From positions 97,678 to 161,677 of the forward strand of contig CAZBND010000002.1 of assembly GCA_964493415.1 (NCBI GenBank): a stretch of DNA of 64,000 nucleotides, in the 5' to 3' direction. The notes below the pieces were generated by a model. It was not told the origin of the DNA and made no database searches. It saw nothing but the letters and a program-made list of their open reading frames with translations. A program made the translations under genes and the position numbers. Positions 1 to 64,000 of this stretch are shown here, one piece after another. This stretch comes from an uncultured Planctomycetota bacterium (lineage in GTDB: Bacteria > Planctomycetota > DG-23 > CAZBND01). Numbering within the stretch: position 1 is the first letter of the stretch; each line of letters begins with the position of its first letter.

Positions 1-1967
1 CATACGAATCCTGCGACGGCGTTCCCCACCATAATGCCGAACACGATCGGCAACGTCTTCAGGTATGTCCTCGGGCCGCCGAGCTTGATCACTCCGTACT
101 TCAGCGCCCACGCTATGAAGAACATGAACCACGTTTGAAAGACCCAACTGAACGTCGAGGCGATGAACCCTATCGGCGTGAAGGGCCACCAGATCAGATG
201 CTGCTTCAGAAGCATCAGCCCCGCAACGACGGCCCCCCCAACCGCAGCCAGGACAATGCCGACTGAGTCTGCTTTCTCGTCGCTCGACAATTCCTGCGTC
301 ACCTTGTTCCCGAATTGTTCCATGTACACCCGGTGCCCGTGCCTTATGTTGTTTCCGATCCCTTTGGGATACGCAAGCCCTAGAAAAGTGACGTGGGTCA
401 CGAGGATTCCGATGATAAACGCCGCCAGAACGCACGGTCCCAGCAGTCGCTTTCTGAGCTTCATGTCTCCCGCGACCTTGAACCCCTGGACAAAGTGCGC
501 CATCAGCACCGGCGGCTCGAACATCGTTATCATCTGTATCAGGTGCCCCATCACCATGTTCCCCTTCGCGACCACGGATGCCCCCACGAAGGTGTTTATG
601 TGGTCCTGAGGGAGATCGTTGAACTTCGCGTGGGGCAGCGTCATTTCGCCCGCCTGCTTCACGTAATACGTCATCACCAGCATCATCATCCCCAGGAATA
701 TGGCCGCGTAGTACCACGCCATTCCGTTCCATACACACCACGCCACTATCCCCATAAATCCGAATACCGCCCCGAAGAAAGCGACCCGGTAAGACACGGG
801 CTCGTCATCGTCCTTCACCTGCTCGTCTCTGTACACAGCCCGTCTGAACACCGCCTTCAGATGCGACCGCGCGTTCCACAGGAACATCCCCATGAACACA
901 TACAGCCCTCCCTTTGTCAGGTCCCTCAGGTACTCGTAGTCTTGGTTGCCCCCCGGCTGCTTCAGCGTCACGCCGGATGCGGCCGCGATTACCGGTATCA
1001 CCTTGTTGTTGAGCAGATAGAAGAACCAGACGCTGAACGAAGCTTCCGCAGGCAGAAGGTAGAAGAGCGCGATGAAGCTCGGAATCCATAGGAACACCGT
1101 GCGGTTCAACGCGTTCCACGGCTTGTATCCGAACACGTTCCCGCTAATGGCCGAGAACCTTGGCTTCGGCATCTTGTCAAGGAACTGGGCTATGTCCTGC
1201 CCGATCAGCGGTATCTTCTGCCCGTACTTCCCGGCGTAAAACGGCAAGTTCCCCGATTCGATCGTCGTCAGCAGCACCATGACCGCGAACGCGATCCAGA
1301 ACGCCTTTCCCCCAATGTAGCAGGGCCGCTCCCGATCGTTTTCGGATTTCCTCAGGACCTCCAGCGCCGGGCGCACCATCGGGAAATCCAGCAGCTCCCG
1401 TTCCACTAGTTGTCTTCTCACCATCACTGCGAGGCAGAACAGCAGCAGGAACAGGAGCCCAAAGAAGGCCGTCCATATCAGCAGCGGCGTTATCCAGTCT
1501 CCCCAGGGAATGCTTTCTCCCTCCCTCAGCCCCTCCCATAGCCGCGAAACCACCACACTCTCGGGGTCCTTGCTGGGCAGCAGCCGTGACGGAATGTGCT
1601 CCAGGAACTCACCCCACCGATTCTGGGGAGATTGCTTATAGACGATCTGAATTATCAGCGGGTAAAAGTACTGGGTCATGCTCGTGCTCGCGAGGGAGCC
1701 CGTCGCAAAGGCCAGGACAAAGAGGAGCGTCAGGTCGCCGGGCCTCATCCCCCGCCCTGCACGAAAGAATCGCACAATCGGGTTCAGCACGATCACCAGG
1801 AGCACTATCACGGTGAAAGAGAGGCCGGGCTGAAACCCGCCGTTCTGGTAGAATCCCTGCGGGATGAAAATGGGAGTGGTCAGGGAGTAGAAGAGGAGAA
1901 CGGCAACGGCCACCAGCGAAAAGACCAACGCTGTCTTGGTCACCCCACGTTCTTCCGTCGGTGGCAC
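1..1967 (-). CDS. DUF6785/DUF6784 family multi-pass membrane protein (putative peptide/oligosaccharide transporter), truncated at left window edge
   Basis: Absent from the ORF track; translated by hand from GTG at 1967 (in-frame TAG just upstream). Contains IPWGDWITPLLIW, VRRQLVERELLDFPMV and C-terminal FIAWALKYGVIKLGGPRTYLKTLPIVFGIMVG, motifs typical of DUF6785 and DUF6784. Confidence 0.8.
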   Translation of the reverse strand, partial: MPPTEERGVTKTALVFSLVAVAVLLFYSLTTPIFIPQGFYQNGGFQPGLSFTVIVLLVIVLNPIVRFFRAGRGMRPGDLTLLFVLAFATGSLASTSMTQYFYPLIIQIVYKQSPQNRWGEFLEHIPSRLLPSKDPESVVVSRLWEGLREGESIPWGDWITPLLIWTAFFGLLFLLLFCLAVMVRRQLVERELLDFPMVRPALEVLRKSENDRERPCYIGGKAFWIAFAVMVLLTTIESGNLPFYAGKYGQKIPLIGQDIAQFLDKMPKPRFSAISGNVFGYKPWNALNRTVFLWIPSFIALFYLLPAEASFSVWFFYLLNNKVIPVIAAASGVTLKQPGGNQDYEYLRDLTKGGLYVFMGMFLWNARSHLKAVFRRAVYRDEQVKDDDEPVSYRVAFFGAVFGFMGIVAWCVWNGMAWYYAAIFLGMMMLVMTYYVKQAGEMTLPHAKFNDLPQDHINTFVGASVVAKGNMVMGHLIQMITMFEPPVLMAHFVQGFKVAGDMKLRKRLLGPCVLAAFIIGILVTHVTFLGLAYPKGIGNNIRHGHRVYMEQFGNKVTQELSSDEKADSVGIVLAAVGGAVVAGLMLLKQHLIWWPFTPIGFIASTFSWVFQTWFMFFIAWALKYGVIKLGGPRTYLKTLPIVFGIMVGNAVAGFV

Positions 1968-2045
1968 TTCGGGTTCCGCTCCCTAGGCCTGTTCATGAGC
2001 TTCACGCCAGCGACTGTTCTGCCCGTCCCCGAGGGGCAGTCCAGT

Positions 2046-2073
2046 ATCCTATCGAATCCCGTTCCGCTGTCAA
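2046..2073 (-). promoter_or_regulatory. sigma70-type promoter for the DUF6785 gene
   Basis: Minus strand TTGACA (2073-2068), 16 nt spacer, TAGGAT (2051-2046). Confidence 0.55.
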
Positions 2074-2214
2074 CCAGATTCCCTCAACCGCGTCCGCTGG
2101 TCGAAGGTGGGCGCCGCCCGGCGGCCTCCGATTGCACTCCTTCGCTCATTCTGGTACACATTGGCTTCAGGAGCGTTGTCTCCTGTCCTGAGCCCTCTAG
2201 CCTATATGAGGAGG

Positions 2215-3066
2215 ATGCAAATCTTGATTCTCAATGTCGCCGCCGCCCAGCTCAAAGCCGGTCTCCCCATCGCCTCTTACATTGACCGCATCTGCCGGCG
2301 TATCGCTGAGTGTGCTCAACAGCAAGTGGACCTGGTCGTCTTTCCCGAATGTTCGACCATCGGCTACGACCCTTCTATCATCAAGGGGAACGAGGACGAG
2401 ATACGCAGCGGCATCCGCTCCATCCGCCGTGCGGCGGCCCAGGCGGGATGCTACGCAGTAGTGGGAACGCCGACGTTCAGGGGAGGCAAGACGTACAACA
2501 GCGCGCTCCTGATAGACCCGGATGGGAACATCTCCTGCCGCTACGACAAGGTCCACATCTGGCCCGGCGGCGAAAGCCGCCATTTCGCTCCCGGTAAGAA
2601 GATCGCCTTCGCCCAAGTCAAAGGCGTTCCGGCTACCATGATCATCTGCGCCGACTTCTTCTACCCCGAGCTCACCAGACTTCCCGCCCTTCTTGGGGCC
2701 AGGCTGATTCTTCACCCCAGCGGCTGCTCTTCGCCCCCCGGCGGATTCAGCTTCATCGGAGAGATAGGCCGCCAGGGATTCCCGCACATCAGGGCCGTCG
2801 AGAACGAGGCCTTCTTCATCCATTCCGACTATTGCGGCTCGTACCGCGACGGCCGGCGCTATGCCAAGGGTGCCACGAAGATCATTCACCCCTGCGGCAC
2901 CACCATAGTCGCCGCCGCTCCGGACAAGGAGGACCTCATCACTGCCAGGATCGATACGGAAATTCCTGCCCCCATAAATGAGTTCAAGCAACGGATGCTG
3001 AAAACGTCGTTTCTTGCTCCCGTCTGGCGGAAGCTGTTGGCGGGGTCTTCGCGCTTTCTGACCTGA
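2215..3066 (+). CDS. carbon-nitrogen hydrolase (nitrilase superfamily)
   Basis: Catalytic triad motifs VVFPEC, YDKVH, ICADFFYPE; start moved to ATG 2215 behind GAGGAGG. Confidence 0.9.
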   Translation: MQILILNVAAAQLKAGLPIASYIDRICRRIAECAQQQVDLVVFPECSTIGYDPSIIKGNEDEIRSGIRSIRRAAAQAGCYAVVGTPTFRGGKTYNSALLIDPDGNISCRYDKVHIWPGGESRHFAPGKKIAFAQVKGVPATMIICADFFYPELTRLPALLGARLILHPSGCSSPPGGFSFIGEIGRQGFPHIRAVENEAFFIHSDYCGSYRDGRRYAKGATKIIHPCGTTIVAAAPDKEDLITARIDTEIPAPINEFKQRMLKTSFLAPVWRKLLAGSSRFLT

Positions 3067-3088
3067 ATGACGTCAATAGGGGGACGCC

Positions 3089-4366
3089 ATGCGGTTGCCG
3101 GCGATACTGGCTCTTGCAGTTGCGCTCACAGCTCTCACCGCCGGATTCGCGCAGCCTGAGCGAGCCACGCTCTCTTACGGCTTCCACGCCGGCGAAACGC
3201 TCGTGTACGAACTGAAAGAGCGGCGCACCGACCGTACCGGATCGTCCGCCGACACTACCGTGGCCCAGTCAACGCTGGAGATCGCGGCGGGAGAGAACCC
3301 GAGCGAGGCACCCGTTCTGTTGATCCAAAAACACCGCGTCGCCGGCAACGTTACGCCGCTGGAGGGCCTGAAAGCCCCCCTGAACTTTTTCCGTCTGCCT
3401 GAGGAAGGCATCTCATCGCTCCTCGCGGCGTATTTCCCTCCACTTCCTCATAGGCCCCTAGTGGCAGGAGATTCGTGGGATGCGCCGTTCGTACCTCCCT
3501 CTCTTGGGCGCATCAAGGTCACCGGCGACCCTCCGCGGGCGCGGTACTCATTGCTTCGGCTTGACCGGTCGGGCCCCGGGATGATAGCTCATCTGGCCGC
3601 GACCGCTGACCTGAATCTCACCGATGCCGTCTTCTCCGTTTCCGAACTTGGCCTCCGCAGGGCGACCTCAACTGCGGTAAGGATCGATCCCGGCACCCCC
3701 GCTTACCAGGCGGGGATCAGAACCGGAGATCGGATCATCAAAGTGCGCGGCAGGCCCGTTGCCACCTGGGAGGAAGCCGCGTCCGTGCAGAGCACCGGCC
3801 GATTGGCCGTGGAGATTCATCCGCCCTTGCGTGAGACCGACGCCGGCAAGGTCGTCAAGCGCGACTCCCATTACGTCTTCCGCATCTCCGAAGGGTTCGG
3901 GATCGAATCCGCGGGCATCTTCTCGCTCGACATCCCCGTCTCCGACGCCCAGGAAGTCATTGTTGGCGGCACTGAGGAGGATTCCCCCGCTGACAAAGCC
4001 GGCATTTCTCCCGGAGATACCATCGTTCGGCTGGGCGCAGTCGAGGTCGAAAGCTGGGGCGAACTCGAACAGCTCCTCAGCGCAGTCCCTCCCGGCACGC
4101 GGATTGAGGTCCAGCGGGTCCCTCTGGGCGAGCGCAATCCCGTCCCGACTTACGTCATTACCCGCGCGAGGGAACTCTACAGGTTCTCGGCCAGGGGAGC
4201 GTTCTCGGGGGACCTGCGCATCGATGTCGCATCGGGAACGCTCATCGAGGCCTCATGGGCGTGCCACGATCTCGTCGTCATCCCCACGTTCGGCGACCGG
4301 TCGTCTGAAATAACAACCGTCATCGAGAATACCTTGTCCCTAGTCGAACGCCGCCCGACTCGCTGA
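3089..4366 (+). CDS. secreted protein with two PDZ domains inserted in a DUF6263-like beta-rich domain
   Basis: Signal peptide MRLPAILALAVALTALTAGFA; PDZ motifs GTPAYQAGIRTGDRII and DSPADKAGISPGDTIV; no protease motif seen. Confidence 0.7.
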   Translation: MRLPAILALAVALTALTAGFAQPERATLSYGFHAGETLVYELKERRTDRTGSSADTTVAQSTLEIAAGENPSEAPVLLIQKHRVAGNVTPLEGLKAPLNFFRLPEEGISSLLAAYFPPLPHRPLVAGDSWDAPFVPPSLGRIKVTGDPPRARYSLLRLDRSGPGMIAHLAATADLNLTDAVFSVSELGLRRATSTAVRIDPGTPAYQAGIRTGDRIIKVRGRPVATWEEAASVQSTGRLAVEIHPPLRETDAGKVVKRDSHYVFRISEGFGIESAGIFSLDIPVSDAQEVIVGGTEEDSPADKAGISPGDTIVRLGAVEVESWGELEQLLSAVPPGTRIEVQRVPLGERNPVPTYVITRARELYRFSARGAFSGDLRIDVASGTLIEASWACHDLVVIPTFGDRSSEITTVIENTLSLVERRPTR

Positions 4367-4450
4367 CGCCTCCTCCCGCGCGTCTCCGTATTCCTGTATA
4401 ATGTCCGGTTACTCCCTTGCCGGAGCGCGACGCACAACAAGGAGCGCCAC

Positions 4451-5557
4451 ATGAAGGCCGATGTTTTCTTCATCGAAACCAAGCACGTGAACGACCGTAC
4501 ACTCAAGATGATTTTCGAGAAGCTTGCCATCCCCGAGCGCATTCCCAAGGGCGCTTCAGTAGCTCTCAAGCTGCACTTCGGAGAGATAGACAACTACACC
4601 CACCTCCGCCCGGACCTTGTCAAAAAGCTGGTCGACCTGCTGAAAGGGCAGAAGGCTCGTCCGTTTCTTACCGACACCAACACTCTCTACCGCCACCAGC
4701 GGTCCAACACCTTCGACCATCTCCGCACCGCCGCCGCCCACGGTTTTACATCCGAGTCGATGGGTTGTCCGATCATCATCGCCGACGGGCTCCGCAGTTG
4801 GGGCCGCACGGTGACTCTCGACTCTCCCTACCGCCTGAATGAAATCGAAGTCGCCCTTGGCATCGCCGACGCCGACGCCCTCATCACCCTCACGCACCTC
4901 ACCTTCCATCACGTCGTAGGTCTCGGAGGGGCTATCAAGAATCTCGCCATGGGCTGCGTGTGCCGCGGCACCAAGCTTCTCTGCCATGCGGTGCCAGGGG
5001 CAACCGTCAAGCTCAATCACGACCGCTGCATCGTCTGCGGTACCTGCGTGGAGATATGCCCCGGCAGCGCCTACGAGAAGGTCGAGGGAAAGATCGAGTT
5101 CTCGCCCGAGAAGTGTGTCGGCTGCGGCGACTGCATCCACCATTGTCCCGTCCAGGCCATCTCCCCGCGCTGGGACACCCCTCGCGGCGAAGTCCACAAG
5201 GGGCTCATCGACTCAGCCCGCGGCGTCCTTCAGGCGATGGAAGGCAAGCCCCTCTTCCATCTCATGGTGCTTATGGACGTGACCCTACAATGCGACTGCT
5301 GCCCCACCACCCAGAGGATCGTTCCCGACATCGGAATCCTCGGCTCCACGGATCCGGTGGCCCTTGATCGCGTCGCCCAGGACCTTCTCGCCCAGGCCCC
5401 TCCATCCCCCGGCGTCGCCGGAGCCGAAGGCACCGACAAGCTCCAGACCCATTACCCCGAAATCGACATGAATGCCTACTGGGGCTTCTGCACAGGAGCC
5501 CGCATCGGGACCACCAACTACAACCTCCAACCCATCGCCCCTCCCAGCCGCCGCTGA
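4451..5557 (+). CDS. DUF362 domain protein with two 4Fe-4S ferredoxin motifs
   Basis: KLHFGE, PFLTDTNTLY, CIVCGTCVEICP, CVGCGDCIHHCP, CDC; GGAG RBS; TATAAT at 4397-4402. Confidence 0.9.
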   Translation: MKADVFFIETKHVNDRTLKMIFEKLAIPERIPKGASVALKLHFGEIDNYTHLRPDLVKKLVDLLKGQKARPFLTDTNTLYRHQRSNTFDHLRTAAAHGFTSESMGCPIIIADGLRSWGRTVTLDSPYRLNEIEVALGIADADALITLTHLTFHHVVGLGGAIKNLAMGCVCRGTKLLCHAVPGATVKLNHDRCIVCGTCVEICPGSAYEKVEGKIEFSPEKCVGCGDCIHHCPVQAISPRWDTPRGEVHKGLIDSARGVLQAMEGKPLFHLMVLMDVTLQCDCCPTTQRIVPDIGILGSTDPVALDRVAQDLLAQAPPSPGVAGAEGTDKLQTHYPEIDMNAYWGFCTGARIGTTNYNLQPIAPPSRR

Positions 5558-5644
5558 AATGGAGTGGTGGCCTCGCGGCCTGCTCATCCTCGGTCGATGG
5601 CTTGGGGCTGCTCGACTGGCAGACAAGGCGCAGGCTTGATGCGG

Positions 5645-5729
5645 TGCCGAAGGCGGGAGTCGAACCCGCAAGGAGCTAAGCTCCACTGGATTTTGAGTCC
5701 AGCGCGTCTGCCTATTCCGCCACTTCGGC
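5645..5729 (-). tRNA. tRNA-Leu (CAA)
   Basis: GCCGAAG/TTCGGC acceptor stem, anticodon arm CTGGA-CT CAA AA-TCCAG, long variable arm, GGTTCGACTCC T-arm; CCA not encoded. Confidence 0.95.
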
Positions 5730-5807
5730 TTAACCGGCGCGACCGGCGAGCATTTACGTCCGATTTTCAATCGCTGGATGAAACCTGCCGCTCGCGTTCT
5801 TCGTTGA

Positions 5808-5835
5808 ATTATAGCCCCTCCAGGAAGCGGATCAA
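5808..5835 (-). promoter_or_regulatory. sigma70 promoter of tRNA-Leu
   Basis: Minus strand TTGATC, 16 nt spacer, TATAAT. Confidence 0.55.
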
Positions 5836-5938
5836 GTGACGCTGTCGCGGTGCCCTTCCACCGGCAATATCTATCAACCGTGGCGCGCAGCACACTCTGT
5901 CGTTTATAATCACCGGACACGATTGCGGAGACGATACG

Positions 5939-7000
5939 GTGAGAATAGCGATCATCGGCCCCATGGGTTCCGGTAAGACTACCGTCTTCGACCTTCTGAC
6001 GGGCCACGTCGAGCAAGCCGTAGCGGCCCATCACCCGCACGCGACGCTGGGAACCGCGCACGTGCCCGACCACAGGTTTGATGAGCTTGCCGCCCTGTTC
6101 CCGGAAAAGGAATGCACCCCCGCCAGGCTCGAGTTCGCCGACGTGCCTCCCATCTCGGGCATGAGGAAGGAGATGGAAGAGGAGGGTGGGACGCTTGCCT
6201 TCATTCGCGAGGCCGATGCGCTGCTCAAGGTCATCAGGGCATTCGATAACCCCACCATACCGCATGTGGCCGGAAGCGTTGACCCAGCCAGAGACCTTGC
6301 GGCTCTCAACTCCGAGCTTCTCTTGGCCGACCTCGGCATCGTTGAGCGGCGCGTAAAAAAGCTCGAAGAATCCTCCCGCAAGCCGACCAAGGCTCAGCAG
6401 GAGGACAGGGAGGAGCTCGAAGCTCTCAAACCTTGCCTCGACGCGCTCGAGGCCGGGCGCGATATCCGCGACGTTCCTCTCTCCTCAGAGCAGCAGAAGC
6501 TTCTTCGCGGATTCAGATTCCTTTCCGAAAAACCCAGCGTTCTCGTACTTAATATAGGGGACGACCAGCTTGGGCAGAAGATGGAACTGGACACGGCTGA
6601 AGAGACGCTTCCGGTCGCCGCCGAACTCGAGCTGGAACTGATGCAGATGGATGCGGACGAGCGCGAGCAGTTCATGGCCGACTACGGCATCGAGCAACTC
6701 AGCGACGAGCGCATCATACACAAGGTTCTTGTCGCGGCGGGCATGATCACTTTCTACACTCTCGTGGGGCAGGAGATGCGCGCGTGGCTTCTGCCCCAAG
6801 GCGGGACCACACTCGACGCCGCGGCCATGATTCACACCGACATCGCGCGCGGCTTCATCCGCGCCGAGGTCGTTCCCGTCGACGATCTCATAGAATTGAA
6901 GACCATCAAAGACGTGAAGGCCCACGGCAAGCTCCGCCAGGAAGGTCGTGAGCACGTTGTGAACGACGGTGACGTTCTGGACATTCGCTTTAACGTATGA
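5939..7000 (+). CDS. ychF: YchF/Ola1-like P-loop NTPase (divergent paralog, DUF933/TGS C-terminus)
   Basis: GPMGSGKTT P-loop, FLSEKP, AAAMIHTDIARGFIRAEV, EGREHVVNDGDVLDIRFNV. Confidence 0.85.
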   Translation: MRIAIIGPMGSGKTTVFDLLTGHVEQAVAAHHPHATLGTAHVPDHRFDELAALFPEKECTPARLEFADVPPISGMRKEMEEEGGTLAFIREADALLKVIRAFDNPTIPHVAGSVDPARDLAALNSELLLADLGIVERRVKKLEESSRKPTKAQQEDREELEALKPCLDALEAGRDIRDVPLSSEQQKLLRGFRFLSEKPSVLVLNIGDDQLGQKMELDTAEETLPVAAELELELMQMDADEREQFMADYGIEQLSDERIIHKVLVAAGMITFYTLVGQEMRAWLLPQGGTTLDAAAMIHTDIARGFIRAEVVPVDDLIELKTIKDVKAHGKLRQEGREHVVNDGDVLDIRFNV

Positions 7001-7015
7001 CAACGGAGGATAGCA

Positions 7016-8617
7016 GTGGCCGCGAAGAACCGCATCGAACTCAATATCGGCGACCCGAAAAGTGACGGCCAGTACCTGATCAGCGGATTCAGCGTCCCTT
7101 CCGCTGCCGGCGCCAGACTCCGCCGCGGAGTGAATCAGGAAGCCCGCATGATTCTCCCGGCCTTCAGAGGCGTGGAGAACACAGTCACCATGGAAATCAT
7201 GTGCCCCAAGCCCCCGAACGCGCTCAAGGTCTCGGGCTCGGCGGGTGTCCTTGGCAGCATCCAATTCAAGGAGGCCGAATGGACGACGTTCGCGTTCTCC
7301 GTTCCTGCGGATGCCATAGATTCGCACGGGTCTGTGGCGCTTTCGCTTCATTTCGAACGTTTCGAGCCTTCCGCGCACTGGAGCCCCTCCTGTGCCCACC
7401 TCTCGGGCATCACCGTCGAGGCTGAGGGCGGCCAAGCATCTCCGCAACTCCCCGCACCCTCAGCGCCTTCCTACGGCCTGTACTTCGGGGACCCCCACGG
7501 ACACTCTGATTTCTCGTTCTGTGACAAGCCCTATTCCGGTTCCCCCACGGAAAATTATGAGTACGCAAGGGATGTCGCCAAGCTGGACTTCTTCGCCCTC
7601 GCCGACCACTCCGAGCACATGGCCGACGATGTCTGGGCAGAGGCCACCGAGATAAGCGACAGCTTCAATGCCGAAGGCTCGTTCGTCACGCTTCCCTGCT
7701 ACGAGTGGACTTCCGAGCTCTTCGGCCACAGGAACGTCTACCACCGCGAGACCGCGGGAAAGCAGTTCGGCTCCGTCCATCCCGCGACCAACACTCCCAA
7801 GAAGCTATGGAAGGCGCTCAGAGAGCAGGGCAATCCCGCCATCACCATACCTCATCACCCTTCGCGGATTGAGTTCACGGGAACGTGGAGCAGCTACGAC
7901 CCGGAGTTCGTTCCTGCGGTCGAGATATATTCCAAATGGGGTGCTTCAGAATACTACGGCAATATAAGGCAGGAAAAGCACAAGACAGTCATCGGCTGCT
8001 TCGCGCAGGACGCCCTCGCGCGCGGACATCGCGTGGGCTTCATCGGTGGCAGCGACGGGCACGTGCTGATGCCGGGAACCCGCGGCATTACGGCCGTCTA
8101 TGCGGAGAGCCTCGATCGAGCCCAAATCTTCGACGGCATCAAGCACCGCCGGTGCTACGCGACCACCGGCGCGTGGATCGGGCTTGATTTCCGCCTCAAT
8201 CAACGCCTCATGGGCCGGGACCTCGTCGTGACTCCTTACCAGGCGGAAGCGCTCTATCCTCTCGTTCTCTACGTCAGCGTTGCCCCGACCGCGCCCATTG
8301 AAAAGATCGAAATAATCGAGTCCAACCACGTCATCTACACCTACACCTTCACCACCGGCGGCGGGCATCCGGGATATCACAGCGAGCAGCTCGAAGCCCT
8401 CTCCAAGAAAAACGGCCTCGAGCGCATCAGCTTCTGGTACGTGATAGACCACCCGACAAAGACTTGGGTCCCCTTCGCCACGCACCAGGCCGGCCGGCCG
8501 CTTCGCCAGCAGACGTGGGACAGGTACTTCTACGTCCGCGTTTCCCAGACGGACGGACACATGGCGTGGTCGAGTCCCGTCTGGATAACTGTGGTCCCCA
8601 GGGAGGATGAAGCCTAG
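7016..8617 (+). CDS. DUF3604 / CehA-McbA type PHP-like metallohydrolase with N-terminal beta-sandwich domain
   Basis: YFGDPHGHS, LDFFALADH, TIPHHP, GFIGGSDGH, YFYVRVSQTDGHMAWSSPVW. Confidence 0.8.
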   Translation: MAAKNRIELNIGDPKSDGQYLISGFSVPSAAGARLRRGVNQEARMILPAFRGVENTVTMEIMCPKPPNALKVSGSAGVLGSIQFKEAEWTTFAFSVPADAIDSHGSVALSLHFERFEPSAHWSPSCAHLSGITVEAEGGQASPQLPAPSAPSYGLYFGDPHGHSDFSFCDKPYSGSPTENYEYARDVAKLDFFALADHSEHMADDVWAEATEISDSFNAEGSFVTLPCYEWTSELFGHRNVYHRETAGKQFGSVHPATNTPKKLWKALREQGNPAITIPHHPSRIEFTGTWSSYDPEFVPAVEIYSKWGASEYYGNIRQEKHKTVIGCFAQDALARGHRVGFIGGSDGHVLMPGTRGITAVYAESLDRAQIFDGIKHRRCYATTGAWIGLDFRLNQRLMGRDLVVTPYQAEALYPLVLYVSVAPTAPIEKIEIIESNHVIYTYTFTTGGGHPGYHSEQLEALSKKNGLERISFWYVIDHPTKTWVPFATHQAGRPLRQQTWDRYFYVRVSQTDGHMAWSSPVWITVVPREDEA

Positions 8618-8753
8618 CTCCGATCTTAGGACGGCACGTACCTGCCCCTCCAGCCGTCCGCGCAAAACCAGCCTCGACGAGTGTTGGTGCTTCTTCTTTT
8701 GCGTGCAATCATCCTAACCAACACTCGGCGTTACGTGGAAGGAGAAACGGCTT

Positions 8754-9089
8754 ATGGAAAAGGTCAACCAGAATGACAAGGAGTATCGCAAGGGCGAGTC
8801 CGGCCCGAAGTACCTCTTCCGAGGTCCCAAGATCGACTGGGGCGTCATTCGTTTTCTCCCGGGAGAAACCTTGGGCAAGCATTACCATGAGCGCGTGGAA
8901 GAAACTTTCTTTTTTCTCAACGGTGCGCCCCTCATGATCGTTGGCAATGAGGAATTCCGCATCAGCGAAGGAGACGCCGTTCGCCTCGATCCCGCCGACG
9001 TCCACGACATAGTCAACGACACAGACCAAGTCGTCGACGCCGTCTTCATCAAGCACTCCTACGATCCCAAGGACAAAGTGGACGCATGA
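8754..9089 (+). CDS. cupin domain protein
   Basis: HYHERVEETFFF and VHDIVN cupin motifs; GAAGGAG RBS. Confidence 0.85.
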   Translation: MEKVNQNDKEYRKGESGPKYLFRGPKIDWGVIRFLPGETLGKHYHERVEETFFFLNGAPLMIVGNEEFRISEGDAVRLDPADVHDIVNDTDQVVDAVFIKHSYDPKDKVDA

Positions 9090-9775
9090 TGCGCTTCCTG
9101 ACGCGCCGCGAATCTCGCAAGCTTGACGAATCCGCCATGGTTGATTACGGGCTTGCCGGCCTCGTGCTTATGGAGAATGCGGGAGCAGCGGTTGCGCGCG
9201 AGACTCTTGCCGCGTTACGCGAGGTCGGAGCCGAGAGAGTCGTGGTGGTCTGCGGCAAGGGAAACAACGCCGGCGACGGCTTCGTGGCCGCGCGCCATCT
9301 CGTGAGTGCCGGCATTCCTACTTCAGTCCTCCTTCTCTCCTTGAAGGAAGAATTGAGGTCCTCCCCCGACGCGTGGACAAACTTCACCATCATCGACCAG
9401 ATGGCCGCTCGCGGCTTTGGCCCGGAAATCGTCGCTTTCTCAGACCTCGAGCCCGTTCGAGGAATTTCAGAGAAACTATCTCCGCATGTTGTCGTCGTCG
9501 ATGCGATACTCGGAACCGGACTGACCGGAGATGTACGCAAACCCGCGTCTTCGGCTATTGACGCAATCAACTCGTCAGACGCCTTCGTCGTCTCGGTTGA
9601 CATCCCGTCCGGACTCGATGCCGACAAAGGTGTGCCTCTCGGCACGGCTGTCCGTGCCGACGTCACCGTCACCATGGCCGGCCCGAAAGCCGGGTTCTCC
9701 AAGGCTTCCGCGCGTGGATACGTCGGCAAGGTGGTCGTCGCCGAGATAGGGTGCGGATTTCTGTTGCAAGAGTAG
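9086..9775 (+). CDS. nnrE: NAD(P)H-hydrate epimerase (stand-alone YjeF_N, no NnrD fusion)
   Basis: LMENAG, CGKGNNAGDG, VDAILGTG, SVDIPSG, ADVTVTM. Confidence 0.9.
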   Translation: MMRFLTRRESRKLDESAMVDYGLAGLVLMENAGAAVARETLAALREVGAERVVVVCGKGNNAGDGFVAARHLVSAGIPTSVLLLSLKEELRSSPDAWTNFTIIDQMAARGFGPEIVAFSDLEPVRGISEKLSPHVVVVDAILGTGLTGDVRKPASSAIDAINSSDAFVVSVDIPSGLDADKGVPLGTAVRADVTVTMAGPKAGFSKASARGYVGKVVVAEIGCGFLLQE

Positions 9776-9795
9776 CGATCCCGTCCGCGTGCCGC

Positions 9796-10908
9796 TCAGG
9801 CGACCTTTCGCAGAATCTCAACCACGTCCGCCGGCTCGATCTTCTTCGGGTTCGCTTTCAGAGAGCCCGACGGCATGCTCTCCCGCGCCACGAGATCGAA
9901 GTCCGTCTCTTTCAGCCCGAACTCCTTCAGACTCGTTGGCATGTTCAGCCGTTTCAAAAGCTTCGTGACGAGCTCGACGGGGTTTCCTCCGAAAATGGAC
10001 TCCAGCTCCTCGAAATCTGACGCGGCGTATGCTGCGTTCAACTCCATGGCATGGGGCAGCAGCACCCCGCATACAAGCCCGTGAGGAATGCCGTATTTCA
10101 CTCCCAGTGGATGCGCTATACCGTGAACTACCCCCGCTCTTGCATTGGCCAGCGCCATACCGGCCATCAGGCTACCGTAGGCGGCATCCGTGCGCGCCTG
10201 CATATTCGTCCCTTCCTCGAAAGCCGCGACTAGTGAATCCTTGAGCAGCCGCACCGCATGAAGCGAGAGCGCTTTCGTCAGGGGCGTTGCGTGAATTGAT
10301 ACGAGCGACTCCACCGCCTGCGTCAGCGCGTCCATCCCCGAATACGCCGTCATCTTCGGCGGCACGGACACGGTTAGTTCCGGGTCCAGCAGCGCCACTC
10401 GCGGAAGTATCCCCAGACCGCGAATGCTCTTCTTCACCGGCACCGACCTGTCGCAGATGACGCTGTTCGGCGTGACCTCCGCTCCTGTCCCCGATGTCGT
10501 AGGGACGGCGATGCAGGGCACGCCCGTAACCCTGATCGCTTGCCCTCGAAGGAATTCGGCCGTCTCGGCCTCCTCGTTCGCCAGCGCGGCAATCGCCTTG
10601 CCGACGTCGAGCACGCTCCCCCCGCCGGCTGCCACGACCAGGTCGCAGCCGGCGTTGGAGCGCACAGTTCTGCCGCCATCGACGAACGTCCCCTCGGGTT
10701 CCGGCTCCACTCCCGAAAACTCCTCGTGCTCGACGCCGGCTCTCGCCAGGGCTCGGCGCATCCGGTCTGCGATCCCCGCTCGCTCCACCGCCCCTCTACC
10801 CGTCACGAGCAGCGCCTTCTTTCCCAGACGCGACGCCTCATCACCCAGACTATCGATTGATCCCGCCCCATGTACTATTCGTCCGGGGACCCTGAAAATG
10901 AAACTCAC
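9796..10908 (-). CDS. iron-containing alcohol dehydrogenase
   Basis: GGGSVLDVGK, VPTTSGTGAEVT, GMDALTQAVE, HGIAHPLG, HGLVCG. Confidence 0.92.
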   Translation of the reverse strand: MSFIFRVPGRIVHGAGSIDSLGDEASRLGKKALLVTGRGAVERAGIADRMRRALARAGVEHEEFSGVEPEPEGTFVDGGRTVRSNAGCDLVVAAGGGSVLDVGKAIAALANEEAETAEFLRGQAIRVTGVPCIAVPTTSGTGAEVTPNSVICDRSVPVKKSIRGLGILPRVALLDPELTVSVPPKMTAYSGMDALTQAVESLVSIHATPLTKALSLHAVRLLKDSLVAAFEEGTNMQARTDAAYGSLMAGMALANARAGVVHGIAHPLGVKYGIPHGLVCGVLLPHAMELNAAYAASDFEELESIFGGNPVELVTKLLKRLNMPTSLKEFGLKETDFDLVARESMPSGSLKANPKKIEPADVVEILRKVA

Positions 10909-10987
10909 GCTGACACCTCCTGTGAAGCTCTTTACGTCGGGTCCTTCAGAAGTTACTTACGCATGCCCGCCCATTATACAAAATCCA

Positions 10988-11016
10988 TTGCGCCTGTTCG
11001 ACCTCGATGCTATCTT
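10988..11016 (+). promoter_or_regulatory. extended -10 promoter of surE
   Basis: TTGCGC, 17 nt spacer, TGcTATCTT. Confidence 0.45.
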
Positions 11017-11040
11017 TGGCTCTGGACAGGGAGTCATCAA

Positions 11041-11820
11041 GTGAAGATCCTCTTGACAAACGACGACGGCATCGAAGCCGACGGTATCCTTGCTGCGTTC
11101 GAGGTACTCTCAGACTTGGGCGAGGTTGCTGTCGTCGCCCCGCGCCGCGCCTCCAGCGGCGCCGGCCACGCCCTCACCATACGCGCCCATATCGAGGTGG
11201 AGGAGATTGAAAGGGACGGCAGGCGCTACGGATTCGCGATAAGCGGCACTCCCTCCGACGCCGTCAAGCTCGGCATCAAGATGCTTCTTCCTCACCCCCC
11301 CGATCTCGTCGTCTCCGGCATAAACGCCGGACTGAACTTCGGATTCAACTCCTTCTATTCCGGCACTGTTTCCGCCGCTCTCGAAGGAGCCATAATGGGA
11401 GTTCCCTCCATCGCCGTTTCGCTGGACGTGCTTGACGGCGGGCGATATGACGATGCGGCCATGGTCCTTCGAGAGCTGGTTGACAGCTTTCGCAAGTTAC
11501 CTCCGCCGCCGGACGAAGCGCTCAGCGTCAATATCCCCGCCCGTCTCTGCTCGTCTCCACCCAGGTATGCGCTTACGCGACATTCGAAGGCCTTTCTGAT
11601 CGAAACGTATCACTCCTGCGATGCCGATGCCAGCAAGAGCGTGTTCATCCTCGGAAGGGAATCCGTGGGCGGAATGCCGGAGCCCGACAGCGATATAGCC
11701 GCCGTCAAGGCCGGGGTCGTCTCCGTGGCCCGCTTGGCCCCTGACCTCAACTCGTGCAGTCCTTCGAAGGAGATCGAGCAGTGGCTGAAAGAGTCCGGCT
11801 TGAATGTCGCACGATACTGA
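11041..11820 (+). CDS. surE: 5'/3'-nucleotidase SurE
   Basis: KILLTNDDGI, SGTPSDAV, DLVVSGINAGLN, YSGTVSAA; start corrected to GTG 11041. Confidence 0.95.
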   Translation: MKILLTNDDGIEADGILAAFEVLSDLGEVAVVAPRRASSGAGHALTIRAHIEVEEIERDGRRYGFAISGTPSDAVKLGIKMLLPHPPDLVVSGINAGLNFGFNSFYSGTVSAALEGAIMGVPSIAVSLDVLDGGRYDDAAMVLRELVDSFRKLPPPPDEALSVNIPARLCSSPPRYALTRHSKAFLIETYHSCDADASKSVFILGRESVGGMPEPDSDIAAVKAGVVSVARLAPDLNSCSPSKEIEQWLKESGLNVARY

Positions 11821-12191
11821 CGTTGCTTCTCCTTACGGTACCCCTCTGTCCTTTGGGCTGTCGGCGCTCGGAGCCGACACCTACCCCCGAGCCACAGCTT
11901 GACATGAGCGAAACCGTGCCCGTCCAGGGGGAGGCAAAGGGATACCTGCACAAGGTGGTGCGGACGCAGCCATTGGCTCAGGTCGAGCTCGGCATCATCA
12001 GCGTTGAGCAATCCGTTGCGGCGTTCAATGCAATTCACGGTAGGCTTCCCAATAGCCTCGATGAGCTTCAAGCTGATGGGTATTCGCTGCCCGAACTCCC
12101 GCGCGGCAAGGCCTTCAGATACTTGCCCGGCACCGGTAAAGTCTGGGTGGCCGACGTTCCCAAAGAGCCCAGGACTTCGCCCGCTCCCTGA
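11781..12191 (+). CDS. putative lipoprotein with pilin-like C-terminal segment
   Basis: Hydrophobic stretch then PLGC lipobox-like motif, Pro-rich linker, FNAIHGRLPNSLDEL...FRYLPGTGKV; start uncertain (GTG 11781 after AAGGAG). Confidence 0.6.
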   Translation: MAERVRLECRTILTLLLLTVPLCPLGCRRSEPTPTPEPQLDMSETVPVQGEAKGYLHKVVRTQPLAQVELGIISVEQSVAAFNAIHGRLPNSLDELQADGYSLPELPRGKAFRYLPGTGKVWVADVPKEPRTSPAP

Positions 12192-12239
12192 CGAGTCCGC
12201 CACGCGGGCATATGAATGCCCGCACGAGCCGCCCCGCCA

Positions 12240-12268
12240 TTGACCAAGCGTGCCTATGGTGCTATATT
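12240..12268 (+). promoter_or_regulatory. sigma70 promoter of the uppS...folE operon
   Basis: TTGACC, 17 nt spacer, TGcTATATT (extended -10). Confidence 0.65.
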
Positions 12269-12297
12269 ACCCAAAAGGGGTAAAATAAACGTCGATT

Positions 12298-13020
12298 ATG
12301 GAAGAACCTGATCAGCTTCCCAGGCATGTGGCCATCATCATGGATGGCAATGGTCGCTGGGCTCGAAAACGGGGTCTGCCGCGACATCGGGGGCATGAGG
12401 AAGGCGCTGCTGCCGTCAGAGAAGTGGTCGAGGAAGCGGCCCGTCAAGGACTCAAACAGCTCACATTGTATGCGCTTTCTGCCGAGAATCTTTCGCGCAG
12501 GCCCCCGGACGAGGTGGATTTCCTCATGGACCTCCTCAAGAAGAGCCTGCGTGACGAGTTCCCCTCTATACTCGAAAACAGAATCCGATTCGTTTCCATC
12601 GGCAGAGTCCATCAACTGCGCGACGATGTCAAAGAAGAGTTGACCAAAGTCACACAGGGCAGCAGCGGAAACGCCGGCATGACGCTATGTCTCGCCTTGA
12701 ACTACGGAGGCCGCAGCGAGATCGCCGATGCGGCAAAAAACCTCGCCGATGACGCCGTCAAAGGCAAGTTGCCCGTTGACCGCATTGACGAATCCGTGTT
12801 CCAGTCATACTTGTACACGGCCGGCATGCCCGACCCGGACATGATCATAAGGACGGGCGGGGAGCTGAGGATGAGCAATTTCCTCCTTTGGCAGGCCTAC
12901 TACTCGGAGCTGTGGGTGACCCCCATTCTATGGCCCGATTTTTGCAAAGAACACCTTCATCAGGCTTTTCGGGATTACGGAACGAGAGTGAGAAGATTCG
13001 GAGGGCTCTCTACGGGATGA
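12298..13020 (+). CDS. uppS: undecaprenyl diphosphate synthase
   Basis: HVAIIMDGNGRWA, ALNYGGRSEI, PDPDMIIRTGGELRMSNFLLWQ. Confidence 0.97.
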   Translation: MEEPDQLPRHVAIIMDGNGRWARKRGLPRHRGHEEGAAAVREVVEEAARQGLKQLTLYALSAENLSRRPPDEVDFLMDLLKKSLRDEFPSILENRIRFVSIGRVHQLRDDVKEELTKVTQGSSGNAGMTLCLALNYGGRSEIADAAKNLADDAVKGKLPVDRIDESVFQSYLYTAGMPDPDMIIRTGGELRMSNFLLWQAYYSELWVTPILWPDFCKEHLHQAFRDYGTRVRRFGGLSTG

Positions 13021-13847
13021 GCCTCGCCCTTCGCGGTAGAGCAGGGGCAGCAATGGTGGTCGGCGTCGCCCTGGTACTGGTTACCGACTGGGCGACTAGT
13101 TCCAACCTCGCAACGCTGGTCGGAGCAGGTTTCGTGGTTGCGCTTGCTTCCTCAGAGTTCTATGACCTGGTTCAGCCAAAGGGGCTTAGCGCATTCAAGC
13201 CCTTCGGGATGGCCGCGGCCATTACCCTTATTCTTCTCCCTTCTCTCTCGCACTCGAGGGGCTGGGGAGGGCTTGTCGCGGCCTTCGTGTGTTTTCTCCT
13301 CTGGTGGCTGGCTTTCAGGCTCCTATTCCGCCCGCAGCGTACGGGCGGGGACTTCGGGACGCGAATCGCCCTAACGTCTCTTGGCGTGGTCTATGTCGGC
13401 GGCCTTGCAAGTTTCTGGGGTTGGATACGCCTACTGCCCAATGGCCTTGCCGCACTATGCGTACTGGTGATACTGGCGAAAAGCGGCGACTTGGCCGCCT
13501 ACGTCGTGGGTTCCTCCTTCGGGAGGCACAAGCTCGCCTCGAAGGTCAGCCCGAACAAATCCTTGGAAGGAGCCGCAGCCAATATGGTGGTCTCCGTGCT
13601 TCTTGCGCTCATAATCGTGCTGATATGGCGGAAGCCCTTCGAACGTCCGTCCGACGCATTGTTGTTCGGATTGTTGGTGAGCGTTGCCGCGCAGGTGGGT
13701 GACCTTCTGGAATCGAAAATCAAGCGTGCTTTCGGTGCTAAGGATTCCTCCAGCATGATCCCGGGCTTCGGTGGAGTGCTTGACGTAATCGACTCAGTCC
13801 TTGTCGCCGCACCAATGGGCTACTTCGTCCTCATTCTACTAAGGTAG
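13017..13847 (+). CDS. cdsA: phosphatidate cytidylyltransferase
   Basis: SPNKSLEG, GDLLESKIKRAFGAKDS, IPGFGGVLDVIDS; start ATG 13017 overlaps uppS stop. Confidence 0.95.
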   Translation: MSLALRGRAGAAMVVGVALVLVTDWATSSNLATLVGAGFVVALASSEFYDLVQPKGLSAFKPFGMAAAITLILLPSLSHSRGWGGLVAAFVCFLLWWLAFRLLFRPQRTGGDFGTRIALTSLGVVYVGGLASFWGWIRLLPNGLAALCVLVILAKSGDLAAYVVGSSFGRHKLASKVSPNKSLEGAAANMVVSVLLALIIVLIWRKPFERPSDALLFGLLVSVAAQVGDLLESKIKRAFGAKDSSSMIPGFGGVLDVIDSVLVAAPMGYFVLILLR

Positions 13848-13853
13848 GTTCCC

Positions 13854-14801
13854 TTGAGCGAACAGTCAGAACGCGTCATTGTGATTCCCGAGGGAGTCTC
13901 TCCGCGAGACCTTTTCGGAAGCCATGACGCACACCTCAAGCGTGTCCGCGACGCCATGGGCGTCCAGATCGTCGCTCGCGACGGAGTCATAAAGCTTATT
14001 GGAGACCCCAAGGGCGTGGACCGCGCAGGCAGCGTGCTTTCCGAACTCATTGCCGTCCTCCGTGACGAAGGGCGATTGCGCAGAGAACACGTCGATCTGG
14101 CGCTGGACGGAGCAAGCCAAGCCCCCACCAGAGGTGGAACACAGCGTATAATGGTCTTCAGGCGTGGCCGCTCGATACAGCCCAGGACCAAGGGCCAGCA
14201 GCAGTATGTCGAGGCCATTGACCGTAGCGACCTGACCTTCTGCATCGGGCCCGCAGGGACCGGCAAAACTTACCTCGCCGTCGCCAAAGCCGTGGACGCC
14301 CTGCGTGAAGAACGTGTTGACCGTATAGCTCTCGTTCGTCCCGCCGTCGAGGCGGGGGAGAAGCTGGGCTTCCTTCCCGGCGACCTCGAAGCCAAGGTCA
14401 ATCCCTACCTTCGTCCCCTCTACGACGCTCTTCATGATATGATGGATCCTAGCCAGATACGCCGCTCTATGGACAACGGAGTCATCGAAGTCATACCTCT
14501 CGCTTTCATGCGCGGGAGAACCTTGGGCAGATGTTTCGTCATCCTTGATGAAGCTCAAAACTGCACGATTCGACAGATGAAGATGTTCCTCACCCGGATA
14601 GGCTTGAGCTCCAAAGTGGTCGTCACGGGCGACGTAAGTCAGGGAGACCTGCCCGAGGGTGAAATGTCCGGCCTCATTCACGCAGAGAAAATACTCACGG
14701 ATATTAAAGGAATCGAATTCGTCTACCTCGACAAGGCCGACATAGTGCGGCATCCTCTCGTACAGCTAATCGTCGAGGCGTTCGAGCGCGACGGCAAGTA
14801 A
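13854..14801 (+). CDS. phoH: PhoH family ATPase (KH-PhoH, PhoL/YbeZ type)
   Basis: IGPAGTGKTYLA, RPAVEAGEKLGFLPGD, PLAFMRGRTL, LDEAQN. Confidence 0.95.
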   Translation: MSEQSERVIVIPEGVSPRDLFGSHDAHLKRVRDAMGVQIVARDGVIKLIGDPKGVDRAGSVLSELIAVLRDEGRLRREHVDLALDGASQAPTRGGTQRIMVFRRGRSIQPRTKGQQQYVEAIDRSDLTFCIGPAGTGKTYLAVAKAVDALREERVDRIALVRPAVEAGEKLGFLPGDLEAKVNPYLRPLYDALHDMMDPSQIRRSMDNGVIEVIPLAFMRGRTLGRCFVILDEAQNCTIRQMKMFLTRIGLSSKVVVTGDVSQGDLPEGEMSGLIHAEKILTDIKGIEFVYLDKADIVRHPLVQLIVEAFERDGK

Positions 14802-14823
14802 GTCGCCGAAAGGCTGAGTACCG

Positions 14824-17136
14824 ATGGGCATAAGAAAAATGATCCGAAGCAGGCGTGACGCCTCGCGCGAGCGGCGAAAGAAACGCGCGCCGAGCGCCCG
14901 GCGGCGGGGACGTTTCTTCAGATTCCTCGCCGGAACTCTTGCCGTCTCACTTCTGACCCTCATCATATCCTGGGGAGGGACCCCCCTTGATATCCGTGAG
15001 GGGCAAAGGGCCTCCCGCGACTACCTCTCCCGTGTCGAATTCACTTGGCGCGACGAAGCAAAGACCGCCGCCAATCGAGACCGCGCCGCGGAGAGGGCTC
15101 CCAATGTCTACGACGAGAATCTCTCTTCTCTCAACATCCTTCTGAAGGACCTTGTGGACCTCCTGCGCCAGATCGCCGACCCGGACGAACAACTCCCCGA
15201 AGGAGAGAATCTGGTCGAGAAGTGGGAGCTATCTGACGCCGAACATGCCGTCCTCCGCCGAGCGCTGGAAGACGCCGACTTCTCCAGAGTCGAGTCCGGC
15301 CTTGAAGCCGTCTTCAATAGCCTCCAGGCGCGACAGGTCGTTCAGGAGGCTCGTTACCGCAGGGAACAAGACGAAGGGCACTGGAAGATAAAGGTCCTCA
15401 GCAAGGGAGCGCAGGAGCCGATCGCGGTCGACATGGGGGACCTCATAATCAAAGAGAGGGCCGGAGATGTCCTCTTCTCTGCGCTCTCGCGGCAAAGCCT
15501 TGCTGCATTCCCCGTCGACTTCCGCAACGCTCTTGCATCCCTTATCGCTCGCCGCCTGAAGCCCACCCTGACCTACAACGAGCCGCTGTCCGCAAAGGAG
15601 GAGAAACTGGCTCGCGAAGCCCAGAAAGAGGAACTGCGCACCATCAAGGTCGACGAGGTCCTACTTCGCAGAAATCAGGTGGCGGGATCCGAGCACATCC
15701 AGATCCTTAGAGAAGAAAACCGCATCTTCTGGAGCAGCGTCGAGCCCGCACCCAAGCTCCGACGCATCGCCGGTACGGCGATCACCGTCGCCGTGATCGT
15801 GGGCATCGGTTTCTTCTGCCTCACAAGATTCGGACCTGCCAGCTTATCTGTGCGAGGCGCGTTAGCCTTGGCCGTCATGTGCCTCGGCATCGTCGTCGCC
15901 GCCAGAGCCTTGGCCACCGTTCAACTGACTTACCTCGTCCCCGTCTCCGCCGCCGCAATTGTCTTTGCCATCGTGCTCCCACCGATGTTTGCCGTCGCCG
16001 CAAGCTTCCTGCTCGTCCTTCTGTCGGGTGTGACCCTGTCTTTTGACTTCGCCCTCGTTATGACCTTCCTGGCGGGAAGCGTCGCCGCCATCCTTGGCTC
16101 TCTTCGCATACGCAAGAGAACCAAACTCATAAAGGTTGGGCTGCTCATCGGCATCGTCCAAGCCGCGACCCTCTGGGGAGTATGGCTGGCGACTGAATGG
16201 GCGAGCCTACCCCTTCGCTGGAGCTCGTCTCTCGTGCGCGACTCGGCCTCTGCGCTGGCCTCCGGCATCGGCGTCGGCTTCCTTCTTACAGGAGCGCTCC
16301 CATTCATCGAGCGGCTGTTCAACATAGTCACCGACATCAGCCTGCTTGAACTGTCGGATCAGAATCATCCCTTGCTCAGGAGATTGGTTCTCGAAGCCCC
16401 CGGCACCTACCATCACAGCTTCATCGTGGGTAGCCTGGGCGAGGCCGCGGCGGAGGCCACGGATGCCAACGCCCTCCTTACGCGCATCGGTTCCTACTAC
16501 CATGATATCGGCAAAGTGGCGCGGCCCGACTACTTCGTCGAGAACCAGGCCGGCAAGACCAGCCGCCATGATAAGCTCGCTCCTGCTATGAGTTCGCTCA
16601 TAATAATCTCCCACGTCAAAGAGGGCCTCGAAATGGCTAAGGCGCACGGGCTGCCTCCCAGAATCATTGACTTCATCGCTCAGCACCACGGCAATTCCCT
16701 AGTCGAGTACTTCTATCAGTCCGCACTCAGCCGCAGCAACGGCAACGAAACCGTCCACGACGACGGCTTTCGATACCCCGGCCCTAAACCGCAGACCAAA
16801 GAGGCCGCCATCATTCTCCTTGCCGACGCAGTCGAAGCCGCATCCAGAACCCTTTCTGAGCCGTCTCCTTCACGGATCGAGCGCTTCGTCGACGAAATCA
16901 TCACGAAGCGCCTTGCCGAAGGAGAGTTGGACGAGTCGGGGCTCACTCTCACCGAGATAGGCAGAATCAAGCAGAGCTTCTCCCGCGTCCTTACCGGAAT
17001 CTACCACAGTCGGATAAAGTACCCGAGCGCAAGAGGCAATTCAGAGCGGGGCAGGCATAATGACAAGACCAAGGCCTTCCAGCGGACCCAGCCCTCGACC
17101 CAGACGCACATCTCCCTGGAAGGTTCAGATAAATGA
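14824..17136 (+). CDS. 7TM-HD membrane phosphohydrolase (PgpH/YqfF-like, candidate c-di-AMP phosphodiesterase)
   Basis: N-terminal TM, large extracytoplasmic domain, about 7 TM, APGTYHHS, YYHDIGK, HHG, LADAVEAASR. Confidence 0.9.
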   Translation: MGIRKMIRSRRDASRERRKKRAPSARRRGRFFRFLAGTLAVSLLTLIISWGGTPLDIREGQRASRDYLSRVEFTWRDEAKTAANRDRAAERAPNVYDENLSSLNILLKDLVDLLRQIADPDEQLPEGENLVEKWELSDAEHAVLRRALEDADFSRVESGLEAVFNSLQARQVVQEARYRREQDEGHWKIKVLSKGAQEPIAVDMGDLIIKERAGDVLFSALSRQSLAAFPVDFRNALASLIARRLKPTLTYNEPLSAKEEKLAREAQKEELRTIKVDEVLLRRNQVAGSEHIQILREENRIFWSSVEPAPKLRRIAGTAITVAVIVGIGFFCLTRFGPASLSVRGALALAVMCLGIVVAARALATVQLTYLVPVSAAAIVFAIVLPPMFAVAASFLLVLLSGVTLSFDFALVMTFLAGSVAAILGSLRIRKRTKLIKVGLLIGIVQAATLWGVWLATEWASLPLRWSSSLVRDSASALASGIGVGFLLTGALPFIERLFNIVTDISLLELSDQNHPLLRRLVLEAPGTYHHSFIVGSLGEAAAEATDANALLTRIGSYYHDIGKVARPDYFVENQAGKTSRHDKLAPAMSSLIIISHVKEGLEMAKAHGLPPRIIDFIAQHHGNSLVEYFYQSALSRSNGNETVHDDGFRYPGPKPQTKEAAIILLADAVEAASRTLSEPSPSRIERFVDEIITKRLAEGELDESGLTLTEIGRIKQSFSRVLTGIYHSRIKYPSARGNSERGRHNDKTKAFQRTQPSTQTHISLEGSDK

Positions 17137-17575
17137 TCTCCAGTCTGTCATCAAAGTAGACAGGAAGCGGATGCGCAGACTCGCGAAGACGGTGCTGGCC
17201 TTGGAGGAACATCCTCTGGCGAGAATAAGTCTGGCCGTTGTCGACGACGCCGAAATCGCTCGCCTCAGCGCCAGGTACTTGGGCAGGCCTGCTCCTACCG
17301 ACGTGCTCGCCTTCCCTTATGACGATGCCTGCGACCCAGGCCGCGACGAAGAAATCGGCGAAGTCATCGTCTCAGCCGAAACCGCCGTCCGGGAAGCCCG
17401 CTCCAGGCGCAGGTCTCCCGAAGCGGAGTTGGAGCTTTACGTCGTCCACGGCCTGCTCCACCTGCTCGGGTACGACGATTCGACCCCGGCCGAGGCCAGG
17501 GCAATGCGTCGTCGCGAGATCGAGCTCTTGCGGAAGTTCGCGCGCTCCCATGGACACGCCGGGTCCGCGGATTAG
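17060..17575 (+). CDS. ybeY: rRNA maturation endoribonuclease YbeY
   Basis: PTDVLAF, GEVIVS, VVHGLLHLLGYDD; start uncertain. Confidence 0.92.
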   Translation: MTRPRPSSGPSPRPRRTSPWKVQINDLQSVIKVDRKRMRRLAKTVLALEEHPLARISLAVVDDAEIARLSARYLGRPAPTDVLAFPYDDACDPGRDEEIGEVIVSAETAVREARSRRRSPEAELELYVVHGLLHLLGYDDSTPAEARAMRRREIELLRKFARSHGHAGSAD

Positions 17576-17584
17576 GAGGATGTC

Positions 17585-18853
17585 TTGTTAGAAGACTCGC
17601 TTGGCGTTAGGTTTTTACTTGGATTGCTCCTGGCAGGGTCGGCCTTTCTCTCCTTATGCAAAGGAGCGCTTCAGAACTTCTCTAAGGCGCGCCTCCTCGC
17701 GTCCGCCACGACTGACGCAAAGCGTGAGCGGCTACGAAGGGACGTTGATGTCGCCGAAGAGATGACCGTCACGATAGCCGCGCTCGACCTGTTGCTTGAC
17801 TGCGCCTTTGTCGCGATCACCATAGCCGCCTTCGGGCTCCTGGAGCCTGCCTGGCAAGGTTTGGCCGTTACGTTCCTGATTTCCCTGGCCGTTATTCTGC
17901 TATTGGGCGAACTCATTCCGGCGATGCTTGGCCGCCTCCAGCCCGAGGGGATTCTTGCTCTTACCCTAGCGCCGCTGCGATTATTGTCGTTGCTCACCCT
18001 TCCCGTTCGCGTTCCCTTCGCCGCACTCGAACGTGCTTTGAAGAGTATCACGCCTCAGGATGAGCGTCCCGAATCGCGAAGCAGGCACATCGCCGAAGAA
18101 ATCCTCTCCGTCGTCGACGAGGGCGAGAGGAACGGCGCTCTGGGGGAGGAGGAACGGGACATGATCGAGGGGATCGTCGAACTTCGGGACGTCGATGTGC
18201 GCGAAATCATGACCCCCCGTACCAAGATGGTAAGCATCGAAGCCTCTACGAGCATGGAAGAGGTCAAACGGGTCATACAGCAAAGCGGCCACTCCAGGCT
18301 CCCAGTCTACGAGAAAAACCGCGACAACATAGTCGGGCTCCTCTACGCAAAGGACTTGGTCGGTCGCGAGCACGAAGCTCCCCACACCGTCAGGGAAGTG
18401 ATGAGAAGCGCCTACTTCATTCCCGAGTCCAAAGGCGTGGACGAGCTGCTCAAAGAATTCCGCAGCAACAAACTTCACATCGCCGTCGTCGTCGACGAAT
18501 ACGGCGGCACAGCCGGCATCGTCACCATGGAGGATATACTCGAAGAAGTCGTCGGTGAGATCATCGACGAGTACGATGCGGAACAGGACGTCATGATTCG
18601 CCCCATCGGTCGCGGAGTCGCCGAAGTGAGCGGCAGAGCTAGAATTGACGAGGTGAACGAGGCCCTCGACTTGGATTTGCCGGAAAGCGACGAATTCTCC
18701 ACCATAGGGGGATACGTCTTCTCGGTCCTCGGCAGGATACCCGGCGCAGGTGATACCATCCGCCACGGACAGGCAATTATGACCGTGTTGGATGCGGACC
18801 AGAGAAAGATAAACAAGCTCAAGATCGAACCGGCACCACGGGAGTCTGAGTGA
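17585..18853 (+). CDS. hemolysin family CNNM/CBS/CorC_HlyC membrane protein
   Basis: DUF21 TM region, IMTPR, HSRLPVY, VVDEYGGTAGIVTMEDILEE, CorC C-terminus. Confidence 0.92.
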   Translation: MLEDSLGVRFLLGLLLAGSAFLSLCKGALQNFSKARLLASATTDAKRERLRRDVDVAEEMTVTIAALDLLLDCAFVAITIAAFGLLEPAWQGLAVTFLISLAVILLLGELIPAMLGRLQPEGILALTLAPLRLLSLLTLPVRVPFAALERALKSITPQDERPESRSRHIAEEILSVVDEGERNGALGEEERDMIEGIVELRDVDVREIMTPRTKMVSIEASTSMEEVKRVIQQSGHSRLPVYEKNRDNIVGLLYAKDLVGREHEAPHTVREVMRSAYFIPESKGVDELLKEFRSNKLHIAVVVDEYGGTAGIVTMEDILEEVVGEIIDEYDAEQDVMIRPIGRGVAEVSGRARIDEVNEALDLDLPESDEFSTIGGYVFSVLGRIPGAGDTIRHGQAIMTVLDADQRKINKLKIEPAPRESE

Positions 18854-19611
18854 TGCCCCTTCAGAAGACCATCGGCATCTCGCTGCGCAAGCGCCACTAC
18901 AGCAACACCAGCCAGGTCGTCACCTTCTTGACGCCGCACCACGGGAAAGTATCCGTGCTCGCAAAGGGCTCAAAGCGCCCTCGCACCCCCTTTGGTGGGC
19001 CTTTCGACGTCGCTGTCCTCTACGACATCGTCTTTGCGGACAGGCGAAGCGGGCTTCAAATCTTGACCGAGGCAACGCTTCTGGATAGCTTCGGCCCTGC
19101 CCGGCGCACCTATCGATCCATGGCGAGGACGTCAGCCATACTCGAGCTGCTCCTCGCTTCGTCTCAGCCGGGCCAGTCCTCCCCGGAACTGTTCAACTTG
19201 GCCGTCGATGCTCTTAGAGCGATCACGGCCGACGGCTTCCAGGAAGCGCTGCTTCCCGGCTTCGAGGCGAAGTTGCTGGATGTCCTCGGCGTCTTCCCCG
19301 AACTGCAACGCTGCGCTCTTTGCGGCGCGCACCCGGTGGGGCGGCAGTTTTCTCTCTCCCTCTCAAATGGCGGACTCGCCTGTCCTTCCTGCCGCGCTTC
19401 GGCGGGACTGGTTGTTCCCGTTTCTCCCGATGTCCTCTCGCTCCTTGCAAGACTCCAAACCCTTCCTCTGAACAAGACGGGCAGACTACGCATTCCTCAT
19501 AATCGCATCCGTGAACTAGGCCGCTTGCTCTCTCAAATGGTATCATATGCCCTTGAAATGGAGATTCGTTCCTTCACCCTATCACAGCCGGGAGTTGTAT
19601 CAGCCAAATGA
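18850..19611 (+). CDS. recO: DNA repair protein RecO
   Basis: OB-fold N-terminus (HGKVSVLAKGSKR), CALC...CPSC zinc finger. Confidence 0.92.
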   Translation: MMPLQKTIGISLRKRHYSNTSQVVTFLTPHHGKVSVLAKGSKRPRTPFGGPFDVAVLYDIVFADRRSGLQILTEATLLDSFGPARRTYRSMARTSAILELLLASSQPGQSSPELFNLAVDALRAITADGFQEALLPGFEAKLLDVLGVFPELQRCALCGAHPVGRQFSLSLSNGGLACPSCRASAGLVVPVSPDVLSLLARLQTLPLNKTGRLRIPHNRIRELGRLLSQMVSYALEMEIRSFTLSQPGVVSAK

Positions 19612-20660
19612 AGAGAATCATGCCGGCAGCATATCTGCTGATTGCCGTAGCCGCCTTTATCCACTCCGCTCAGGCCAAGTGGGTCTGGACGCCTCAGACA
19701 GGGTGGTTCCGCGCCGAAACCGTCCCGCGCGCAACCCCCGAAGATAGCTTAAAGACGGCCAAAGACCTGTACGATTCAGGACAGTTCAAAAAGGCTCACG
19801 TTGAGCTCACCAGATTCCTCAGGTTCTTCCCCGGACACGAGTTGCAGGAAGAAGTCCTCCCCCTCGCAGCCAACGCGGCGTTCAAAGCCGGCGACGTGTG
19901 GAAGGCACATCAACACGTTCTTGCCTACTGGAATAACTATCCCAGGGGTACGCACACATCGCAACTCGTCGAACTGGACTACATGGTTGCCGTGAAGCTC
20001 ATAGAGGGGAACTGGGGCAGACTGTACGGCATACCTCTCCTTCCGGGCGGCGTTACCGGACGCGGAGTCCTCGAGCAGCTTCTCGAACGCTCTCCTTACC
20101 ATCCCCTGGCTGACGACGCGCAGCTCGAACTCGGGAATTTCTACCTGGAACGCCGCAACTACCCCGAAGCGCGCTTGGCTTATGAATCCCTTCTACTCCG
20201 ATATCCCCAACGCGAGACTTGCGAGGAAGCCCGCTTCAACCTCGCCGTGGCAACCGTTCTCGATAGCCAGGGCATCGACTACGATGTGGCCCTCCTTCAG
20301 GACGCGGCCGGAGAATTTCAATACTTCGCCGCTCTCTTCCCCGAGTCCGACTTGGCCCCGGAAGCGTCCTTGTTGTTCAGGCGAATTGTGATAGCTTTGG
20401 GTCGAAAAGACCTCCGAGTTGCCTTATACTATATCAGGACCGGTCACCGTGACGCTGCCGCCTATTATCTACGCTCCGTCGAATCGCGCTACCGTGGGAC
20501 CTCAGTCGGAGACGCCGCCTTTGCCCTCCTCGGCGCAATCGGCTCCGGCCAGTCGAATCGCCGCGTCGCGTCCCTGGCGAAACGGCTGTCACGCGAGGTC
20601 TACGATGACCGAGAAACGTCTGAAAACTTTGAGAACCAGTTGCAGAGACTAGGACTATGA
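19608..20660 (+). CDS. bamD: outer membrane assembly factor BamD-like TPR protein
   Basis: Signal peptide, WVWTPQTGW, TPR repeats, YESLLLRYP, DLRVALYYIR. Confidence 0.75.
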   Translation: MKRIMPAAYLLIAVAAFIHSAQAKWVWTPQTGWFRAETVPRATPEDSLKTAKDLYDSGQFKKAHVELTRFLRFFPGHELQEEVLPLAANAAFKAGDVWKAHQHVLAYWNNYPRGTHTSQLVELDYMVAVKLIEGNWGRLYGIPLLPGGVTGRGVLEQLLERSPYHPLADDAQLELGNFYLERRNYPEARLAYESLLLRYPQRETCEEARFNLAVATVLDSQGIDYDVALLQDAAGEFQYFAALFPESDLAPEASLLFRRIVIALGRKDLRVALYYIRTGHRDAAAYYLRSVESRYRGTSVGDAAFALLGAIGSGQSNRRVASLAKRLSREVYDDRETSENFENQLQRLGL

Positions 20661-21190
20661 GACGACTCCTGCCCCTTCTTGCATGTTTCGCGCTGCTCTT
20701 CATCGTGCTCTCGCTTCTTCCTTGCGGCTGTGGATACAAGGCACATAGCCTGTCCTCCGCCGGGGAGATCGGCACGGTTTTCGTCCCGATCTTCGAGAAC
20801 TACAGCTTTCGACGGGGATATGAATTCCAACTGACGCAGGCCGTCATCGAGCAGATACAGCGCGAGGGGACCCTGCGCGTCGCCCCACGTGACGAAGCAG
20901 AATCCGAACTCCAAGTCAGCATAATGGAGTACAGCGAGCCCGTGTTGCTGGAGGATGCAGACGATCAGGTCCTCGAAGCCGAGGCGATGGCCGCCGTCTC
21001 ACTTATCTGGCGCGACCTCCGAACCGGCGCGCTCCTCCTCAAAGAGGACTCCCTCCGTGTCGCCGCTCCCTTCGTTGTGCCCCTCGGCGGAGATGAGCCC
21101 TCCGCCAGGCGCGAGGTTTTTAAGCGCATTGCCGAGATGATCGTGGATTCCATGCTCGTCCGTGCTCAATTCCTAGAGGAGCTCCAGTAG
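20657..21190 (+). CDS. lptE: LPS assembly lipoprotein LptE
   Basis: Lipobox CGCGY, VFVPIFENYSFRRGYEFQLTQAVIEQI. Confidence 0.8.
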   Translation: MRRLLPLLACFALLFIVLSLLPCGCGYKAHSLSSAGEIGTVFVPIFENYSFRRGYEFQLTQAVIEQIQREGTLRVAPRDEAESELQVSIMEYSEPVLLEDADDQVLEAEAMAAVSLIWRDLRTGALLLKEDSLRVAAPFVVPLGGDEPSARREVFKRIAEMIVDSMLVRAQFLEELQ

Positions 21191-21191
21191 C

Positions 21192-23228
21192 GTGGACCAA
21201 CTCAAAAATCCCAAGCAGGACGATAACGCCCCCCGCAGGCCCGAGCGCCCGCAGCGCGGCAACCAGCGGCAGTTCCGGTTCCCACGCGGTGTCATCTGGC
21301 TGCTCGTCATTCTCGGCATGTTCATGTTGCTCGGCCTCACCCACAACATGCGCGAGCGGCCGAGGGAAATATCACTCAACGAGTTCCGTACGCTTCTGGA
21401 TACCCAGCAGTTCCAAAAAGGCAAACTCGTCGGCACCAAGTTCGTGGGCGAGCTGAAACCCGGCTCCCCGGCATCAGAGGCCGGCGGAGCTCGTAGCGCA
21501 AGAGTCGAGGCCCAACTTCCCCCCGAAGGTTACTTGAATGAGGACCTCTTTCTTGCGATGGAGAATATCCCGGATTTCACATACGAAGAGCCCAGCATGC
21601 TGTGGCAGACCTTGCTTGTCAGCATCGTCCCGTGGATCCTCATCGCCGCGCTTTTCTGGTTCTTCCTCTTCCGAGGCCTCAGGGCTCCCGGCGGCGCGGG
21701 CAGCGTCCTTTCCTTCGGCAAGAGCCGCGCCAAGTTCGCCGCAAAGGACAGGCCTCGCGTTACGTTTGAGGACGTCGCCGGTATTGAGGAAGCCAAGGAA
21801 GAAGTCCGCGAGATCATCGACTACCTCAAAAATCCAAGCCGCTTCATGCGCCTCGGCGCAAGAATCCCTCGCGGCGTACTCCTCGTCGGACAGCCCGGCA
21901 CCGGCAAGACCCTCCTCGCCAAGGCCATCGCCGGAGAGGCGGGCGTTCCCTTCCTTACCATTTCCGGCTCGGATTTCGTCGAGATGTTTGTCGGCGTGGG
22001 CGCATCTCGCGTACGTGACCTTTTCAGAGAAGCGAAGGAGAACTCCCCCTGCATCATCTTCCTGGATGAAATTGACGCCGTCGGCCGACAAAGAGGCACC
22101 GGCCTCGGCGGAGGGCACGACGAGCGCGAGCAGACACTCAACGCCATCCTCGTCGAGATGGACGGATTCGAGCGCGACGAGGGGATCATCGTCGTCGCCG
22201 CCACCAACCGGCCTGACGTTCTCGATCCCGCTCTCCTCCGGCCTGGTCGCTTCGACCGTCAGATCGTAATCGACCTTCCTGACATCAAGGGGCGCGAGTC
22301 CATACTCAAGGTGCACGCGAAGAAGACCAGGCTCGCCGATGACGTCGACCTCGCCGTCCTTGCTCGCTCGACCCCCGGCCTTTCCGGCGCGGACCTCGAA
22401 GCCGTCATCAACGAGGCGGCAATAATGGCATCCATGCGCGAAAGAGAATACGTGACCATGAGCGACCTCGAGGAAGCCCGCGACAAAGTCCGCTGGGGCA
22501 AGCGCAAGCGCAGCAAGGTGATGAGTGAAGAAGAGCGCAGCATAACGGCTTTCCACGAAGCCGGCCACGCCTTCGCCACGAAATCCATCCCCGAAGTCGA
22601 CCCTTTCTACAAAGCCACCATAATCCCCCAGGGGATGGCTCTCGGGGCGACTATGCAGCTCCCCGAACAGGACCGCTACCACATCAAGAGAAAGCTCGCT
22701 CTGGGCCAGATCACCGTCCTCTGCGCGGGCCGCGTTGCCGAAGCTCTCTTCTGCGACGACATCTCCGCCGGCGCGCAAAGTGACATTAAGCAAGCTACCG
22801 AAATGGCCAGGAGGATGGTTTGCGAATGGGGGATGAGCGAGAAGCTCGGACTCGTCAATTACACTGAGGGCGAAGAGCACCTTTTCCTCGGCAGAGAGCT
22901 TACGCGCGCCAAGCCTCACAGCGAAGCCATGGCTCAGGAAATCGACCACGAAATACGCGGCATCATAGACTCCTGCTACGAAAGGGCGGAAGGCCTCATA
23001 GGAGAGAACCGCGACAAGGTCGAGAAGATCGCCCTCGCCCTGCTGAAGTACGAGTCTCTCGATTCCAACGACCTTGACACGATAATGGCCGGGGATGAGC
23101 TGGTGAAGGCAAAGCCGGTTGAAGCCGTAGCCCAGGATGAGAACCGAAAAGTCCGTCCCGAAGGTGCCGAGAGCCCGTCCGAGCCGGGAGAAGAAAAAAG
23201 GGATGCTGCCCGCAGAATTCAAGCATAA
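21192..23228 (+). CDS. ftsH: ATP-dependent zinc metalloprotease FtsH
   Basis: Two [32 protein letters not shown]. Confidence 0.98.
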
Positions 23229-24390
23229 TCCTATGATCGTGGCGTCTTCTCGTGACGGTGCACCTAATCTAGGTCCAGGATTACTCGGCTTGGAGCTCGA
23301 GAACCTCGATTCTGACGCCTGCACAGCCGTTCACGACTTGGCAGCCCGATCATGCGTTCAAGCGGATACCGTCGGCGGTGCGCTCTTTAGGCTTTCGGGC
23401 ACCGAGACCGGCCTGCGCGCCCTCGCCGCCGGACTGGCGCAAATCCCCTCAGCCTCCCACGTTTCCGCTGAGATTCTCGGCGTTATCGAAGCGTTCTCCG
23501 CATCGGCGTTTTCCCTGGACTTCCCCGGCGGCAGGCTCGACTTGGGGAGGACGCCCCTTATTATGGGCGTGCTCAACGTCACCCCCGACTCCTTCTCGGA
23601 TGGCGGAGCGTTCTTCCGCAAGGAGGAGGCCGTTGACCGCGCACTTGAGATGATCGAGCAGGGTGCTGACATCGTCGATGTGGGAGGCGAGTCCACGCGG
23701 CCCGATGCCGAGCCGGTTTCCGTAGAGGAAGAGCTCACCCGCGTGGTTCCAGTAATCGCTCAGATTGCCGAACGGTCCCACGTGCCGGTCTCCATCGATA
23801 CCTACAAGTCGAAGGTCGCAGATGAGGCCTTGAACGTCGGGGCGAAGATCGTTAACGACATTTCCGCCCTTCGCTTCGATGCTGAAATGGCGTCCGTCGT
23901 CGCCGAGCACGCAGTGCCCGTGATCCTGATGCATATCCTCGGCACACCGCGGGACATGCAGCACAACCCCGCGTACCTAGATGTTGTCGCGGAGATCGTG
24001 GCTTACTTACGATCTGCGCTCGCGCACGCAGTCGCTGAAGGAATCTCATGGGACCGCACCGTGATCGACCCCGGCATCGGTTTTGGAAAGACCGTAAGTC
24101 ATAACCTGCAGATAATTGGCCGGCTTTCCGAATTCAAAAGCCTTGGCCGGCCTATATTGATCGGGACATCCAGGAAGTCTTTCATCGGCAAGGTCCTCGG
24201 CCTGGAAGTGGGTGAAAGGGTCTTCGGCACCGCGGCTACGGTAGCGGCGTCTGTCCTGGCCGGTGCTCATATAGTGCGTGTGCATGACGTCGCGGAAATG
24301 AAGCAGGTCGCGCGGATGGCCGGTGTCCTCCGCGCCCCAGAGCAGATGCGACAAGCCACGCCGGATGGCGTTGGAGCGGCGGAATCGTGA
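23203..24390 (+). CDS. folP: dihydropteroate synthase with N-terminal extension of about 110 aa
   Basis: IMGVLNVTPDSFSDGG, DVGGESTRP, IDPGIGFGK, GTSRKSF, RVHDV; start taken at ATG 23203. Confidence 0.95.
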   Translation: MLPAEFKHNPMIVASSRDGAPNLGPGLLGLELENLDSDACTAVHDLAARSCVQADTVGGALFRLSGTETGLRALAAGLAQIPSASHVSAEILGVIEAFSASAFSLDFPGGRLDLGRTPLIMGVLNVTPDSFSDGGAFFRKEEAVDRALEMIEQGADIVDVGGESTRPDAEPVSVEEELTRVVPVIAQIAERSHVPVSIDTYKSKVADEALNVGAKIVNDISALRFDAEMASVVAEHAVPVILMHILGTPRDMQHNPAYLDVVAEIVAYLRSALAHAVAEGISWDRTVIDPGIGFGKTVSHNLQIIGRLSEFKSLGRPILIGTSRKSFIGKVLGLEVGERVFGTAATVAASVLAGAHIVRVHDVAEMKQVARMAGVLRAPEQMRQATPDGVGAAES

Positions 24391-25178
24391 AACCCATGTA
24401 CATAATGTACGCTGTCGAGATTCTCATCATCGCTCTGATCTTCTATCCGATCCTCCGCTTCGTCCGTGGCACCAGGGGGGCTGGTGTCCTAAAGGGGCTC
24501 TTCTTCGCTGCTCTGTCCGGCGGATTCATAGTCCTCATCGCGGGGGAGGTCTTCCGGCTCGAGCGTCTGTCCGCTCTCGTCAGGACCTTCCTTCAGTTCG
24601 GAGTGATCGGCTTCCTTATAATCTTTCAGCCCGAAATTCGTCGGGGGCTCATACAGCTCGGCGAAAATCGCTTCTGGCGTATCTTCGAGCGCAGCAAAAC
24701 CTCCACCGCCAACGAGGTTATCGATGCCGCCGTCAGGCTCTCTGCCAGCAGAGTCGGCGCCATCATCGCCATCGAAAGGGGAGTAGGCTTGCGTGCGGTC
24801 GTCGAGACGGGCGTTCCGCTCGACGCTGAGGTCTCCTCGGCCCTGATAATGACCACTTTCTGGCCCGGGTCTCCACTTCACGATAAGGGAATGGTCATTC
24901 AGCATAATCGAATCGTAGCCGCCAGTTGCATTTTCCCCCTGACGGAAGACCCGAATCTCAGTGCCGAACTGGGCACCAGGCACCGAGCCGCCATCGGGCT
25001 CTCCGAAGAGAGCGACGCCCTCGTGGTCGTCGTGTCGGAGGAAACCGGCACGATCTCACTCGCTCTCAACGGGAAACTCCACCGCGACTTGGATAGAGAG
25101 AAGTTGCAGAAGGTCTTCGCCGCTATTGATCGTGGAGATGATGAGTTGGAGCTCGGCGTGGGAGGTGCCCATGCGTAG
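24387..25178 (+). CDS. cdaA: diadenylate cyclase CdaA/DacA
   Basis: Three TM, FQPEIRRGL, PLHDKG (DGA variant), LGTRHRAA, VSEETG. Confidence 0.93.
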   Translation: MKPMYIMYAVEILIIALIFYPILRFVRGTRGAGVLKGLFFAALSGGFIVLIAGEVFRLERLSALVRTFLQFGVIGFLIIFQPEIRRGLIQLGENRFWRIFERSKTSTANEVIDAAVRLSASRVGAIIAIERGVGLRAVVETGVPLDAEVSSALIMTTFWPGSPLHDKGMVIQHNRIVAASCIFPLTEDPNLSAELGTRHRAAIGLSEESDALVVVVSEETGTISLALNGKLHRDLDREKLQKVFAAIDRGDDELELGVGGAHA

Positions 25179-26190
25179 ATTAGTCAACATCATATTTGCG
25201 AACATGGGCACCAAACTCATGGCCCTGGTATTGGCTGTCCTTACCTGGGTCCTCATATACAACATGACGGTCACGACCACACAGGTGGAGTTCGCGGTCG
25301 AGATCGTTACCCCGCCGGGCGTTGAAGTTCTTGGATACGGCGGAATTCCGACCAAGCCCGGTATCGGATACTACGTCAGGGCCACGCTCTCCAGCTCGCA
25401 GAGTGCCCTCGAGCAACTGACTCATGGGAAGATCGCTCGACACGTCATCGAGCAGGACGTAAACGGCAAGCTTCCCATAACAGTCGTCTCCCGAGACCTC
25501 GACTTCGACCTCGATCCCAACCTCACCCTCGTGGAGGTGTCTCCACAGAGCTTCACGGTCGTGGTCGACAAGGCGGAACCCAAACAGCTCTATGTAAAAG
25601 TCAAGACGGTCGGAGATTTGGCTCCGGGATATCGTCTGGCTTCCGAGCCGCGCGCGATCCCCAGCAGCGTTACAGTAATCGGTCCTGCCTCCGTGCTTGC
25701 AGAGCGTGACGAGATATTCACCCAGCCCATAAACCTCGCAGGAAGGTCCGAAAGCTTTGTCGCGGAGAACATGTCTCTAGACGACGAGATGCCTCTCGAC
25801 AGCGCCGAAGGTGTTGGGGAAGCTCGCCGCGTCAAGGTGGCCGCCGCGGAGACTGTCAGCGTTCAGATCGTTATCGAACCCGAGACGATGCCGGTTCAGA
25901 AGACGGTCACCTTCGAATTGCTTCAGACTCCCGCTTTCGCCAACAAGTACCGCGTTGAGCTCCTGCCCCCGTATGACAGCTTCGAGTTCCAGGTGCGCGA
26001 GTCTCTGATCCCCGGCGCCGATAGCTTGGCGTTCAGGGGCGTGGTTGACCTCACCGACCCCACGAAATTCCCCGGCCCTGGTGAGCACATCGCCAATGTG
26101 CAGTTCCAACTCCCCGAAGGCGTGACCTACCCAGGACCGGAAGTAGAGATAACCGTGACGCTTGAGGCGAGAGGGGCTTCTCCGGAGTAA
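25171..26190 (+). CDS. cdaR: YbbR-domain CdaA regulator CdaR
   Basis: KLMALVLAVLTWV anchor, YbbR-like repeat (PSSVTVIGPASVL), immediately after cdaA; ATG 25171. Confidence 0.8.
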   Translation: MRRLVNIIFANMGTKLMALVLAVLTWVLIYNMTVTTTQVEFAVEIVTPPGVEVLGYGGIPTKPGIGYYVRATLSSSQSALEQLTHGKIARHVIEQDVNGKLPITVVSRDLDFDLDPNLTLVEVSPQSFTVVVDKAEPKQLYVKVKTVGDLAPGYRLASEPRAIPSSVTVIGPASVLAERDEIFTQPINLAGRSESFVAENMSLDDEMPLDSAEGVGEARRVKVAAAETVSVQIVIEPETMPVQKTVTFELLQTPAFANKYRVELLPPYDSFEFQVRESLIPGADSLAFRGVVDLTDPTKFPGPGEHIANVQFQLPEGVTYPGPEVEITVTLEARGASPE

Positions 26191-26195
26191 CGTCC

Positions 26196-26921
26196 ATGTC
26201 GCGCTTCGTTCGGCTCGGTGTCAACATAGACCATGTCGCCACCCTAAGGCAGGCGCGCAAAGCCACCGTCCCCGACCCCGTTCACGCCGCCCTTCTTGCC
26301 GAGTTGGGGGGGGCTGACGGGATAACCGTACATATCCGCCAGGATCGACGCCACATCCAAGACCGCGATGTCACGCTCCTGCGGGAAACAGTCCGCACTC
26401 GCCTCAACGTCGAGATGGCGATGCGCCCGGAAATTCTCGAATTCGTCGTCGGCGTCAGACCCCACCAGGTCACCCTCGTACCCGAGCGGCCCGATGAGAT
26501 CACGACCGAGGGGGGCTTGGACGTGGCATCGGACAATGACTCTGTTAAGGATTGCGTGTCCGCCCTAAAAAAGGCTGGAATCCACGTGAGTATCTTCGTC
26601 GACCCTGTCGAAGCGCAGATATCGGCGGCGCGTCAGGCGGGCTGCGATGCCATGGAGATATGCACCGCCCGCTATGCCGACCACCCCGGCCCGGATACCC
26701 TTGAGGATGTCGCAAAGGCTGCCGCTCAGGCGGAGACCATGGGAATTGCCGTCCATGCGGGGCATGGTTTGAACTACCAAACCGTGGTCCCGCTCACTCA
26801 ACTTCCACAGATTGTCGAATTCAACATCGGTCACGCGATCGTGGCCCGTGCGATGCTGGTTGGTCTCGAGAAGGCCGTTCGAGACATGAAGAACGTCATC
26901 GACAACGCCGGCAAGGGGTAG
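26196..26921 (+). CDS. pdxJ: pyridoxine 5'-phosphate synthase
   Basis: [49 protein letters not shown]. Confidence 0.97.
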
Positions 26922-26925
26922 CCAA

Positions 26926-27498
26926 TTGGATCAGCAGAAGATCATCCGCGCCATCAGGCTTTTTCTCGAAGGCATCGGCGAGGATCCGAACCGCCCGGGG
27001 CTTAGGGACACTCCGCGCCGCGTCGCAAGGATGTGCGCCGAAATCTACGCCGGCATGTCGAAGAACGCTTCCGAGGAAATACGAGTCCTCGAGTCGCAGG
27101 GGCACGATGAAATCATCTTCGTCAGGGACATCCCCTTGTACTCCGTTTGTGAGCACCACCTTCTCCCCTTCATTGGAGTTGCCCATGTTGCATACATCCC
27201 GCACCGGGGACGGATTACGGGGCTCAGCAAGCTCGCTCGCGTCGTCGATTGCCACGCCAGGAAACCGCAGGTCCAGGAGCGCCTCACCACCGAGATCGCC
27301 GAGACCATCATGGAAGCCCTCGAACCCCGGGGCGTGCTCGTCATCATCGAGGCCGAACACCTCTGCATGACGATGCGTGGCGTAAGGAAGGCTGGCTCCC
27401 GCGCCACCACCTCCGTTGTCCGCGGGATTTTCCGCGAAAATCCCGCGACTCGCGCTGAAGCCATGTCCTTGCTTATGCGCAGGGGTCCAGGGAGCTGA
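26926..27498 (+). CDS. folE: GTP cyclohydrolase I
   Basis: [39 protein letters not shown]. Confidence 0.97.
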
Positions 27499-27590
27499 CT
27501 ATCACTTCCTTTCGAAGTCCCCGAAGCTCCTCGGCAGCGCCTGATGTTGGCTGTCCTTGCTTACGCTACGTCGACTGCGCCCCGGCATGG

Positions 27591-27610
27591 TTTACAACAG
27601 GTTATCCACA
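27591..27610 (+). promoter_or_regulatory. tandem DnaA boxes (left pair)
   Basis: Perfect TTATCCACA at 27602-27610; 2-mismatch TTTACAACA at 27591-27599, 11 bp upstream. Confidence 0.6.
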
Positions 27611-27623
27611 AGCTTTGAACGCC

Positions 27624-27810
27624 TCCAAACCGGCGTCCCCCGCTCAATATGTCCGCTCTACCAAGAGCCGTGCAGAGCGCCCGACTGCAGTGCGCAAGGC
27701 CTTGGCTGGAGGCGACTTCCGACGCAGAACAAAAGTGGCTCTTTGGTTCCGCCTCGAACGCAATGCGTTCTCGTGCCTGTTCATTCATGTCCGGCAGGAC
27801 CCCGTTTTGA
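27624..27810 (+). ncRNA. ssrS: 6S RNA candidate
   Basis: About 187 nt rod. Closing stem AAACCGGCGTCC (27627-38) with GGACCCCGTTT; ATATG/CATGT; inner stem CCAAGAGCC (27661-69) with GGCTCTTTGG (27737-46); 3' central-bubble hairpin CCTC-GAACGC-AAT-GCGTTC resembling E. coli 6S CCTTGAACC..GGTTC. No credible ORF here. Confidence 0.65.
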
Positions 27811-27824
27811 ACAACTTATCCACA
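27805..27824 (+). promoter_or_regulatory. tandem DnaA boxes (right pair)
   Basis: Perfect TTATCCACA at 27816-27824; 1-mismatch TTTTGAACA at 27805-27813, 11 bp upstream. Confidence 0.6.
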
Positions 27825-27858
27825 AAGGTCCTGGTACGCGGAGACAGCCTCACCCGTA

Positions 27859-27890
27859 TTGACACCACCCCCGCCCAGCAATTATCCTCA
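27859..27890 (+). promoter_or_regulatory. promoter of the ispG operon with overlapping DnaA-like box
   Basis: TTGACA (27859-64), 18 nt spacer, TATCCT (27883-88); TTATCCTCA (27882-90) is a 1-mismatch DnaA box over the -10. Confidence 0.55.
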
Positions 27891-27925
27891 ATGAGACCAA
27901 TCGTGGGGGATGGAAGGAGCTTGAT

Positions 27926-29026
<1,101 letters not shown>

Positions 29027-29027
29027 C

Positions 29028-30728
29028 ATGGCTTGGGACATCGTTGCTCATCTTGTTGCGCTGGGGCGCTTATCGGAGGAGGCGGCCGGCGAATTTGCTC
29101 GGAGATCCCGGGCCGAGGGAAAAGGCGCGGCAGAGCTGTTGATCGACGACGACGTTTTAGGCGAACCCGAACTCCTGGCCATTTACTCTGACGTCTTCGG
29201 GCTGCCGCTGGCCCAGCACCTTGACGCAGGATGTGTGCTTCCCGAATTCAGGGATCGCATTCCTCAATCATTTGCGCTGGCACACAGGTTTGTGGCCCTT
29301 AAGGGAACAGACGGGGCAAGGGAGGTCGCGGTCGCAGACCCCGCGGGTCTTCCTATCATAGACGATGTTGCGCGTCTTCTCGGTTGCGAGTTGGACCCCG
29401 TCTTCGCCCCCCGCACCCAAATCATCTCTCTCATCTCCGAGACGTACCAGCATCAGCCGGCCGAAATCGGCCAGGCTCTCAGAGACCTCGCCCAGGATGA
29501 GCTTGAACGTCTGGCGGTTGACGTCCGCGACGGTGAAGACCTCGTAGACGTGGCTTCCAAGCCCCCGGTCGTAAAGCTCGTCGATATGGTCCTTCTGAGA
29601 GCCATCCGGATGCGAGCGAGCGACGTGCACGTCCAGCCCTACGAGGACTCGCTCCAGGTGCGCTACCGTATAGATGGGGTCCTTTACGACGTGATGAATC
29701 CACCCAAAGGCGCGCAAGAGGCCATCATCTCCAGGATAAAGGTGATGGGGAAGATGGACATAGCCGAGCGCCGCATCCCGCAAGAGGGGCGCACCACGCT
29801 ACGCCTTGCCGACAGGGAAGTGGACGTCCGCATCTCCTGCGTTCCCACTTGCCACGGCGAGAGGGTCGTCATCCGCCTCCACGACAAGGGCCTCTCGCTC
29901 TTCGAACTCGAGGACCTCGGGATGCCCAAGCCCGCACTCGAGAAATTCCACAGCCTGATCCGTTCCTCCCACGGCGTCGTCTTCGTTACCGGGCCCACCG
30001 GCTGCGGCAAGACTACCACCCTTTACGCGGCCCTCAAACGCATCAACTCTCCGGATAAGAACATTATCACCATCGAGGATCCCATAGAGTATCGAATCCC
30101 TGGAATCAGCCAGATCGAAGAAGAGCCGAAAAAAGGTGTAACTTTCGCCTCCACGCTTCCCTACGTGCTTCGCCAGGACCCCGACGTAATCATGATCGGA
30201 GAGGTTCGCGACTATGACACCGCCCGCATTGCCATCCAGGCTTCGCTCACCGGTCATCTCGTCTTCAGCACCGCTCACACCAACGATTCCGCGACCGCGA
30301 TAACTCGCCTGCTGGATATCGGCATTGAGCCGTATCTGGTCTCGTCCTCCCTTTTGGCCATCATGGCCCAGCGGCTTGTTCGCACAATATGTCCCCGCTG
30401 CAAGGAAGAATACGCGCCGAGCGTCGAAGAGAAGCAGTCGCTCGGGGTGTCGCAGGGCGGAGAGTCCCTCAGGCGGCTCTGGCGCGGAGCCGGATGCCCG
30501 GACTGCCTGCAAACGGGCTATCTCGGCCGCACGGGAATATATGAATTGCTTATCATCGACGAAACCGTGCGCGAGCAGATAGCCTCAGGCGCTCGGGCCT
30601 CCGAGGTAAAGCGGCAAGCCGTCGCTCGCGGGCTGCGTACCCTCCGCTCCGACGCCATCGACAAGGTGCTCAACGGAGTCACCACGGGCGAGGAGCTTCA
30701 CCGCATGACGCAGATGGATGCCCTCTAA
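29028..30728 (+). CDS. gspE: type II secretion / pilus assembly ATPase GspE
   Basis: MshEN-like N-terminus, ASDVH, GPTGCGKTT, TIEDPIEY, RQDPDVIMIGEVRD, CPRC..CPDC; start corrected to ATG 29028. Confidence 0.95.
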   Translation: MAWDIVAHLVALGRLSEEAAGEFARRSRAEGKGAAELLIDDDVLGEPELLAIYSDVFGLPLAQHLDAGCVLPEFRDRIPQSFALAHRFVALKGTDGAREVAVADPAGLPIIDDVARLLGCELDPVFAPRTQIISLISETYQHQPAEIGQALRDLAQDELERLAVDVRDGEDLVDVASKPPVVKLVDMVLLRAIRMRASDVHVQPYEDSLQVRYRIDGVLYDVMNPPKGAQEAIISRIKVMGKMDIAERRIPQEGRTTLRLADREVDVRISCVPTCHGERVVIRLHDKGLSLFELEDLGMPKPALEKFHSLIRSSHGVVFVTGPTGCGKTTTLYAALKRINSPDKNIITIEDPIEYRIPGISQIEEEPKKGVTFASTLPYVLRQDPDVIMIGEVRDYDTARIAIQASLTGHLVFSTAHTNDSATAITRLLDIGIEPYLVSSSLLAIMAQRLVRTICPRCKEEYAPSVEEKQSLGVSQGGESLRRLWRGAGCPDCLQTGYLGRTGIYELLIIDETVREQIASGARASEVKRQAVARGLRTLRSDAIDKVLNGVTTGEELHRMTQMDAL

Positions 30729-31948
30729 TGGCGGTCTTCCAGTATCGCGCCCTCAGGGACAATGGCCAACAGGCGAGCGGCATAATTGCCGCCGAATCCA
30801 CTCGCGAGGCGAGAGAAAAGCTCCGCCAAAGCCGCCTTCATCCCAGCTCTGTCACCCCTCTCCAGGCGCAAGCTCGGGGCAAGGCCCGCAAGGCGCTCGG
30901 TTACCTCGCCCGTCCTCCCGGCATGGAGCACCTTGCCTCTTTCACACGCGAACTCGCCACATTGCTGCAAGCCGGGGTCCCTCTCGCCGATACCTTGGGA
31001 GCGTTGTCCCAACAGGCTTCCAGCAGACGTCTCCAGGCCGTAACCCTCGACCTTCGCGAACGAATCCTGCGCGGCGAATCGTTCTCTTTTGCCCTTTCAG
31101 CGCATCCCGACTGGTTCGACGACCTCTATGTGAGCGTAGTCGCCGCCGCTGAAGGCGGCGGCTCGCTCGACGCCTCGCTGGAACGCCTCGCCCGTTACGT
31201 CACCAGGAAGGAGCGCGTAAGATCCCGTGTCTCTGCGGCGCTTGCCTACCCCGTCGTAATGATCTCTGTCAGCATCTGCGTCCTGATCTTCCTGGTCGCT
31301 TATGTTGTCCCCAAGATTGTCAGCCTGTTCGACGACCCTTCCCTGCTGCCGGCTGCAACACGCGTTCTGATGGCAGTTAGCTCCTTCTTCGGGGCCTTTT
31401 GGCCGGCGATCATTGCGGCGCTTGTCCTCGCGTATGTCGGTTTCAGGCTCGGACTCAAAACACCCGCGGGCGCTCGCCTTGGTGACTTGATCCTACTCCG
31501 CCTCCCCCTTCTGGGGGAGTTGGTGAAGAGAGCCGCCATCGCGAGGTTCGCCATAACACTCTCGAGCTTGCTCCGCAGCGGTATCCCCGCGCACGAGGCC
31601 CTCTTGATCGTGAAGAGCGTTGTCGGCAACCGCGTGATCGCCGACGCCGTAGGCGAGATTCATCGCCAGGTCCTCGAAGGAAACCGGATGTCCGGCTCGA
31701 TGCAGGCATCTGACCTCTTCCCGCCCACGGTCGCACAGATGGTCGCGGTCGGAGAGGGCAGCGGGCGGCTCCCCGACCTCCTTGAACGAATCGCCGATGC
31801 CTACGACGAATACGTCGAGCTTCACACGCAGAAATTGACCTCTCTCATAGAGCCCGTTATCATTATCGTGATGGCCTTTGTCGTTGCCTACATAGTCCTC
31901 TCGGTGCTCTTGCCGATTCTCAGAATTGGAATGGCTGTAGGTGCTTGA
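30728..31948 (+). CDS. gspF: type II secretion inner membrane platform protein GspF
   Basis: FTRELATLLQAGVPL, ALAYP, VGEGSGRL, SLIEP. Confidence 0.95.
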   Translation: MAVFQYRALRDNGQQASGIIAAESTREAREKLRQSRLHPSSVTPLQAQARGKARKALGYLARPPGMEHLASFTRELATLLQAGVPLADTLGALSQQASSRRLQAVTLDLRERILRGESFSFALSAHPDWFDDLYVSVVAAAEGGGSLDASLERLARYVTRKERVRSRVSAALAYPVVMISVSICVLIFLVAYVVPKIVSLFDDPSLLPAATRVLMAVSSFFGAFWPAIIAALVLAYVGFRLGLKTPAGARLGDLILLRLPLLGELVKRAAIARFAITLSSLLRSGIPAHEALLIVKSVVGNRVIADAVGEIHRQVLEGNRMSGSMQASDLFPPTVAQMVAVGEGSGRLPDLLERIADAYDEYVELHTQKLTSLIEPVIIIVMAFVVAYIVLSVLLPILRIGMAVGA

Positions 31949-31951
31949 ACC

Positions 31952-32398
31952 ATGAAACCGCGTCAGTCAATCAAGGCTTTCACGCTCATAGAGCTCATTC
32001 TCGTCATCACCATACTCGGGCTGCTTGCGACCATGGTCGCCGTCAACATCATGCCGAGAAGCGCCGAGGCAAAACGCAACGCGGCGCTCGTCCAGATCGG
32101 CCACTTCAAGAACGCCCTTCAGCTCTTTCGCTTCGACAACGGCTTCTACCCCTCCACCGAACAGGGGCTCGAAGCGCTCGTCGAAAAGCCCGCCATCGGG
32201 CGCATCCCCTCCAAGTGGCCGGAGCAGGGCTATCTGGAGAGCCCCACTGTGCCCAGGGACCCTTGGCGCAATCCCTACGTGTACATCTCGCCAGGGCTCC
32301 ACGGTGAACCCTTCAACATCATCTCTTGCGGCGCTGACGGCGTGGAGGGCGGAGAAGGCGAGGACGCCGACATAACCAGTTGGCAGGTGGCGGAATGA
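31952..32398 (+). CDS. gspG: major pseudopilin GspG
   Basis: KA|FTLIEL, FRFDNGFYPSTEQGLEAL, DPWRNPYVY, GADGVEGGEGEDADI calcium loop. Confidence 0.95.
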   Translation: MKPRQSIKAFTLIELILVITILGLLATMVAVNIMPRSAEAKRNAALVQIGHFKNALQLFRFDNGFYPSTEQGLEALVEKPAIGRIPSKWPEQGYLESPTVPRDPWRNPYVYISPGLHGEPFNIISCGADGVEGGEGEDADITSWQVAE

Positions 32399-32904
32399 AA
32401 TCCCACGCGACGGCCCGGTCCTTCACGCTGATCGAACTCGTCATCGTCTTAGCCCTCCTGGGAATCTTCGCCTCCATCGTCGCTGTCAACGCCCAAGGCT
32501 TCGGCGCGAACGCAAAGCTCGATTCCGCCGCTCGAACGGCCTCCGACGTCATCGCGCTTGCGCGCAACGAAGCCCGTGTGAGCGGCCGCGTCTGGTCCAT
32601 ACAATACGAAGTCGGGGGCAGGGCCATAAAGCTCTTGCCGCCTGAGAGCGAGGAAGACCTCAGCACGTTCTTTCTTCCCCGTGGCGTTCAGCTCCGAGCC
32701 GCGATTCGCGGCTCTTTCCACCCGGATGGAAGCTGGGCGTCCGTGGAAGTCCGCCCCGACGGAGTGCTCACTCCGCACCGGATCTACATCGCAGACGATG
32801 CCGGAGGCGCGCGTACTATCTCGCCCAACCCCATCACCGGCGTCGCTACCATTTCCCAGGGCCTAACGGAGCCCAATCGCCATGTTTTACCATCCATCCA
32901 ATAG
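32395..32904 (+). CDS. gspH: minor pseudopilin GspH-like
   Basis: RS|FTLIELVIVL N-methylation motif; position after gspG; ATG 32395. Confidence 0.75.
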   Translation: MKSHATARSFTLIELVIVLALLGIFASIVAVNAQGFGANAKLDSAARTASDVIALARNEARVSGRVWSIQYEVGGRAIKLLPPESEEDLSTFFLPRGVQLRAAIRGSFHPDGSWASVEVRPDGVLTPHRIYIADDAGGARTISPNPITGVATISQGLTEPNRHVLPSIQ

Positions 32905-33259
32905 AGCCTTCACCCTCATAGAGGTCGTTGTGGCTGTCGGCCTCGTGGCAACCGTCATGATGGCGGTCTTGCGGGTGCGCGACGACGCGCTCACGCGTAA
33001 CTCCGACGCCGCCGACAAGCTCCTGGCTGCAGATGTGGCTGACGAGAAACTCGCGGAGCTGGCGAGCTTCGGCTTTCCCTTTTCTTATCAGACCGGCGGA
33101 AAGGTCCCTTTCCGCGGCGGATTTGTCTGGTCGCTTTCAGAAATCAGCAAATCGCATCCGACTATCGGGCATCTGCGTGAGTTACAGATCGTCGTCGAAC
33201 GGCCAGGAGCCGACTCGCCTTCCGCCCGTCTGTCGATCATCCTTCCTGTGGAGATCTGA
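32882..33259 (+). CDS. gspI: minor pseudopilin GspI-like
   Basis: RA|FTLIEVVVA, short, LAADVADEKLAEL. Confidence 0.7.
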   Translation: MFYHPSNRAFTLIEVVVAVGLVATVMMAVLRVRDDALTRNSDAADKLLAADVADEKLAELASFGFPFSYQTGGKVPFRGGFVWSLSEISKSHPTIGHLRELQIVVERPGADSPSARLSIILPVEI

Positions 33260-33261
33260 CC

Positions 33262-33882
33262 ATGCGCTCTCTGCGCGGCTTCACCTTGATAGAAGTCCTC
33301 ATGGCCTCGGCAATCGCCGCGCTCTTCGTGGGTCTGCTTGGTGCAACTCTCTCGGCGACTTTGCACGCCGACGAAATGATCAGGGCTCATTCCGAACTCG
33401 ACACGGAGGGCCGCGCTTTGCTGAGGATTATAGCTGCGGATGTCTCTGCTGCGATTTATCCGGCGGATAACATGGAAAGTTTTCTGGGAGAGGATTCGCT
33501 CAAAAGCGGCATGCCTGCCGACTCCATTCACCTGCTCAGTGCGTCTCAGCCGCTTCTAGCCGGCGCGCCCCCCTGCGAAGTGAGCTACATCCCGCGCGAA
33601 AGATCGGGTAGAATAACACTTGTGCGCCGGGAGGCATGGCCGGCCGACCGAAGGATCACCGTGGGTGGCACAGAGACAGAGATAGCCTCTTCTCTCGTTG
33701 CGCTCGATTTTCGGTACTTCGATGGCAGCGCCTGGCGGGATTCGTGGAGTGCCCAGTCTGAGGGTTACCTCCCAGTGGCGGTCCGTGCGGACGTGCGGCT
33801 TCTCCCCACCGAGGGAGTGGAGCCGCTGTCCTTCTCGGATGTTATTCTCGTGCTGTCCGGAGGCAAGCGGGAGACGAATTGA
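33262..33882 (+). CDS. gspJ: minor pseudopilin GspJ-like
   Basis: RG|FTLIEVL, LDFRYFDGSAWRDSW, LPVAVR. Confidence 0.75.
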   Translation: MRSLRGFTLIEVLMASAIAALFVGLLGATLSATLHADEMIRAHSELDTEGRALLRIIAADVSAAIYPADNMESFLGEDSLKSGMPADSIHLLSASQPLLAGAPPCEVSYIPRERSGRITLVRREAWPADRRITVGGTETEIASSLVALDFRYFDGSAWRDSWSAQSEGYLPVAVRADVRLLPTEGVEPLSFSDVILVLSGGKRETN

Positions 33883-35048
33883 TGGCACCCGCCCACAAAC
33901 GCAGGAGAGGGGTCGTCGTTCTCGGCTCCACGGGTTCCGTCGGTCGCAATACTCTGGACGTACTCAGAGCCCTCCAGTCAAGCTTCCGGGTAGTCGGTCT
34001 GTCGGCTAACAAGAGCTGGCAGACCCTTCTCGAGCAAATAGAGGAGTTTCAGCCGTCTCGCGTTGCTCTTGCCGACGGAGCGTCGGCTTGCAGCCTGGAG
34101 GGTGCTTCATTGCCGAATGGGATAAGTCTGATGCTCGGCAGGGGAGGGGTGGAAGAACTCGCCTCCGACCCCGACGCTGATTTCGTAGTCCTCGCCATAT
34201 CGGGCGGAGCCGCCATCCACGCCGCAGTTTCAGCCATTAAGGCCGGGAAGACACTGGGACTGGCAAACAAAGAAGTTCTCGTCATGGCCGGAGAGACCAT
34301 TGCTGAACTGGCCCATAGGCACGGGGCCAAGATCGTTCCCATCGACAGCGAGCACAATGCCATTCACCAGTTACTCAGGACCGGCCGTCGCACTGAGGTC
34401 AGGCGGATCATACTTACCGCCTCAGGCGGCCCATTCTATGACTGGCCCGATTCCAAGCTCCGCAAGGTCACCGTAGAAGAGGCGCTTCGCCATCCGACCT
34501 GGCGCATGGGACAGCAGATCACCATAAACTCCGCGACCATGATCAACAAGGCCATGGAAGTCGTGGAAGCCCACTGGCTCTTCGGACTCGATGCGGATCA
34601 GATCGAGATTCTCGTCCACCCGGAGGCGATCGTCCACTCGGTTGTCGAGTTTCGTGACGGCGCGTGCTTCGCGGTCATGGGACCGCCGGATATGCGCGTT
34701 CCCATCCAGTACGCGCTTACCGGCCCCCGCCGTGTCGCTGCGCCGCACATAGCCATGGATCTCGCCGAGATAGGCTCGCTCACTTTCAGAAAGCCTGACT
34801 TCGAGAAGTTCCCCGGCCTTTCATTGGGCTATGACGTCCTCAAGCGGGGCGGCACAAGTGGAGCCGTGCTCTGCGGAGCGAACGAGGCCGCCGTCAGAAA
34901 ATTCGTTGAGGGTGTAATAGAGTTTCCCGACATCGCAGCCCTTGTCAGGCGCGTCATGGACAAACACGCCCCCATCGGTCAACCCACCGTTGAGCAGATC
35001 GTCGCCGTCGGCAGGTGGAGCGCTCGCCAAGTGGAAAGGCTGGTGTGA
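33882..35048 (+). CDS. dxr: 1-deoxy-D-xylulose 5-phosphate reductoisomerase
   Basis: LGSTGSVG, LANKE, PIDSEH, LTASGGPF, HPTWRMG, NKAMEVVEA. Confidence 0.97.
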   Translation: MAPAHKRRRGVVVLGSTGSVGRNTLDVLRALQSSFRVVGLSANKSWQTLLEQIEEFQPSRVALADGASACSLEGASLPNGISLMLGRGGVEELASDPDADFVVLAISGGAAIHAAVSAIKAGKTLGLANKEVLVMAGETIAELAHRHGAKIVPIDSEHNAIHQLLRTGRRTEVRRIILTASGGPFYDWPDSKLRKVTVEEALRHPTWRMGQQITINSATMINKAMEVVEAHWLFGLDADQIEILVHPEAIVHSVVEFRDGACFAVMGPPDMRVPIQYALTGPRRVAAPHIAMDLAEIGSLTFRKPDFEKFPGLSLGYDVLKRGGTSGAVLCGANEAAVRKFVEGVIEFPDIAALVRRVMDKHAPIGQPTVEQIVAVGRWSARQVERLV

Positions 35049-36841
35049 CCGTGCCGGTCGACGTGATCCTGCGTATCGCGCAAGTCGTGCTGGGATTCAC
35101 TCTGCTCCTCCTCTTCCACGAGATGGGACACCTGATAGTCGGCCTCCTCGTCGGCGTTAAAGTGGAGCGCCTATCGATAGGGTTCGGCCCCAAGCTCTTT
35201 GGCTTCAAACGCCGCGGCACGGAGTACATCATCTCCGCCGTTCCAGCAGGTGGCTATGTGAAATTCAAGGGGGACGAACCGGGTTCGCCCGAGAGCAGAG
35301 AGCCCGACTCCTTCTGGGGTAAGGCCCCCGGCCCCCGTGCCCTGATCGTCATCGGCGGCGTGTTCATGAACATCGTCACCGGCGTCATCGCTTTCGCCAT
35401 CGCCTTCGGCATAGGAGTCAAGACCGAAAGCCCCGTCGTGGGCGGCGTGCTTCCCCACAGCCCGGCAGAAGCGGCCGGCTTCCTTCCCGGCGACAGGATT
35501 CTGTCCATCGATGGCAGAAAGGTCGCCGACTTCCAGGATGTCGCCTATGGCGTCGCCATGGCAGCCCGGGCGGAGCCGCTCGCAGTTGATGTCCGGCGTA
35601 ATGGCAGTCACGTGACCGTTGACGTAGTACCAGAGTTCGACGAGGCGCGAGGCATCCAGACGATAGGCATTCTCCCTCCGGCTAGCCTGACGATTGGAGC
35701 CCTCACCAAGGGTTCCGCCGCTGAGAACGCAGGATTGCGCGCGGGGGATGAGATTCTTTCCGTTGATGGCCGGCCCATCGAGAGTTGGGAGCAGTTCGAA
35801 CAGCTCGTGAAGGGCAATCCCGGAGAAACCCTTGCCATCACCGTCCGCCGCAAAGGGGGCACCGTCGATCTTGCAGTGGCCGTCGAGCCGGTCTATGAAT
35901 GGATTCTGGGCGTGGAGGGCTTCCCCCTGGTCCAGAAGGTCCTGCCCGGATCAGCGGCAGACCAAGCGGGCATTCTTGAGGGCGACATTCTCCTCGCGTT
36001 CGACAATACGGAAGTCGTGGGGGATTTGCTGCCCGAGCTGCTGGCCCACGGCGAGGGCAATCCTGCCCGCCTCTCGGTTCTTCGGGGAGGCCGCCAACTC
36101 CACCTCACCGTTACGCCGGCCCGCAGCGGCGACAGATGGCTCCTGGGTATCGTATATGTCCCGGCGACCCTCGTCGCAAGAGTGCACGAGGGCTCTCCCG
36201 CCGAGGAGCTCGGTATAGTTCCCGGCGATCACATAGTCTCCATAGAGGGCAAGCGCGTTACGAGCCTCAACGAGGCCGCCGTCGTTCTCCAGGATCGGAA
36301 AGACGCAGCTACTCGCATTCAGTGGGCTCGGCAACAGGAGGTAATCAGCTCGCAGTTCATACCGGAAAAGTCCGATGCCCCCGCGACAGGCATCCTCGGT
36401 GTTGTCCCGGAAGCCCAGTCAGAGGTGATCAGGCAAGGTTTCATCGGCGCGTGCAAGCTGGGTGTACTGAGGTCGATATTGACGGCCAAGCGGGCGGGAA
36501 TGACATTCTGGGCGCTCCTCACCCGTCAAGTCTCTCCTACCAACGTTGGCGGGCCGGTCCTTATTGGCCGCGTACTCTACCAAAGAGCCGGCCAGGGTCT
36601 GGCAAGGCTCATATACTTCTTCGGAATGATCAGCGTCCTGATCGCCATCCCCAACCTCCTTCCCCTCCCCGTTCTCGATGGTGGGCACCTCGTCATTCTT
36701 GCGGTAGAAAAGCTGAAGGGCTCACCCCTAAGCACCCGGGCTATGATGGTGTGGCAGTACTCCGGCATCGTTCTCATCGGCGTTATTTTCGTCCTGATCC
36801 TTGTAAACGACATTCACCAACTGTTTACCCTTACGTTCTAG
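35045..36841 (+). CDS. rseP: RIP metalloprotease RseP with four PDZ domains
   Basis: FHEMGH, GFGP, PAGGYV, GGPV, NLLPLPVLDGGH; four SP/SAA..AG...GD PDZ repeats. Confidence 0.93.
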   Translation: MTVPVDVILRIAQVVLGFTLLLLFHEMGHLIVGLLVGVKVERLSIGFGPKLFGFKRRGTEYIISAVPAGGYVKFKGDEPGSPESREPDSFWGKAPGPRALIVIGGVFMNIVTGVIAFAIAFGIGVKTESPVVGGVLPHSPAEAAGFLPGDRILSIDGRKVADFQDVAYGVAMAARAEPLAVDVRRNGSHVTVDVVPEFDEARGIQTIGILPPASLTIGALTKGSAAENAGLRAGDEILSVDGRPIESWEQFEQLVKGNPGETLAITVRRKGGTVDLAVAVEPVYEWILGVEGFPLVQKVLPGSAADQAGILEGDILLAFDNTEVVGDLLPELLAHGEGNPARLSVLRGGRQLHLTVTPARSGDRWLLGIVYVPATLVARVHEGSPAEELGIVPGDHIVSIEGKRVTSLNEAAVVLQDRKDAATRIQWARQQEVISSQFIPEKSDAPATGILGVVPEAQSEVIRQGFIGACKLGVLRSILTAKRAGMTFWALLTRQVSPTNVGGPVLIGRVLYQRAGQGLARLIYFFGMISVLIAIPNLLPLPVLDGGHLVILAVEKLKGSPLSTRAMMVWQYSGIVLIGVIFVLILVNDIHQLFTLTF

Positions 36842-36866
36842 TGCCGGCGCTATCGCATAGATTCAA

Positions 36867-38252
36867 ATGAGAGAACCGAATCCCCTCTTCATATCTCCGG
36901 ACAATATGGCCCTCGCCACCGACCTCTACGAATTCACGATGGCGGCGGGGTATTTCAACGCCGGCCTGAAAGACCGACTCGCCTTTGAACTCTTCGTCCG
37001 CGACCTCCCCCCCAGCCGCAATTATCTCATCGCAGCCGGGCTGGAACAGGCCGTCCATTTCGTCACGCAACTCCGATTCAGCGAGGACTCGGTAGCATAT
37101 CTACAGTCGCTTAAACCTTTCGAACGCGTCAGCCCGGAGTTCTTTGACTACCTTCGGTCCTTCAGGTTCTCCGGCGACCTTTTTGCCCTGGAGGAGGGGA
37201 CGGTTTTCTTCCCAGGGGAACCCGTGCTCGTCGTCTCTGGTGCTCCTGTCGAGGCGCAGATACTTGAAACATTTCTTCTGACCACTATCAGTTTTCAGAC
37301 TGCCGTCGCATCTAAGGCCGCTCGCGTTGTTCACGCCGCCGAAGGTCGAAGTGTGATTGACTTCGGCAGCCGCCGCGCTCACGGTCCCCAGGCCGGAGTC
37401 CTCGCCGCCCGCGCTTGCTACATCGCCGGGTGCTCCGGCACCTCCAACGTCCTCGCCGCGAAACAGCTCGCTATACCTCCCATCGGCACCGCGGCCCATT
37501 CCTGGACCATGGCCTTTGACAGCGAGGAAGATGCCTTTCGCGCGTACTACAGCGCCTTTCCCGACGACGCGATCTTGCTGGTCGACACCTACGACACCAT
37601 CGAAGGGACGAAAGCCGCAGCTCGTATAGGCAATGAGCTCAAAGGCGTCCGCCTCGACAGCGGAGACATTTCCGAACTCAGCAAGCGGGTCCGTGAGCTC
37701 CTCGACGAGCGTGGACTTCGCCGTGCCAAGATAGTCGCTTCAGGCGACCTGAACGAGTACAAAATCGCTGACATACTATCGGCAGGCGGCATCGTGGACA
37801 TCTTCGGCGTGGGAACTGAAATGGTCACTTCCAAAGATGCGCCCGCCCTTTCCGCCGTCTACAAGCTCGTGGAACGATGCGAAGGGACAACACCCAAGCC
37901 CGTAATCAAGCTGAGCGAAGACAAAAGCACCATCCCCGGCGCGAAACAGCTCTACCGGTTCCGCGGAAAGGACGGGCTATTCGACCATGACCTGCTCACC
38001 CACATTGGCGAGCCTATCCCCGAAACCGCCGAGCCGCTCCTGAAGCGCGTGATCCACTGCGGGAAGCTCACGTATGATCTCCCCTCCATCCGTGACGTTC
38101 GGTCCAGGGCGCAGGAACAGATCTATTCGCTTCCCGAAGTTCTCAGATCTCTCGATTCGCAGCCCGCTTATCCCGTTCGCCTGTCGCAGCATCTGCGAGG
38201 CCTTCGCTCCCAGGCCGTGTCTCGGCTTTCGACAAATCCAAAGGAGGCCTAA
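36867..38252 (+). CDS. pncB: nicotinate phosphoribosyltransferase
   Basis: LATDLYEFTM, DFGSRRAH, GTAAHSW, LVDTYD, GVRLDSGD, FGVGT. Confidence 0.95.
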   Translation: MREPNPLFISPDNMALATDLYEFTMAAGYFNAGLKDRLAFELFVRDLPPSRNYLIAAGLEQAVHFVTQLRFSEDSVAYLQSLKPFERVSPEFFDYLRSFRFSGDLFALEEGTVFFPGEPVLVVSGAPVEAQILETFLLTTISFQTAVASKAARVVHAAEGRSVIDFGSRRAHGPQAGVLAARACYIAGCSGTSNVLAAKQLAIPPIGTAAHSWTMAFDSEEDAFRAYYSAFPDDAILLVDTYDTIEGTKAAARIGNELKGVRLDSGDISELSKRVRELLDERGLRRAKIVASGDLNEYKIADILSAGGIVDIFGVGTEMVTSKDAPALSAVYKLVERCEGTTPKPVIKLSEDKSTIPGAKQLYRFRGKDGLFDHDLLTHIGEPIPETAEPLLKRVIHCGKLTYDLPSIRDVRSRAQEQIYSLPEVLRSLDSQPAYPVRLSQHLRGLRSQAVSRLSTNPKEA

Positions 38253-38254
38253 CC

Positions 38255-38881
38255 GTGCAGATGAGCAAGACCGTTTTCGTCGACGTGGACACCCAGGTGG
38301 ACTTCATGCGCTCCGATGGCGCGCTCTACGTCCCTGACGCTGAGCGGATCATACCTGATCTGAAGAAGCTCGTCGATGCCGCCGTCAAGAAAGCCACCCC
38401 GATCATCTCCACTGCCGACAATCACCGCGAAGACGACGAGGAGATGAAGCAGTTTCCCCCTCACTGCATCGGCGGCACACCCGGACAGAAGAAGATACCC
38501 GAGACTACCACCTCCGGACTGATCAACCTGCCGAACAGACCTTATCCGGGCGACCTCTCGACCATATTCGACCACTACGACCAAGTAGTCCTGGAGGCAA
38601 ATACCCTCGACAAATTCAGCAACTGCAACACTGATCCCCTCATTCGCAAGCTTTTCGCCGACGAATACTTCGTATTTGGTGTGGCGACCGAGTACTGTGT
38701 GCGACTAATGGTTCTCGGCCTGCTGGACCGCGGCAAGAAGGTCACCCTCCTCACCGACGCTGTAAAACCCATCCAGGAAGCGGCGGGCAAGGCCGCCATC
38801 GACGAGGTGATCCAACACGGAGCCAAGCTCGCCTCCGCCTCCGAAGTCATCTCCAGACTTGACGCGGCCTCCCCTCGGTAG
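38255..38881 (+). CDS. pncA: nicotinamidase (isochorismatase family)
   Basis: VDVDTQVDFM..GALYVP, D.H, FPPHC, GVATEYCV; directly after pncB. Confidence 0.85.
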   Translation: MQMSKTVFVDVDTQVDFMRSDGALYVPDAERIIPDLKKLVDAAVKKATPIISTADNHREDDEEMKQFPPHCIGGTPGQKKIPETTTSGLINLPNRPYPGDLSTIFDHYDQVVLEANTLDKFSNCNTDPLIRKLFADEYFVFGVATEYCVRLMVLGLLDRGKKVTLLTDAVKPIQEAAGKAAIDEVIQHGAKLASASEVISRLDAASPR

Positions 38882-38887
38882 TATCCT
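38859..38887 (+). promoter_or_regulatory. sigma70 promoter of tRNA-His
   Basis: TTGACG, 17 nt spacer, TATCCT. Confidence 0.6.
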
Positions 38888-38911
38888 TTCTTTTCTGGAT
38901 GAACCTTACGC

Positions 38912-38985
38912 GGTGGGCGTAGCTCAGTTGGCAGAGCGCCAGACTGTGGCTCTGGTTGTCGAGGGTTCGAGTCCCTCCGCTCACC
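38912..38985 (+). tRNA. tRNA-His (GTG)
   Basis: G-1 plus GTGGGCG/CGCTCAC stem, C73, anticodon arm CCAGA-CT GTG GC-TCTGG, GGTTCGAGTCC; CCA not encoded. Confidence 0.96.
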
Positions 38986-38991
38986 CCCGCG

Positions 38992-39027
38992 GAGCCCTCC
39001 AGAGGAGGTCGGGAGGGCTCTTTTCTT
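38992..39027 (+). terminator. rho-independent terminator after tRNA-His
   Basis: GAGCCCTCC / GGAGGGCTC 9 bp stem followed by TTTTCTT. Confidence 0.8.
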
Positions 39028-39057
39028 GCCCCCAGGGGCCGCAGGAGGAATGGAGAA

Positions 39058-39909
39058 TTGGCGCCCGCAGGATTCCAGTTTCGGGTGGCCGCCACCTGGA
39101 AGTTCGGCCGTGCCGCCGTCGTGGCCGCCGCCGAGGCCCTCGCGCGAGGAGGGAACTGCCTGGACGCCGTCGAAAGGGGAGCCAACGCCGTCGAGCTCGA
39201 CCCCTCCGTCAATTCCGTCGGCTACGGCGGCATGCCCAACGCCTCAGGGATCGTTGAACTGGACGCGGCCATTATGCGTGGTAGCGACCTCCGGGCGGGC
39301 AGCGTTGCCGCGCTGCAGTCCATCAGGACCCCTACCTCGGTAGCTAGGGCGCTTCTACAGGAAAATCGTCACATCATGCTTGTCGGACCGGGCGCGCTGA
39401 CTTTCGCCCTCGCTCACGGGTTCAAGACGGAAGAATTGCTTACCAACGAAACCCGAAACAAGGCGGCCTCTCGACCCAGTCACGACACCGTCGGCGTCGT
39501 CGCCGTCGATGCGCAAGGTCGCATGGCGGCGGCCTGCAGCACTTCAGGCACCGCCTGGAAGCTCCCGGGAAGGGTAGGGGACTCCCCTTTGATCGGCGGG
39601 GGCCTTTACGTGGACGATACCGTCGGCGCTGCCGTCGCCACCGGTCTGGGCGAGGAGATCATGAGGGTCTGCGGTTCGTTCCTGGTCGTCGAACTCATGA
39701 GGCAGGGCGCGGAACCCGACGAGGCCTGTCGCACGGCGCTTGACCGCATCCGTAGCGCCGTCGGAGAGAATCCTGCCCAGGCTGCTTTCGTCGCGCTCAG
39801 GAACGATGGAAAGATCGCGGCAGCATCGCTCCTTCCAGGATTCTCTTTCGCTCTCACCACCGACGGCGTGACGGAACTTCTTGAGGCACCCCATGTGGCC
39901 GAGCGCTAG
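39058..39909 (+). CDS. N(4)-(beta-N-acetylglucosaminyl)-L-asparaginase / type 2 asparaginase (Ntn hydrolase)
   Basis: SVGYGGMP, LDAAIM, HD|TVG nucleophile, STSG, GRVGDSP, ATGLGE; start TTG 39058 behind AGGAGG. Confidence 0.9.
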   Translation: MAPAGFQFRVAATWKFGRAAVVAAAEALARGGNCLDAVERGANAVELDPSVNSVGYGGMPNASGIVELDAAIMRGSDLRAGSVAALQSIRTPTSVARALLQENRHIMLVGPGALTFALAHGFKTEELLTNETRNKAASRPSHDTVGVVAVDAQGRMAAACSTSGTAWKLPGRVGDSPLIGGGLYVDDTVGAAVATGLGEEIMRVCGSFLVVELMRQGAEPDEACRTALDRIRSAVGENPAQAAFVALRNDGKIAAASLLPGFSFALTTDGVTELLEAPHVAER

Positions 39910-39916
39910 CACCGCG

Positions 39917-39945
39917 TTGACACCTTCGTCCCACTGTGCTAGATT
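39917..39945 (+). promoter_or_regulatory. strong sigma70 promoter of eda-kdgK
   Basis: TTGACA, 17 nt spacer, TGcTAGATT. Confidence 0.7.
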
Positions 39946-39975
39946 TCGGTGGGCTGTTGAACAAGGAGGCTTTGC

Positions 39976-40626
39976 ATGAGAAGCAGAGAAGAGCAGGTGC
40001 AGAGAATCTGCGACTGCGGAGTCGTTGCCGTCGTCCGAACCGACACGAGCGAGGAGCTTGTCGATGTCTCCAAGGCCCTCAAGGAAGGTGGCATCGACGT
40101 AATCGAGATAACGATGACCACCCCCAATGCCCTTCAGGTTATCGCCGACGTCGCTAAGGCGATGGGAGGCGAAGTTCTCGTCGGCGTCGGTTCCGTTCTT
40201 GACCCCGAGACCGCTCGCGCCGCCATACTCGCGGGAGCCGAATTCATCGTTGCCCCCACCTACTCTCCCGCCGTCGTCGAGATGGCCCACAGGTATGGCT
40301 GCTCCGTGACTCCCGGCGCTTTCACCCCTAACGAAGTCCTCGCTGCTTGGGAGGGCGGCGCCGACATGGTGAAGATCTTTCCCGCTCGCGTCGGCGGACC
40401 CAACTATATGAAAGACCTCAGAGCCCCCATGCCTCAACTCAAGTTGGTTCCCACGGGGGGAGTTGACATCACCAACGCCGCGGAGTTCATCAAGGCAGGC
40501 GCGGCTGCGCTCGGTGTCGGCAGCGCCCTCGTGAAGAAGGACGCGGTAAAGAAAAAGGACTTCGCGACGTTGCGCAAGCTTGCGAAAGACTACGTGGCGG
40601 CAGTAGCAAAGGCAAGGGGAGCTTGA
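39976..40626 (+). CDS. eda: KDPG/KHG aldolase
   Basis: EITM, GVGSV, GAFTPNE, VKIFPA, VPTGGV. Confidence 0.93.
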   Translation: MRSREEQVQRICDCGVVAVVRTDTSEELVDVSKALKEGGIDVIEITMTTPNALQVIADVAKAMGGEVLVGVGSVLDPETARAAILAGAEFIVAPTYSPAVVEMAHRYGCSVTPGAFTPNEVLAAWEGGADMVKIFPARVGGPNYMKDLRAPMPQLKLVPTGGVDITNAAEFIKAGAAALGVGSALVKKDAVKKKDFATLRKLAKDYVAAVAKARGA

Positions 40627-40627
40627 T

Positions 40628-41611
40628 ATGTACGATGTAGTAACCTTCGGCGAGGCGATGATCCGGCTTTCGCCGCCTAACTTCGAACGTTTGGAACAAG
40701 CCCGCTCTTTCGATGCCTGCGTCGGCGGGGGCGAGATGAACGTCGCCGTCCTTGCCGCCCGCCTCGGGCTCAACTCCGCCTTTGTCACCCGCCTTCCAAA
40801 GAACCCGCTCGGGCGGATGATCTTCAACAAAATCAGGGAACAGGGCGTCGACCCGTCCAATATCATCTGGTCCGATGCCGACCGCGCAGGGCTTTACTGG
40901 GTCGAATTTGGGGCCATGCCTCGCGCCAGCTCCGTTCTCTACGACCGCGCCGGGTCCGCCATAAGCAGAATTGAACCCGGCGAGATTGACTGGCCTTCCA
41001 TTTTCGCCCAGACCAAGCTCTTCCACGTCAGCGGCATCACGCCCGCGCTCAGTCCTACCGCAGCCGAGGCGACCAAGGAAGCAGCGGTAGCCGCCAGGGA
41101 AGCGGGCATCACCGTCAGCGTCGACCTCAACTACCGCTCCAAGCTCTGGTCCGAGCACGAAGCGCAGGCATGCATGACCCAGATCATGCACGACACCGAC
41201 ATTCTTCTGACCACGGAAGAAGACACCATGCGCGTCTTCAAGATAAAACGCGACAACTACCGAGATGTCGCCAAGGAGCTCTATGAACGCTTCGGCCTCA
41301 GGGCCGTCGCCATCACCTTGCGGGAGAACGTCTCCGTCTGGCGAAACCGCTGGACCGCCATCGCCTATGCTGATGGCAAGTTCTACGATGACGTCACCTA
41401 CGACGTGGAGATCGTCGATCGCATAGGCGCGGGTGATTCCTTCACCGCCGGTTTCATCTACGGATATCTCCAGGGAGACATACAACTCGGCGTCCGCACT
41501 GGAAATGCCGCCGCCGCCGTCAAGCATTCGATGCCCGGCGACCTCAACTGGACCAGCTTGGAAGAGGTGAAGAAACTGGCTGAGGGCGGCGGCCTTAGGA
41601 TTGTTCGATAG
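40628..41611 (+). CDS. kdgK: 2-keto-3-deoxygluconate kinase (PfkB)
   Basis: FGEAMIRL, GGEMNVA, VSGITPA, DLNYRSKLW, DRIGAGDSF. Confidence 0.9.
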   Translation: MYDVVTFGEAMIRLSPPNFERLEQARSFDACVGGGEMNVAVLAARLGLNSAFVTRLPKNPLGRMIFNKIREQGVDPSNIIWSDADRAGLYWVEFGAMPRASSVLYDRAGSAISRIEPGEIDWPSIFAQTKLFHVSGITPALSPTAAEATKEAAVAAREAGITVSVDLNYRSKLWSEHEAQACMTQIMHDTDILLTTEEDTMRVFKIKRDNYRDVAKELYERFGLRAVAITLRENVSVWRNRWTAIAYADGKFYDDVTYDVEIVDRIGAGDSFTAGFIYGYLQGDIQLGVRTGNAAAAVKHSMPGDLNWTSLEEVKKLAEGGGLRIVR

Positions 41612-43115
41612 TTCTTTGCGGCGGCCCTTTGCCGCCGGTTCGGGGGTAATCGTGAAGTCGATCGTGTTCTGCCTCTCATTGATCTCGCTCGTCTTGTCTG
41701 TTCAGCCGGGGCTCGCCGGCGAGCAGCCCGTTCCCTCCCAGCCCGCCGCAATAGACATTGCACCATCGCCGACTGAGCCGCTTTCTGCCGGGCCGAGCCC
41801 TCCTCCCGAGGGCTCACAAGCCCCGACGCCTCTGCCCGGCAATGTCGCTGCTACTGTAAACGGACGTGAGATATCTACGATTGACTACTACAGTGCCCTT
41901 GTCGAGCTTATCGGGGACACGGCGCTCAACTTCCTCATAACTCAAATGGTCGTCGACCAGGCATTGCGTGCCAGAGGACTGGAGATCGACCAGAATGCGG
42001 TCGATGCGCGTCTGGCGGCTATAGAGCAGCAGGTGGCCCCAAATTCCCTGGAAGATTACATACGGAGTACCGGACTCACCGACGATATCTTTCAGTCTGT
42101 GATTCGATCAGGCATCGGCACCGAAACACTGATGCGCGCGGAGGCGGGCATACCCCCCGACGCACCGTTTCCCGCCAACCTCAATCCTGAGCAGTGGTTT
42201 CGAGATGGCCTTCTGCCCACGGCGCAAATCGAGCGAACGAAGGAAACCGCGCCAGACGGCGTCGCCGCCGTTGTTAACGGCGAGAAAATCCCCTCCAAGC
42301 ACTGGCTCCACTACTGCCGTGAACTCGCTGCCGACGCAAACGAGGCCAGACTCCTTCAACAACTCATCGATGAAGAGCTTGTTCACCAGGAGCTTGAAAA
42401 AGCCAACGTGGTCATTTCCGAACAGGACGCCGAAGAGGAAATCGCCGTTCAGAAGAAACTGTTCGAAGAGGATCCGCGTAGCGGCGATATGAGCTTTCAG
42501 GAATACCTGCTAGCTCAGGGACAGACGCTGGAATCGCTTAAGCAGTCGCAGGCGTTCCTTTTCTCGCTCGGCGCGCAGCGCCTCATTGCGGCCGAGTTGC
42601 CGGAGGATGAGATTCAACAGTACTTCGAGGGGCAGAAGGAAAGGCTCGGCGAAAAGCTCGTCCGGGCGCGTCATATTCTTGTCAGGAAGCTTGACCCCGA
42701 AACCCAGAAGCCCGATTTCGACAAGGCTCTCGCCGAGATCAAGCAGTTGCGAACACAGATCGAGAACGGTGCTGAATTCGGCGCCGTCGCTGCCGGCCAC
42801 ACCGAAGATGTTGCGACCCGGAACCGTGGCGGCGACCTGGGATACTTCGCCAGAGGCAGGATGGTCCCGCAATTCGCCGATGTCGCCTTCTCGCTTGATA
42901 AGGGCGAGCTATCACAGCCTGTCAAGACCGAATACGGCTACCACCTCATCCTGGTGATCGATATAGTCCCTGCCAGGGATGTGGCGCTTGAAGAAGTGCG
43001 TGACAGGATTGTCCGCGAGATGGTCTCGCTACGTCGTCAAGACTGGATTCTTTCGCTCAGAGCGGCGGCAAATGTGCGCAAGAATGTCGCCATGTTCGGA
43101 CCCGGAGTGCAATAA
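41601..43115 (+). CDS. secreted SurA/PrsA-like peptidyl-prolyl isomerase (parvulin)
   Basis: Signal peptide, two ATVNG/AVVNG SurA_N-like segments, RARHIL, GGDLGYF, KTEYGYHLI; start may be GTG near 41652. Confidence 0.85.
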   Translation: MFDSSLRRPFAAGSGVIVKSIVFCLSLISLVLSVQPGLAGEQPVPSQPAAIDIAPSPTEPLSAGPSPPPEGSQAPTPLPGNVAATVNGREISTIDYYSALVELIGDTALNFLITQMVVDQALRARGLEIDQNAVDARLAAIEQQVAPNSLEDYIRSTGLTDDIFQSVIRSGIGTETLMRAEAGIPPDAPFPANLNPEQWFRDGLLPTAQIERTKETAPDGVAAVVNGEKIPSKHWLHYCRELAADANEARLLQQLIDEELVHQELEKANVVISEQDAEEEIAVQKKLFEEDPRSGDMSFQEYLLAQGQTLESLKQSQAFLFSLGAQRLIAAELPEDEIQQYFEGQKERLGEKLVRARHILVRKLDPETQKPDFDKALAEIKQLRTQIENGAEFGAVAAGHTEDVATRNRGGDLGYFARGRMVPQFADVAFSLDKGELSQPVKTEYGYHLILVIDIVPARDVALEEVRDRIVREMVSLRRQDWILSLRAAANVRKNVAMFGPGVQ

Positions 43116-43134
43116 GCATTCGTGGAGGAAAAGT

Positions 43135-44106
43135 ATGGAGGTCAAAGTAGGCTTCATCGGTGCAGGCGGCATCGCCAATAACCACATGAACAAACTGGCT
43201 AAGATCGACGGCGCCAAGGTTACCGCCGTCTGCGACATCGACGAAGCCAGGGCGGAATCAGTCGCGGAAAGCCGCGGTGCGACCCCCTACACGGATTACC
43301 GCGCTCTCCTCGACAAAGAAGACCTGGACTGCCTCTTCATCTGCCTTCCCCCCTTTGCCCACGCGGGCCAGGAGCTTGACGCTATCCACCTCGGGCTACC
43401 CCTGTTCGTAGAAAAGCCCGTCACTTTGGACCTCGATTACGCCGCCAAAGTTGCAGACGCCGCTGCCGAGGCTGGAGTTATGACCTCCGTGGGTTACCTC
43501 TTCCGGTACTCCGACCTCGTCGCCAAAGCGAAGGAACTCTTGACCGGCACAAAGCCTAACCTGTTCGTGAGCCGCTATCTGTGTCCGCTCCCCAAGTCAC
43601 AGTGGTGGGGCGTGCGGGAGAGATCCGGCGGCCAGCTCGTGGAGCAGGTCACTCACCACATCGACATCGCGCGCTGGGTTATGGGCGACATCGACAGGGT
43701 GGCCGCTTCGGGTGTTCGGAACATCCTGCCCGAATCCGAGGTCTTCGATGTTGAGGATACCTCCGCGCTGATTCTGAATTTCAAGAGCGGGGCCTTGGGT
43801 ACGGTCTCCTGCACTTGCGTCCTGGACAAGCGCTGGAACTCCGAGGTTGATTTCGTCGCCAGGGGCCTGAGGGTGGAAGTGTTTCTCGCCCCCGTCGCGA
43901 AAATGCGATGGTCCAACGGCAGCGTCGAAGAGCTCGACGGGGCCGTTGACCCCTATCTGGAACAAGACAAGGCTTTCATACACGCGGTCAGGACTGGCGA
44001 TGCGTCAGGCATCCGTTGCGACTACGAAGACGCCATAGCCAGCCTCCGTGTTAGCCTCGCCGCCGCAAAATCCATCGAGTCCGGCGGCCAATGGGCGGAC
44101 GTCTGA
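43135..44106 (+). CDS. Gfo/Idh/MocA family oxidoreductase
   Basis: GFIGAGGIA, VEKP, GGQLVEQVTHHID; start ATG 43135. Confidence 0.92.
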   Translation: MEVKVGFIGAGGIANNHMNKLAKIDGAKVTAVCDIDEARAESVAESRGATPYTDYRALLDKEDLDCLFICLPPFAHAGQELDAIHLGLPLFVEKPVTLDLDYAAKVADAAAEAGVMTSVGYLFRYSDLVAKAKELLTGTKPNLFVSRYLCPLPKSQWWGVRERSGGQLVEQVTHHIDIARWVMGDIDRVAASGVRNILPESEVFDVEDTSALILNFKSGALGTVSCTCVLDKRWNSEVDFVARGLRVEVFLAPVAKMRWSNGSVEELDGAVDPYLEQDKAFIHAVRTGDASGIRCDYEDAIASLRVSLAAAKSIESGGQWADV

Positions 44107-44135
44107 CAGAACAACTTTTCTTGTGAGGTTTCCTT

Positions 44136-44333
44136 ATGAAAATAGGAAAAATTGTCAAGGACGAGGGAGGCGGATACCATATCGGCGTGTGTCTCTTCCT
44201 GAAAACTCCCGAAGAGCGCACGGAGGAGTTCAGGGACGGACTGATCAAGAAGCTCTTCCAGATTTTCCCCGACGCTCAGCCCGCTGACCACGACCACTAC
44301 CTGGTTCACTCAAGGCACGAGCTTAAGGTCTAA
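44136..44333 (+). CDS. hypothetical small protein (65 aa)
   Basis: GAGG RBS, fills an otherwise empty gap, protein-like composition. Confidence 0.55.
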   Translation: MKIGKIVKDEGGGYHIGVCLFLKTPEERTEEFRDGLIKKLFQIFPDAQPADHDHYLVHSRHELKV

Positions 44334-44340
44334 CGCCCCG

Positions 44341-45504
44341 TCACGTCGGTAAAACGGCTATGTCGCGGATGCCGCTCACCGTCGTGATCCCGTTCACGTT
44401 GACCCCCCGCAGCCCCGGCAGCTTCGACACCAGCCCGCTGTCTATGTCGAAAACGCAGATGTCCCCCTCGCGCGTCTTGTACCCGAGCTGGTTCGCCGAC
44501 CCCACCACTACGTAGTGGCCTCCCGCTATGTTCGCGTATGCCAGCGCCCCCGTTCCGTCCACTCCCTTTTCGTACTCCCTGAATGGCGCTTCCGGGGACT
44601 CATCATACCATGCGTATACCTTATTGAATCCCTGTCGGTTGTAGCTCCCCGCAAACACCATCGTCCGCCCGTTGATCTCTGCCACGTCCAATGCCGTGAT
44701 GAATGAATCTGACCCCTTGTAAGTCGCCTCCGGCTCCTTGGGCCTGAATATCGACCACCGCCTCACCTCGTCACTTCCCGCGTACACCTTGTTGTTCACC
44801 ACCGCGATGCTGGAGATATTTCTCCCCGACCCCTCGAAGGTCCTCACCAGGTTGATCTTCTCCGGATTCTTCGCGTCGATCAGAAAATCATATACTACGC
44901 CCTCCGACGTGAACGCATCCACGGTGAACAGGTGCCACTCCAGCCCGATGCGTTTCGCCAGACCCGTCGCGGTCCCTAACGGTTTTGTCCCTTGAATGTG
45001 AATCGGATTCGTCGGATCGTTCAGTCGAAATAGGTAGATTCCCTCCCCACCGAAACCCGTCGCGAAAATGCACGGCTCACCGTCAACGTTCTCATATTGC
45101 ACGTAGCCCACCTGGGACATGGTGTTGTGCTTGTACTCCCTCTCGACCTCCCCGGTCGCCTCGTCGATTACCGTCACTCCCCGGATGGTCCCCGCCAGAA
45201 TTTTCAGCGCTCCCCCTATCCTCGCGTAGGCAACCGCGGCCACGACGTTCCTGTCCTGGTAGCGCGAAAATCCCCCAGGGTGCTCCGAGTCGTACTGCAC
45301 GACCCTCTGTCCGCTCCCGTTCGCCACCAGAATCTTCGCCTTGTTGAGGAACTCGAACCGCGTCAGATACTTTCCCAGCGAAGATTCCAGCTGGTCGCAC
45401 ACCGAGCGCACAAACTGCATGGCGTCCGGCGGGCATTCCGTCTGAAGTTCCGACAGAACCCGCTGCACCTCTCCGTGGAAGTAACGCGTTATCTCACTGC
45501 TCAA
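44341..45504 (-). CDS. hypothetical protein, probable beta-propeller (WD40-like) with N-terminal helical domain
   Basis: AGGAGG RBS; blade-like repeats ISSIAVVNNKVYAGSD..VRRW, ITALDV...VFAGS..KVYAW, ALAYA...VVVGS..DICVFD. Confidence 0.7.
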   Translation of the reverse strand: MSSEITRYFHGEVQRVLSELQTECPPDAMQFVRSVCDQLESSLGKYLTRFEFLNKAKILVANGSGQRVVQYDSEHPGGFSRYQDRNVVAAVAYARIGGALKILAGTIRGVTVIDEATGEVEREYKHNTMSQVGYVQYENVDGEPCIFATGFGGEGIYLFRLNDPTNPIHIQGTKPLGTATGLAKRIGLEWHLFTVDAFTSEGVVYDFLIDAKNPEKINLVRTFEGSGRNISSIAVVNNKVYAGSDEVRRWSIFRPKEPEATYKGSDSFITALDVAEINGRTMVFAGSYNRQGFNKVYAWYDESPEAPFREYEKGVDGTGALAYANIAGGHYVVVGSANQLGYKTREGDICVFDIDSGLVSKLPGLRGVNVNGITTVSGIRDIAVLPT

Positions 45505-45659
45505 ATGCTCCTCCTGATTCCCGCATCTTTAACTCACCAAAACCATCTTCCCCGACCGCGCCCGTTTCGTCAAGCCCATTGTCCTCTCGTTGGACTCCGT
45601 TCCACCGCGGATCGGCCAAACGTGCGTGGATTAGTATCCGGCGCGTCTTGCTCGGGCCT

Positions 45660-46232
45660 CTAAGGCCCCTTTCGCATCCGCTTCTCGCTGCACGAGACGC
45701 ACAACATCTTGCCTTTCACCTCCCGCAGGCGCGTCACCATCGCCGGTTCGCCGCAGCGCTCGCACACGGCTGATTGTCGTATCTTCGCCTTCGGAGGCAG
45801 GTCGAGCTTCACCCGAGACGTTCTGAATAGCTCCCCGCGCGGCGCGTTCAGTATCTCCAGCATCCGCGTAATCGGATCCCGCTTTCTCCTTCTTGGATTC
45901 GCGTCAGTTGGTGCCCTCCACGAAACCCTCACGGCACGCCCGTCGCCCCGCCGCGCAAAGGTGAACACCTGCTTGCCGTAATCGCGGAAGAAGAGATTCC
46001 CCTTGCCGAAGGTGCAGCCCGTCAGGTGTTGCACCGCATCCACGCCGCAAGCGTCGTTTTCCACGATGGCAATCAGTTCCTCGTCTCTCGCCCTCTCGAC
46101 CTTAAGTGTGGCAAGACCAGCCTTCGCCGCTCTGTACCCGATTGCCAGACCAGGGCAAATGTGTCCATGGAAGGCTGCCGCATCCATGAAATCCGCCGGA
46201 AGGCTTGCAGCGTCTATCTTCGCCTTCGCCAT
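45660..46232 (-). CDS. FmdE family protein with C-terminal C4 zinc finger
   Basis: FHGHICPGLAIG, ENDACGVDAVQ, GCTFGKGN, CERCGE...CVSC. Confidence 0.9.
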   Translation of the reverse strand: MAKAKIDAASLPADFMDAAAFHGHICPGLAIGYRAAKAGLATLKVERARDEELIAIVENDACGVDAVQHLTGCTFGKGNLFFRDYGKQVFTFARRGDGRAVRVSWRAPTDANPRRRKRDPITRMLEILNAPRGELFRTSRVKLDLPPKAKIRQSAVCERCGEPAMVTRLREVKGKMLCVSCSEKRMRKGP

Positions 46233-46271
46233 TGTTCTCCCTCACACAACACAATCGGAAGAGCCGTCCAC

Positions 46272-47702
46272 TCACAACTGCCGTCGTGCGTGGACGTGCG
46301 CTTCGTCCGTTCCCACGTCTTCAAGGAACTTGACATACGTCTTATGAAGTCGCCTCGCCGCGTCCGTGTTCTTCGACAACACATTGAGGCTCTGGCGTGG
46401 ATCTTTGCGAATGTCATACAACTCTGGACTCGCTTCCCCGGGCTTCGCTATCTCCATGCGCCGTGCCCTGCTGTCGACCGCCGCCGTCTCCGCCATGCAC
46501 AGCTCCTCTCCGGCCTTACCCCCGTATATCAACGTCCACTCCGATGTCGATATCGTGCTCCGCACGAAGGGATTCGGCCCATGGGTGATGCAGGGAGACG
46601 ACACCGCGAAGCCCCTCACCGCTCGCTTCTCGCCCTTCAACACCGGCACCAATGAGGTGCCGTGGATCTCCGGAGGCTTTCTGATGCCGGCAAGCTCCAG
46701 CAGCGTCGGCGCGATATCCCATGGCTGCGCAAACCCCTTCACCCTTCGCCCGCCAGACTTCCCCGGCAATGACATAATCAGCGGGATGTCTGCCACCTCA
46801 CGGTACAGCGGCTCATACCTCATCCGCCCCTTGGCTATCCGAAGCTTCCCTATCATGCCGTGTTCGCCGTGGTAGAACCCGTGATCCGTGGTGAATATCA
46901 CCAGCGTGTTTTCAAAGAGCCCCAGGTCCTCTATCTTCTCCAGCAGCGACCCCACCCACCTGTCCACCAGACTCACCTCTCCGGCGTACAGCGCCCGCAC
47001 GTGCGCAAGCTCCTTTTTGGTCAAGTAGTCCGCGTCGCCGTAAATGGGATAGATAACCTCCTCGCCTTCGTATCCCTTCTCGTACAGTTCGAGGTAGTGC
47101 TTAGGCGGATCCCACGGTTCGTGCGGATCGAACGTGTCCACATAGAGGAAAAAGCTGTCCCGCTTGTAGTTCCGTTCCAGCCATCTCTTCGCTTCCCGCA
47201 TCGTTTGTGCGACGAAGTAATCCTCCTCGTACGCCCGATCTGAGACGTTGCGCAGATATTGCCCGACCACCCTTTCACCCGACCGCAGTTTCTCCGGCTT
47301 GCACGGAAACCTCACCTCTTCTGGATCCGTACGCAGGCGGTCGTTCTCCTGGCCCCGGATCCACTGCCACCCGTCAAACCCTCTGTCGAAGTTGTACCCC
47401 TGCTGGAGGATGTGCGGCGTGTCCGCCACCATCATGCTCGTGTATCCCTTCTCACGGAGCATCTCCGGCAGCACCACCTCATCACCTTGCAGCCTCCCCC
47501 AGTCCGTGTACGTGAAACTCGCTTTTCCTGTCAGAGTGTCACGCCGGTTGGGAACCGTCGGGAAAGACCCCGCATACGCCCCGTCGAACACCACGCTTCG
47601 TTTCGCAAATCTGTCCAGGTGCGGGGTCGAGATCCGCTTGTTTCCGTAGCAGCCAAGGTGGTCCTTTCTGAAAGTGTCCGCTATTATCAGAATGAAGTTC
47701 AT
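46272..47702 (-). CDS. sulfatase-like hydrolase with Thr at the nucleophile position
   Basis: ADTFRKDH, SFPTVPNRRDTLTG, FDPHEPWD, TTDHG. Confidence 0.85.
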   Translation of the reverse strand: MNFILIIADTFRKDHLGCYGNKRISTPHLDRFAKRSVVFDGAYAGSFPTVPNRRDTLTGKASFTYTDWGRLQGDEVVLPEMLREKGYTSMMVADTPHILQQGYNFDRGFDGWQWIRGQENDRLRTDPEEVRFPCKPEKLRSGERVVGQYLRNVSDRAYEEDYFVAQTMREAKRWLERNYKRDSFFLYVDTFDPHEPWDPPKHYLELYEKGYEGEEVIYPIYGDADYLTKKELAHVRALYAGEVSLVDRWVGSLLEKIEDLGLFENTLVIFTTDHGFYHGEHGMIGKLRIAKGRMRYEPLYREVADIPLIMSLPGKSGGRRVKGFAQPWDIAPTLLELAGIRKPPEIHGTSLVPVLKGEKRAVRGFAVSSPCITHGPNPFVRSTISTSEWTLIYGGKAGEELCMAETAAVDSRARRMEIAKPGEASPELYDIRKDPRQSLNVLSKNTDAARRLHKTYVKFLEDVGTDEAHVHARRQL

Positions 47703-47762
47703 CGCTTTCCTTTCCGACGCTTGTCACTCGACGCTGCCGCCTCGCCCCGCATCCACCGCCGA

Positions 47763-48626
47763 TCAGTATAGTGCCGAGGCGAGCCTTGAACGGTATTCCC
47801 GCGCGAGGGGAGAGGAATGCCCCAGTGTGCCGAATATCCTCACCATGTCATCCTTTGCAACTTCCTCATGGTAGGTCTTGTCTTTTTGAACGATCTGGAG
47901 CAGGAGGTCCAGAGCGCCTTCGTATCGCTCTTCTGCAGCCAGGCACCTTGCCAAGTCGAACTTCGCATCAAGCGAATCCGGCGCATTCCTGTGCTTCTCT
48001 TCCGCCGCTTTCAATCCGCCGCACCGTCGGCAAGTCTTTTCAAATTCAATGCCTGCCAGAAGTTTTACCGCACTTTCAAATTCCGGCGTCCCTTCCGACA
48101 CCTCCGCAAACTCAGCCGCCGCTTCTTCGAAGTCGGCGGACCTCAGAGCCAGCTTCCCTTTCTCCAGATGGGCACGCGAGTGCGAGGGGCTAATCCGCAG
48201 CGCTTCCTCTAACTTCCGCTTCCCACTCTCCAGGTCGCCGCCGGAGATGAGGGCGACCGCTTCCTCCACCAGGATATCCTCTCGCGAGGGCAGCGCTCTC
48301 TCCAAAAACGACCTTATGCTGTCCTCCGGGATCAACCCCACGAACTCCGATACAACTTCCCCTTTGCTGAAAAGTTTCACCGTCGGAACCCCGGTAATTC
48401 CCAGGCGCGACGCCACAACCGGATTCTCCTCTACATCCAGCTTCGCCAGCCTCACCCGCCCCGCCATCTCCTTTATGACCCGCTCCAGGACCGGCGAAAG
48501 CGCCTTGCACGGCTCGCACCACGGCGCCCAGAAATCCACGGCAATCGGCGTACCCTCGGACGCCTCAAGCACCTCTTCCGCGAATGTCGCATCGCTTGTA
48601 TCGAAGATTACGGCCTCGCCGTTCAT
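47763..48626 (-). CDS. thioredoxin-TPR protein (YbbN/CnoX type)
   Basis: VDFWAPWCEPC followed by TPR repeats and YRSRLASALY; start ATG 48626. Confidence 0.9.
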   Translation of the reverse strand: MNGEAVIFDTSDATFAEEVLEASEGTPIAVDFWAPWCEPCKALSPVLERVIKEMAGRVRLAKLDVEENPVVASRLGITGVPTVKLFSKGEVVSEFVGLIPEDSIRSFLERALPSREDILVEEAVALISGGDLESGKRKLEEALRISPSHSRAHLEKGKLALRSADFEEAAAEFAEVSEGTPEFESAVKLLAGIEFEKTCRRCGGLKAAEEKHRNAPDSLDAKFDLARCLAAEERYEGALDLLLQIVQKDKTYHEEVAKDDMVRIFGTLGHSSPLAREYRSRLASALY

Positions 48627-48663
48627 CGCCCTCCCTTTCGAAGCTCCCCGCTCCGTTCGACCA

Positions 48664-48692
48664 ACCATAATAGCAAAACGTTCACCAGTCAA
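48664..48692 (-). promoter_or_regulatory. promoter of the thioredoxin-TPR gene
   Basis: Minus strand TTGACT, 17 nt spacer, TATGGT. Confidence 0.5.
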
Positions 48693-48727
48693 TGGCGTGC
48701 CCATTCCCCCCCGCTTGCGGCCTCCAC

Positions 48728-48756
48728 TTGACACCTTCCTTCCTAGGCGGTAGAGT
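48728..48756 (+). promoter_or_regulatory. promoter of the DUF3568 gene pair
   Basis: TTGACA, 17 nt spacer, TAGAGT. Confidence 0.65.
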
Positions 48757-48849
48757 CAACTGGTCTGAGCGGAGGATCGGACTTGCGCAGCCTCGACGTG
48801 GAAGGACGCATTGAGCCGATGCCTTGGGCTGCAGTCGGCAGAAGGGAGA

Positions 48850-49263
48850 GTGACTGTGTTGATTCGCTGGAAGGTGCTGAGCCTGTTGGTGGCGGTCTCC
48901 ATCCTCGTGGGTGGCTGCACGCCCCTCATTATCGGGAGCGTCGTTGTCGGCGGAGGAGCGGCCATCTGGTATGTCAGGGGTGAGTCCAGAACCCAATACC
49001 CCCGCGACGTTCCAACCGTCTTCAACGCCGCCGTCGCCGTTCTCGAACAGGACCTGAAGGTTCCCATCGACAGCAGGTCCTATGACGGAACTGTTGGGAA
49101 AATCCGTGCCAAACGCGCTGACGAATCAGAGGTCAAAGTCGCCCTCAAGCTGGTTGGTCCGTCGGTAACTCGCGTGGCCGTCCGTGTCGGAATCGTCGGG
49201 GACAGGCACTGGAATGAGCTCTTTCTCGACAGACTTAGCGCAAGGCTCAGGACCGGTGCTTAA
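48850..49263 (+). CDS. DUF3568 family lipoprotein (copy 1)
   Basis: LVGGC lipobox, VGGGAAIWYVRGE, IRAKRADESEVKV, VRVGIVGD. Confidence 0.8.
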   Translation: MTVLIRWKVLSLLVAVSILVGGCTPLIIGSVVVGGGAAIWYVRGESRTQYPRDVPTVFNAAVAVLEQDLKVPIDSRSYDGTVGKIRAKRADESEVKVALKLVGPSVTRVAVRVGIVGDRHWNELFLDRLSARLRTGA

Positions 49264-49387
49264 GCTCTGAGCTCGATATACGCAATCAGTGTCGATGCGG
49301 CGCTTTTTCGGCAGTCGTCATCTGACTTGCGCGGCCGGGGTTCTCTGTGCCCCCGCCTGCGCAAATGGATGAAGAGAGGAGGGACAC

Positions 49388-49789
49388 ATGTCTGGCCGCT
49401 GCAAATTGATGGTTCTGCTCTTAGGGCTTTCTCTGGTGGCGAGTGGCTGTGTTGCCCTGGTCGCCGGCGCGGCCGGCGGAGCCGCGGGCATCGTCTACGT
49501 TCGAGGCGAAGCCAAGACCGCTTTCCCGCATGATGTTGAGACCCTTTTCAACGCCGCGGTACTCGCTATGGAACAGGACATGAAAGTGCCCATAGAGAGT
49601 AAGGCCTATGACCTTACCGACGGTCGCATCGACGCCAGGCGTGCGGATGACAACAAGGTAAAGGTCCGTCTGAAACTCGTCGGCGCCGACGTTACCGAGG
49701 TCCGCGTGCGTGTGGGAACCATCGGCGACAAGACGTGGTCGATGCTGTATCTGGAGAAGATCGAAAGCCATCTTCCAGGCGCGAAGTGA
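49388..49789 (+). CDS. DUF3568 family lipoprotein (copy 2)
   Basis: VASGC lipobox, AGGAAGIVYVRGE, IDARRADDNKVKV, VRVGTIGD. Confidence 0.85.
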   Translation: MSGRCKLMVLLLGLSLVASGCVALVAGAAGGAAGIVYVRGEAKTAFPHDVETLFNAAVLAMEQDMKVPIESKAYDLTDGRIDARRADDNKVKVRLKLVGADVTEVRVRVGTIGDKTWSMLYLEKIESHLPGAK

Positions 49790-49846
49790 CGTCCCGCCGC
49801 CGCTAGCGTCGCCCGCCTGAACTCTCCGGGAACGAAAGGAGCACAA

Positions 49847-51253
49847 TTGAACGTCGTCTTCGTAATGATCGACACTCTGAGGGCCGACTACTGCGGTTGC
49901 TATGGCAGCTCGTGGGTCAAAACCCCCAACATCGACGCCTTCGCCCGCGAGAGCGTCGTCTTCGACCGCGCCTACCCCGAAAGCTGCCCCACGCTGCCCG
50001 TTCGACGCAGCGTCTTTTCGATGACCCGCTGCTTTCCCTTCGTCGACTGGCACACGCCCAAAGGCGCCTATCCTGTGATTCCAGGCTGGCAGGGACTTCG
50101 GGAAGAGGATGTGACTTTTCCCGAGTTGATGACCTTCGCCGGCTACCGCACCGCCATGTTCGCCGACACTTACCACATGGCGAAGCCGGGCATGAACTTC
50201 CATCGCTTCTTCAGCGTCTTCCGATGGATTCGCGGACAGGAAGCCGACAGATACGGCTACGGAGAGCTCCCTGCCGATTGCACGGTCGAAAAGTATATGC
50301 GTCCTGACCATCCCGCCGAGTCTGCCGAGCGCAAGAAAGACGCGATCAAGAACTACCTCCGCAACAATGGCGACCGCCGCACCGAAGAGGATTATTTCGC
50401 GCCCAAAGTCTTCGGACAGGCGATCCACTTCCTCGAAAACGAATACAACCGTAGCCCCTTCCTTCTCTACATCGATTCATTCGACCCCCACGAGCCCTGG
50501 GACCCGCCTCGCTGGTATCTCGATATGTACGACCCCGACTACAGGGGGACCGAGCTCATCTGGCACAACACCCCCGACTCTTCCATATACACGGAAGCTG
50601 AGGTTCGCCACATAAGATCCCTTTACGCCGCCGAAGTGACCATGGTCGACACTTGGTTCGGCAAGCTCATGGATAAGGTGAGGCAGCTTGGCATCCTCGA
50701 CGAGACCCTTGTGATCTTCATGGCCGACCACGGTACGGAGCTCGCCGAGCACGGAAGGATCGGCAAGAGCGCCGCGCCCTACCAGCACAACGTCCGGCTT
50801 CCCGCCATGATCCGTTTCCCCGACGGAACCGCCGCCGGAAAGCGCATCGACTCCCTCGTGATGAACTACGATTTCAGCCACACAATGCTCTCCTGGCTGG
50901 GCATCGACGCTCCCGACGGTGTCGATTCGGTCGACCTCATGCCTCTGATCAAGGGCGAGACCGACGAGCTCAGAGATCACGTCATCAACGCGTGGGGCCC
51001 AAGCGTCGGCGTCATCGAGGGGCCGTGGAGCCTCAACTGCACCGATCAGTTCGAGCCCAGCACGCTCTTCAACTTGGCCGACGACCCCACCGAGCAGTCT
51101 GACCTCAAAGCAAAAGCCCCCGACAAGGTCAAGCAGCTTACACGCCGCCTCGAAGAGCTTTACGAGGACCGTGGGCTCGAGAACTACTCCCTCGCGAAGC
51201 GACAGCGAGAGGTCGTCGCCCAGTCATCTCCGAGGAAGACAGTCGTGCTTTGA
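49847..51253 (+). CDS. sulfatase-like hydrolase with Thr at the nucleophile position
   Basis: IDTLRAD, ESCPTLPVRRS, FDPHEPWD, MADHG. Confidence 0.85.
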   Translation: MNVVFVMIDTLRADYCGCYGSSWVKTPNIDAFARESVVFDRAYPESCPTLPVRRSVFSMTRCFPFVDWHTPKGAYPVIPGWQGLREEDVTFPELMTFAGYRTAMFADTYHMAKPGMNFHRFFSVFRWIRGQEADRYGYGELPADCTVEKYMRPDHPAESAERKKDAIKNYLRNNGDRRTEEDYFAPKVFGQAIHFLENEYNRSPFLLYIDSFDPHEPWDPPRWYLDMYDPDYRGTELIWHNTPDSSIYTEAEVRHIRSLYAAEVTMVDTWFGKLMDKVRQLGILDETLVIFMADHGTELAEHGRIGKSAAPYQHNVRLPAMIRFPDGTAAGKRIDSLVMNYDFSHTMLSWLGIDAPDGVDSVDLMPLIKGETDELRDHVINAWGPSVGVIEGPWSLNCTDQFEPSTLFNLADDPTEQSDLKAKAPDKVKQLTRRLEELYEDRGLENYSLAKRQREVVAQSSPRKTVVL

Positions 51254-51326
51254 GCGATTCCTCCTCAAGCGAAGAGGGAGAGCGACGCCTCGCCGCTCTC
51301 CCTCTTGTCTTACCCTACGACTCTTC

Positions 51327-53831
51327 TTACTGGTCCCGCAGCCTCTCCTCCAGCACCCGCCTCGCCTTTCGGAAAATCGCCTTCATCTCCCTATGCCGCT
51401 TCTCGTCGTACCTAACCGAAAGCGTGTCCAGGTACGTCAGACCCCCGTCGATCAGCGTCACCATGTAGCTGGCATCCGACGGGCTGAACATCTCCGCGCC
51501 CCCGACGTTAACGTACACGGGAGAAGTGTGCGCTCCCAGGTGAATCGGCCAGCAGTGGTGAGCCAGCAGCCGGCTGCCGCATCTCGCGGCGATCCACGAA
51601 CTCCGGTCCACCTTCGTCTTCGCGTTTAGTCTCAGCGACTTCGCGCCCCTCTTCGACGACGTCTTGGCAACCACCTTGCCGTTGACTACCACCTCAAGCA
51701 GGTTCAGCGGCCACGCGCTCGTAGTGCTCGCCTTCAATTCCACCGTTCCTCCGCCCGGCCCCATCTTGATCTCGTCGCCCACCGCGTGACCGTCAACCGT
51801 CAAGTCGATCAGCGGGCCCGACGTAGTGAAAGTCCTTCCCGCTCGAATCGCCCCACCCCAGTTCTCGAACGTGAACGGACGGTTCGGATCCAGCTTCGCG
51901 TACGTCCGCGCCCCGCCCACTGGCATCCCCGCGCTCATCTTGTCCGTCCCTCCCACCGCCGCCACCCGGTAGCCGCAGTTCAGGTACTTGTACCATTCTT
52001 GGAAACAGAACTGGTCGAGCGTCCCCGAATCCGGATTCGCATAACTCCTCAGTTCCGTCCCGTCGAGTTGTCCAAGAACGAAGTACACCGGCTCCTCGCA
52101 GCTCGGGCCGGGGAAGTGCGGCCTTATCGAAACCCCCTCGCGTTCCTTGACCGTCTTGGCCCACTCAGTCAGCAGCACCCTGTCCGGATCTCCAAGGTAG
52201 GCCTCGTTCGGGCCCCCCGCGCACATCGGATACACCGGATCCCCATGCGCTCCGAGCATGGACATATGACCCAGCAGGTGATTTCGGTTCTCCGTCCCGA
52301 CCCACACGAGGGTATCATCCTCGCTCACGCCGGAAATCTTCCCCGTTATGTCCGCGACATTCGTGAACAGCCGCCCCCATTGCGAGGCCAGCAGGTTTAT
52401 CAGGTTCAAACCCTCTGCCTGTCCCTCGAGCCACGCCGTCTGCGGCGAAATGAAGTGCACGTGCGTATCAGCCGTCACCCAGCCGTCCTTCCGCCAGTCG
52501 ATCCACCGCTTGATGCGCAGTGTTGCCTCGCGTTGTCCGGCGCGGATGTTCAGTTTCTTTCGCAGCGGCTCGTACTCGAAGCCCTTCGCCGCCTCCACGT
52601 ACACCTCGCCCACCGGAAGCTCAATTTGAAAGCTCCCGGGCACGTACGCATAGCCCATCCCGCCCAATTGCAGGTCGCCCGCATAGTCCTCAAACCAGTT
52701 CGCATTGACCTTCGCATGGTGCCCGTACGGCGCGATATATTCCCCGTTCGGTCCACGGAAGTGGACGCGTGTCGGCGTCGGCTTCCCAGTGGTGTCATCT
52801 ATGACGTTCACGTGAACCCACGCCTTTCCGGTGTGGATCAGTTCCAGCCGCGCCTTTCCGTCCTTGCTCTTCGCTACTCCCTCGGTGAAAGCATCTCCCA
52901 ACGAGACATCTCGGGCGCGCTTGGACCCCGCCTTCACCGTCAACGTTGCCCCCTCCGAACCTGTCGCCTCAACCAAGAACTCCCTGGCAGGCTTTTCCTC
53001 CCGTTCTCCGCTGCCCAGCCCGCGCAACTCGTCCTTCACCCACTCCTTCTCACTCACTGGAACCGCCACCTCAAGCGCCGTGATGCTTCCCATGTCCATC
53101 TCGGCGGTCAGTTCCGATGCAAGCGTCTTTTCCGATGCGGGCAGCGTGAGTTTGTAGAAACGCCGCGGCAGGTGACGCAGCGGATGTCCCGGACCCTCAT
53201 ACAAAGTCATTCCCAGCACCGCTATCGGCGTCTTCGATACGGACCGCAGCACAACCGACGCCAGCGCCGACTCCGGCCTGGGGTTCTCCATCGCGTACAC
53301 CGATGCGGGAAAGCCTCCTCGCTCCTTCATAACTCCCGTCTGAAGGCCGCCCCAGCCTATTACGTCCCCTCGCTTCACCGGCGTTGGCATGCCCATCTGC
53401 ACTGAGGCGAAAGCGGGCCCGACGCTTGCGACTCCGCCCACGGGGACTTCAAATCGCGCGCGCACCGGCTGCACATGTTCCTTGCCGTCTTTGTAGCGAA
53501 GCACGTACTCGGCCAGCTTCTCCCCGAGCGCCGGCCTCGTCCTCCTCTTGCTTGGCATGTCGCCGGAATGAAGCAAGCACAGGTGGGTTCCTTTCCCCGA
53601 AAGCTTTACTTCCACCTCCCGCACCTCGTCACCCAGCAGCACCAACCCTTTCTTGGCCGTCTCGGAAGCGAGAACGAAGGGAATCCCCCAAAAGGACCCC
53701 TTGCCGCGTGGCAGTGTTGGAGGAGCAGCCGCCGGCCTTCGGCTTCCCTGCCTTGCTCTCCCCAGCCGGGGCGCCAATTCCGCGGCCGAGTTGAAGTGCT
53801 TGCTCAGATTCACCGTACTGAACTTCGCCAT
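51327..53831 (-). CDS. CehA/McbA family PHP-like metallohydrolase, large multidomain
   Basis: TADTHVHF, LGHMSML, IRPHFP, AVGGTDKM, GRTFTTSGP, AHTSPVYV; no signal peptide. Confidence 0.85.
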   Translation of the reverse strand: MAKFSTVNLSKHFNSAAELAPRLGRARQGSRRPAAAPPTLPRGKGSFWGIPFVLASETAKKGLVLLGDEVREVEVKLSGKGTHLCLLHSGDMPSKRRTRPALGEKLAEYVLRYKDGKEHVQPVRARFEVPVGGVASVGPAFASVQMGMPTPVKRGDVIGWGGLQTGVMKERGGFPASVYAMENPRPESALASVVLRSVSKTPIAVLGMTLYEGPGHPLRHLPRRFYKLTLPASEKTLASELTAEMDMGSITALEVAVPVSEKEWVKDELRGLGSGEREEKPAREFLVEATGSEGATLTVKAGSKRARDVSLGDAFTEGVAKSKDGKARLELIHTGKAWVHVNVIDDTTGKPTPTRVHFRGPNGEYIAPYGHHAKVNANWFEDYAGDLQLGGMGYAYVPGSFQIELPVGEVYVEAAKGFEYEPLRKKLNIRAGQREATLRIKRWIDWRKDGWVTADTHVHFISPQTAWLEGQAEGLNLINLLASQWGRLFTNVADITGKISGVSEDDTLVWVGTENRNHLLGHMSMLGAHGDPVYPMCAGGPNEAYLGDPDRVLLTEWAKTVKEREGVSIRPHFPGPSCEEPVYFVLGQLDGTELRSYANPDSGTLDQFCFQEWYKYLNCGYRVAAVGGTDKMSAGMPVGGARTYAKLDPNRPFTFENWGGAIRAGRTFTTSGPLIDLTVDGHAVGDEIKMGPGGGTVELKASTTSAWPLNLLEVVVNGKVVAKTSSKRGAKSLRLNAKTKVDRSSWIAARCGSRLLAHHCWPIHLGAHTSPVYVNVGGAEMFSPSDASYMVTLIDGGLTYLDTLSVRYDEKRHREMKAIFRKARRVLEERLRDQ

Positions 53832-54002
53832 GACTTCTCCTCCTGTTCATACTCCTGTTGTCGAACGGTCCAAAGGTCCCTTTCCCCGCCGGTTCATCTC
53901 GCTGAAACAGCGGCTCTAATTCTCTCCTTTCCCCGATCAAAGGTCAAGGTTTTCCGCCCTATTGGTGCGCTATCCCTCCTCGAATGATTTTTCCCAACGC
54001 TC

Positions 54003-54038
54003 TTGCCAGACCCTCCCGGCAGGGATACGATACTATCG
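54003..54038 (+). promoter_or_regulatory. promoter of pilT with palindromic operator over the -10
   Basis: TTGCCA, 17 nt spacer, TACGAT (54026-31); palindrome CGATA-C-TATCG at 54028-54038. Confidence 0.6.
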
Positions 54039-54110
54039 CAGCATTTAGGGCGGGCGCTCTCTTGGCTGGGAGCGGGAGCCAAACCGAAGGCGAATGCGCG
54101 GGAGCATCTC

Positions 54111-55181
54111 GTGACAACGGACTTCCAGAGGGTCCTTCAGTTCGCGGTCGACAACAAGGCCTCGGACGTACACTTTCAGGCATCGGCCCCTCCGATGGTT
54201 CGCATCGACGGTAACGTCCGTCTGGTGGACTTGCCCTCCGTAGACAACCAGGAGATGATCGAGTTCATAACCTCCATCGCTCCCACGCTCGGCGATGCCG
54301 ACCTCGAGACCTCTCTTTTCAACGGTCTTGACTTCTCCTACTCCATACCGGACCTGTGCCGCTTCCGCTGCAGCGCTTATCGCAACCTCGGCCGCACCGG
54401 CATTACCATGCGCATCATACGCTTCGAGATCCCCTCCATCGAAAACCTCAACCTCCCCGACGCCATCCGCGACATCGCGCTGTCTCGCCGTGGCCTCACC
54501 CTCGTCACCGGGACTACCGGCAGCGGGAAAAGCACCACTCTTGCCGCCATGATCAACCTCATCAATCAGACTCATCGCGCAAAGATCATCACGGTGGAAG
54601 ACCCGGTCGAGTACGTCTATGCCAACCAGAAGTCCCTAATATCCCAGCTCGAAGTCGGATTCGACACGCCGTCGTTTGCTCAGGCTTTGCGCCAGGCGCT
54701 CAGGCAGGACCCCGACGTCATCCTGGTCGGCGAGCTCCGCGACGTCGAGTCCCTTCGCATGGCCCTCCGTGCGGCGGATACCGGCCACCAAGTCTTCTCC
54801 ACAGTCCACAGTGCTACAGCGGCCCTCACTGTCGAGAGAATCATCGCCATGTTTCCTCCCGCGGAACACAAGCTCCTGTTGGCGCAGTTGGCCGGCTCCG
54901 TGGAAGCCATCATTTCGCAACGCCTCCTCACAACTCGCAAGGGAGGACGGATGCCTGCCGTCGAAATCCTCCGCGGCACCGCCGTCACCGAAAAGCTCAT
55001 CGTCGAGAATCGCCTCAGCGAGCTCAGCGACTATGTAAGGAGAGGTGAGGCTGGTATGCAGACCTTCGATCAGGACATCCTCAAGCTCTACAAGCGTGAC
55101 CTCATATCAGGCACCGAGGCCATGCGTTGGTCGACCAATCCCGAAGCGCTTGCCATGGCAATGCGCGGGATCAATCGATAG
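54111..55181 (+). CDS. pilT: PilT/PilU family retraction ATPase
   Basis: ASDVH, RFRCSAY, GTTGSGKST, TVEDPVEY, RQDPDVILVGELRD, STVHS, GMQTFDQ; start GTG 54111. Confidence 0.9.
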   Translation: MTTDFQRVLQFAVDNKASDVHFQASAPPMVRIDGNVRLVDLPSVDNQEMIEFITSIAPTLGDADLETSLFNGLDFSYSIPDLCRFRCSAYRNLGRTGITMRIIRFEIPSIENLNLPDAIRDIALSRRGLTLVTGTTGSGKSTTLAAMINLINQTHRAKIITVEDPVEYVYANQKSLISQLEVGFDTPSFAQALRQALRQDPDVILVGELRDVESLRMALRAADTGHQVFSTVHSATAALTVERIIAMFPPAEHKLLLAQLAGSVEAIISQRLLTTRKGGRMPAVEILRGTAVTEKLIVENRLSELSDYVRRGEAGMQTFDQDILKLYKRDLISGTEAMRWSTNPEALAMAMRGINR

Positions 55182-55261
55182 CTGCCATCGCCTTTTTCAC
55201 CGGCGGCAATTGCTGCCGGTTGCGCCCTTAAGTCGCTAGTTGTCTGACACGTTAGGAGATA

Positions 55262-55642
55262 GTGATGGCCCAAGCGGGTGAGATCGCGATCACGCCCCAC
55301 GAGGAGATTGTCCTGGCTGCCCCCCAGTTCTCGCGCATGCGCGATAGCGAAGCGCGCTCCCTCCAAACCGAGGTCGCCGCAGCGGCCGAGCGAGCCCCCA
55401 ACCTTCCCGTCGTGCTGGACATGTCCAATGTGGAGTATGTCCCCAGCAGGGGCATCGGCACACTCGTCGCTCTCCTGCAGAACTTCAAGAAAGGCGCCCG
55501 GCGCTTCATTCTCGCCGGCCTTCAGCCTTCCGTTCGTCAGACCCTTACCGTGTGCCGGTTGGACAAATTCTTCGAGATCTGCGACACTGTCGACGAGGCC
55601 CTGGCTCGCATCCGCGAACCGGAAATCGGCGCCCCCGAGTAA
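55262..55642 (+). CDS. STAS domain anti-sigma factor antagonist
   Basis: VVLDMSNVEYVPSRGIGTL, LQPSVRQTL...LDKFFEI. Confidence 0.88.
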   Translation: MMAQAGEIAITPHEEIVLAAPQFSRMRDSEARSLQTEVAAAAERAPNLPVVLDMSNVEYVPSRGIGTLVALLQNFKKGARRFILAGLQPSVRQTLTVCRLDKFFEICDTVDEALARIREPEIGAPE

Positions 55643-55690
55643 GGACGCAGAGTGCCACAGGCCGCAAGCAGCCCGCCGCGCGCTTCCCAT

Positions 55691-56890
55691 TCACTCACCT
55701 AGACAGCGTCCGCGCAGCTCGCCCAGATTCACGACCTCCCCACTGTTCATTGACATGTTCGCCCCCAGCGCCGCCATGGCGCTTTCGAACCCTTCCTCAG
55801 CTCCCGCAGCCGGCTTCGTTCCATTCACAATGTGCGATATGAAGTCCCGCCAGGCGTTCTGGTCCGCCCCCGCATGCCCGCCGCCGTAGCTCTCCACCAT
55901 TATGACCTCCTCCTCGCTGCGGCCCGGCCTCGTCAACGCAATTCGACCTCTCCCGAAGTCTCCCGTCAGTTGCCCCTTCGTCCCGCTGACGAAGCACGTG
56001 CGCGTCTCTCGCGGCGAGAAAAGTGTCACCGAGAACGCCGCTCTCAGACAATTCTCGTATTCGATGATCGCCGTCTGATTGTCCGCTATATCCTTCTTCG
56101 CATTGTAAACGCACAAGTCCGCCTCTCTCTCATCCAACTCCTCCCGCTCCTCAGGAGTCATAAGCACGAAAGCGTCTCGCGCATCAAACCGGAAATCGCA
56201 CTTCTCGTCGCAGTCACGGCACAGGCGCGGCAGCCTCGGATTCGGGCGGAAGTGGCTGGCCCCGCCGAACGACGCCACCTTTGAAGCGCGGCTACCGCTC
56301 AGCCAGTTCAGAATATCCAGATCGTGGCAGCACTTCGTCAACATCAGTCCGCCGCTCTTCTCGCTCGAACGATGCCACCGCCTTGCGTAGCTCGCCCCGT
56401 GCCGGTACCCCACCAGCTCCTTCCCCTCTATCAGGACTACCTGTCCCAAACCTCCCGAACGGATCATCTCGTTCAGCTTAACGTAAAACGGTGCGTACCT
56501 CAGCACATACCCGAGCTGGAACACCTTCCCGTATCCTTTCGCCTGACGCGCAATCCGTCCGCAGGCTTCCAGCGTCGTTGCCATCGGCTTTTCGAGGAAT
56601 ATGTGCTTGCCGGCTTCCATCGCCGGAATGACGACCTCCTCGTGCGCGTGGTCCGGCGTCGCAATTACCACCGCATCAACCTCCGGATCATCGAGCACAC
56701 GCCGATAGTCCGTTTCCTGTGCCGTTCCCTTCGCACCCAGCATCCGCGCCACCGAAGCCACCCGCCTCTCGTCCGTGTCGCAAAGCTTCACGAGGCGCGC
56801 ACCCGCATTCTCGCCCGTCAGGAACCGCCCGAACGCGAATCCCCGCTGCCCCGTTCCTATGATCGCAACCCCAACGTCTTTGCCGGTCAT
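55691..56890 (-). CDS. Gfo/Idh/MocA family oxidoreductase
   Basis: IIGTGQRG, IATPDHAH, LEKPM, GGLMLTKCCHDLD; start ATG 56890. Confidence 0.92.
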   Translation of the reverse strand: MTGKDVGVAIIGTGQRGFAFGRFLTGENAGARLVKLCDTDERRVASVARMLGAKGTAQETDYRRVLDDPEVDAVVIATPDHAHEEVVIPAMEAGKHIFLEKPMATTLEACGRIARQAKGYGKVFQLGYVLRYAPFYVKLNEMIRSGGLGQVVLIEGKELVGYRHGASYARRWHRSSEKSGGLMLTKCCHDLDILNWLSGSRASKVASFGGASHFRPNPRLPRLCRDCDEKCDFRFDARDAFVLMTPEEREELDEREADLCVYNAKKDIADNQTAIIEYENCLRAAFSVTLFSPRETRTCFVSGTKGQLTGDFGRGRIALTRPGRSEEEVIMVESYGGGHAGADQNAWRDFISHIVNGTKPAAGAEEGFESAMAALGANMSMNSGEVVNLGELRGRCLGE

Positions 56891-57027
56891 GACGCCTTCC
56901 TTCCTGAAACAGCTTCCGCGGAAACACCATGATACCATTCGCCGTCAGCACGGTCGAGAAGTCCATCTCCCCCTCGGCGCATAGTGGCCCTGCAACATAT
57001 CAGGCAGCGATACGTCAGCCGCTCCGG

Positions 57028-57056
57028 TTGACACGCTTCCGGGAGTGTGGTAGCTA
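57028..57056 (+). promoter_or_regulatory. promoter of tRNA-Arg
   Basis: TTGACA, 17 nt spacer, TGgTAGCTA. Confidence 0.5.
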
Positions 57057-57103
57057 TTGAGTGGGGAAGGGCGGCACGAAGCGTCCTTCGAGCAGTTTGA
57101 AAC

Positions 57104-57177
57104 GCGCCCGTAGCTCAATTGGATAGAGTCGCGGACTTCGAATCCGAGGGTTGCAGGTTCGAATCCTGCCGGGCGTG
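57104..57177 (+). tRNA. tRNA-Arg (TCG)
   Basis: GCGCCCG/CGGGCGT acceptor, TAGCTCAATTGGATAGAG D-arm, CGGA-CT TCG AA-TCCG anticodon arm, GCAGGTTCGAATCCTGC; CCA not encoded. Confidence 0.95.
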
Positions 57178-57504
57178 CTGTGGTCGAAGGTCGCGAGCCT
57201 CTCCGCCGCGCGCGGGACGTTCTTGACATGGTGTTCCTTTACTGCCGGCCGCCGTATCCGCAGACGTTTGCACTGCGACCACGCTCCACGCCGTGGCGAA
57301 ATGGCTGCCCCCCGCATCCACCGACTAACAGTTTGTCTGGATTCTGACTTCTTTCCTTCGGCTTCAGCGCAGGATGTAGCCCTGCCGGTCTCTTGTTCCA
57401 GGGAGCTGCACTTTATCGACTTTTCCACGCGAAGATGTTAAGCTCGAAATGGAGGGATATGGCGTGCGCTCCGTCGCGAACGAATTTCAGAGAGAGGCAA
57501 TGCA

Positions 57505-58782
57505 ATGAAACGATTCCTGCCCGTCGCCGTGGTCATCGCTGTGCTCCTCATGATTCTTGTGGGTCTGGCCGCATATCATTACGGCGTGAACGCCGGCACG
57601 CCCGCCGCGTCCGAACAGATTCGTCCCCTCGAAGAGCGGCTTGCCGAGGCTGAGTCCCGCATCGCTCTGCTTTCCCAGCAGAATGAACGCATCAAAGCCG
57701 AGCTCGAGACTGAGAAGTCTCGATCTGACTCGAAGACCCTGACTATAGTTGACCTCCAGCGGCAGTTGGCTGACATCATGAAGGACCTGGTCGACGCTCC
57801 TGACGTTCCCGCCATCTCATTCGATGAAAAGGTCAGGCTTCTGATCGCCAAGCTCGCCGAGGACGACGCATGGTACTACCGCGATAAGCTCATCGAAATG
57901 GGCGAAGAAGTCATCCCCTTCATCCTGGCGCGGCTCGAAGAGCCTGACGTCACCGAGGACGAAAGCCTCATGCTCTATCAAATACTAGCCCGCTTCGGCG
58001 ACCCCGAGCTTGTTCCCTGGTTCATAGCGGGACTCGTTTCGGACAGCCAGCGCGTCAGAAGGGAATGCCACCGCGCTCTCATGCGCTTCACCTATCAGAC
58101 CCTCCCGGCCGACTACGACGAATGGGCCCTTTGGTATGCCACCAACGCAGGCCTTGACCCCGATCAATGGCACGACTCCGCGATCAACAACGCTCTTACC
58201 GCGCTCGCCTCTGGCAACGCTCGGGAACGCTCCGACGGCCTCATGTTTCTCTTCCGGCGGCTGATGGAGGGGGATGATGAGCTGGCTGCCGACCCCAGAG
58301 TTCTCTCGGCGCTTGCTGATCTGGCCCAGAGCGAATCGCCTTCCATTCGGCGCAGCGCATTGATGATGCTGGCCCGAGTTCTCCCTGACGACCAGGTTCT
58401 CGTGTACGTGACACCTCTCCTTGATTCCTCCGATAACCCCACTGACCGTGCCGCCGCCGTCATGGCTCTGGGAAGGCCCGGCCTTACCGGGGCAATTCCC
58501 ACCCTCGAGCCACTCCTCAGCGACCCCGATTCCTCCGTCAAGCGGGCCGCCTTTTTCAGCATCGCCCGCGTCGGCGGTGAGGAGGCAAAGCAGACGCTTT
58601 CCGCCGCGCTCCAGCAGGCCAAAGATGCCGGAGAGGACACCCGCGGGTTGGAGTTCATCCTCAACGCCATGAACGAAGGCCGCCTCCAGCGCTATCCTTT
58701 CGCCTTCGGAGCAGGTCCCGGAGGCGGACGGCGGAGTGGCCGACCTTCGGGAATCTGGGGATTCGAAACCGGACGTCGTTGA
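57505..58782 (+). CDS. membrane-anchored coiled-coil plus HEAT-repeat protein
   Basis: N-terminal TM, heptad stretch, HEAT repeats (SPSIRRSAL, DPDSSVKRAA), Gly/Arg tail. Confidence 0.8.
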   Translation: MKRFLPVAVVIAVLLMILVGLAAYHYGVNAGTPAASEQIRPLEERLAEAESRIALLSQQNERIKAELETEKSRSDSKTLTIVDLQRQLADIMKDLVDAPDVPAISFDEKVRLLIAKLAEDDAWYYRDKLIEMGEEVIPFILARLEEPDVTEDESLMLYQILARFGDPELVPWFIAGLVSDSQRVRRECHRALMRFTYQTLPADYDEWALWYATNAGLDPDQWHDSAINNALTALASGNARERSDGLMFLFRRLMEGDDELAADPRVLSALADLAQSESPSIRRSALMMLARVLPDDQVLVYVTPLLDSSDNPTDRAAAVMALGRPGLTGAIPTLEPLLSDPDSSVKRAAFFSIARVGGEEAKQTLSAALQQAKDAGEDTRGLEFILNAMNEGRLQRYPFAFGAGPGGGRRSGRPSGIWGFETGRR

Positions 58783-58950
58783 CCTCTAGCGCCGCGATTT
58801 CCACGGAGCCCGCCACCGCTGAACAGCATCCCGCGTCTCTTGCCTCCCGGACTTCCAGCGTCGCGCTGGACTTCCGTGGGATTATCCGTGACAATGTTGC
58901 GTGAGTTCGCAACGCCTATCTCACAGGATCGCAGGCGCCAGGAGGAAGGC

Positions 58951-59415
58951 ATGGAATCACAAGTACGGGTCGACTTTCCCCTTACAACCGCGACCATAGC
59001 CCGTCTCGTACCAGGCCAGGAGATTTTTGAAGCAGTGAAGTCCCTGGCTGCGCGCACATCGTCCGGGCGTCTCGCTATTCTCTCCGGCTTGGGAAGTCTG
59101 ACCGACGTCGTCTTCAGAAATCTCAAGCCCCGTATCGCCAGGCCGGTCTCCTTGGAGAAGACCGCCCCTTTTGAAGGCCCCGGCCCCTACGAGCTCCTCT
59201 CGGTCCAAGGGAATGTCTTGCCGATGGACCAGGAGCAGGTCGTACACATCCATGTCACGCTCGGCACTCCTTCGGGCGAGGTGATCGGGGGGCACCTGTT
59301 CGCCGCGAAGGTCTTTACGACTACCGAGCTGATTTGCGTTGAGCTGCCGCTCAAGTCGTTATTCCGAGAGAGAAGCCCCGTCACGGGGCTGACCGAAATC
59401 GTCTGGAGGGATTAG
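58951..59415 (+). CDS. PPC/DUF296 domain protein
   Basis: RLVPGQEI, LSGLGSL, YELLSVQGN, HIHVTLG, GGHL; start ATG 58951 behind GGAGG. Confidence 0.88.
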   Translation: MESQVRVDFPLTTATIARLVPGQEIFEAVKSLAARTSSGRLAILSGLGSLTDVVFRNLKPRIARPVSLEKTAPFEGPGPYELLSVQGNVLPMDQEQVVHIHVTLGTPSGEVIGGHLFAAKVFTTTELICVELPLKSLFRERSPVTGLTEIVWRD

Positions 59416-59454
59416 GCGGGAAAGTCCGCGGCGGCCGGCCGGCCCGGGGCACCC

Positions 59455-59919
59455 TCAGGACGAAGGTACCTTGCGCACCTTCACCGCGCCTGTGAGGCAG
59501 GCGACGACGCACGCCGGCTCCTCGCCGCGTTCCCATCGACGGGCGCACAGATCGCACTTCAGAACCACTTTGCGCTCTTCGTCCATCCGCAGCGCTCCGA
59601 ACGGGCACGCCTCTATGCACGCGCCGCAGCCGGTACACAGCGCTTCGTCCAGCAGCACAGGTTCGTCGGCGCTCGCTCGCGCAAGCGCGCCCGAAGGGCA
59701 GGCCTCGATGCATGCGGCGTTCTTGCACTGCCTGCACACTATCGGGGTCACCTTCCCCTTGACTACTTCGACCTGGATCCGCGGCTTCGGCGACGGCCTT
59801 TGCCGAATCGAGTCGTAAAGGTTTTCAGAGTCCGAATGCGCGACGGCGCATTCGATTTCACAACGTTTGCACGCTACGCATAAATCTTTCTTCACCGTCA
59901 GCGTTCTACCCACGCGCAT
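59455..59919 (-). CDS. 4Fe-4S dicluster electron transfer protein (CooF/HydN/DmsB-like)
   Basis: CVACKRCEIEC, CRQCKNAACIEACP, CTGCGACIEACP, KCDLC..PACVVAC; start ATG 59919 behind AGGAGG. Confidence 0.9.
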   Translation of the reverse strand: MRVGRTLTVKKDLCVACKRCEIECAVAHSDSENLYDSIRQRPSPKPRIQVEVVKGKVTPIVCRQCKNAACIEACPSGALARASADEPVLLDEALCTGCGACIEACPFGALRMDEERKVVLKCDLCARRWERGEEPACVVACLTGAVKVRKVPSS

Positions 59920-60007
59920 TCCTCCTGAACCGGTCGCAACGCACATGGCCTCAACCCACATCGTACACCGCCCAGCGTTGCAGGTCAACCGCAGCCACCC
60001 GTCCTCT

Positions 60008-61336
60008 TCACAACCGGCTTGCGGCAAGTGACGCGAGTTCGCTCCGCTCGCTTGTCACCAACGTCACATGCCCCACCAGCGGCTCCCCCTTCAGGCGGTC
60101 TGCCGCATAGGTCAGCCCGTTGCTCGTGGCGTCCAGGTAGGGATTGTCTATCTGATACGGGTCGCCCGTCAGCACCACCTTCGTTCCGTCGCCCGCTCTG
60201 CTTATGACCGTCTTCACCTCGTGCGGCGTCAGGTTCTGCGCCTCGTCCACCAGCATGAATTGATCCGGGATGCTCCTGCCCCGAATGTACGTCAGCGCCT
60301 CCAGCGCCAGCTTATCCGTCTCGAAAAGCCTCTCCAGCGGGCTCCCCCGATCATTTTCCTTCCCGTTCTTCCCCTTTCTCTCTTCCCGAGGCGTACCGTG
60401 CAAGATCAGATCGAGGTTGTCGAATATCGGCTCCATCCAGTGCTCCAGCTTCTCCTCTTTCGAACCGGGCAGGTAGCCTATGTCGCTTCCCATCGGAATT
60501 ATCGGCCTAGACACCAGCACCCTCTTGTACGCTCGCTCTTTCAGGCACTTGTGTAGAGCGCACGCCAGCGCAATCAGCGTCTTCCCTGTTCCCGCTTGCC
60601 CTACCAGCGTGACCAGTCTCACCTCCTCCTTCAGCAAAAGCTCCATTGCCATTGTCTGCTGTATGTTCCTTGGGCGGATCCCGTACACGGCGCCCCCTTC
60701 GTACTCTAACGCCACCGCGCGTCCGTTCCCCTCGTACCTGACCATCGTCTCCTTGCCCGCGCCCCCGCTGTCTTTCGCCAGTATGAACTGATTCGGAAGG
60801 AACTCTCCCTCCAATGTCACCTCGCCCTTCTCCTTCAATTCCGAAATCTGGCTACCGGAGAACTCCGCCTCCGACCAGCCCGAATACAGCCGCTCGAAAT
60901 CGACCTTCTGCTTCTCGAAATCCACCGCCTTTATCCCCAGCGAATCGGCCCTTATCCGCGCGTTGATGTCTTTCGACACGAACACCGCCGTTTGCCCCGA
61001 ATTCATCAGCTCGTACGCGACCGAGATTATCCTGTTGTCCGCCGTGTCCGCATGGAGCATCGCTGGCATGCCTTCCTCCGACGGAAAGGCGACACGGAGC
61101 GTTCCTCCCGTCTCGTCTATCGGAACCCCCTCCTTTAGATGTCCCTTCGACCTCAGCTCGTCCATCTTTCTGATCGCCGCCCGCGCATTCCTACCCAGCT
61201 CGTTGTTCTCTTTCTTGAACGTGTCCATCTCTTCCAGCACGTCGATCGGGATTACCACCTCGTTGTCTGCGAATGACGTCAACGCGGCAGCGTTATGGAG
61301 TAGCACGTTCGTGTCAAGGACGAAACTCTTCTTCAT
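60008..61336 (-). CDS. PIN-PhoH fusion (PhoH2/YlaK type)
   Basis: FVLDTNVLLH PIN motif, ADNRI, SKDINAR, GQAGTGKT, YIRGRSI, DEAQNLT; start ATG 61336. Confidence 0.93.
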   Translation of the reverse strand: MKKSFVLDTNVLLHNAAALTSFADNEVVIPIDVLEEMDTFKKENNELGRNARAAIRKMDELRSKGHLKEGVPIDETGGTLRVAFPSEEGMPAMLHADTADNRIISVAYELMNSGQTAVFVSKDINARIRADSLGIKAVDFEKQKVDFERLYSGWSEAEFSGSQISELKEKGEVTLEGEFLPNQFILAKDSGGAGKETMVRYEGNGRAVALEYEGGAVYGIRPRNIQQTMAMELLLKEEVRLVTLVGQAGTGKTLIALACALHKCLKERAYKRVLVSRPIIPMGSDIGYLPGSKEEKLEHWMEPIFDNLDLILHGTPREERKGKNGKENDRGSPLERLFETDKLALEALTYIRGRSIPDQFMLVDEAQNLTPHEVKTVISRAGDGTKVVLTGDPYQIDNPYLDATSNGLTYAADRLKGEPLVGHVTLVTSERSELASLAASRL

Positions 61337-61539
61337 CTCGCACCCCTTCTTGGTCACAAGCATTTCAGACCCATCTGAACCACCGATTCTAATCTCCATC
61401 CGTGCCCTCCACAAGCGACTGCCCGCAGGCGTCTTCGCACACGTCCCGGCCCTGGGGCATTCGTTAGCCCGGTCGCGCACGCCTTGGAAGGGGAGGGGCT
61501 TCGTCATCGTCGCAGCCCCCGTCTTTTTTCAAAATTCCC

Positions 61540-61568
61540 TTGACGAAGCCGGTGTCACCTTTTACACT
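61540..61568 (+). promoter_or_regulatory. sigma70 promoter of the Rrf2-cysE-DUF39 operon
   Basis: TTGACG, 17 nt spacer, TACACT. Confidence 0.65.
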
Positions 61569-61602
61569 TTTTCTATAGCAATGGTGGGAAAGGACGGAGC
61601 AG

Positions 61603-62046
61603 TTGAAGATCTCTACGCGGGCTAGGTATGGCGTGAGGGCTCTCATTGACATGGCCGGACAAGATTCTGACCAGCCAATCCAGCTCAAGGACATAGCTTG
61701 GCGACAGGAGATTTCTGTGAAGTATCTCGAGCAGATTTTCGCGCAGCTGCGTACCTCGGGCCTCGTTCGCGGCGTCCGGGGACCTCGCGGCGGCTATCTC
61801 CTGTCAAAATCTCCCGAATCCATGAGCATCTGCGAAGTCGTCGAAGCTCTTGATGGTTCGCTTTCGCTCGTCGACTGCGTTGACGACCCTTCCGCCTGCC
61901 ATAGGTCCCAAGGGTGTCCGTCCCGCAGGGTTTGGGCTGAGGTCAGTGGCGCGTTGCGCGACAACCTCGCTTCGATCTCGGTTGCCGACATGGGCATGCC
62001 CCCGGCCAAGGGCCGGGCACCGCGTCGAAAGCGCGCTTCGACGTAA
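61603..62046 (+). CDS. Rrf2 family transcriptional regulator (IscR/CymR-like, three Cys)
   Basis: MKISTRARYGVRAL, SVKYLEQIF, VRGPRGGYLL, CVDDPSACHRSQGC. Confidence 0.93.
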   Translation: MKISTRARYGVRALIDMAGQDSDQPIQLKDIAWRQEISVKYLEQIFAQLRTSGLVRGVRGPRGGYLLSKSPESMSICEVVEALDGSLSLVDCVDDPSACHRSQGCPSRRVWAEVSGALRDNLASISVADMGMPPAKGRAPRRKRAST

Positions 62047-62255
62047 CCATTCCCCGGGCCTTTGGCCTGGACCTCCTTCGCGATCCCTGGTGGAAATCGA
62101 AGGGTGGTCGTGTTGCTCCGGTTGCGCGCATGGAGACTAACTGTGCACCGCTTGTCCCCCTTGCGGATCAAATCTGGTACACGAACTTTCGCTGGCGAGG
62201 TGTTTGTTGGTACGGTATCCTGATAAAGGAATAACGTAGAAAGGGGCGTGCTTCC

Positions 62256-62909
62256 CTGTTCAAAAGGATCTCCGAGGACGTTAGGAATGTCTTTGCTCGT
62301 GACCCCGCGGCTAAGTCGGTGCTCGAGGTGCTCACATGCTATCCTGGGCTCCATGCCATCTGGATTCATAGAGTAGCCCACTTGCTCTGGCGTGCTCGCC
62401 TTAGGTTGCTCGCCAGGTTCATCTCGCACCTGGGACGCTTTCTGACCGGCATCGAGATTCATCCGGGGGCTAAAATTGGCCGGCGTGTCTTTATCGACCA
62501 CGGCGCCGGCGTCGTTATCGGAGAGACTTCAGAGATTGGCGACGACGTCGTCCTCTATCAGGGCGTTGTCCTCGGAGGCACGTCCATGGAGAAGAAGAAA
62601 CGGCACCCCACAATCGGTCACAACGTTGTCGTCGGCGCAGGAGCCATTCTCCTTGGCGCTGTTGATATCGCCGATGGCGCAAAGGTCGGCGCTGGCTCCG
62701 TCGTCGTGCACTCGGTGCCCGTCGGAACTACCGTCGTCGGCATACCTGCAAGACCGGTGGAGACGCGCACAAAGCTCGACCTCGACCTCGACCACGGCAA
62801 GCTTCCCGACCCTATCGCCGAGGCAATAAGGACAGTCCTCGACGAGCAGCAAAAGCTGCGCGATCGCATAGCTCAGCTCGAACGGATAATCGGGCAAAAA
62901 GGCGGATAG
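62256..62909 (+). CDS. cysE: serine O-acetyltransferase
   Basis: [39 protein letters not shown]; conserved N-terminus extends to CTG 62256. Confidence 0.95.
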
Positions 62910-62953
62910 CGCTTGTCGCCTCATGCCTCTTGGTATGCTGGAAGGAGGTGGTG

Positions 62954-63049
62954 ATGATGTTATGGATTATGCGTAGCCCGCATCGGCCGCAGCGTACAAG
63001 TGTGTGTTCACATCACCGCTTTCTCTACCAGGAGGAAACAGATGCCTAA
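62954..63049 (+). other. candidate leader peptide (31 aa, MMLWIM...) in a structured 5' leader
   Basis: AAGGAGGTG SD 5 nt before ATGATG; TAA overlaps the DUF39 ATG; 14 bp stem 62943-62956 with 63011-63024. Confidence 0.45.
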
Positions 63050-64000
63050 GACCATAAGCGAGATAAACGAACGAATCCGAAAGCGTCAGGCCGTCGTCGT
63101 CACAGCCGAAGAAATCATCGACATCGTCGATGAGAAGGGCATAGACGCCGCCGCCAAAGAGGTCGATGTCGTCACCACGGGCACCTTCGGACCCATGTGT
63201 TCCTCCGGTGCCTACTTCAACATCGGCCACTCCAAGCCCAGGATCAAGCTGGGCGGCGGGCATGTGCGCCTTAACGCCGTCCCGGCCTACGCCGGTTTCG
63301 CAGCCGTCGACCTCTACGTCGGCGCAACCGCCATCCCCGATGACGACCCACGCAACAAGGTGTTCCCAGGGGAGTTCAGCTACGGAGGCGGCCACGTGAT
63401 TCAGGACCTCGTTGGAGGCAAGGACATCGTCCTCGAAGCTACCGCCTACGGCACCGACTGCTATCCGCGGAAAAGGCTTCGAACGCTCATCAGCATCCGC
63501 GACCTCAATGAGGCCGTGCTCTTCAACCCGAGGAATGTCTACCAAAACTACAACATCGCCGTCAACCTCTCCGACAAGGTGATCTACACCTACATGGGGG
63601 CTCTCAAGCCCAACCTCGGCAACGCCAACTACTGCAGCGCCGGACAGCTCTCCCCCCTTCTCAACGACCCTCACTACAAGACCATAGGGATCGGCACCCG
63701 GATGTTTCTTGGCGGAGGGGTCGGTTACGTCGCTTGGCAGGGAACCCAGCACAACCCCACCGTCAAGCGCAAGCCCAACGGCGTTCCCGAAGCACCCGCG
63801 GGCACGCTCGCGCTCATCGGGGACCTCAAGGGAATGAGCCCGGACTGGCTCGTCGGCACCAGCTTCCGCGGTTACGGTGTTACCCTCACCGTCGGCGTAG
63901 GCATTCCCATCCCCATCCTGGACGAAACCATCTGCAAGTTCACTTCCGTCCGTGATGAGGAGCTTTCAGCCAAGATCGTCGACTACAGCAACGCCTATCC
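63042..64000 (+). CDS. homocysteine biosynthesis protein (DUF39, MA1821/MJ0100-like), truncated at right edge
   Basis: Absent from the ORF track; hand translation MPKTISEINERIRKRQAVVVTAEE..DVVTTGTFGPMCSSGA..YGGGHVIQDL..YGTDCYPR..PRNVYQNYN..LSPLLNDP. Confidence 0.9.
   Translation, partial: MPKTISEINERIRKRQAVVVTAEEIIDIVDEKGIDAAAKEVDVVTTGTFGPMCSSGAYFNIGHSKPRIKLGGGHVRLNAVPAYAGFAAVDLYVGATAIPDDDPRNKVFPGEFSYGGGHVIQDLVGGKDIVLEATAYGTDCYPRKRLRTLISIRDLNEAVLFNPRNVYQNYNIAVNLSDKVIYTYMGALKPNLGNANYCSAGQLSPLLNDPHYKTIGIGTRMFLGGGVGYVAWQGTQHNPTVKRKPNGVPEAPAGTLALIGDLKGMSPDWLVGTSFRGYGVTLTVGVGIPIPILDETICKFTSVRDEELSAKIVDYSNAY

Follow-up and report, generated by a model that had tools for sequence, protein, structure and literature searches.

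Most work on DnaA-box clusters outside the replication origin has been done in a few model bacteria, Escherichia coli and Bacillus subtilis among them, and the promoters known to be regulated by DnaA include those of E. coli dnaA and nrdAB. DnaA-dependent regulation was also described for the gidAB-parAB promoter of Pseudomonas aeruginosa (PMC13438810). The DnaA-box clusters of B. subtilis are intergenic, and they both titrate DnaA and regulate the neighboring genes (PMC3245932). The E. coli datA locus is laid out as box 7, box 2, an IHF site and box 3, with the essential boxes sharing one direction, and the DARS core contains three boxes, of which box I runs opposite to boxes II and III and makes a head-to-head contact (PMC5742627). 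Within E. coli oriC, low-affinity sites spaced by 2 bp allow cooperative filling by DnaA (PMC6727663, reviewing Rozgaja et al. 2011).

The array described here lies between the folE and ispG genes of the window, by which is meant the whole 64-kb stretch of DNA that was analyzed. As judged from its sequence, the locus is best read as joining the known class of non-origin DnaA-box clusters and DnaA-controlled promoters. A probability of roughly 55% is given to the reading that it is a DnaA-box cluster outside oriC, most likely tuning the operon formed by ispG, type II secretion (T2SS) genes and dxr, with titration of DnaA as a rival or an added role.

Organization of the folE-ispG locus

The array is housed in a gap of 427 bp, and both flanking genes are on the + strand (Table 1). 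The folE gene is the last of the string ftsH-folP-cdaA-ybbR-pdxJ-folE, and ispG heads the downstream operon, whose genes gave Pfam matches to T2SSE, T2SSF, T2SSG, DXP reductoisomerase and Peptidase_M50. The intergenic gaps of this operon are 0-7 bp in the relatives, and the genes from gspE to dxr probably belong to the transcription unit of the predicted ispG promoter. The TTG start codon of ispG aligned in all lineages, and a GGAG-type ribosome-binding site was found 5' of it (window 27926; position 5001 in L081, L083 and L087).

Several other features of the region were recorded. The gspE, gspF and gspG genes and three minor pseudopilin genes are nested between the MEP genes ispG and dxr, with rseP next (window 27926-36838); this order was kept in the relatives with long enough contigs, namely L081 (5001-11092), L083 and L087, and a more distant relative, L090, has the order ispG-gspD-gspE-gspF. 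The 3'-terminal part of folE contains a perfect 12-nt inverted repeat with a 3-nt loop (CGCGGGATTTTC / GAAAATCCCGCG, window 27421-27447), about 50 nt ahead of the stop codon. The window also contains two sulfatase genes and two genes for PhoH-like ATPases, of which one is a fusion with a PIN domain. By FtsH, the closest named relatives were Planctomycetes/Planctomycetota metagenome-assembled genomes (56-65% identity), and these relatives, together with the sulfatases, are consistent with a Planctomycetota-like organism.

Table 1. Features of the folE-ispG locus and other annotated genes of the 64-kb window.
Feature	Position in window	Strand	Basis or remark
folE (GTP cyclohydrolase I)	26926..27498	+	Pfam PF01227, E=1.9e-71
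Weak box w1, TTTACAACA	27591..27599	+	3 mismatches to TTATCCACA; 11 bp upstream of S1
Strong box S1, TTATCCACA	27602..27610	+	perfect
Weak box w2, CTTTGAACG	27613..27621	+	very degenerate third 9-mer in 11-bp phase
Variable spacer between clusters	27622..27804	none	the "6S-like RNA" of the earlier note
Weak box w3, TTTTGAACA	27805..27813	+	3 mismatches; 11 bp upstream of S2
Strong box S2, TTATCCACA	27816..27824	+	perfect; 34 bp from its end to the -35 hexamer
-35 hexamer TTGACA of the predicted ispG-operon promoter	27859..27864	+	promoter scan; invariant in all lineages as TTGACACC
"Fifth box", TTATCCTCA	27882..27890	+	1 mismatch; holds -10 hexamer TATCCT (27883-27888)
ispG (GcpE)	27926..29026	+	Pfam PF04551, E=4e-126; heads downstream operon
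gspE, gspF, gspG, minor pseudopilins, dxr (then rseP)	29030..35045	+	Pfam matches given in the text; tightly packed
Sulfatase and PhoH-like genes	46275-47723, 49790-51250, 13848-14798, 60011-61528		window annotation

The earlier note had drawn attention to two perfect TTATCCACA boxes (27602 and 27816), each preceded, at a distance of exactly 11 bp, by a degenerate 9-mer (27591, TTTACAACA; 27805, TTTTGAACA), and both observations were verified. The perfect boxes are the sole copies of TTATCCACA in the 64 kb, where 0.13 copies are expected, and two or more copies were found in 0 of 100 shuffles. The w1-S1 and w3-S2 units form a 22-nt direct repeat, identical at 18 of 22 positions and 214 bp apart, and they are the only same-strand TTNNNNACA pairs in 11-bp phase within the window; a stricter phased-pair pattern gave 0 pairs in 200 Markov simulations. 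Frequent occurrence of similar clusters, which the earlier note had named as evidence against its proposal, was looked for within the 64-kb window, and the arrangement proved unique there.

An additional phased 9-mer, w2 at 27613, was recognized beyond the five boxes of the earlier note and is kept in the relatives. The layout of the array is weak-strong-weak (27591-27621) followed by weak-strong (27805-27824), with two perfect and three degenerate boxes within 234 bp. Every box is read on the + strand; the - strand of the locus showed none with two or fewer mismatches. The weak 9-mers differ from the consensus by 3-5 mismatches and are recognizable by their phasing and conservation alone. Taken singly, w1 and w3 are meaningless, and w2, the phasing of which is conserved, is without significance as a lone match.

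Promoter scanning predicted a sigma-70-type promoter downstream of S2, TTGACA-18-TATCCT, with 10 of 12 matches to the consensus. Each gap scanned had one such sigma-70-like promoter, at the orthologous position and with N17/18 spacing across the lineages, and this ispG promoter was the only one found in the gaps. An ECF-type or second sigma-70 promoter starting from the TTGAAC and TTTACA motifs inside the boxes was considered and rejected, as alignments inspected by eye revealed no conserved -10 partner.

The fifth DnaA box of the earlier note is indeed present as a one-mismatch 9-mer lying on the -10 element, but its standing as a DnaA box did not hold across the lineages. At the orthologous -10 hexamer, L081, L083 and L122 share the TATCCT of the window, and L087 and L097 have TATATT. 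Since TATATT is a better -10 hexamer and a worse DnaA box, the conservation of this 9-mer follows the -10 consensus and not the DnaA-box consensus. The fifth box is explained more simply as the -10 element of the conserved, predicted promoter of sigma-70 type, and in the three closer lineages it may have a dual role as -10 element and DnaA box.

The distance from the end of S2 to the -35 hexamer was 34, 34, 35, 36, 36 and 36 bp across the loci, while the distance between the two clusters ranged from 23 to about 190 nt. A fixed distance from S2 to the -35 hexamer combined with a free distance between the clusters points to coupling of the array with the promoter of the ispG operon.

Conservation of the array and occurrence of its unit in other bacteria

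For the profile of relatives, a contig search with IspG gave only matches of at most 50% identity, and a protein database gave three closer IspG clusters (76%, 75% and 66% identity). Locus L122, which is close to L083, was reached through FtsH, and L097 was reached through the motif scan described below. The comparison covered five deep lineages, represented by the window, L081, L083/L122, L087 and L097, with IspG identities to the window of 66-76% for L081, L083/L122 and L087 and a FolE identity of 80% for L097. The contigs of the relatives share the gene order ftsH-folP-cdaA-ybbR-pdxJ-folE, the gap, and ispG-gspE-gspF-gspG-pseudopilins-dxr, the part ending in folE being common to all of them. 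These contigs come from hypersaline or sediment samples.

In all five lineages, the gap contains the five 9-mers on the + strand, in 11-bp steps and in the order weak-strong-weak, spacer, weak-strong. In the multiple alignment, 30 of the 45 columns in the five 9-mers were invariant versus 12 of 279 columns elsewhere in the gap (Fisher p=1e-21), and the promoter hexamers had 10 invariant columns out of 12. Judged by this alignment, the box array is clearly under purifying selection. Absence of the boxes from relatives, which the earlier note had regarded as telling against it, was not what was found, the boxes being strongly conserved in five diverged lineages.

The orthologs of w1 are TTACCAACA, TTTCCAACA, TTATCAACA and TTGCGAACA, with TT....AACA invariant across the five lineages. 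S1 is perfect in four of the five lineages and reads TTATTGACA in L087, and w2 reads TTTTGAACA in L081, TCTTGAACG in L083, TTTCCAACA in L087 and TTTTCAACA in L097. The orthologs of w3 are TTATGAACA, TTTTGAACA, TTACGAACA and TTACGAACA, and those of S2 are TTATCCCCA, TTATCCACA, TTACGCACA and TTATGCACA. Position 5 of the strong boxes, at which the classical TTATNCACA consensus has an N, varies among C, G and T.

Locus L081 has seven co-oriented boxes (4687-4898), the extra ones being TTATCCACC at 4721, in a 12-bp step, and TTATTCACA at 4779, within the spacer, so that the number of boxes differs among lineages. The more distant IspG relatives (at most 56% identity: L089, L090 and L092) have neither the synteny nor the boxes, and the array is therefore clade-specific.

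A metagenome scan for AACANNTTATCCACANNYYTYSAAC identified 25 loci, from which 18 non-redundant matches were analyzed; the matches include the orthologous loci L097 and L120. The weak-strong-weak triple, with the syntax TTnnnAACA nn TTATCCACA nn yTTTCAACA, was found between dnaA and dnaN (L105 1639-1663), about 170 bp upstream of dnaA (L110 2135-2159), upstream of a class I nrdA gene for ribonucleotide reductase (L118 3633-3657), upstream of a parA-type gene (L100 3031-3055) and, three times, upstream of lepA (L101, L106 and L121). Positions left free by the search pattern were also box-like: 14 of the 18 matches had an A following the third AAC (p=4e-5), and 13 had a T at position -4. The metagenomic hosts are unrelated bacteria with GC contents of 31-61%. 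Because the triple recurs in unrelated bacteria at classical targets of DnaA (dnaA-dnaN, dnaA, nrdA and parA), the weak-strong(-weak) unit looks like a recurrent syntax of DnaA arrays across bacteria.

The survey yielded further observations. Repeated 22-bp weak-strong units were seen in L105, L108 and L116. Contig L102, of 57% GC, carries beside a fumarase gene an intergenic, A-rich stretch longer than 500 bp (about 3064-3680 on the reverse strand), in which two perfect TTATCCACA boxes are separated by 208 bp. This stretch resembles an origin or a large DnaA locus, and the organism is unrelated. In L104 (7239-9334), the triple lies at the contig end, just 3' of a gspE-type ATPase gene whose product is 44% identical to the GspE of the window.

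Proposed mechanism and alternative explanations

The proposed mechanism starts from binding of DnaA at the array, which we infer from boxes scored by the classical consensus, a consensus that is possibly not that of the host DnaA. Domain IV of DnaA would dock on each of the perfect TTATCCACA boxes, S1 and S2, and the 2-bp spacing would let neighboring DnaA molecules, with a preference for DnaA-ATP, cooperatively occupy the degenerate sites alongside, giving a trimer on one cluster and a dimer on the other. The promoter-proximal cluster has its fixed position 34-36 bp upstream of the -35 hexamer (about -71 to -90 relative to the likely start site), and occupancy by DnaA would modulate transcription of the ispG-gspEFG-pseudopilin-dxr genes according to the DnaA and replication status of the cell. 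The cooperativity and any effect on transcription are suggested by the arrangement of the sites. Because the sites are upstream of the core promoter and not over it, and because the -10 hexamer is weak, we lean toward activation or fine-tuning as the effect on the operon. No DnaA link to ispG or to T2SS genes was described in the literature searched, in which the lone co-mention of a DnaA box and ispG was incidental.

An alternative is that the array is a titration or inactivation locus, which would exist mainly to time initiation by sequestering DnaA or altering its nucleotide state, with any effect on ispG being incidental. In most lineages, 270-300 bp separate the distal cluster from the start site. 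This is too far for simple control of the promoter, which speaks against the preferred reading and for titration. Furthermore, the intergenic site, with its co-oriented boxes in the order of a low-affinity box next to a high-affinity box, a spacer and a high-affinity box, echoes datA (PMC5742627), and the intergenic clusters of B. subtilis offer a precedent for combining titration with control of the neighbors (PMC3245932). However, no IHF consensus was found in the spacer of any lineage, the sole match (L087) overlapping a box, and the spacing of 23 to about 190 nt differs from that of datA, which is reported to be optimized. The two consensus boxes are also far below the number in typical titration clusters, and the conserved quantity is the distance to the promoter. 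Titration as the primary function is accordingly considered unlikely, although it is the strongest of the competing explanations.

It is less probable still that the array is the operator of another protein, such as a response regulator of the OmpR/PhoB type acting on the 11-bp-phased direct repeats, with no more than a resemblance to DnaA boxes. Direct repeats with an 11-bp period are also a signature of OmpR/PhoB-type response regulators, and this periodicity fits, as does the specific SAACA core of the weak units, which is not random degeneracy. Against such an operator, the exact canonical 9-bp DnaA box occupies 6 of 10 strong positions in the five lineages, and one more strong position (TTATGCACA) conforms to TTATNCACA, its change falling on the N. 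In addition, the occurrence of the composite at dnaA-dnaN, dnaA, nrdA and parA in unrelated bacteria of 31-60% GC fits a universal factor and not a lineage-specific regulator.

A cluster of co-oriented, closely spaced DnaA boxes might also be taken for a chromosomal oriC, possibly a bipartite one, and the earlier note had considered an origin interrupted by a 6S gene. The same note had seen neither an AT-rich unwinding element nor a skew flip, and our computational analysis gave the same result. GC skew over 10 kb was -0.053 to the left of the site and -0.058 to the right, cumulative GC skew dropped monotonically across the 64 kb with no switch, and genes have the same direction on both flanks. 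No AT-rich unwinding element was found next to the boxes, the 40-mers of lowest GC in each gap (35-42%) being the box clusters themselves, and there were no DnaA-trio runs of three or more in the four gaps tested; in contrast, the control origin L105, identified by Pfam as dnaA-gap-dnaN, has TAGTAGTAGTAG DnaA-trios and a stretch of 17.5% GC. In L087 the clusters are too close together to accommodate an unwinding element. None of dnaA, dnaN, gidA, parAB and rpmH was among the annotated ORFs of at least 150 aa in the 64 kb, and no reading frame of the window showed a DnaA signature. An oriC does not strictly require such marker genes next to it, and in some phyla the origin can be far from dnaA (PMC4755523). 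The origin explanation has a very small probability. With no skew switch, unwinding element, DnaA-trios or marker genes, the interrupted origin of the earlier note was abandoned, and the folE-ispG site is not an origin.

A separate observation concerns strand bias. Everywhere in the window the + strand has a negative GC skew (-0.02 to -0.19), yet nearly all genes between 7 and 44 kb are on the + strand. Either this co-oriented block is on the lagging strand, or the skew of this lineage is unusual.

The spacer was examined for the 6S-like RNA that the earlier note had placed between the boxes. Rfam searches gave no match at the gathering score, nor at E<=10, in an 801-nt piece of the window, and no match at E<=5 in the gaps of three relatives. 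Single-sequence fold z-scores for the two strands were -1.2 and -1.0, the RNAalifold consensus of three spacers was -4.2 kcal/mol over about 200 nt, and neither approach revealed a conserved rod-like structure with a central bubble and covariation. No promoter or terminator for the spacer was found in any lineage scanned. The spacer could not be aligned between lineages whose flanking boxes are invariant, and it is about 190 nt in four of the five lineages and 23 nt in L087, L088 and L095. A 6S-like RNA gene bracketed by DnaA boxes (about 27611-27804) is therefore the least probable explanation, its near-negligible chance resting on the 6S-like length in four of five lineages and on the absence of an evident protein gene from the stretch. 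Since there is no conserved RNA gene in the spacer, the coupling between 6S RNA and DnaA suggested in the earlier note falls with it. The regulatory or datA-like locus proposed there stands in part: the array is unique in the 64 kb and conserved in five lineages, but the 6S arm of the proposed switch, having no RNA, does not survive.

Two other candidates were rejected. A coding function of the gap was considered because of a stop-free frame (27459-27926) and ORFs at 27615-27929 (+) and 27561-27788 (-), and it was discarded as the spacer is unconserved and largely gone in L087. Direct repeats of a mobile element around an insertion were discarded because both copies of the repeat persist in L087, 23 nt apart.

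Implications and comparison with known systems

The preferred reading, a non-origin DnaA-box cluster beside the ispG promoter, presents a small cluster of strict syntax under clear purifying selection in an uncultured lineage. If DnaA binds it, the array is a candidate for connecting the replication status of the cell to envelope biogenesis, through isoprenoid precursors and the type II secretion pseudopilus. The recurring weak-strong-weak syntax could sharpen the prediction of DnaA targets genome-wide. Two wrong readings, the origin split by a 6S gene and the 6S-DnaA coupling, have also been removed. More tentatively, and with less than even odds, the 22-bp unit (TTnnSAACA-nn-TTATCCACA-nn) may be a portable DnaA-oligomer module used across phyla, in origins and at promoters, which here would couple the ispG/dxr/T2SS-pseudopilus envelope operon to DnaA-ATP status or would serve as the datA counterpart of this lineage. 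If so, it would constitute a DnaA-regulon link not described so far.

Among the known systems, 6S RNA (ssrS; Rfam RF00013 and related families) resembles the locus in approximate spacer length alone; a covariance-model match, conserved structure, sequence conservation and transcription signals are all absent from the spacer. DARS1 and DARS2 of E. coli are likewise small non-coding clusters of about three DnaA boxes outside oriC, but the array has no inverted box, every box pointing in the same direction.

The low-affinity arrays of E. coli oriC are similar in their 2-bp gaps, single orientation and high-affinity anchor. The array differs from them in being outside an origin, in having two to three sites in each cluster, and in having no unwinding element, DnaA-trio or IHF site.

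With E. coli datA, the array shares its intergenic position downstream of an operon and its co-oriented boxes, in which a low-affinity site abuts a high-affinity site and a spacer separates these from a second high-affinity box. Unlike datA, it has no IHF consensus (WATCAANNNNTTR was absent from the spacers) and no conserved spacer length, and the distance that is conserved is the one to the promoter. A functional analogy with datA could hold if another bending protein substitutes for IHF.

Like the DnaA-regulated promoters, the locus has its boxes just upstream of a predicted sigma-70 promoter, and the triple is also found near metagenomic dnaA, nrdA and parA genes. The difference is in the target, here an operon of the MEP pathway and the type II secretion pseudopilus, which is unreported as DnaA-controlled in the literature searched.

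In its setting, the array resembles the known clusters outside oriC, including those of B. subtilis (PMC3245932). It is much smaller than these, with two consensus and three degenerate boxes, and it is distinguished by its strict weak-strong 22-bp unit and by its ispG and T2SS neighbors. Like them, it is intergenic, away from the origin and beside a promoter, and it plausibly acts both as a regulator and as a sink for DnaA.

Follow-up and report, generated by a model that had tools for sequence, protein, structure and literature searches.

We found that the last part of the window (the whole stretch of 64,000 nucleotides analyzed here, from an uncultured Planctomycetota bacterium) opens a six-gene sulfur unit of ~5.3 kb on the + strand, in the order Rrf2, cysE, HcyBio, NIL-ferredoxin, ThiF and NifS. 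These genes probably form one operon with a single promoter and a single terminator, which would place CysE, a predicted sulfurtransferase and sulfur mobilisers under the control of the Rrf2 regulator, with a leader acting on HcyBio. The regulator belongs to a group of Rrf2 proteins in which, as a new observation from aligned members, IscR-type cysteine ligands (36/37) are joined with a CymR-type aromatic-x-Ile tail (35/37).

The window end cuts the HcyBio gene, and the NIL-ferredoxin, ThiF/MoeB-type adenylyltransferase and NifS-type cysteine desulfurase genes lie beyond it; sequence past this point is given in L003 numbering (window coordinate = L003 + 61322). A sigma-70-like promoter (61540–61568, + strand; L003 218–246) matched 9/12 positions and consists of a –35 element TTGACG (61540–61545), a 17-nt spacer and a –10 element TACACT (61563–61568). 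It was the sole + strand promoter-like match 5΄ of the operon genes, in a scan over 6 kb that yielded 4 matches against 1.0 expected, and TTGACA-16/17-TATA(A/C)T-like promoters occupy the same position before the Rrf2 gene in 33 of 35 related loci. A terminator-like hairpin with a T-rich tail (L003 5561–5583, + strand) closes the six-gene unit. The gap between the HcyBio and NIL-ferredoxin genes is 78 nt, and those between NIL-ferredoxin and ThiF and between ThiF and NifS are 5 and 2 nt, respectively. The bracketing of the six genes by promoter and terminator, together with the latter two gaps, argues for one operon, transcribed from the one predicted promoter up to the one predicted terminator. 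The promoter, three-cysteine Rrf2, cysE and DUF39 genes of an initial annotation were all recovered in place on the + strand, and its expectation of a promoter shared by the cysteine and homocysteine genes was borne out by the single promoter-like site upstream. The ThiF gene, the NifS gene and the upstream ORF leader described below had been missed.

We compared the unit with 80 closely related HcyBio loci spread over about ten phyla, with counts limited to loci with enough flank. The common order was Rrf2–cysK–HcyBio–NIL-ferredoxin, followed by LarE, COG2122 or cysE and then by NifS(–NifU); an upstream Rrf2 gene neighbored HcyBio in 33/54 loci, cysK in 40/64, NIL-ferredoxin in 54/73, NifS in 17/56 and COG2122 in 14/56. 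G001, a genome of the same family, has the order Rrf2–cysK–cysE–HcyBio–NIL–ThiF–NifS (61–84% identity to the window operon), with cysK placed between Rrf2 and cysE, and keeps cysK, the Rrf2 tail and the operator. DUF39 with NIL-ferredoxin is established in bacteria, in Desulfovibrio and Dehalococcoides (PMC5764234, PMC4045070), and the close homologues occur linked to cysK, cysE and an Rrf2 more often than in any other context. The operon is therefore not the unusual hybrid that it had initially been taken for; judged by gene content and order, it represents a local, rearranged version of an operon type that is widespread.

The HcyBio/DUF39 gene (63042–64000 in the window; full gene L003 1720–2931, + strand) encodes 403 aa that match PF01837 over profile positions 1–349 of 349 (513 bits, E = 4.5e-154), and by family the product is a COG1900a-type L-aspartate-semialdehyde sulfurtransferase subunit. 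Its residues C53 and C140 were conserved throughout, in 95/95 homologues, with both paralogues of this genome among them. The near-universal cysteines of COG1900 are Cys54 and Cys131 of MA1821 (PMC12068725), to which C53 and C140 would correspond by position alone; none of the solved structures matches HcyBio by sequence. The NIL-ferredoxin that had been anticipated in the next window was found directly 3΄ of HcyBio (L003 3010–3417, + strand), with a NIL domain (PF09383, E = 5.4e-16) and two Fer4 motifs for 2x[4Fe-4S]. Genetic work has shown that Desulfovibrio and Methanosarcina need DUF39 and NIL-ferredoxin to make homocysteine (PMC5764234, PMC12068725). Together, HcyBio and NIL-ferredoxin form a predicted L-aspartate-semialdehyde sulfurtransferase, which would use reduced sulfur to convert aspartate semialdehyde to homocysteine, with no acylated homoserine. 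The closest such systems are MA1821/MA1822 of Methanosarcina acetivorans, DvMF_1464/DvMF_0262/DvMF_0044 of Desulfovibrio vulgaris Miyazaki F (DUF39, NIL/ferredoxin and COG2122) and DET0921-0919 of Dehalococcoides. The window system shares with them a full PF01837 domain beside a NIL+2x[4Fe-4S] ferredoxin, two invariant cysteines and a genome without a match to the acyl-homoserine route, and its HcyBio lacks CBS domains, as do the bacterial forms. However, the window operon has no gene for the accessory protein COG2122 (UPF0280), which accompanies a paralogous set on contig C4, and its HcyBio is linked to cysE, ThiF, NifS and Rrf2 behind an upstream ORF leader.

A search of the genome for MetA, MetX, MetB/C/Y/Z and MetE returned no match, which in a genome 91% complete is not proof that these canonical genes are absent. 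Hom and MetH-type domains were found; PF01053 matches were rejected as MetB/C/Y and represent an aspartate aminotransferase and a PseC-type sugar aminotransferase. The lack of matches makes it plausible that homocysteine is made without homoserine acylation, and for metA, metX and metY it agrees with the initial annotation, which had named their absence as a check on its proposed DUF39 route. That route gained a NIL-ferredoxin partner and a genome without canonical matches, but it is not the sole candidate. The genome has a second HcyBio/COG2122/NIL set on contig C4 (HcyBio paralogues 63% identical), in which a COG2122-like gene lies between HcyBio and NIL (NF003323, 269 bits, just under the cut-off of 271; we take PRK04334 to be the same as COG2122), and it also carries a MetM/MetO-like cluster. 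Three non-canonical candidate routes to homocysteine can coexist in a single genome, and genomes of such kind should not be called methionine auxotrophs; many uncultured anaerobes have no candidate for homocysteine synthesis other than the DUF39 route.

The cysE gene (62256–62909, + strand) encodes a serine O-acetyltransferase of 217 aa if read from CTG 62256. In its frame, no ATG, GTG or TTG occurs between the stop at 62232–62234 and position 62319, so a full-length CysE needs the CTG. With this start only, residues 5–166 align with positions 1–162 of TIGR01172 at 237.4 bits, above the cut-off of 210.65. Beginning at GTG 62319 instead would shorten the N-terminus by 21 residues, of which the model matches 17. 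We note the missing standard start codon as a point against our best explanation of the locus. CysE, whose C-terminal residue is not Ile, would supply O-acetylserine for cysteine synthesis, with CysK provided from elsewhere in the genome; cysK did not appear in the next window, where it had been expected, and is located on another contig (C10).

The ThiF/MoeB-type E1 gene (L003 3423–4439, + strand; PF00899, 252 bits) scored 240 with TIGR02356, below the cut-off of 275, and its alignment to 1ZUD contains the GxGxxG loop, both CxxC pairs and the conserved cysteine, presumably Cys184 of E. coli ThiF. The desulfurase gene (L003 4442–5581, + strand; PF00266 (Aminotran_5), 272 bits) scored 477.5 bits with TIGR03402 (NifS), below the cut-off of 530.75, and its predicted product belongs to the class-V desulfurases (NifS/IscS type), without a firm subfamily assignment. 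The whole genome contains just two ThiF homologues, a ThiS–ThiG pair without ThiF on contig C14 and a NifU–NifS pair on contig C19. ThiF and NifS may act as general sulfur mobilisers that work through thiocarboxylates and persulfides and serve, for example, ThiS–ThiG; they would then share the regulation of the amino-acid genes without being established partners of HcyBio.

A leader with an SD, an upstream ORF and a stem precedes HcyBio (62942–63049, + strand). The SD AAGGAGGTG (62942–62950) is followed by an upstream ORF of 31 codons (62954–63049) that begins MMLWIM and whose TAA overlaps the HcyBio ATG. In folds of both the window and G001 sequences, a long stem pairs the SD and start of this ORF with the segment just 5΄ of the HcyBio SD. 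All 22 leader instances, from loci of several phyla, have an SD with an in-frame start, a core [LIV][WC][ILC]M and a hairpin 3–5 nt past the Met codon. No Rfam family matched 62900–63060 (E up to 10), and a genome-wide search for the motif gave this one occurrence only. From the single internal Met codon of the ORF and the stem masking the HcyBio ribosome site, we infer a methionine-specific control, which would affect the homocysteine branch only, downstream of cysE. As in ermC-type translational attenuation and leader-peptide attenuators (trpL and others), a short leader would be translated, the ribosome position on it would set the pairing of the downstream ribosome-binding site and the regulatory codon fits the pathway end product. 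However, the HcyBio leader differs from these types in conserving just one internal Met codon, in having no terminator in the window and in the overlap of the ORF stop with the HcyBio start; we found no methionine example of such leader attenuation in the literature.

The Rrf2-family regulator (61603–62046, + strand; 147 aa from a TTG start; PF02082, E = 2e-38) retains an intact reading frame and DNA-binding region. Three of its four cysteines, C92, C99 and C105, are the conserved ones, kept in all but one of the 37 Rrf2 proteins aligned, and they coincide with the substituted ligand positions in 4CIC (Ser) and 4HF0 (Ala), both of which we take to be triple cysteine mutants. Their alignment with the ligands of IscR proteins agrees with the initial annotation, which took three-cysteine Rrf2 proteins to bind Fe-S clusters; this site would probably bind an Fe-S cluster and may sense Fe-S or sulfide status, as had been proposed. 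The fourth IscR ligand, His107, had no match in the window Rrf2, in which Arg108 is aligned there, although some relatives have His at this position. The scores were below the cut-offs of both the IscR equivalog TIGR02010 (124 bits against 207.55) and the CymR equivalog NF047409 (110.6 bits against 195). Among the 37 proteins, the C-terminal aromatic-x-Ile tail occurred together with an adjacent cysK in 34 cases and without cysK in 1, and the remaining 2 had neither; the window Rrf2 lacks the tail and ends in the basic, non-Ile RKRAST. In S. aureus, CymR docks its tail into the active site of CysK (bioRxiv 10.1101/2024.09.19.614015). The family as a whole may therefore receive two inputs, through the three-cysteine site, probably Fe-S, and a CymR-type CysK-docking tail, of which the window Rrf2 would retain the former only.

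The best structural-database match of the window Rrf2 was 4CIC (95 bits), the Thermincola potens IscR, which together with Clostridium perfringens Cpe1786 (PMC2940859) represents Gram-positive IscR/CymR-like Rrf2 proteins heading iscS–iscU. Like these, the window regulator has three cysteines at the ligand positions and heads an operon ending in a NifS/IscS-type desulfurase, and its relatives have a GYM(F/Y)YI-type C-terminus in common with them. However, cysteine and homocysteine genes lie between the window regulator and NifS, neither NifU nor IscU follows NifS, and the window Rrf2 is without the C-terminal tail and does not reach the curated IscR threshold. CymR of Bacillus subtilis and Staphylococcus aureus, which forms a co-repressor complex with CysK, shares the Rrf2 fold, cysteine-pathway genes as targets (here deduced from the operon) and, with 35/37 relatives of the window protein, the aromatic-x-Ile tail, cysK being encoded beside the regulator. 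Unlike the window Rrf2 family, the CymR chains 2Y75 and 3T8R lack cysteines at the three ligand positions, as does a separate CymR-like Rrf2 of the same genome, which has the tail and heads a sulfur cluster on contig C25; unlike CymR, the window Rrf2 has neither the tail nor an adjacent cysK. Our literature search found no study on the regulator of this widespread operon type.

Directly 3΄ of the –10 box lies an operator-like site (61571–61594, + strand), a degenerate copy of an inverted repeat conserved in related operons. The operator of the relatives, at the same position, reads about CTACTA-N5-ATAGAGATTATAG, or CCTAC-N7-RTAGG-AT-AGG; about 35 loci have it next to the –10 box. Both window half-sites (TCTAT-N7-GTGGG) differ from those of G001 (CCTAC-N7-GTAGG), and 19/29 positions of the operator region are common to the two (counted by hand from both sequences). 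The site may act as an operator abutting the –10 box, through which Rrf2 would repress its own operon. Comparison with G001 further identified a 209-nt spacer (62047–62255, + strand) where relatives have cysK, in which we detected no cysK remnant, Rfam match or promoter-like site; a 13-nt block within it (62086–62098, CCTGGTGGAAATC) matches the Rrf2–cysK spacer of G001 at 12/13 positions. An Rfam scan of 59000–64000 (E up to 1) returned no riboswitch or T-box. Judged by these sequence comparisons, the window operon is a derived form that has lost cysK, the Rrf2 tail and part of the operator.

The degenerate half-sites and the missing CysK tail point to possibly weak or absent repression in the window. 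If regulation had decayed altogether, Rrf2 would have lost control after the loss of cysK and the tail, and the operon would be constitutive, with the leader alone regulating HcyBio. This would accord with the basic end that replaces the tail, with half-sites that deviate from the consensus form as well as from G001, with a whole-genome search that found no further convincing operator-like site and with the separate CymR-like Rrf2 on C25; however, the frame, DNA-binding region and three cysteines are all intact and the operator region is still largely held in common with G001, and we regard such decay as rather unlikely. Rrf2 repressors that have no tail and rely on Fe-S alone, for example E. 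coli IscR, have full function. A bolder, tentative and rather unlikely reading is an undescribed dual-input class of regulators bridging IscR and CymR, in which the Rrf2 proteins heading these operons carry the CysK-docking tail, the window protein is an uncoupled variant, and HcyBio may be fed by NifS/ThiF and its paralogue via COG2122.

The sulfur supply in this tentative reading touches on a more specific proposal, a dedicated relay in which NifS would draw sulfur from the cysteine made via CysE and, with the ATP-dependent ThiF, hand it on in persulfide or thiocarboxylate form to the conserved cysteine of HcyBio; the operon would then be a cystathionine-free transsulfuration, and the second HcyBio set would take free sulfide via COG2122. 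ThiF and NifS closely trail the NIL-ferredoxin gene, the slot after NIL-ferredoxin is occupied by ThiF, LarE or COG2122 according to lineage and often followed by NifS, and COG2122 is missing from the window set and present in the paralogous one. MA1821 is moreover cited as bearing a persulfide in vivo (in PMC5764234). The recurrence of an adenylating enzyme (ThiF or LarE) with NifS beside HcyBio/NIL could thus reflect more than co-regulation, and NifS or ThiF may have a role in homocysteine synthesis. However, the operon has no ThiS-like carrier and the 80 loci almost none; a search near HcyBio in 95 loci likewise found almost none, which weakens the idea of a thiocarboxylate donor. Many relatives have NifU after NifS, an ordinary Fe-S assembly pair, and the ThiS–ThiG of this genome requires a ThiF. 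In a midpoint-rooted tree, close HcyBio homologues from both contexts did not form separate clades, and horizontal transfer of HcyBio is no more than suggested. A dedicated relay is accordingly doubtful. It is highly improbable that the window HcyBio has another substrate, thiolating a different aldehyde as MMP16 does for coenzyme M, although COG1900 members vary in substrate (PMC12068725) and the genome holds two diverged HcyBio paralogues, a second set and a MetM/MetO-like cluster. The protein shares 70–78% identity with HcyBio proteins that Dehalococcoidia and Omnitrophota encode in the usual setting with NIL-ferredoxin and COG2122, keeps both family-wide cysteines, has no inserted ferredoxin domain (marker-16 model, 116 bits against a cut-off of 364) and stands behind a Met-codon leader.

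If the dual-input reading is true, the three-cysteine site would sense Fe-S (or sulfide/persulfide), the CysK-docking tail would be freed by O-acetylserine, and one operator would govern cysteine synthesis, homocysteine synthesis and Fe-S assembly; the window would be a natural uncoupled variant, from which the tail, cysK and part of the operator have gone together. The locus and its ~80 relatives offer a defined promoter–operator and a regulator in which two sensor features can be recognised, and they supply natural variants that differ in whether cysK, the tail, COG2122, LarE, ThiF and NifS are present.

The operon begins with a sigma-70-like promoter match (TTGACG-17-TACACT, 61540-61568, + strand), which is followed on the same strand by an Rrf2-family gene with a TTG start (61603-62046; PF02082, E=2e-38), cysE (ending at 62909; TIGR01172, 237 bits against a cut-off of 210.65) and the DUF39 gene HcyBio, encoding an L-aspartate-semialdehyde sulfurtransferase subunit (from 63042 to beyond the window end; 403 aa; PF01837, 513 bits over the full profile), in which a domain search found no CBS domains. 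Coordinates and family matches thus confirmed the promoter and three genes described in the initial annotation. The NIL-ferredoxin partner predicted there for the next stretch was also present: beyond the window, domain searches identified, all on the + strand, a 135-aa protein with a NIL domain and a two-[4Fe-4S] ferredoxin (78 nt 3' of HcyBio), a ThiF/MoeB-type adenylyltransferase (338 aa, 5 nt further 3') and a NifS/IscS-type cysteine desulfurase (379 aa, 2 nt after ThiF). Overlapping the NifS stop is a hairpin with a T-rich tail that resembles a terminator (5561-5583, + strand, in L003, the rest of contig C2, on which the window occupies 97678-161677; window coordinate = L003 + 61322), and the next promoter-like site past it belongs to the following gene. 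This succession of promoter, six genes and hairpin argues for a single six-gene unit with one promoter and one terminator.

We scanned species genomes and obtained 80 related loci with HcyBio proteins 70-78% identical, assigned by record title to Omnitrophota, uncultured Planctomycetia, Atribacterota, Dehalococcoidia/Chloroflexota, Desulfobacteraceae, Nitrospirota, Spirochaetota, Aerophobetes, Desantisbacteria and Clostridia. When neighbours were mapped with the source genome's own proteins at loci with enough flank, Rrf2 lay upstream of HcyBio on the same strand in 33/54 loci, cysK directly upstream in 40/64, and NIL-ferredoxin, NifS and COG2122 downstream in 54/73, 17/56 and 14/56, respectively; cysE and ThiF recurred near HcyBio in several lineages. 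The arrangement, initially described as a hybrid operon, is therefore widespread rather than rare, and work from 2014-2018 (PMC4045070, PMC5764234) had already established DUF39 with NIL-ferredoxin in bacteria. NifU often stands 3' of NifS, and in Omnitrophota an approximately 800-nt gene between NIL-ferredoxin and NifS encodes LarE (TIGR00268, 324 bits). The operon type is thus that of the anaerobes' iscR-iscS-iscU layout, into which genes for cysteine and homocysteine synthesis have been inserted. The enzymes of the window operon are members of known families, and the operon itself belongs to this type as a partly decayed copy with local rearrangement. In Omnitrophota, Fe-S assembly genes are interleaved with amino-acid genes, with NifU after NifS, and many loci (L026, L030, L037, L040, L043, L046 and others) carry a small Nfu-type gene, equivalent to the NifU C-terminal domain, between cysK and HcyBio, adjoining HcyBio on its upstream side.

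The window Rrf2 scored below the curated cut-offs for both IscR (124 vs 207 bits) and CymR (110 vs 195 bits), and its best solved relative was Thermincola potens IscR (4CIC). In an alignment of 37 Rrf2 proteins preceding HcyBio, three cysteines (C92, C99 and C105 in the window) were kept in 36; in the alignment they fall on the ligand residues that are substituted in 4HF0 (E. coli IscR) and 4CIC (T. potens IscR). At the position of IscR His107, the window protein has Arg. A C-terminal aromatic-x-Ile tail, such as MYYI or VYQI, was found in 35/37. The CymR decapeptide EDLDGYMFYI is a C-terminal peptide that inserts into the CysK active site, as established by crystallography and binding assays (bioRxiv 10.1101/2024.09.19.614015). 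GYM(F/Y)Y extends to the last-but-one residue in three chains: S. aureus CymR, T. potens IscR and 3LWF, a "putative transcriptional regulator" of 159 residues. Thirty-four of the Rrf2 proteins had both the tail and an adjacent cysK, one had the tail without adjacent cysK, none had cysK without the tail and two had neither; this co-occurrence is a pattern rather than a statistic, the genomes being related and the samples non-independent. The window Rrf2, ending in RKRAST, is one of the two cases lacking both, and that of the sole same-family genome (G001), which keeps cysK, ends in NYSI. The regulator type combines IscR-like and CymR-like features; a literature search found no study of the Rrf2 regulator of HcyBio operons.

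At approximately 35 loci, a near-consensus promoter is immediately followed by a conserved inverted repeat, CTACTA-N5-ATAGAGATTATAG or CCTAC-N7-RTAGG. The operator-like site reads CCTAC-N7-GTAGG in G001 and TCTAT-N7-GTGGG in the window (61571-61594), where both half-sites are altered; by our count, 19/29 positions of the region are common to the two. Because the site abuts the -10 box, repression and autoregulation would be expected. A search of the source genome found no second site of this type. On its contig C18, a perfect palindrome, TTCTGGTA-N6-TACCAGAA (~15980-16010), overlaps the -10 box ahead of a third Rrf2 paralogue, which starts downstream at ~16042, and is probably the operator of that protein itself. 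Upstream of the window operon, a PIN-PhoH fusion gene (60008-61507, - strand) is divergent from it, and the 95-nt intergenic stretch holds both the Rrf2 promoter and the upstream region of this gene.

G001 has the order Rrf2-cysK-cysE-HcyBio-NIL-ThiF-NifS (61-84% identity) and a second set including COG2122, and the closest outgroup locus (L023) has Rrf2-cysK-HcyBio. Since both keep Rrf2-cysK, cysK was most likely lost from the window operon. A 209-nt Rrf2-cysE spacer remains, in which a search detected no cysK remnant; a 13-nt block within it (CCTGGTGGAAATC, 62086-62098) matches the G001 Rrf2-cysK spacer at 12/13 positions. Downstream, ATG, GTG and TTG are absent between an in-frame stop (62232-62234) and 62319, and CTG at 62256, 9 nt past AAAGGGG, is the sole codon giving model-matched cysE N-terminal residues; this irregular start region (62232-62319) may have been left behind when cysK was lost, or may stem from an error in the assembly. 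HcyBio occurred in 12/61 genomes searched in the phylum, the source genome included. In a midpoint-rooted FastTree, copies of the type on its contig C4 formed a clade of same-phylum genomes, and the window and G001 copies, with L023, were placed among Omnitrophota- and Atribacterota-rich sequences; these two groupings suggest that the Rrf2-headed operon was acquired horizontally.

The cysK gene expected in the next stretch lies instead on contig C10, apart from the operon, as CysK (TIGR01139, 451 bits) with a CysM-type enzyme. In the source genome (91% complete, 97 contigs), MetA (PF04204), MetX (TIGR01392) and MetE had no match. The only two PF01053 matches, both marginal candidates for MetB/C/Y-type enzymes, proved on inspection to be an aspartate aminotransferase and a PseC-type aminotransferase. 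The genome encodes domains of the homoserine dehydrogenase and MetH-type methyltransferase families. Homocysteine synthesis without homoserine acylation is therefore plausible, although in an incomplete genome such absence falls short of proof. The DUF39 set of the window is one of several candidate homocysteine routes. A paralogous set on contig C4 (L004 6999-9357; G000:C4:40998-43356), kept in G001 and other same-phylum genomes, comprises HcyBio (63% identical to the window's), a COG2122-like protein (NF003323, 269 bits vs a cut-off of 271) and NIL-ferredoxin, in that order. An Rrf2-headed cluster on contig C25 (L131 2362-10015; G000:C25:33361-41014) encodes Rrf2, APS/PAPS reductase, ATP sulfurylase, a ThrC-like protein, a ThiS::NIL fusion, ThiF, a JAB protease, a CysM-like protein and a small sulfite reductase. 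Its gene content is similar to that of two pathways: the thiocarboxylate route that yields homocysteine through MetO/MoeZ/Mec/MetM, as given in GapMind 2026 (PMC13759103), and the CysO/CysM cysteine route. Its Rrf2 is CymR-like, because it has the tail (VYHI) and lacks the ligand cysteines.

Aligned against E. coli ThiF (1ZUD), the operon ThiF shares its nucleotide loop, its two CxxC pairs and a conserved Cys, which we take to be Cys184. ThiF and NifS might form a dedicated sulfur relay to the window's HcyBio copy, which lacks COG2122, but we consider this improbable. ThiS-ThiG is encoded on contig C14 without ThiF, the only other ThiF being that of the C25 cluster; contig C19 carries a complete NifU-NifS pair; and a ThiS-like carrier is absent from the window operon and nearly all related loci. 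We therefore favor reading ThiF and NifS as putative general sulfur mobilizers under common regulation.

The cysE-HcyBio interval contains a strong SD sequence and a 31-codon upstream ORF (62954-63049), the stop of which overlaps the HcyBio ATG. A leader core, consisting of an SD sequence, a start codon, NUA-UGK-AUY-AUG and a hairpin 3-5 nt on, was shared by 22 loci from several phyla, always directly before HcyBio and with the start always in-frame; it had no Rfam match. In folds of the window and G001 leaders (-40.9 and -48.2 kcal/mol; z-scores -1.7 and -2.3), the SD sequence and start codon of the upstream ORF are base-paired to the stretch that immediately precedes the SD and AUG of HcyBio. 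A ribosome paused at the leader Met codon would keep the 5' arm open and free the HcyBio ribosome site, which would confine methionine-specific control to the homocysteine branch. Further downstream, the 78-nt HcyBio/NIL-ferredoxin spacer contains a perfect 14-bp G+C-rich hairpin without a T-tract (L003 2941-2974), with a possible role in processing or stability; the equivalent G001 spacer holds another, different G+C-rich hairpin. Directly past the operon terminator, a strong promoter-like site (TTGAAG-16-TATAAT) serves a gene (L003 5642-8320) for an 892-aa protein that had no Pfam match and has, by eye, an N-terminal hydrophobic signal-like stretch.

Follow-up and report, generated by a model that had tools for sequence, protein, structure and literature searches.

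Bacteria are considered to control methionine synthesis by SAM riboswitches, T-boxes and regulatory proteins; we know of no methionine leader peptide, and the literature that we searched likewise yielded none. The closest described systems are short leader ORFs that act on the gene behind them. In the ermC/cat type of translational attenuation (ErmCL, ErmBL, CatA86L), a short ORF with its own Shine-Dalgarno (SD) sequence precedes a resistance gene whose ribosome-binding site (RBS) is held in a hairpin, the partner arm lying in or next to the leader; the inducer is a ribosome-bound antibiotic, an early stall in the leader frees the RBS, and control is translational, with no terminator. The Bacillus subtilis rtpLP-rtpA (anti-TRAP) leader is of the hungry-codon type and works on the initiation of the following gene's translation: where the ribosome stands on the leader sets access to the downstream SD, through three consecutive Trp codons and a steric block at the stop codon. 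In trpL, hisL, thrL, leuL, pheL and the Corynebacterium ilvB uORF (PMC10272879), a short translated ORF with codons for the product stands before an amino-acid biosynthesis gene. In TnaC, SpeFL and Arabidopsis CGS1 (MTO1), the nascent peptide is conserved, depends critically on a Trp and regulates the downstream or host gene, and CGS1, which responds to SAM, is the first committed step of Met synthesis. For a computational uORF candidate before fthC in Streptococcus, its authors propose that the uORF is translated at a speed set by Met supply, through tRNA-fMet, and that the main ORF is thereby attenuated (PMC11109978).

Sequence comparison makes it very probable that the leader described here is a genuine element of translational control in methionine synthesis, one apparently not described before. 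It lies on the forward strand of a 64-kb stretch of DNA (64,000 nucleotides; hereafter the window), before hcyBio (DUF39, PF01837; 63042–64000, running off the window; Pfam E = 2.5e-134; full protein 403 aa), the sulfur-incorporation enzyme of homocysteine biosynthesis. On the same strand precede cysE (serine acetyltransferase; 62262–62909; Hexapep match and N-terminal alignment with relatives) and an Rrf2-family regulator gene (61603–62046; Pfam Rrf2 E = 2e-38), the first gene of the putative operon; in identical contigs hcyBio is followed by NIL-ferredoxin, ThiF and Aminotran_5 genes. The leader occupies the 134-nt cysE–hcyBio spacer and, with cysE directly upstream, is therefore intercistronic. 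The sole promoter-like site found nearby by promoter scan is at the Rrf2 gene (61540–61568), and a sigma-70 promoter in the leader was rejected for its poor −10 and −35 elements. No terminator-like site was found on the + strand in 61400–63300, so none lies between cysE and hcyBio. Among 36 loci, the gene directly upstream of leader and hcyBio is cysK in 23 and cysE in 8; the rrf2–cysE spacer of the window holds no cysK remnants. Given cysK or cysE upstream and a terminator-free spacer, a Cys/Hcy operon with an internal switch that is translational and specific to Met would be physiologically sensible. The stretch was matched only in DNA metagenomes (sediment, seawater and microbial mat) and in no RNA runs.

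A preliminary description of this DNA had pointed to a strong SD, a 31-codon uORF, an inner ATGCG/CGCAT hairpin and a second frame reading MDYA-stop, and each of these is present. The uORF SD AAGGAGGTG (62942–62950) has an extended form, AAGGAGGTGGTG (62942–62953), with ∼9–10 nt of complementarity to the 16S 3′ end, which is also the 5′ arm of the inner helix of a long hairpin. The uORF, MMLWIMRSPHRPQRTSVCSHHRFLYQEETDA (62954–63049), contains 31 sense codons, opens with ATG ATG TTA TGG ATT ATG and ends with TAA at 63047–63049; the ORF list starts the same frame at a TTG further upstream. Its stop had been said to overlap the hcyBio ATG (63042–63044): the two ORFs do overlap by 8 nt (ATGCCTAA), but the stop itself lies 3 nt beyond that ATG. 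As in translational attenuation, the putatively regulated cistron is immediately preceded by a leader ORF that has an RBS of its own; this ORF ends within a few nt of the hcyBio start, as in translational coupling. The core shared with the family, ATG TTA TGG ATT ATG (M-L-W-I-M; 62957–62971), was delimited by the comparison of 51 leaders; the window's copy scores E = 3.8e-10 with nhmmer and 46.6 bits with covariance model R1. The A of codon 2 and the TG of TGG make up an out-of-frame ATG, which opens the four-codon frame (ATG GAT TAT GCG TAG, 62962–62976). The local hairpin GCC-CGCATC-GGC (62976–62987; GCC 62976–62978, GGC 62985–62987) takes the position of the family hairpin, 4 nt after codon 5, and is weakened relative to the consensus; the ATGCG/CGCAT pairing (62969–62973 with 62979–62983, within 62969–62983) is a local alternative to it.

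In the minimum-energy fold, an arm that we call anti-SD1, CATCACCGCTTTCTCT (63011–63026), pairs with the uORF SD and start (62941–62956). The pairing of 14 bp proposed earlier (62943–62956 with 63011–63024, three G-U pairs included) is exact, but is confined to the five-member GC-rich clade of the window. It had been extended by CTGG (62938–62941) with CCAG (63028–63031); these are complementary, but the minimum-energy fold prefers a longer register, CCUCUUGGU (62926–62934) with ACCAGGAGG (63027–63035), in which the entire hcyBio SD is buried. The outer helix of the long hairpin is thereby formed by anti-SD2, CCTCTTGGT (62926–62934), and the hcyBio SD region (63027–63035), in the minimum-energy and the centroid fold alike. 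The segment 62922–63048 folds with −47.9 kcal/mol, compared with −37.7 ± 3.7 kcal/mol for shuffled sequences (z = −2.73; 4 of 200 shuffles equal). Opening the hcyBio RBS is predicted to cost 9.8 kcal/mol, which is ordinary beside the value for 27 other starts in the window (9.1 ± 3.2 kcal/mol; the genome is GC-rich), and therefore thermodynamic masking is by itself no evidence.

The evidence that carries the argument is comparative. Conservation ahead of other DUF39 genes, on which the preliminary description had staked its proposal beforehand, was found: apart from the window, the leader is present in 59 of 164 surveyed hcyBio (PF01837) loci, 60–150 nt upstream of the gene and only on the sense strand, and no other convincing copy occurs in the surveyed loci (∼1.9 Mb) or in the 64-kb window. 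The leader is thus conserved across phyla and specific to hcyBio; the labelled carriers are Omnitrophota, Planctomycetota, Spirochaetota, Desulfobacterota, Dehalococcoidia and Ratteibacteria, at least 5–6 phyla, and the strict 9-mer TGGAYNATG is enriched 39-fold in windows upstream of hcyBio. Four matches of the pattern in a scan of viral contigs were rejected as chance, all being inside coding sequence without the hairpin. The consensus begins with the extended SD, a 6-nt spacer, AUG, NUA and UGG; then follow a codon for a hydrophobic residue, an AUG that never varies and, 4 nt further on, a hairpin of the form GCCC-GNRA-GGGC. The core resembles an SD with start codon and mini-ORF at fixed ribosomal spacing: AGGTG lies 12 nt before TGG in nearly all of 47 aligned leaders. 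Among 51 distinct leaders, codon 5 is always ATG; codon 3 is TGG in 47, TGT in 3 and TGC in 1, and never UGA; codon 2 is NYA, with A at the wobble base, in 50; and codon 4 encodes I, T, L or V in 49, with all three of its bases varying. Codons 2 and 4 stay hydrophobic despite nucleotide variation (e.g. AUC, CUC, GUC, UUG, ACA), and the conserved peptide is M-[LVI]-W-[ITLV]-M. The position 6 nt before TGG is AUG or GUG in 38 of the 51. The out-of-frame triplet is ATG in 50 leaders and GTG in the remaining one, while the MDYA frame itself is unconserved; as a real ORF this frame was rejected, being often only 4 codons long, with NAU as its codon 3, the third base invariant, which is not coding-like. 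The three Met codons in the first six that had been noticed in this uORF (codons 1, 2 and 6) are real, but the family keeps only the start and a single elongator Met, that of codon 5, rather than a regulatory run. Over 50 aligned leaders the family hairpin is 98% paired, with double changes at 3 of its 4 pairs and loops unconserved between leaders. The uORF is 8–50 codons long across the family, and its peptide is unconserved beyond residues 5–8; therefore the sensor would be the first five codons. Its stop ranges from −120 to +65 relative to the hcyBio start, and the stop/start overlap of the window is not family-wide.

Downstream of this core the leaders differ. SD and start spacing are conserved, whereas the pairings are lineage-specific, with compensatory changes. 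In the window's clade a single long hairpin hides both the uORF RBS and the hcyBio SD; its arms are conserved and its loop is variable, the anti-SD1 arm being kept while the preceding 25 nt vary. Five related leaders retain the outer helix (62926–62934 with 63027–63035), in which 2 pairs at the inner end are compensated, and one contig (L163) carries a natural G-to-A variant at 62933. In four relatives (L165, L168, L170 and L171) the uORF frame is open to the hcyBio start despite indels; in the first three the TAA lies 3 nt beyond the hcyBio ATG as in the window, and in L171 the junction is UGAUG. A 418-aa call with an N-terminal extension of hcyBio in L165 was judged a gene-calling artefact spanning the leader. 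In L077, L099 and L137 the segment from AUG5 to GCCC pairs over 11–13 bp with the hcyBio SD and AUG, with compensatory changes (UGUGUUG/CAACACA versus UGCGUUG/UGACGCA), and in L104 the anti-SD follows codon 5 immediately; RBS-masking pairings with compensatory changes were found in these four and in L041. Duplex tests of own against cross partners gave p = 0.0016 and p = 0.0022, supporting the anti-SD1 pairing. When a 30-nt ribosome footprint was simulated on the leaders, the hcyBio RBS opened most, by mean and by median, with the P site on codon 4 and AUG5 in the A site. In the window the gain amounts to 2–4 kcal/mol as far as that position and vanishes just past it; across leaders the median effect is small (0.5 kcal/mol).

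These features fit best a translated regulatory leader ORF that works by attenuation of the ermC/rtpLP type, most simply through ribosomes that stall at Met codon 5 for want of Met-tRNA; we give this reading somewhat less than an even chance of being right in full, and hold it the likeliest of those considered. Met sensing by the leader is plausible. In the window a ribosome would load at the very strong SD (62942–62953) and start at AUG 62954 or 62957; four codons on it would meet the invariant Met codon (62969–62971), with the small hairpin just ahead. Were Met-tRNA(Met) scarce, it would dwell there, with a footprint of about 62951–62981 covering the 5′ arm of the long hairpin; anti-SD1 (63011–63026) and the hcyBio SD (63027–63035) would therefore be freed and hcyBio translated. 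With ample Met the ribosome would read through and terminate at TAA 63047–63049, perhaps with one coupled re-initiation, after which the hairpin would re-form and hide both ribosome-binding sites. We infer, then, that ribosomes translate the uORF and pause at codon 5, that the pause switches hcyBio on and that the signal behind it is Met-tRNA. The leader ORF would in this way gate hcyBio translation independently of the upstream cysteine genes, and the NIL-ferredoxin, ThiF and desulfurase genes downstream would probably be gated too. Other lineages would use the same five-codon sensor with different wiring, codons 5–8 pairing directly with the hcyBio SD and AUG. In favour of this reading are the conservation and gene specificity of the leader, the fixed distance of the extended SD, the invariant AUG5, a codon 3 that is never UGA, the optimum of the footprint simulation, the double masking by the hairpin in the window's clade and the compensated SD pairings elsewhere. 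The earlier alternative of attenuator or riboswitch is narrowed: the translational attenuator is the best-fitting architecture, and the riboswitch is disfavoured, there being no conserved core structure.

The likeness to known systems is one of architecture. As in ermC/cat, a short SD-bearing leader ORF is combined with an RBS hairpin, the arm opposite the RBS being within the leader or beside it, an early stall would free the RBS and there is no terminator; hcyBio, however, is biosynthetic, its leader has a five-codon core and a stall that is only predicted, and no sequence similarity connects them. In function, the proposed Met-tRNA sensing comes closest to the rtpLP leader, but the hcyBio leader has a single conserved Met and RNA pairing in place of a Trp run and a steric block, and the two are not homologous. 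A trpL/hisL-type transcription attenuator was considered, a short SD-bearing ORF being present, and rejected because the hcyBio leader has no terminator/antiterminator pair; its family also conserves no run of regulatory codons, and non-regulatory residues are conserved. An intrinsic terminator was likewise rejected, with no U-run after the conserved hairpin in any lineage. SAM riboswitches and Met T-boxes share the place in the leader of a methionine-pathway gene and, in SAM-II, III, V and VI, the output by SD sequestration, but the hcyBio leader consists of SD, start and mini-ORF, with no aptamer-like structure and no covariance match. The fthC candidate differs in genus and gene and has three hairpins, one of them a terminator, with no sequence relation.

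Several observations sit uneasily with stalling at a hungry Met codon. Classical hungry-codon leaders have runs of codons and this family conserves one elongator Met; moreover, Met starvation limits initiation as well. Codon 2 keeps its wobble A, a nucleotide-level constraint outside the model, ∼10 of the 51 leaders have neither AUG nor GUG at the usual start position, and in ∼40% of leaders no masking of the hcyBio RBS is predicted, to which the ordinary opening cost in the window and the small median footprint effect may be added. In addition, where the uORF reaches the hcyBio start, unstalled translation might activate hcyBio by coupling and blur the on/off logic. The near-invariant Trp and the hydrophobic residues, superfluous for a pure hungry-codon sensor, would be accounted for if the sensor in the same translated ORF were the nascent pentapeptide fMet-Leu-Trp-Ile-Met in the peptidyl-transferase centre or upper tunnel, with arrest dependent on a small molecule (SAM, Met or Hcy) or on the modification state of ribosome or tRNA, as in TnaC, SpeFL and plant CGS1, and with RBS unmasking, loss of coupling or mRNA decay as the output. 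Non-Met residues are conserved across phyla in keeping with this (Trp in 47 of 51 and the hydrophobic positions 2 and 4), and with codon 5 in the A site the hairpin stands exactly at the ribosomal helicase. Several arrest peptides depend critically on a Trp, and leaders as short as MsrDL (MYLIFM; PMC10314930) are able to arrest ribosomes. CGS1 acts at the same physiological node. We nevertheless think an arrest pentapeptide rather unlikely. A chain of 4–5 residues is very short for a metabolite pocket, and TnaC, SpeFL and CGS1 differ in having 24–90 residues that fill the exit tunnel, with no sequence similarity to these five; the leader peptides resemble no known leader peptide in NCBIfam or Pfam; and if arrest unmasks the RBS, arrest induced by the end product has the wrong sign for a biosynthetic gene. 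Cys replaces Trp in 4 leaders, and the wobble A of codon 2 is again left over. The form in which the ribosome reads Met/SAM status through such an arrest, by a metabolite at the peptidyl-transferase centre or by SAM- or sulfur-dependent tRNA or rRNA modification, seems to us unlikely too; if the modification route holds, ms2i6A37 on UGG- and UGY-reading tRNAs would explain the interchange of Trp and Cys.

The constraints beyond coding (wobble A in codon 2, the out-of-frame AUG or GUG in 51 of 51, and UGG changing to UGU or UGC), together with the ∼10 leaders lacking a well-placed in-frame start and a hairpin with GNRA loops and compensatory changes, are those expected of an element recognised as RNA, with the uORF untranslated: a small riboswitch, or a site for a protein, an sRNA or the 30S subunit, read as single-stranded AUG-NU-AUG-G-NNN-AUG plus the hairpin. 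This we regard as improbable. RNAalifold, applied to an unbiased alignment of 47 core sequences, predicted 0 pairs over the core (SD to AUG5), so that the core sits in no conserved structure; the hairpin loops are unconserved, so no pseudoknot is apparent; and an aptamer made of ∼15 nt of single strand and a 4-bp hairpin would be very small to bind selectively. The spacing from SD to AUG is, moreover, exactly ribosomal, and codon 4 varies at three bases yet remains hydrophobic. A generic riboswitch is disfavoured on the same grounds, with no conserved covarying aptamer fold and only a 4-bp hairpin with variable loops. Nor do other known elements fit: for a CsrA/RsmA leader, the second site (UGGAY) is without GGA in 12 of the 51 leaders (among them UGGCUC, UGGGUC and UGUAUC), yet UG and AUG never vary; a T-box-like UGGN/AUG would have a variable N and lack Stem I; and for a dnaX-type −1 frameshift cassette, the NUA UGG AYN AUG stretch is without a slippery heptamer in all 51.

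Database searches bear on the same question, and here the doubt expressed earlier that the element resembled SAM-I, SAM-II, SAM-III, SAH or T-box leaders proved justified. With Rfam 15 at gathering score the whole window gave 3 tRNAs only, and at E ≤ 10 the segment 62700–63300 gave only ROSE_2 (16.7 bits versus 65) and Atu_L6 (12.2 bits versus 100). No covariance model of SAM-I to SAM-VI, SAM/SAH or SAH riboswitches or T-boxes matched in the window. In 20 carrier and 20 non-carrier loci Rfam 15 returned tRNAs and one unrelated TPP riboswitch, and no riboswitch or leader family upstream of hcyBio. The leader peptides matched nothing in NCBIfam or Pfam, and no description of such a leader was found in the literature on DUF39/COG1900, homocysteine, leader peptides and uORFs, in agreement with the earlier view that the element is undescribed.

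The leaders without RBS masking, which leave nothing to be relieved, would suit a constitutive expression device that senses nothing: a strong SD and mini-ORF in a long intercistronic gap that recruits ribosomes (by standby or coupling), unwinds the mRNA before hcyBio, or acts with the hairpin as a STAB-SD-like 5′ mRNA stabiliser. The leader is indeed intercistronic after cysK or cysE in 31 of 36 loci, its SD is unusually long and, in the window's clade, the end of the uORF at the hcyBio start suits coupling. Such a device seems unlikely, however: generic coupling or stabilisation has no use for a Met codon 5 that never varies, a Trp that hardly does and a fixed hairpin distance, nor does it require an exclusive link to one gene family across phyla, and many hcyBio genes that follow cysK or nifU-like genes at under 40 nt manage without any such leader. 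That a functionless ORF and hairpin arose by chance in a GC-rich spacer, as ORFs readily open at 60% GC, the ordinary RBS opening energy and a hairpin z of only −2.7 would allow, is effectively refuted by a core shared by 51 distinct leaders that span several phyla and a wide GC range, before one gene family, on one strand and with 39-fold enrichment.

The DUF39/HcyBio route is the source of homocysteine, and hence of methionine and SAM, in many anaerobes, among them Dehalococcoidia, sulfate reducers, Omnitrophota and methanogen-like metabolisms, and to our knowledge its regulation is essentially undescribed. If hcyBio is switched by the ribosome, the leader would fill a gap among the amino-acid attenuators, would be a compact and portable regulatory part with a sensor of ∼45 nt and would provide a marker with which to annotate the Met regulon in uncultured phyla. 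Should the pentapeptide instead cause arrest, it would be a bacterial counterpart of the SAM-responsive arrest of plant CGS1 and the shortest metabolite-responsive arrest peptide known, in at least 5 phyla of mostly uncultured anaerobes. The odd features (Met codon 5, the Trp, the out-of-frame AUG at the wobble A and the hairpin at fixed distance) make the leader a test case for what short nascent chains and start-proximal mRNA context do on ribosomes. As a separate observation, in D. vulgaris a SAM-I riboswitch precedes DVU1170, and DUF39 there is only a predicted sRNA target.

The leader in the window, consisting of the uORF (ATG 62954 to TAA 63049) and hairpins in the 134-nt cysE-hcyBio spacer, recurs upstream of other genes for the DUF39 homocysteine synthase. 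Our set of 175 hcyBio loci comprised 80 from genomes, 80 from metagenomes (both at 71–81% protein identity) and 15 closer relatives (81–100%), and occurrence was counted with a profile of the core among the 164 loci with enough upstream sequence. The conservation in other DUF39 leaders on which the preliminary description had made its proposal depend was found: the profile matched 59 of 164 loci in several phyla, always on the sense strand and 60–150 nt upstream of hcyBio, and the same search gave no further convincing copies in the surveyed loci or in the 64-kb window. The strict 9-mer TGGAYNATG is 39-fold enriched in the upstream windows (1.08 versus 0.027 per kb elsewhere), and R1, the covariance model of the core, retrieved 48 distinct loci plus the window (46.6 bits). 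Carriers are labelled Omnitrophota, Planctomycetota, Spirochaetota, Desulfobacteria/Deltaproteobacteria, Dehalococcoidia and Candidatus Ratteibacteria, and their immediate upstream gene is cysK (23/36) or cysE (8/36). Relatives at 86–90% identity retain the entire leader, and two low-GC relatives at 81% identity have only its 5′ part, with 8-codon uORFs for MLWIMFRP and MLWIMHRP. By sequence comparison this is a real and specific element whose conservation spans phyla.

In most motif-less loci hcyBio lies <40 nt behind a nifU-like, cysK or thi4-like gene, and no SAM riboswitch was found in 20 non-carrier loci. Six motif-less Dehalococcoidia loci (L063, L065, L117, L139, L150 and L156) share TTGACA-N15–17-TATTAT in the last 45 nt before hcyBio, with the ATG ∼12 nt after TATTAT and the SD missing; the arrangement resembles a conserved promoter that would yield an almost leaderless hcyBio mRNA, as an alternative expression route. 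One Omnitrophota locus has a TPP riboswitch ∼2.6 kb upstream of hcyBio (L027:270–380, 59.9 bits), which is unrelated to the leader. In the close relative L165, the public HcyBio call is 15 residues too long (418 aa) and starts inside the leader (2255–2299); over-long gene calls of this type therefore hide the leader in annotations.

We tabulated the core over 51 distinct leaders. It opens with an extended SD, GGAGGUGRU or GCAGGUG, whose sequence complements the 3′ end of 16S rRNA, and after a 6-nt spacer the start position (−6) is AUG in 32 leaders and GUG in 6; most of the others have AUG or GUG in frame a few codons further 5′. Codon 2 follows NYA (UUA 20, CUA 16, GUA 5, AUA 5, CCA 3, GCA 1, UCG 1), codon 3 is UGG in 47, UGU in 3 and UGC in 1 but never UGA, codon 4 varies at all three bases (Ile 31, Thr 8, Leu 7, Val 3, Gln 1, Ser 1), and codon 5, which we call AUG5, is AUG in all 51. 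Four nucleotides later comes a local hairpin, usually GCCC-GNRA-GGGC and 98% paired in the model-fitted alignment. Double changes affect three of the four hairpin pairs, for instance GCUCC/GGAGC in L095 and an inverted GGC/GCC in L135, and U-G intermediates occur as well. Beyond this, the uORFs are 8 to 50 codons long, with stops in the hairpin loop, in the spacer, at the hcyBio start or within hcyBio, and the peptide is not conserved past residue 5–8. RNAalifold found no conserved structure from the SD to AUG5. Because it is the SD-start spacing, the codon pattern and the hairpin position that are conserved, with no structure in the core, the conserved unit looks like a ribosome-loading site with a five-codon frame and a hairpin at fixed distance, not an aptamer. 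Low-GC leaders L081, L088, L098 and L124 have a second conserved stretch, AUAUUGGAUGAGGAAU, 15–35 nt past the local hairpin, which is similar to the core (UAUGGAU) and includes an SD-like GAGGA.

In the window the perfect SD reported in the preliminary description stands at 62942–50 (AAGGAGGTG), and the uORF has the 31 sense codons ascribed to it, from 62954 (ATG ATG TTA TGG ATT ATG, of which 62957–62971 are the core) to TAA at 63047–49, overlapping hcyBio by 8 nt. The 14-bp pairing of 62943–56 with 63011–24, including three G-U pairs, the inner hairpin ATGCG/CGCAT and the MDYA-stop frame are likewise present. The CTGG/CCAG extension proposed for this helix is complementary, but the minimum-energy fold favours a longer outer helix, in which 62926–34 (CCUCUUGGU) pairs with 63027–35 (ACCAGGAGG); the uORF RBS and the hcyBio SD are therefore both buried in one predicted hairpin (−47.9 kcal/mol versus −37.7 ± 3.7 for shuffles, z = −2.7). 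The three Met codons, the 14-bp helix and the stop/start overlap turned out to be lineage-specific embellishments of the five-codon family core. An otherwise identical metagenome contig (L163) carries G-to-A at the equivalent of 62933, in the arm pairing with the hcyBio SD (CCTCTTAGT); one outer-helix G-C pair is lost without compensation, making this a natural variant of the switch.

The masking structures differ between lineages. The window's clade (with L165, L168, L170 and L171) keeps the long hairpin: its two arms are conserved, the ∼25 nt that separate the local hairpin from the 3′ arm vary freely, and the uORF remains open as far as the hcyBio start despite indels. In L077, L099 and L137 the stretch from AUG5 to GCCC (codons 5–8) forms 11–13 bp with the SD and start codon of hcyBio, with compensatory changes (UGUGUUG/CAACACA, UGUGUUG/UGACACA, UGCGUUG/UGACGCA); L104 has an anti-SD directly after codon 5, and L041 and L101 behave in a similar way. 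When the duplex stability of each segment with its own partner was compared with that with other loci's partners, own pairs came out stabler in both combinations, codons 4–8 with the hcyBio RBS (p = 0.0016) and the uORF RBS with the downstream part of the leader (p = 0.0022); subsets of leaders carry the signal. When a 30-nt ribosome footprint was moved along each leader in simulation, the hcyBio RBS became easiest to open (mean gain 1.2, median 0.5 kcal/mol) with codon 4 in the P site and AUG5 in the A site. For the window the simulated gain was 2–4 kcal/mol up to that position and zero directly beyond, and in L077 it peaked at 10.5 kcal/mol with AUG5 in the A site.

The leader is best read as a translated regulatory ORF acting by translational attenuation of the ermC/cat/rtpLP kind. 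Of the terms used in the preliminary description, ‘translational attenuator’ stands and ‘riboswitch’ is disfavoured. From uORF translation onward, we infer that a ribosome dwelling on the first five codons would hold the masking helix open and permit hcyBio initiation, and that after a quickly passing ribosome the helix would re-form. The simplest signal would be Met-tRNA(Met) supply, sensed at invariant codon 5. With low Met turning hcyBio on, the sign would be correct for a methionine-pathway gene, and the masked segments, which sit just downstream of codon 5, are placed accordingly. Met sensing by the leader is plausible. Between cysK/cysE and hcyBio, the leader would form a Met-specific translational valve within a transcription unit presumably controlled by sulfur/cysteine status via the Rrf2 regulator.

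Three rivals remain because several observations fit Met-codon sensing poorly. Trp and hydrophobic residues are conserved, with Cys the sole replacement for Trp, which is superfluous for a pure hungry-codon sensor, and the core may instead encode an arrest pentapeptide dependent on a metabolite or modification. Peptide selection does not explain the codon-2 wobble (A in 50/51, G in 1/51), which invariably combines with the first two bases of codon 3 (UG) into an AUG or GUG in another frame; the frame thus opened is often only 4 codons and not coding-like, and in ∼10 leaders, mostly Dehalococcoidia, the usual start position holds neither AUG nor GUG, so that the core may be an RNA-level binding site. 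Finally, the leader may be a constitutive coupling or stabilising device, since no masking of the hcyBio RBS is predicted in ∼40% of leaders, and in leaders whose uORF stops at the hcyBio start, hcyBio could also be activated through coupling by unstalled translation. In the window the cost of opening this RBS (9.8 kcal/mol) does not stand out from that of 27 other starts in the genome (9.1 ± 3.2).

Translational attenuation is known from ermC/cat and B. subtilis rtpLP, and by analogy these appear closest in working to the hcyBio leader, which has neither a terminator/antiterminator pair nor a run of regulatory codons as classical attenuators do; with plant CGS1 it has the physiological node in common. 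The preliminary description had judged that the leader does not match the SAM-I/II/III, SAH or T-box consensus. Rfam 15 gave no riboswitch, T-box or leader hit for the window even at E ≤ 10, nor any such family in 20 carrier loci, and no NCBIfam or Pfam leader-peptide family was matched. Neither a leader in front of DUF39/HcyBio nor a leader peptide for methionine is described in the literature searched. Closest in concept is a uORF candidate of Streptococcus fthC, itself untested, whose authors suggest an effect of Met supply through tRNA-fMet (PMC11109978). In a D. vulgaris preprint a SAM-I riboswitch precedes a gene other than DUF39; on DUF39 the preprint states solely that homocysteine formation in D. 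alaskensis requires it.

In the window the leader follows cysE (serine acetyltransferase, Hexapep match; + strand, stop 62909) and precedes hcyBio (+ strand, ATG 63042; ‘Homocysteine biosynthesis enzyme, sulfur-incorporation’, PF01837, previously DUF39, E = 2.5e-134), with an Rrf2-family regulator gene at 61603–62046, 5′ of cysE. A promoter scan gave 61540–61568 as the only promoter-like site near the leader, no terminator-like site was found on the + strand in 61400–63300, and on contigs with identical HcyBio the cluster continues with NIL-ferredoxin, ThiF and class-V aminotransferase genes; the leader therefore probably lies within an rrf2-cysE-hcyBio-… transcript. In close relatives cysK lies between rrf2 and cysE (L168:1239–3197, L170:2273–3199), in L168 with a ThiI-like gene as well, and the window's 215-nt rrf2-cysE spacer (62047–62261) has no detectable cysK remnant. 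At its expected start (62235–62330) cysE has no ATG, GTG or TTG. A CTG at ∼62262, preceded by AAAGGGG, aligns with the region (LFKRISEDV...) in which relatives start at TTG, GTG or ATG, and use of the first canonical start, GTG 62319, would drop ∼19 conserved N-terminal residues. Since no canonical start is present there and three independent assemblies (L161, L162, L164) share this sequence, cysE would have either a rare CTG start or an N-terminal truncation. Divergent from rrf2 is a gene for a PIN_4 and PhoH-like ATPase (60008–61507, −), a neighbour kept in L161, L168 and L170. Two sulfatases, a HEAT-repeat protein and a GFO/IDH/MocA oxidoreductase are encoded nearby (46272–47702, −; 49847–51253, +; 57505–58782, +; 55691–56938, −) at 60% GC, a gene content typical of sediment PVC-group bacteria, and the stretch was matched in DNA metagenomes only, from sediment, seawater and microbial mat.
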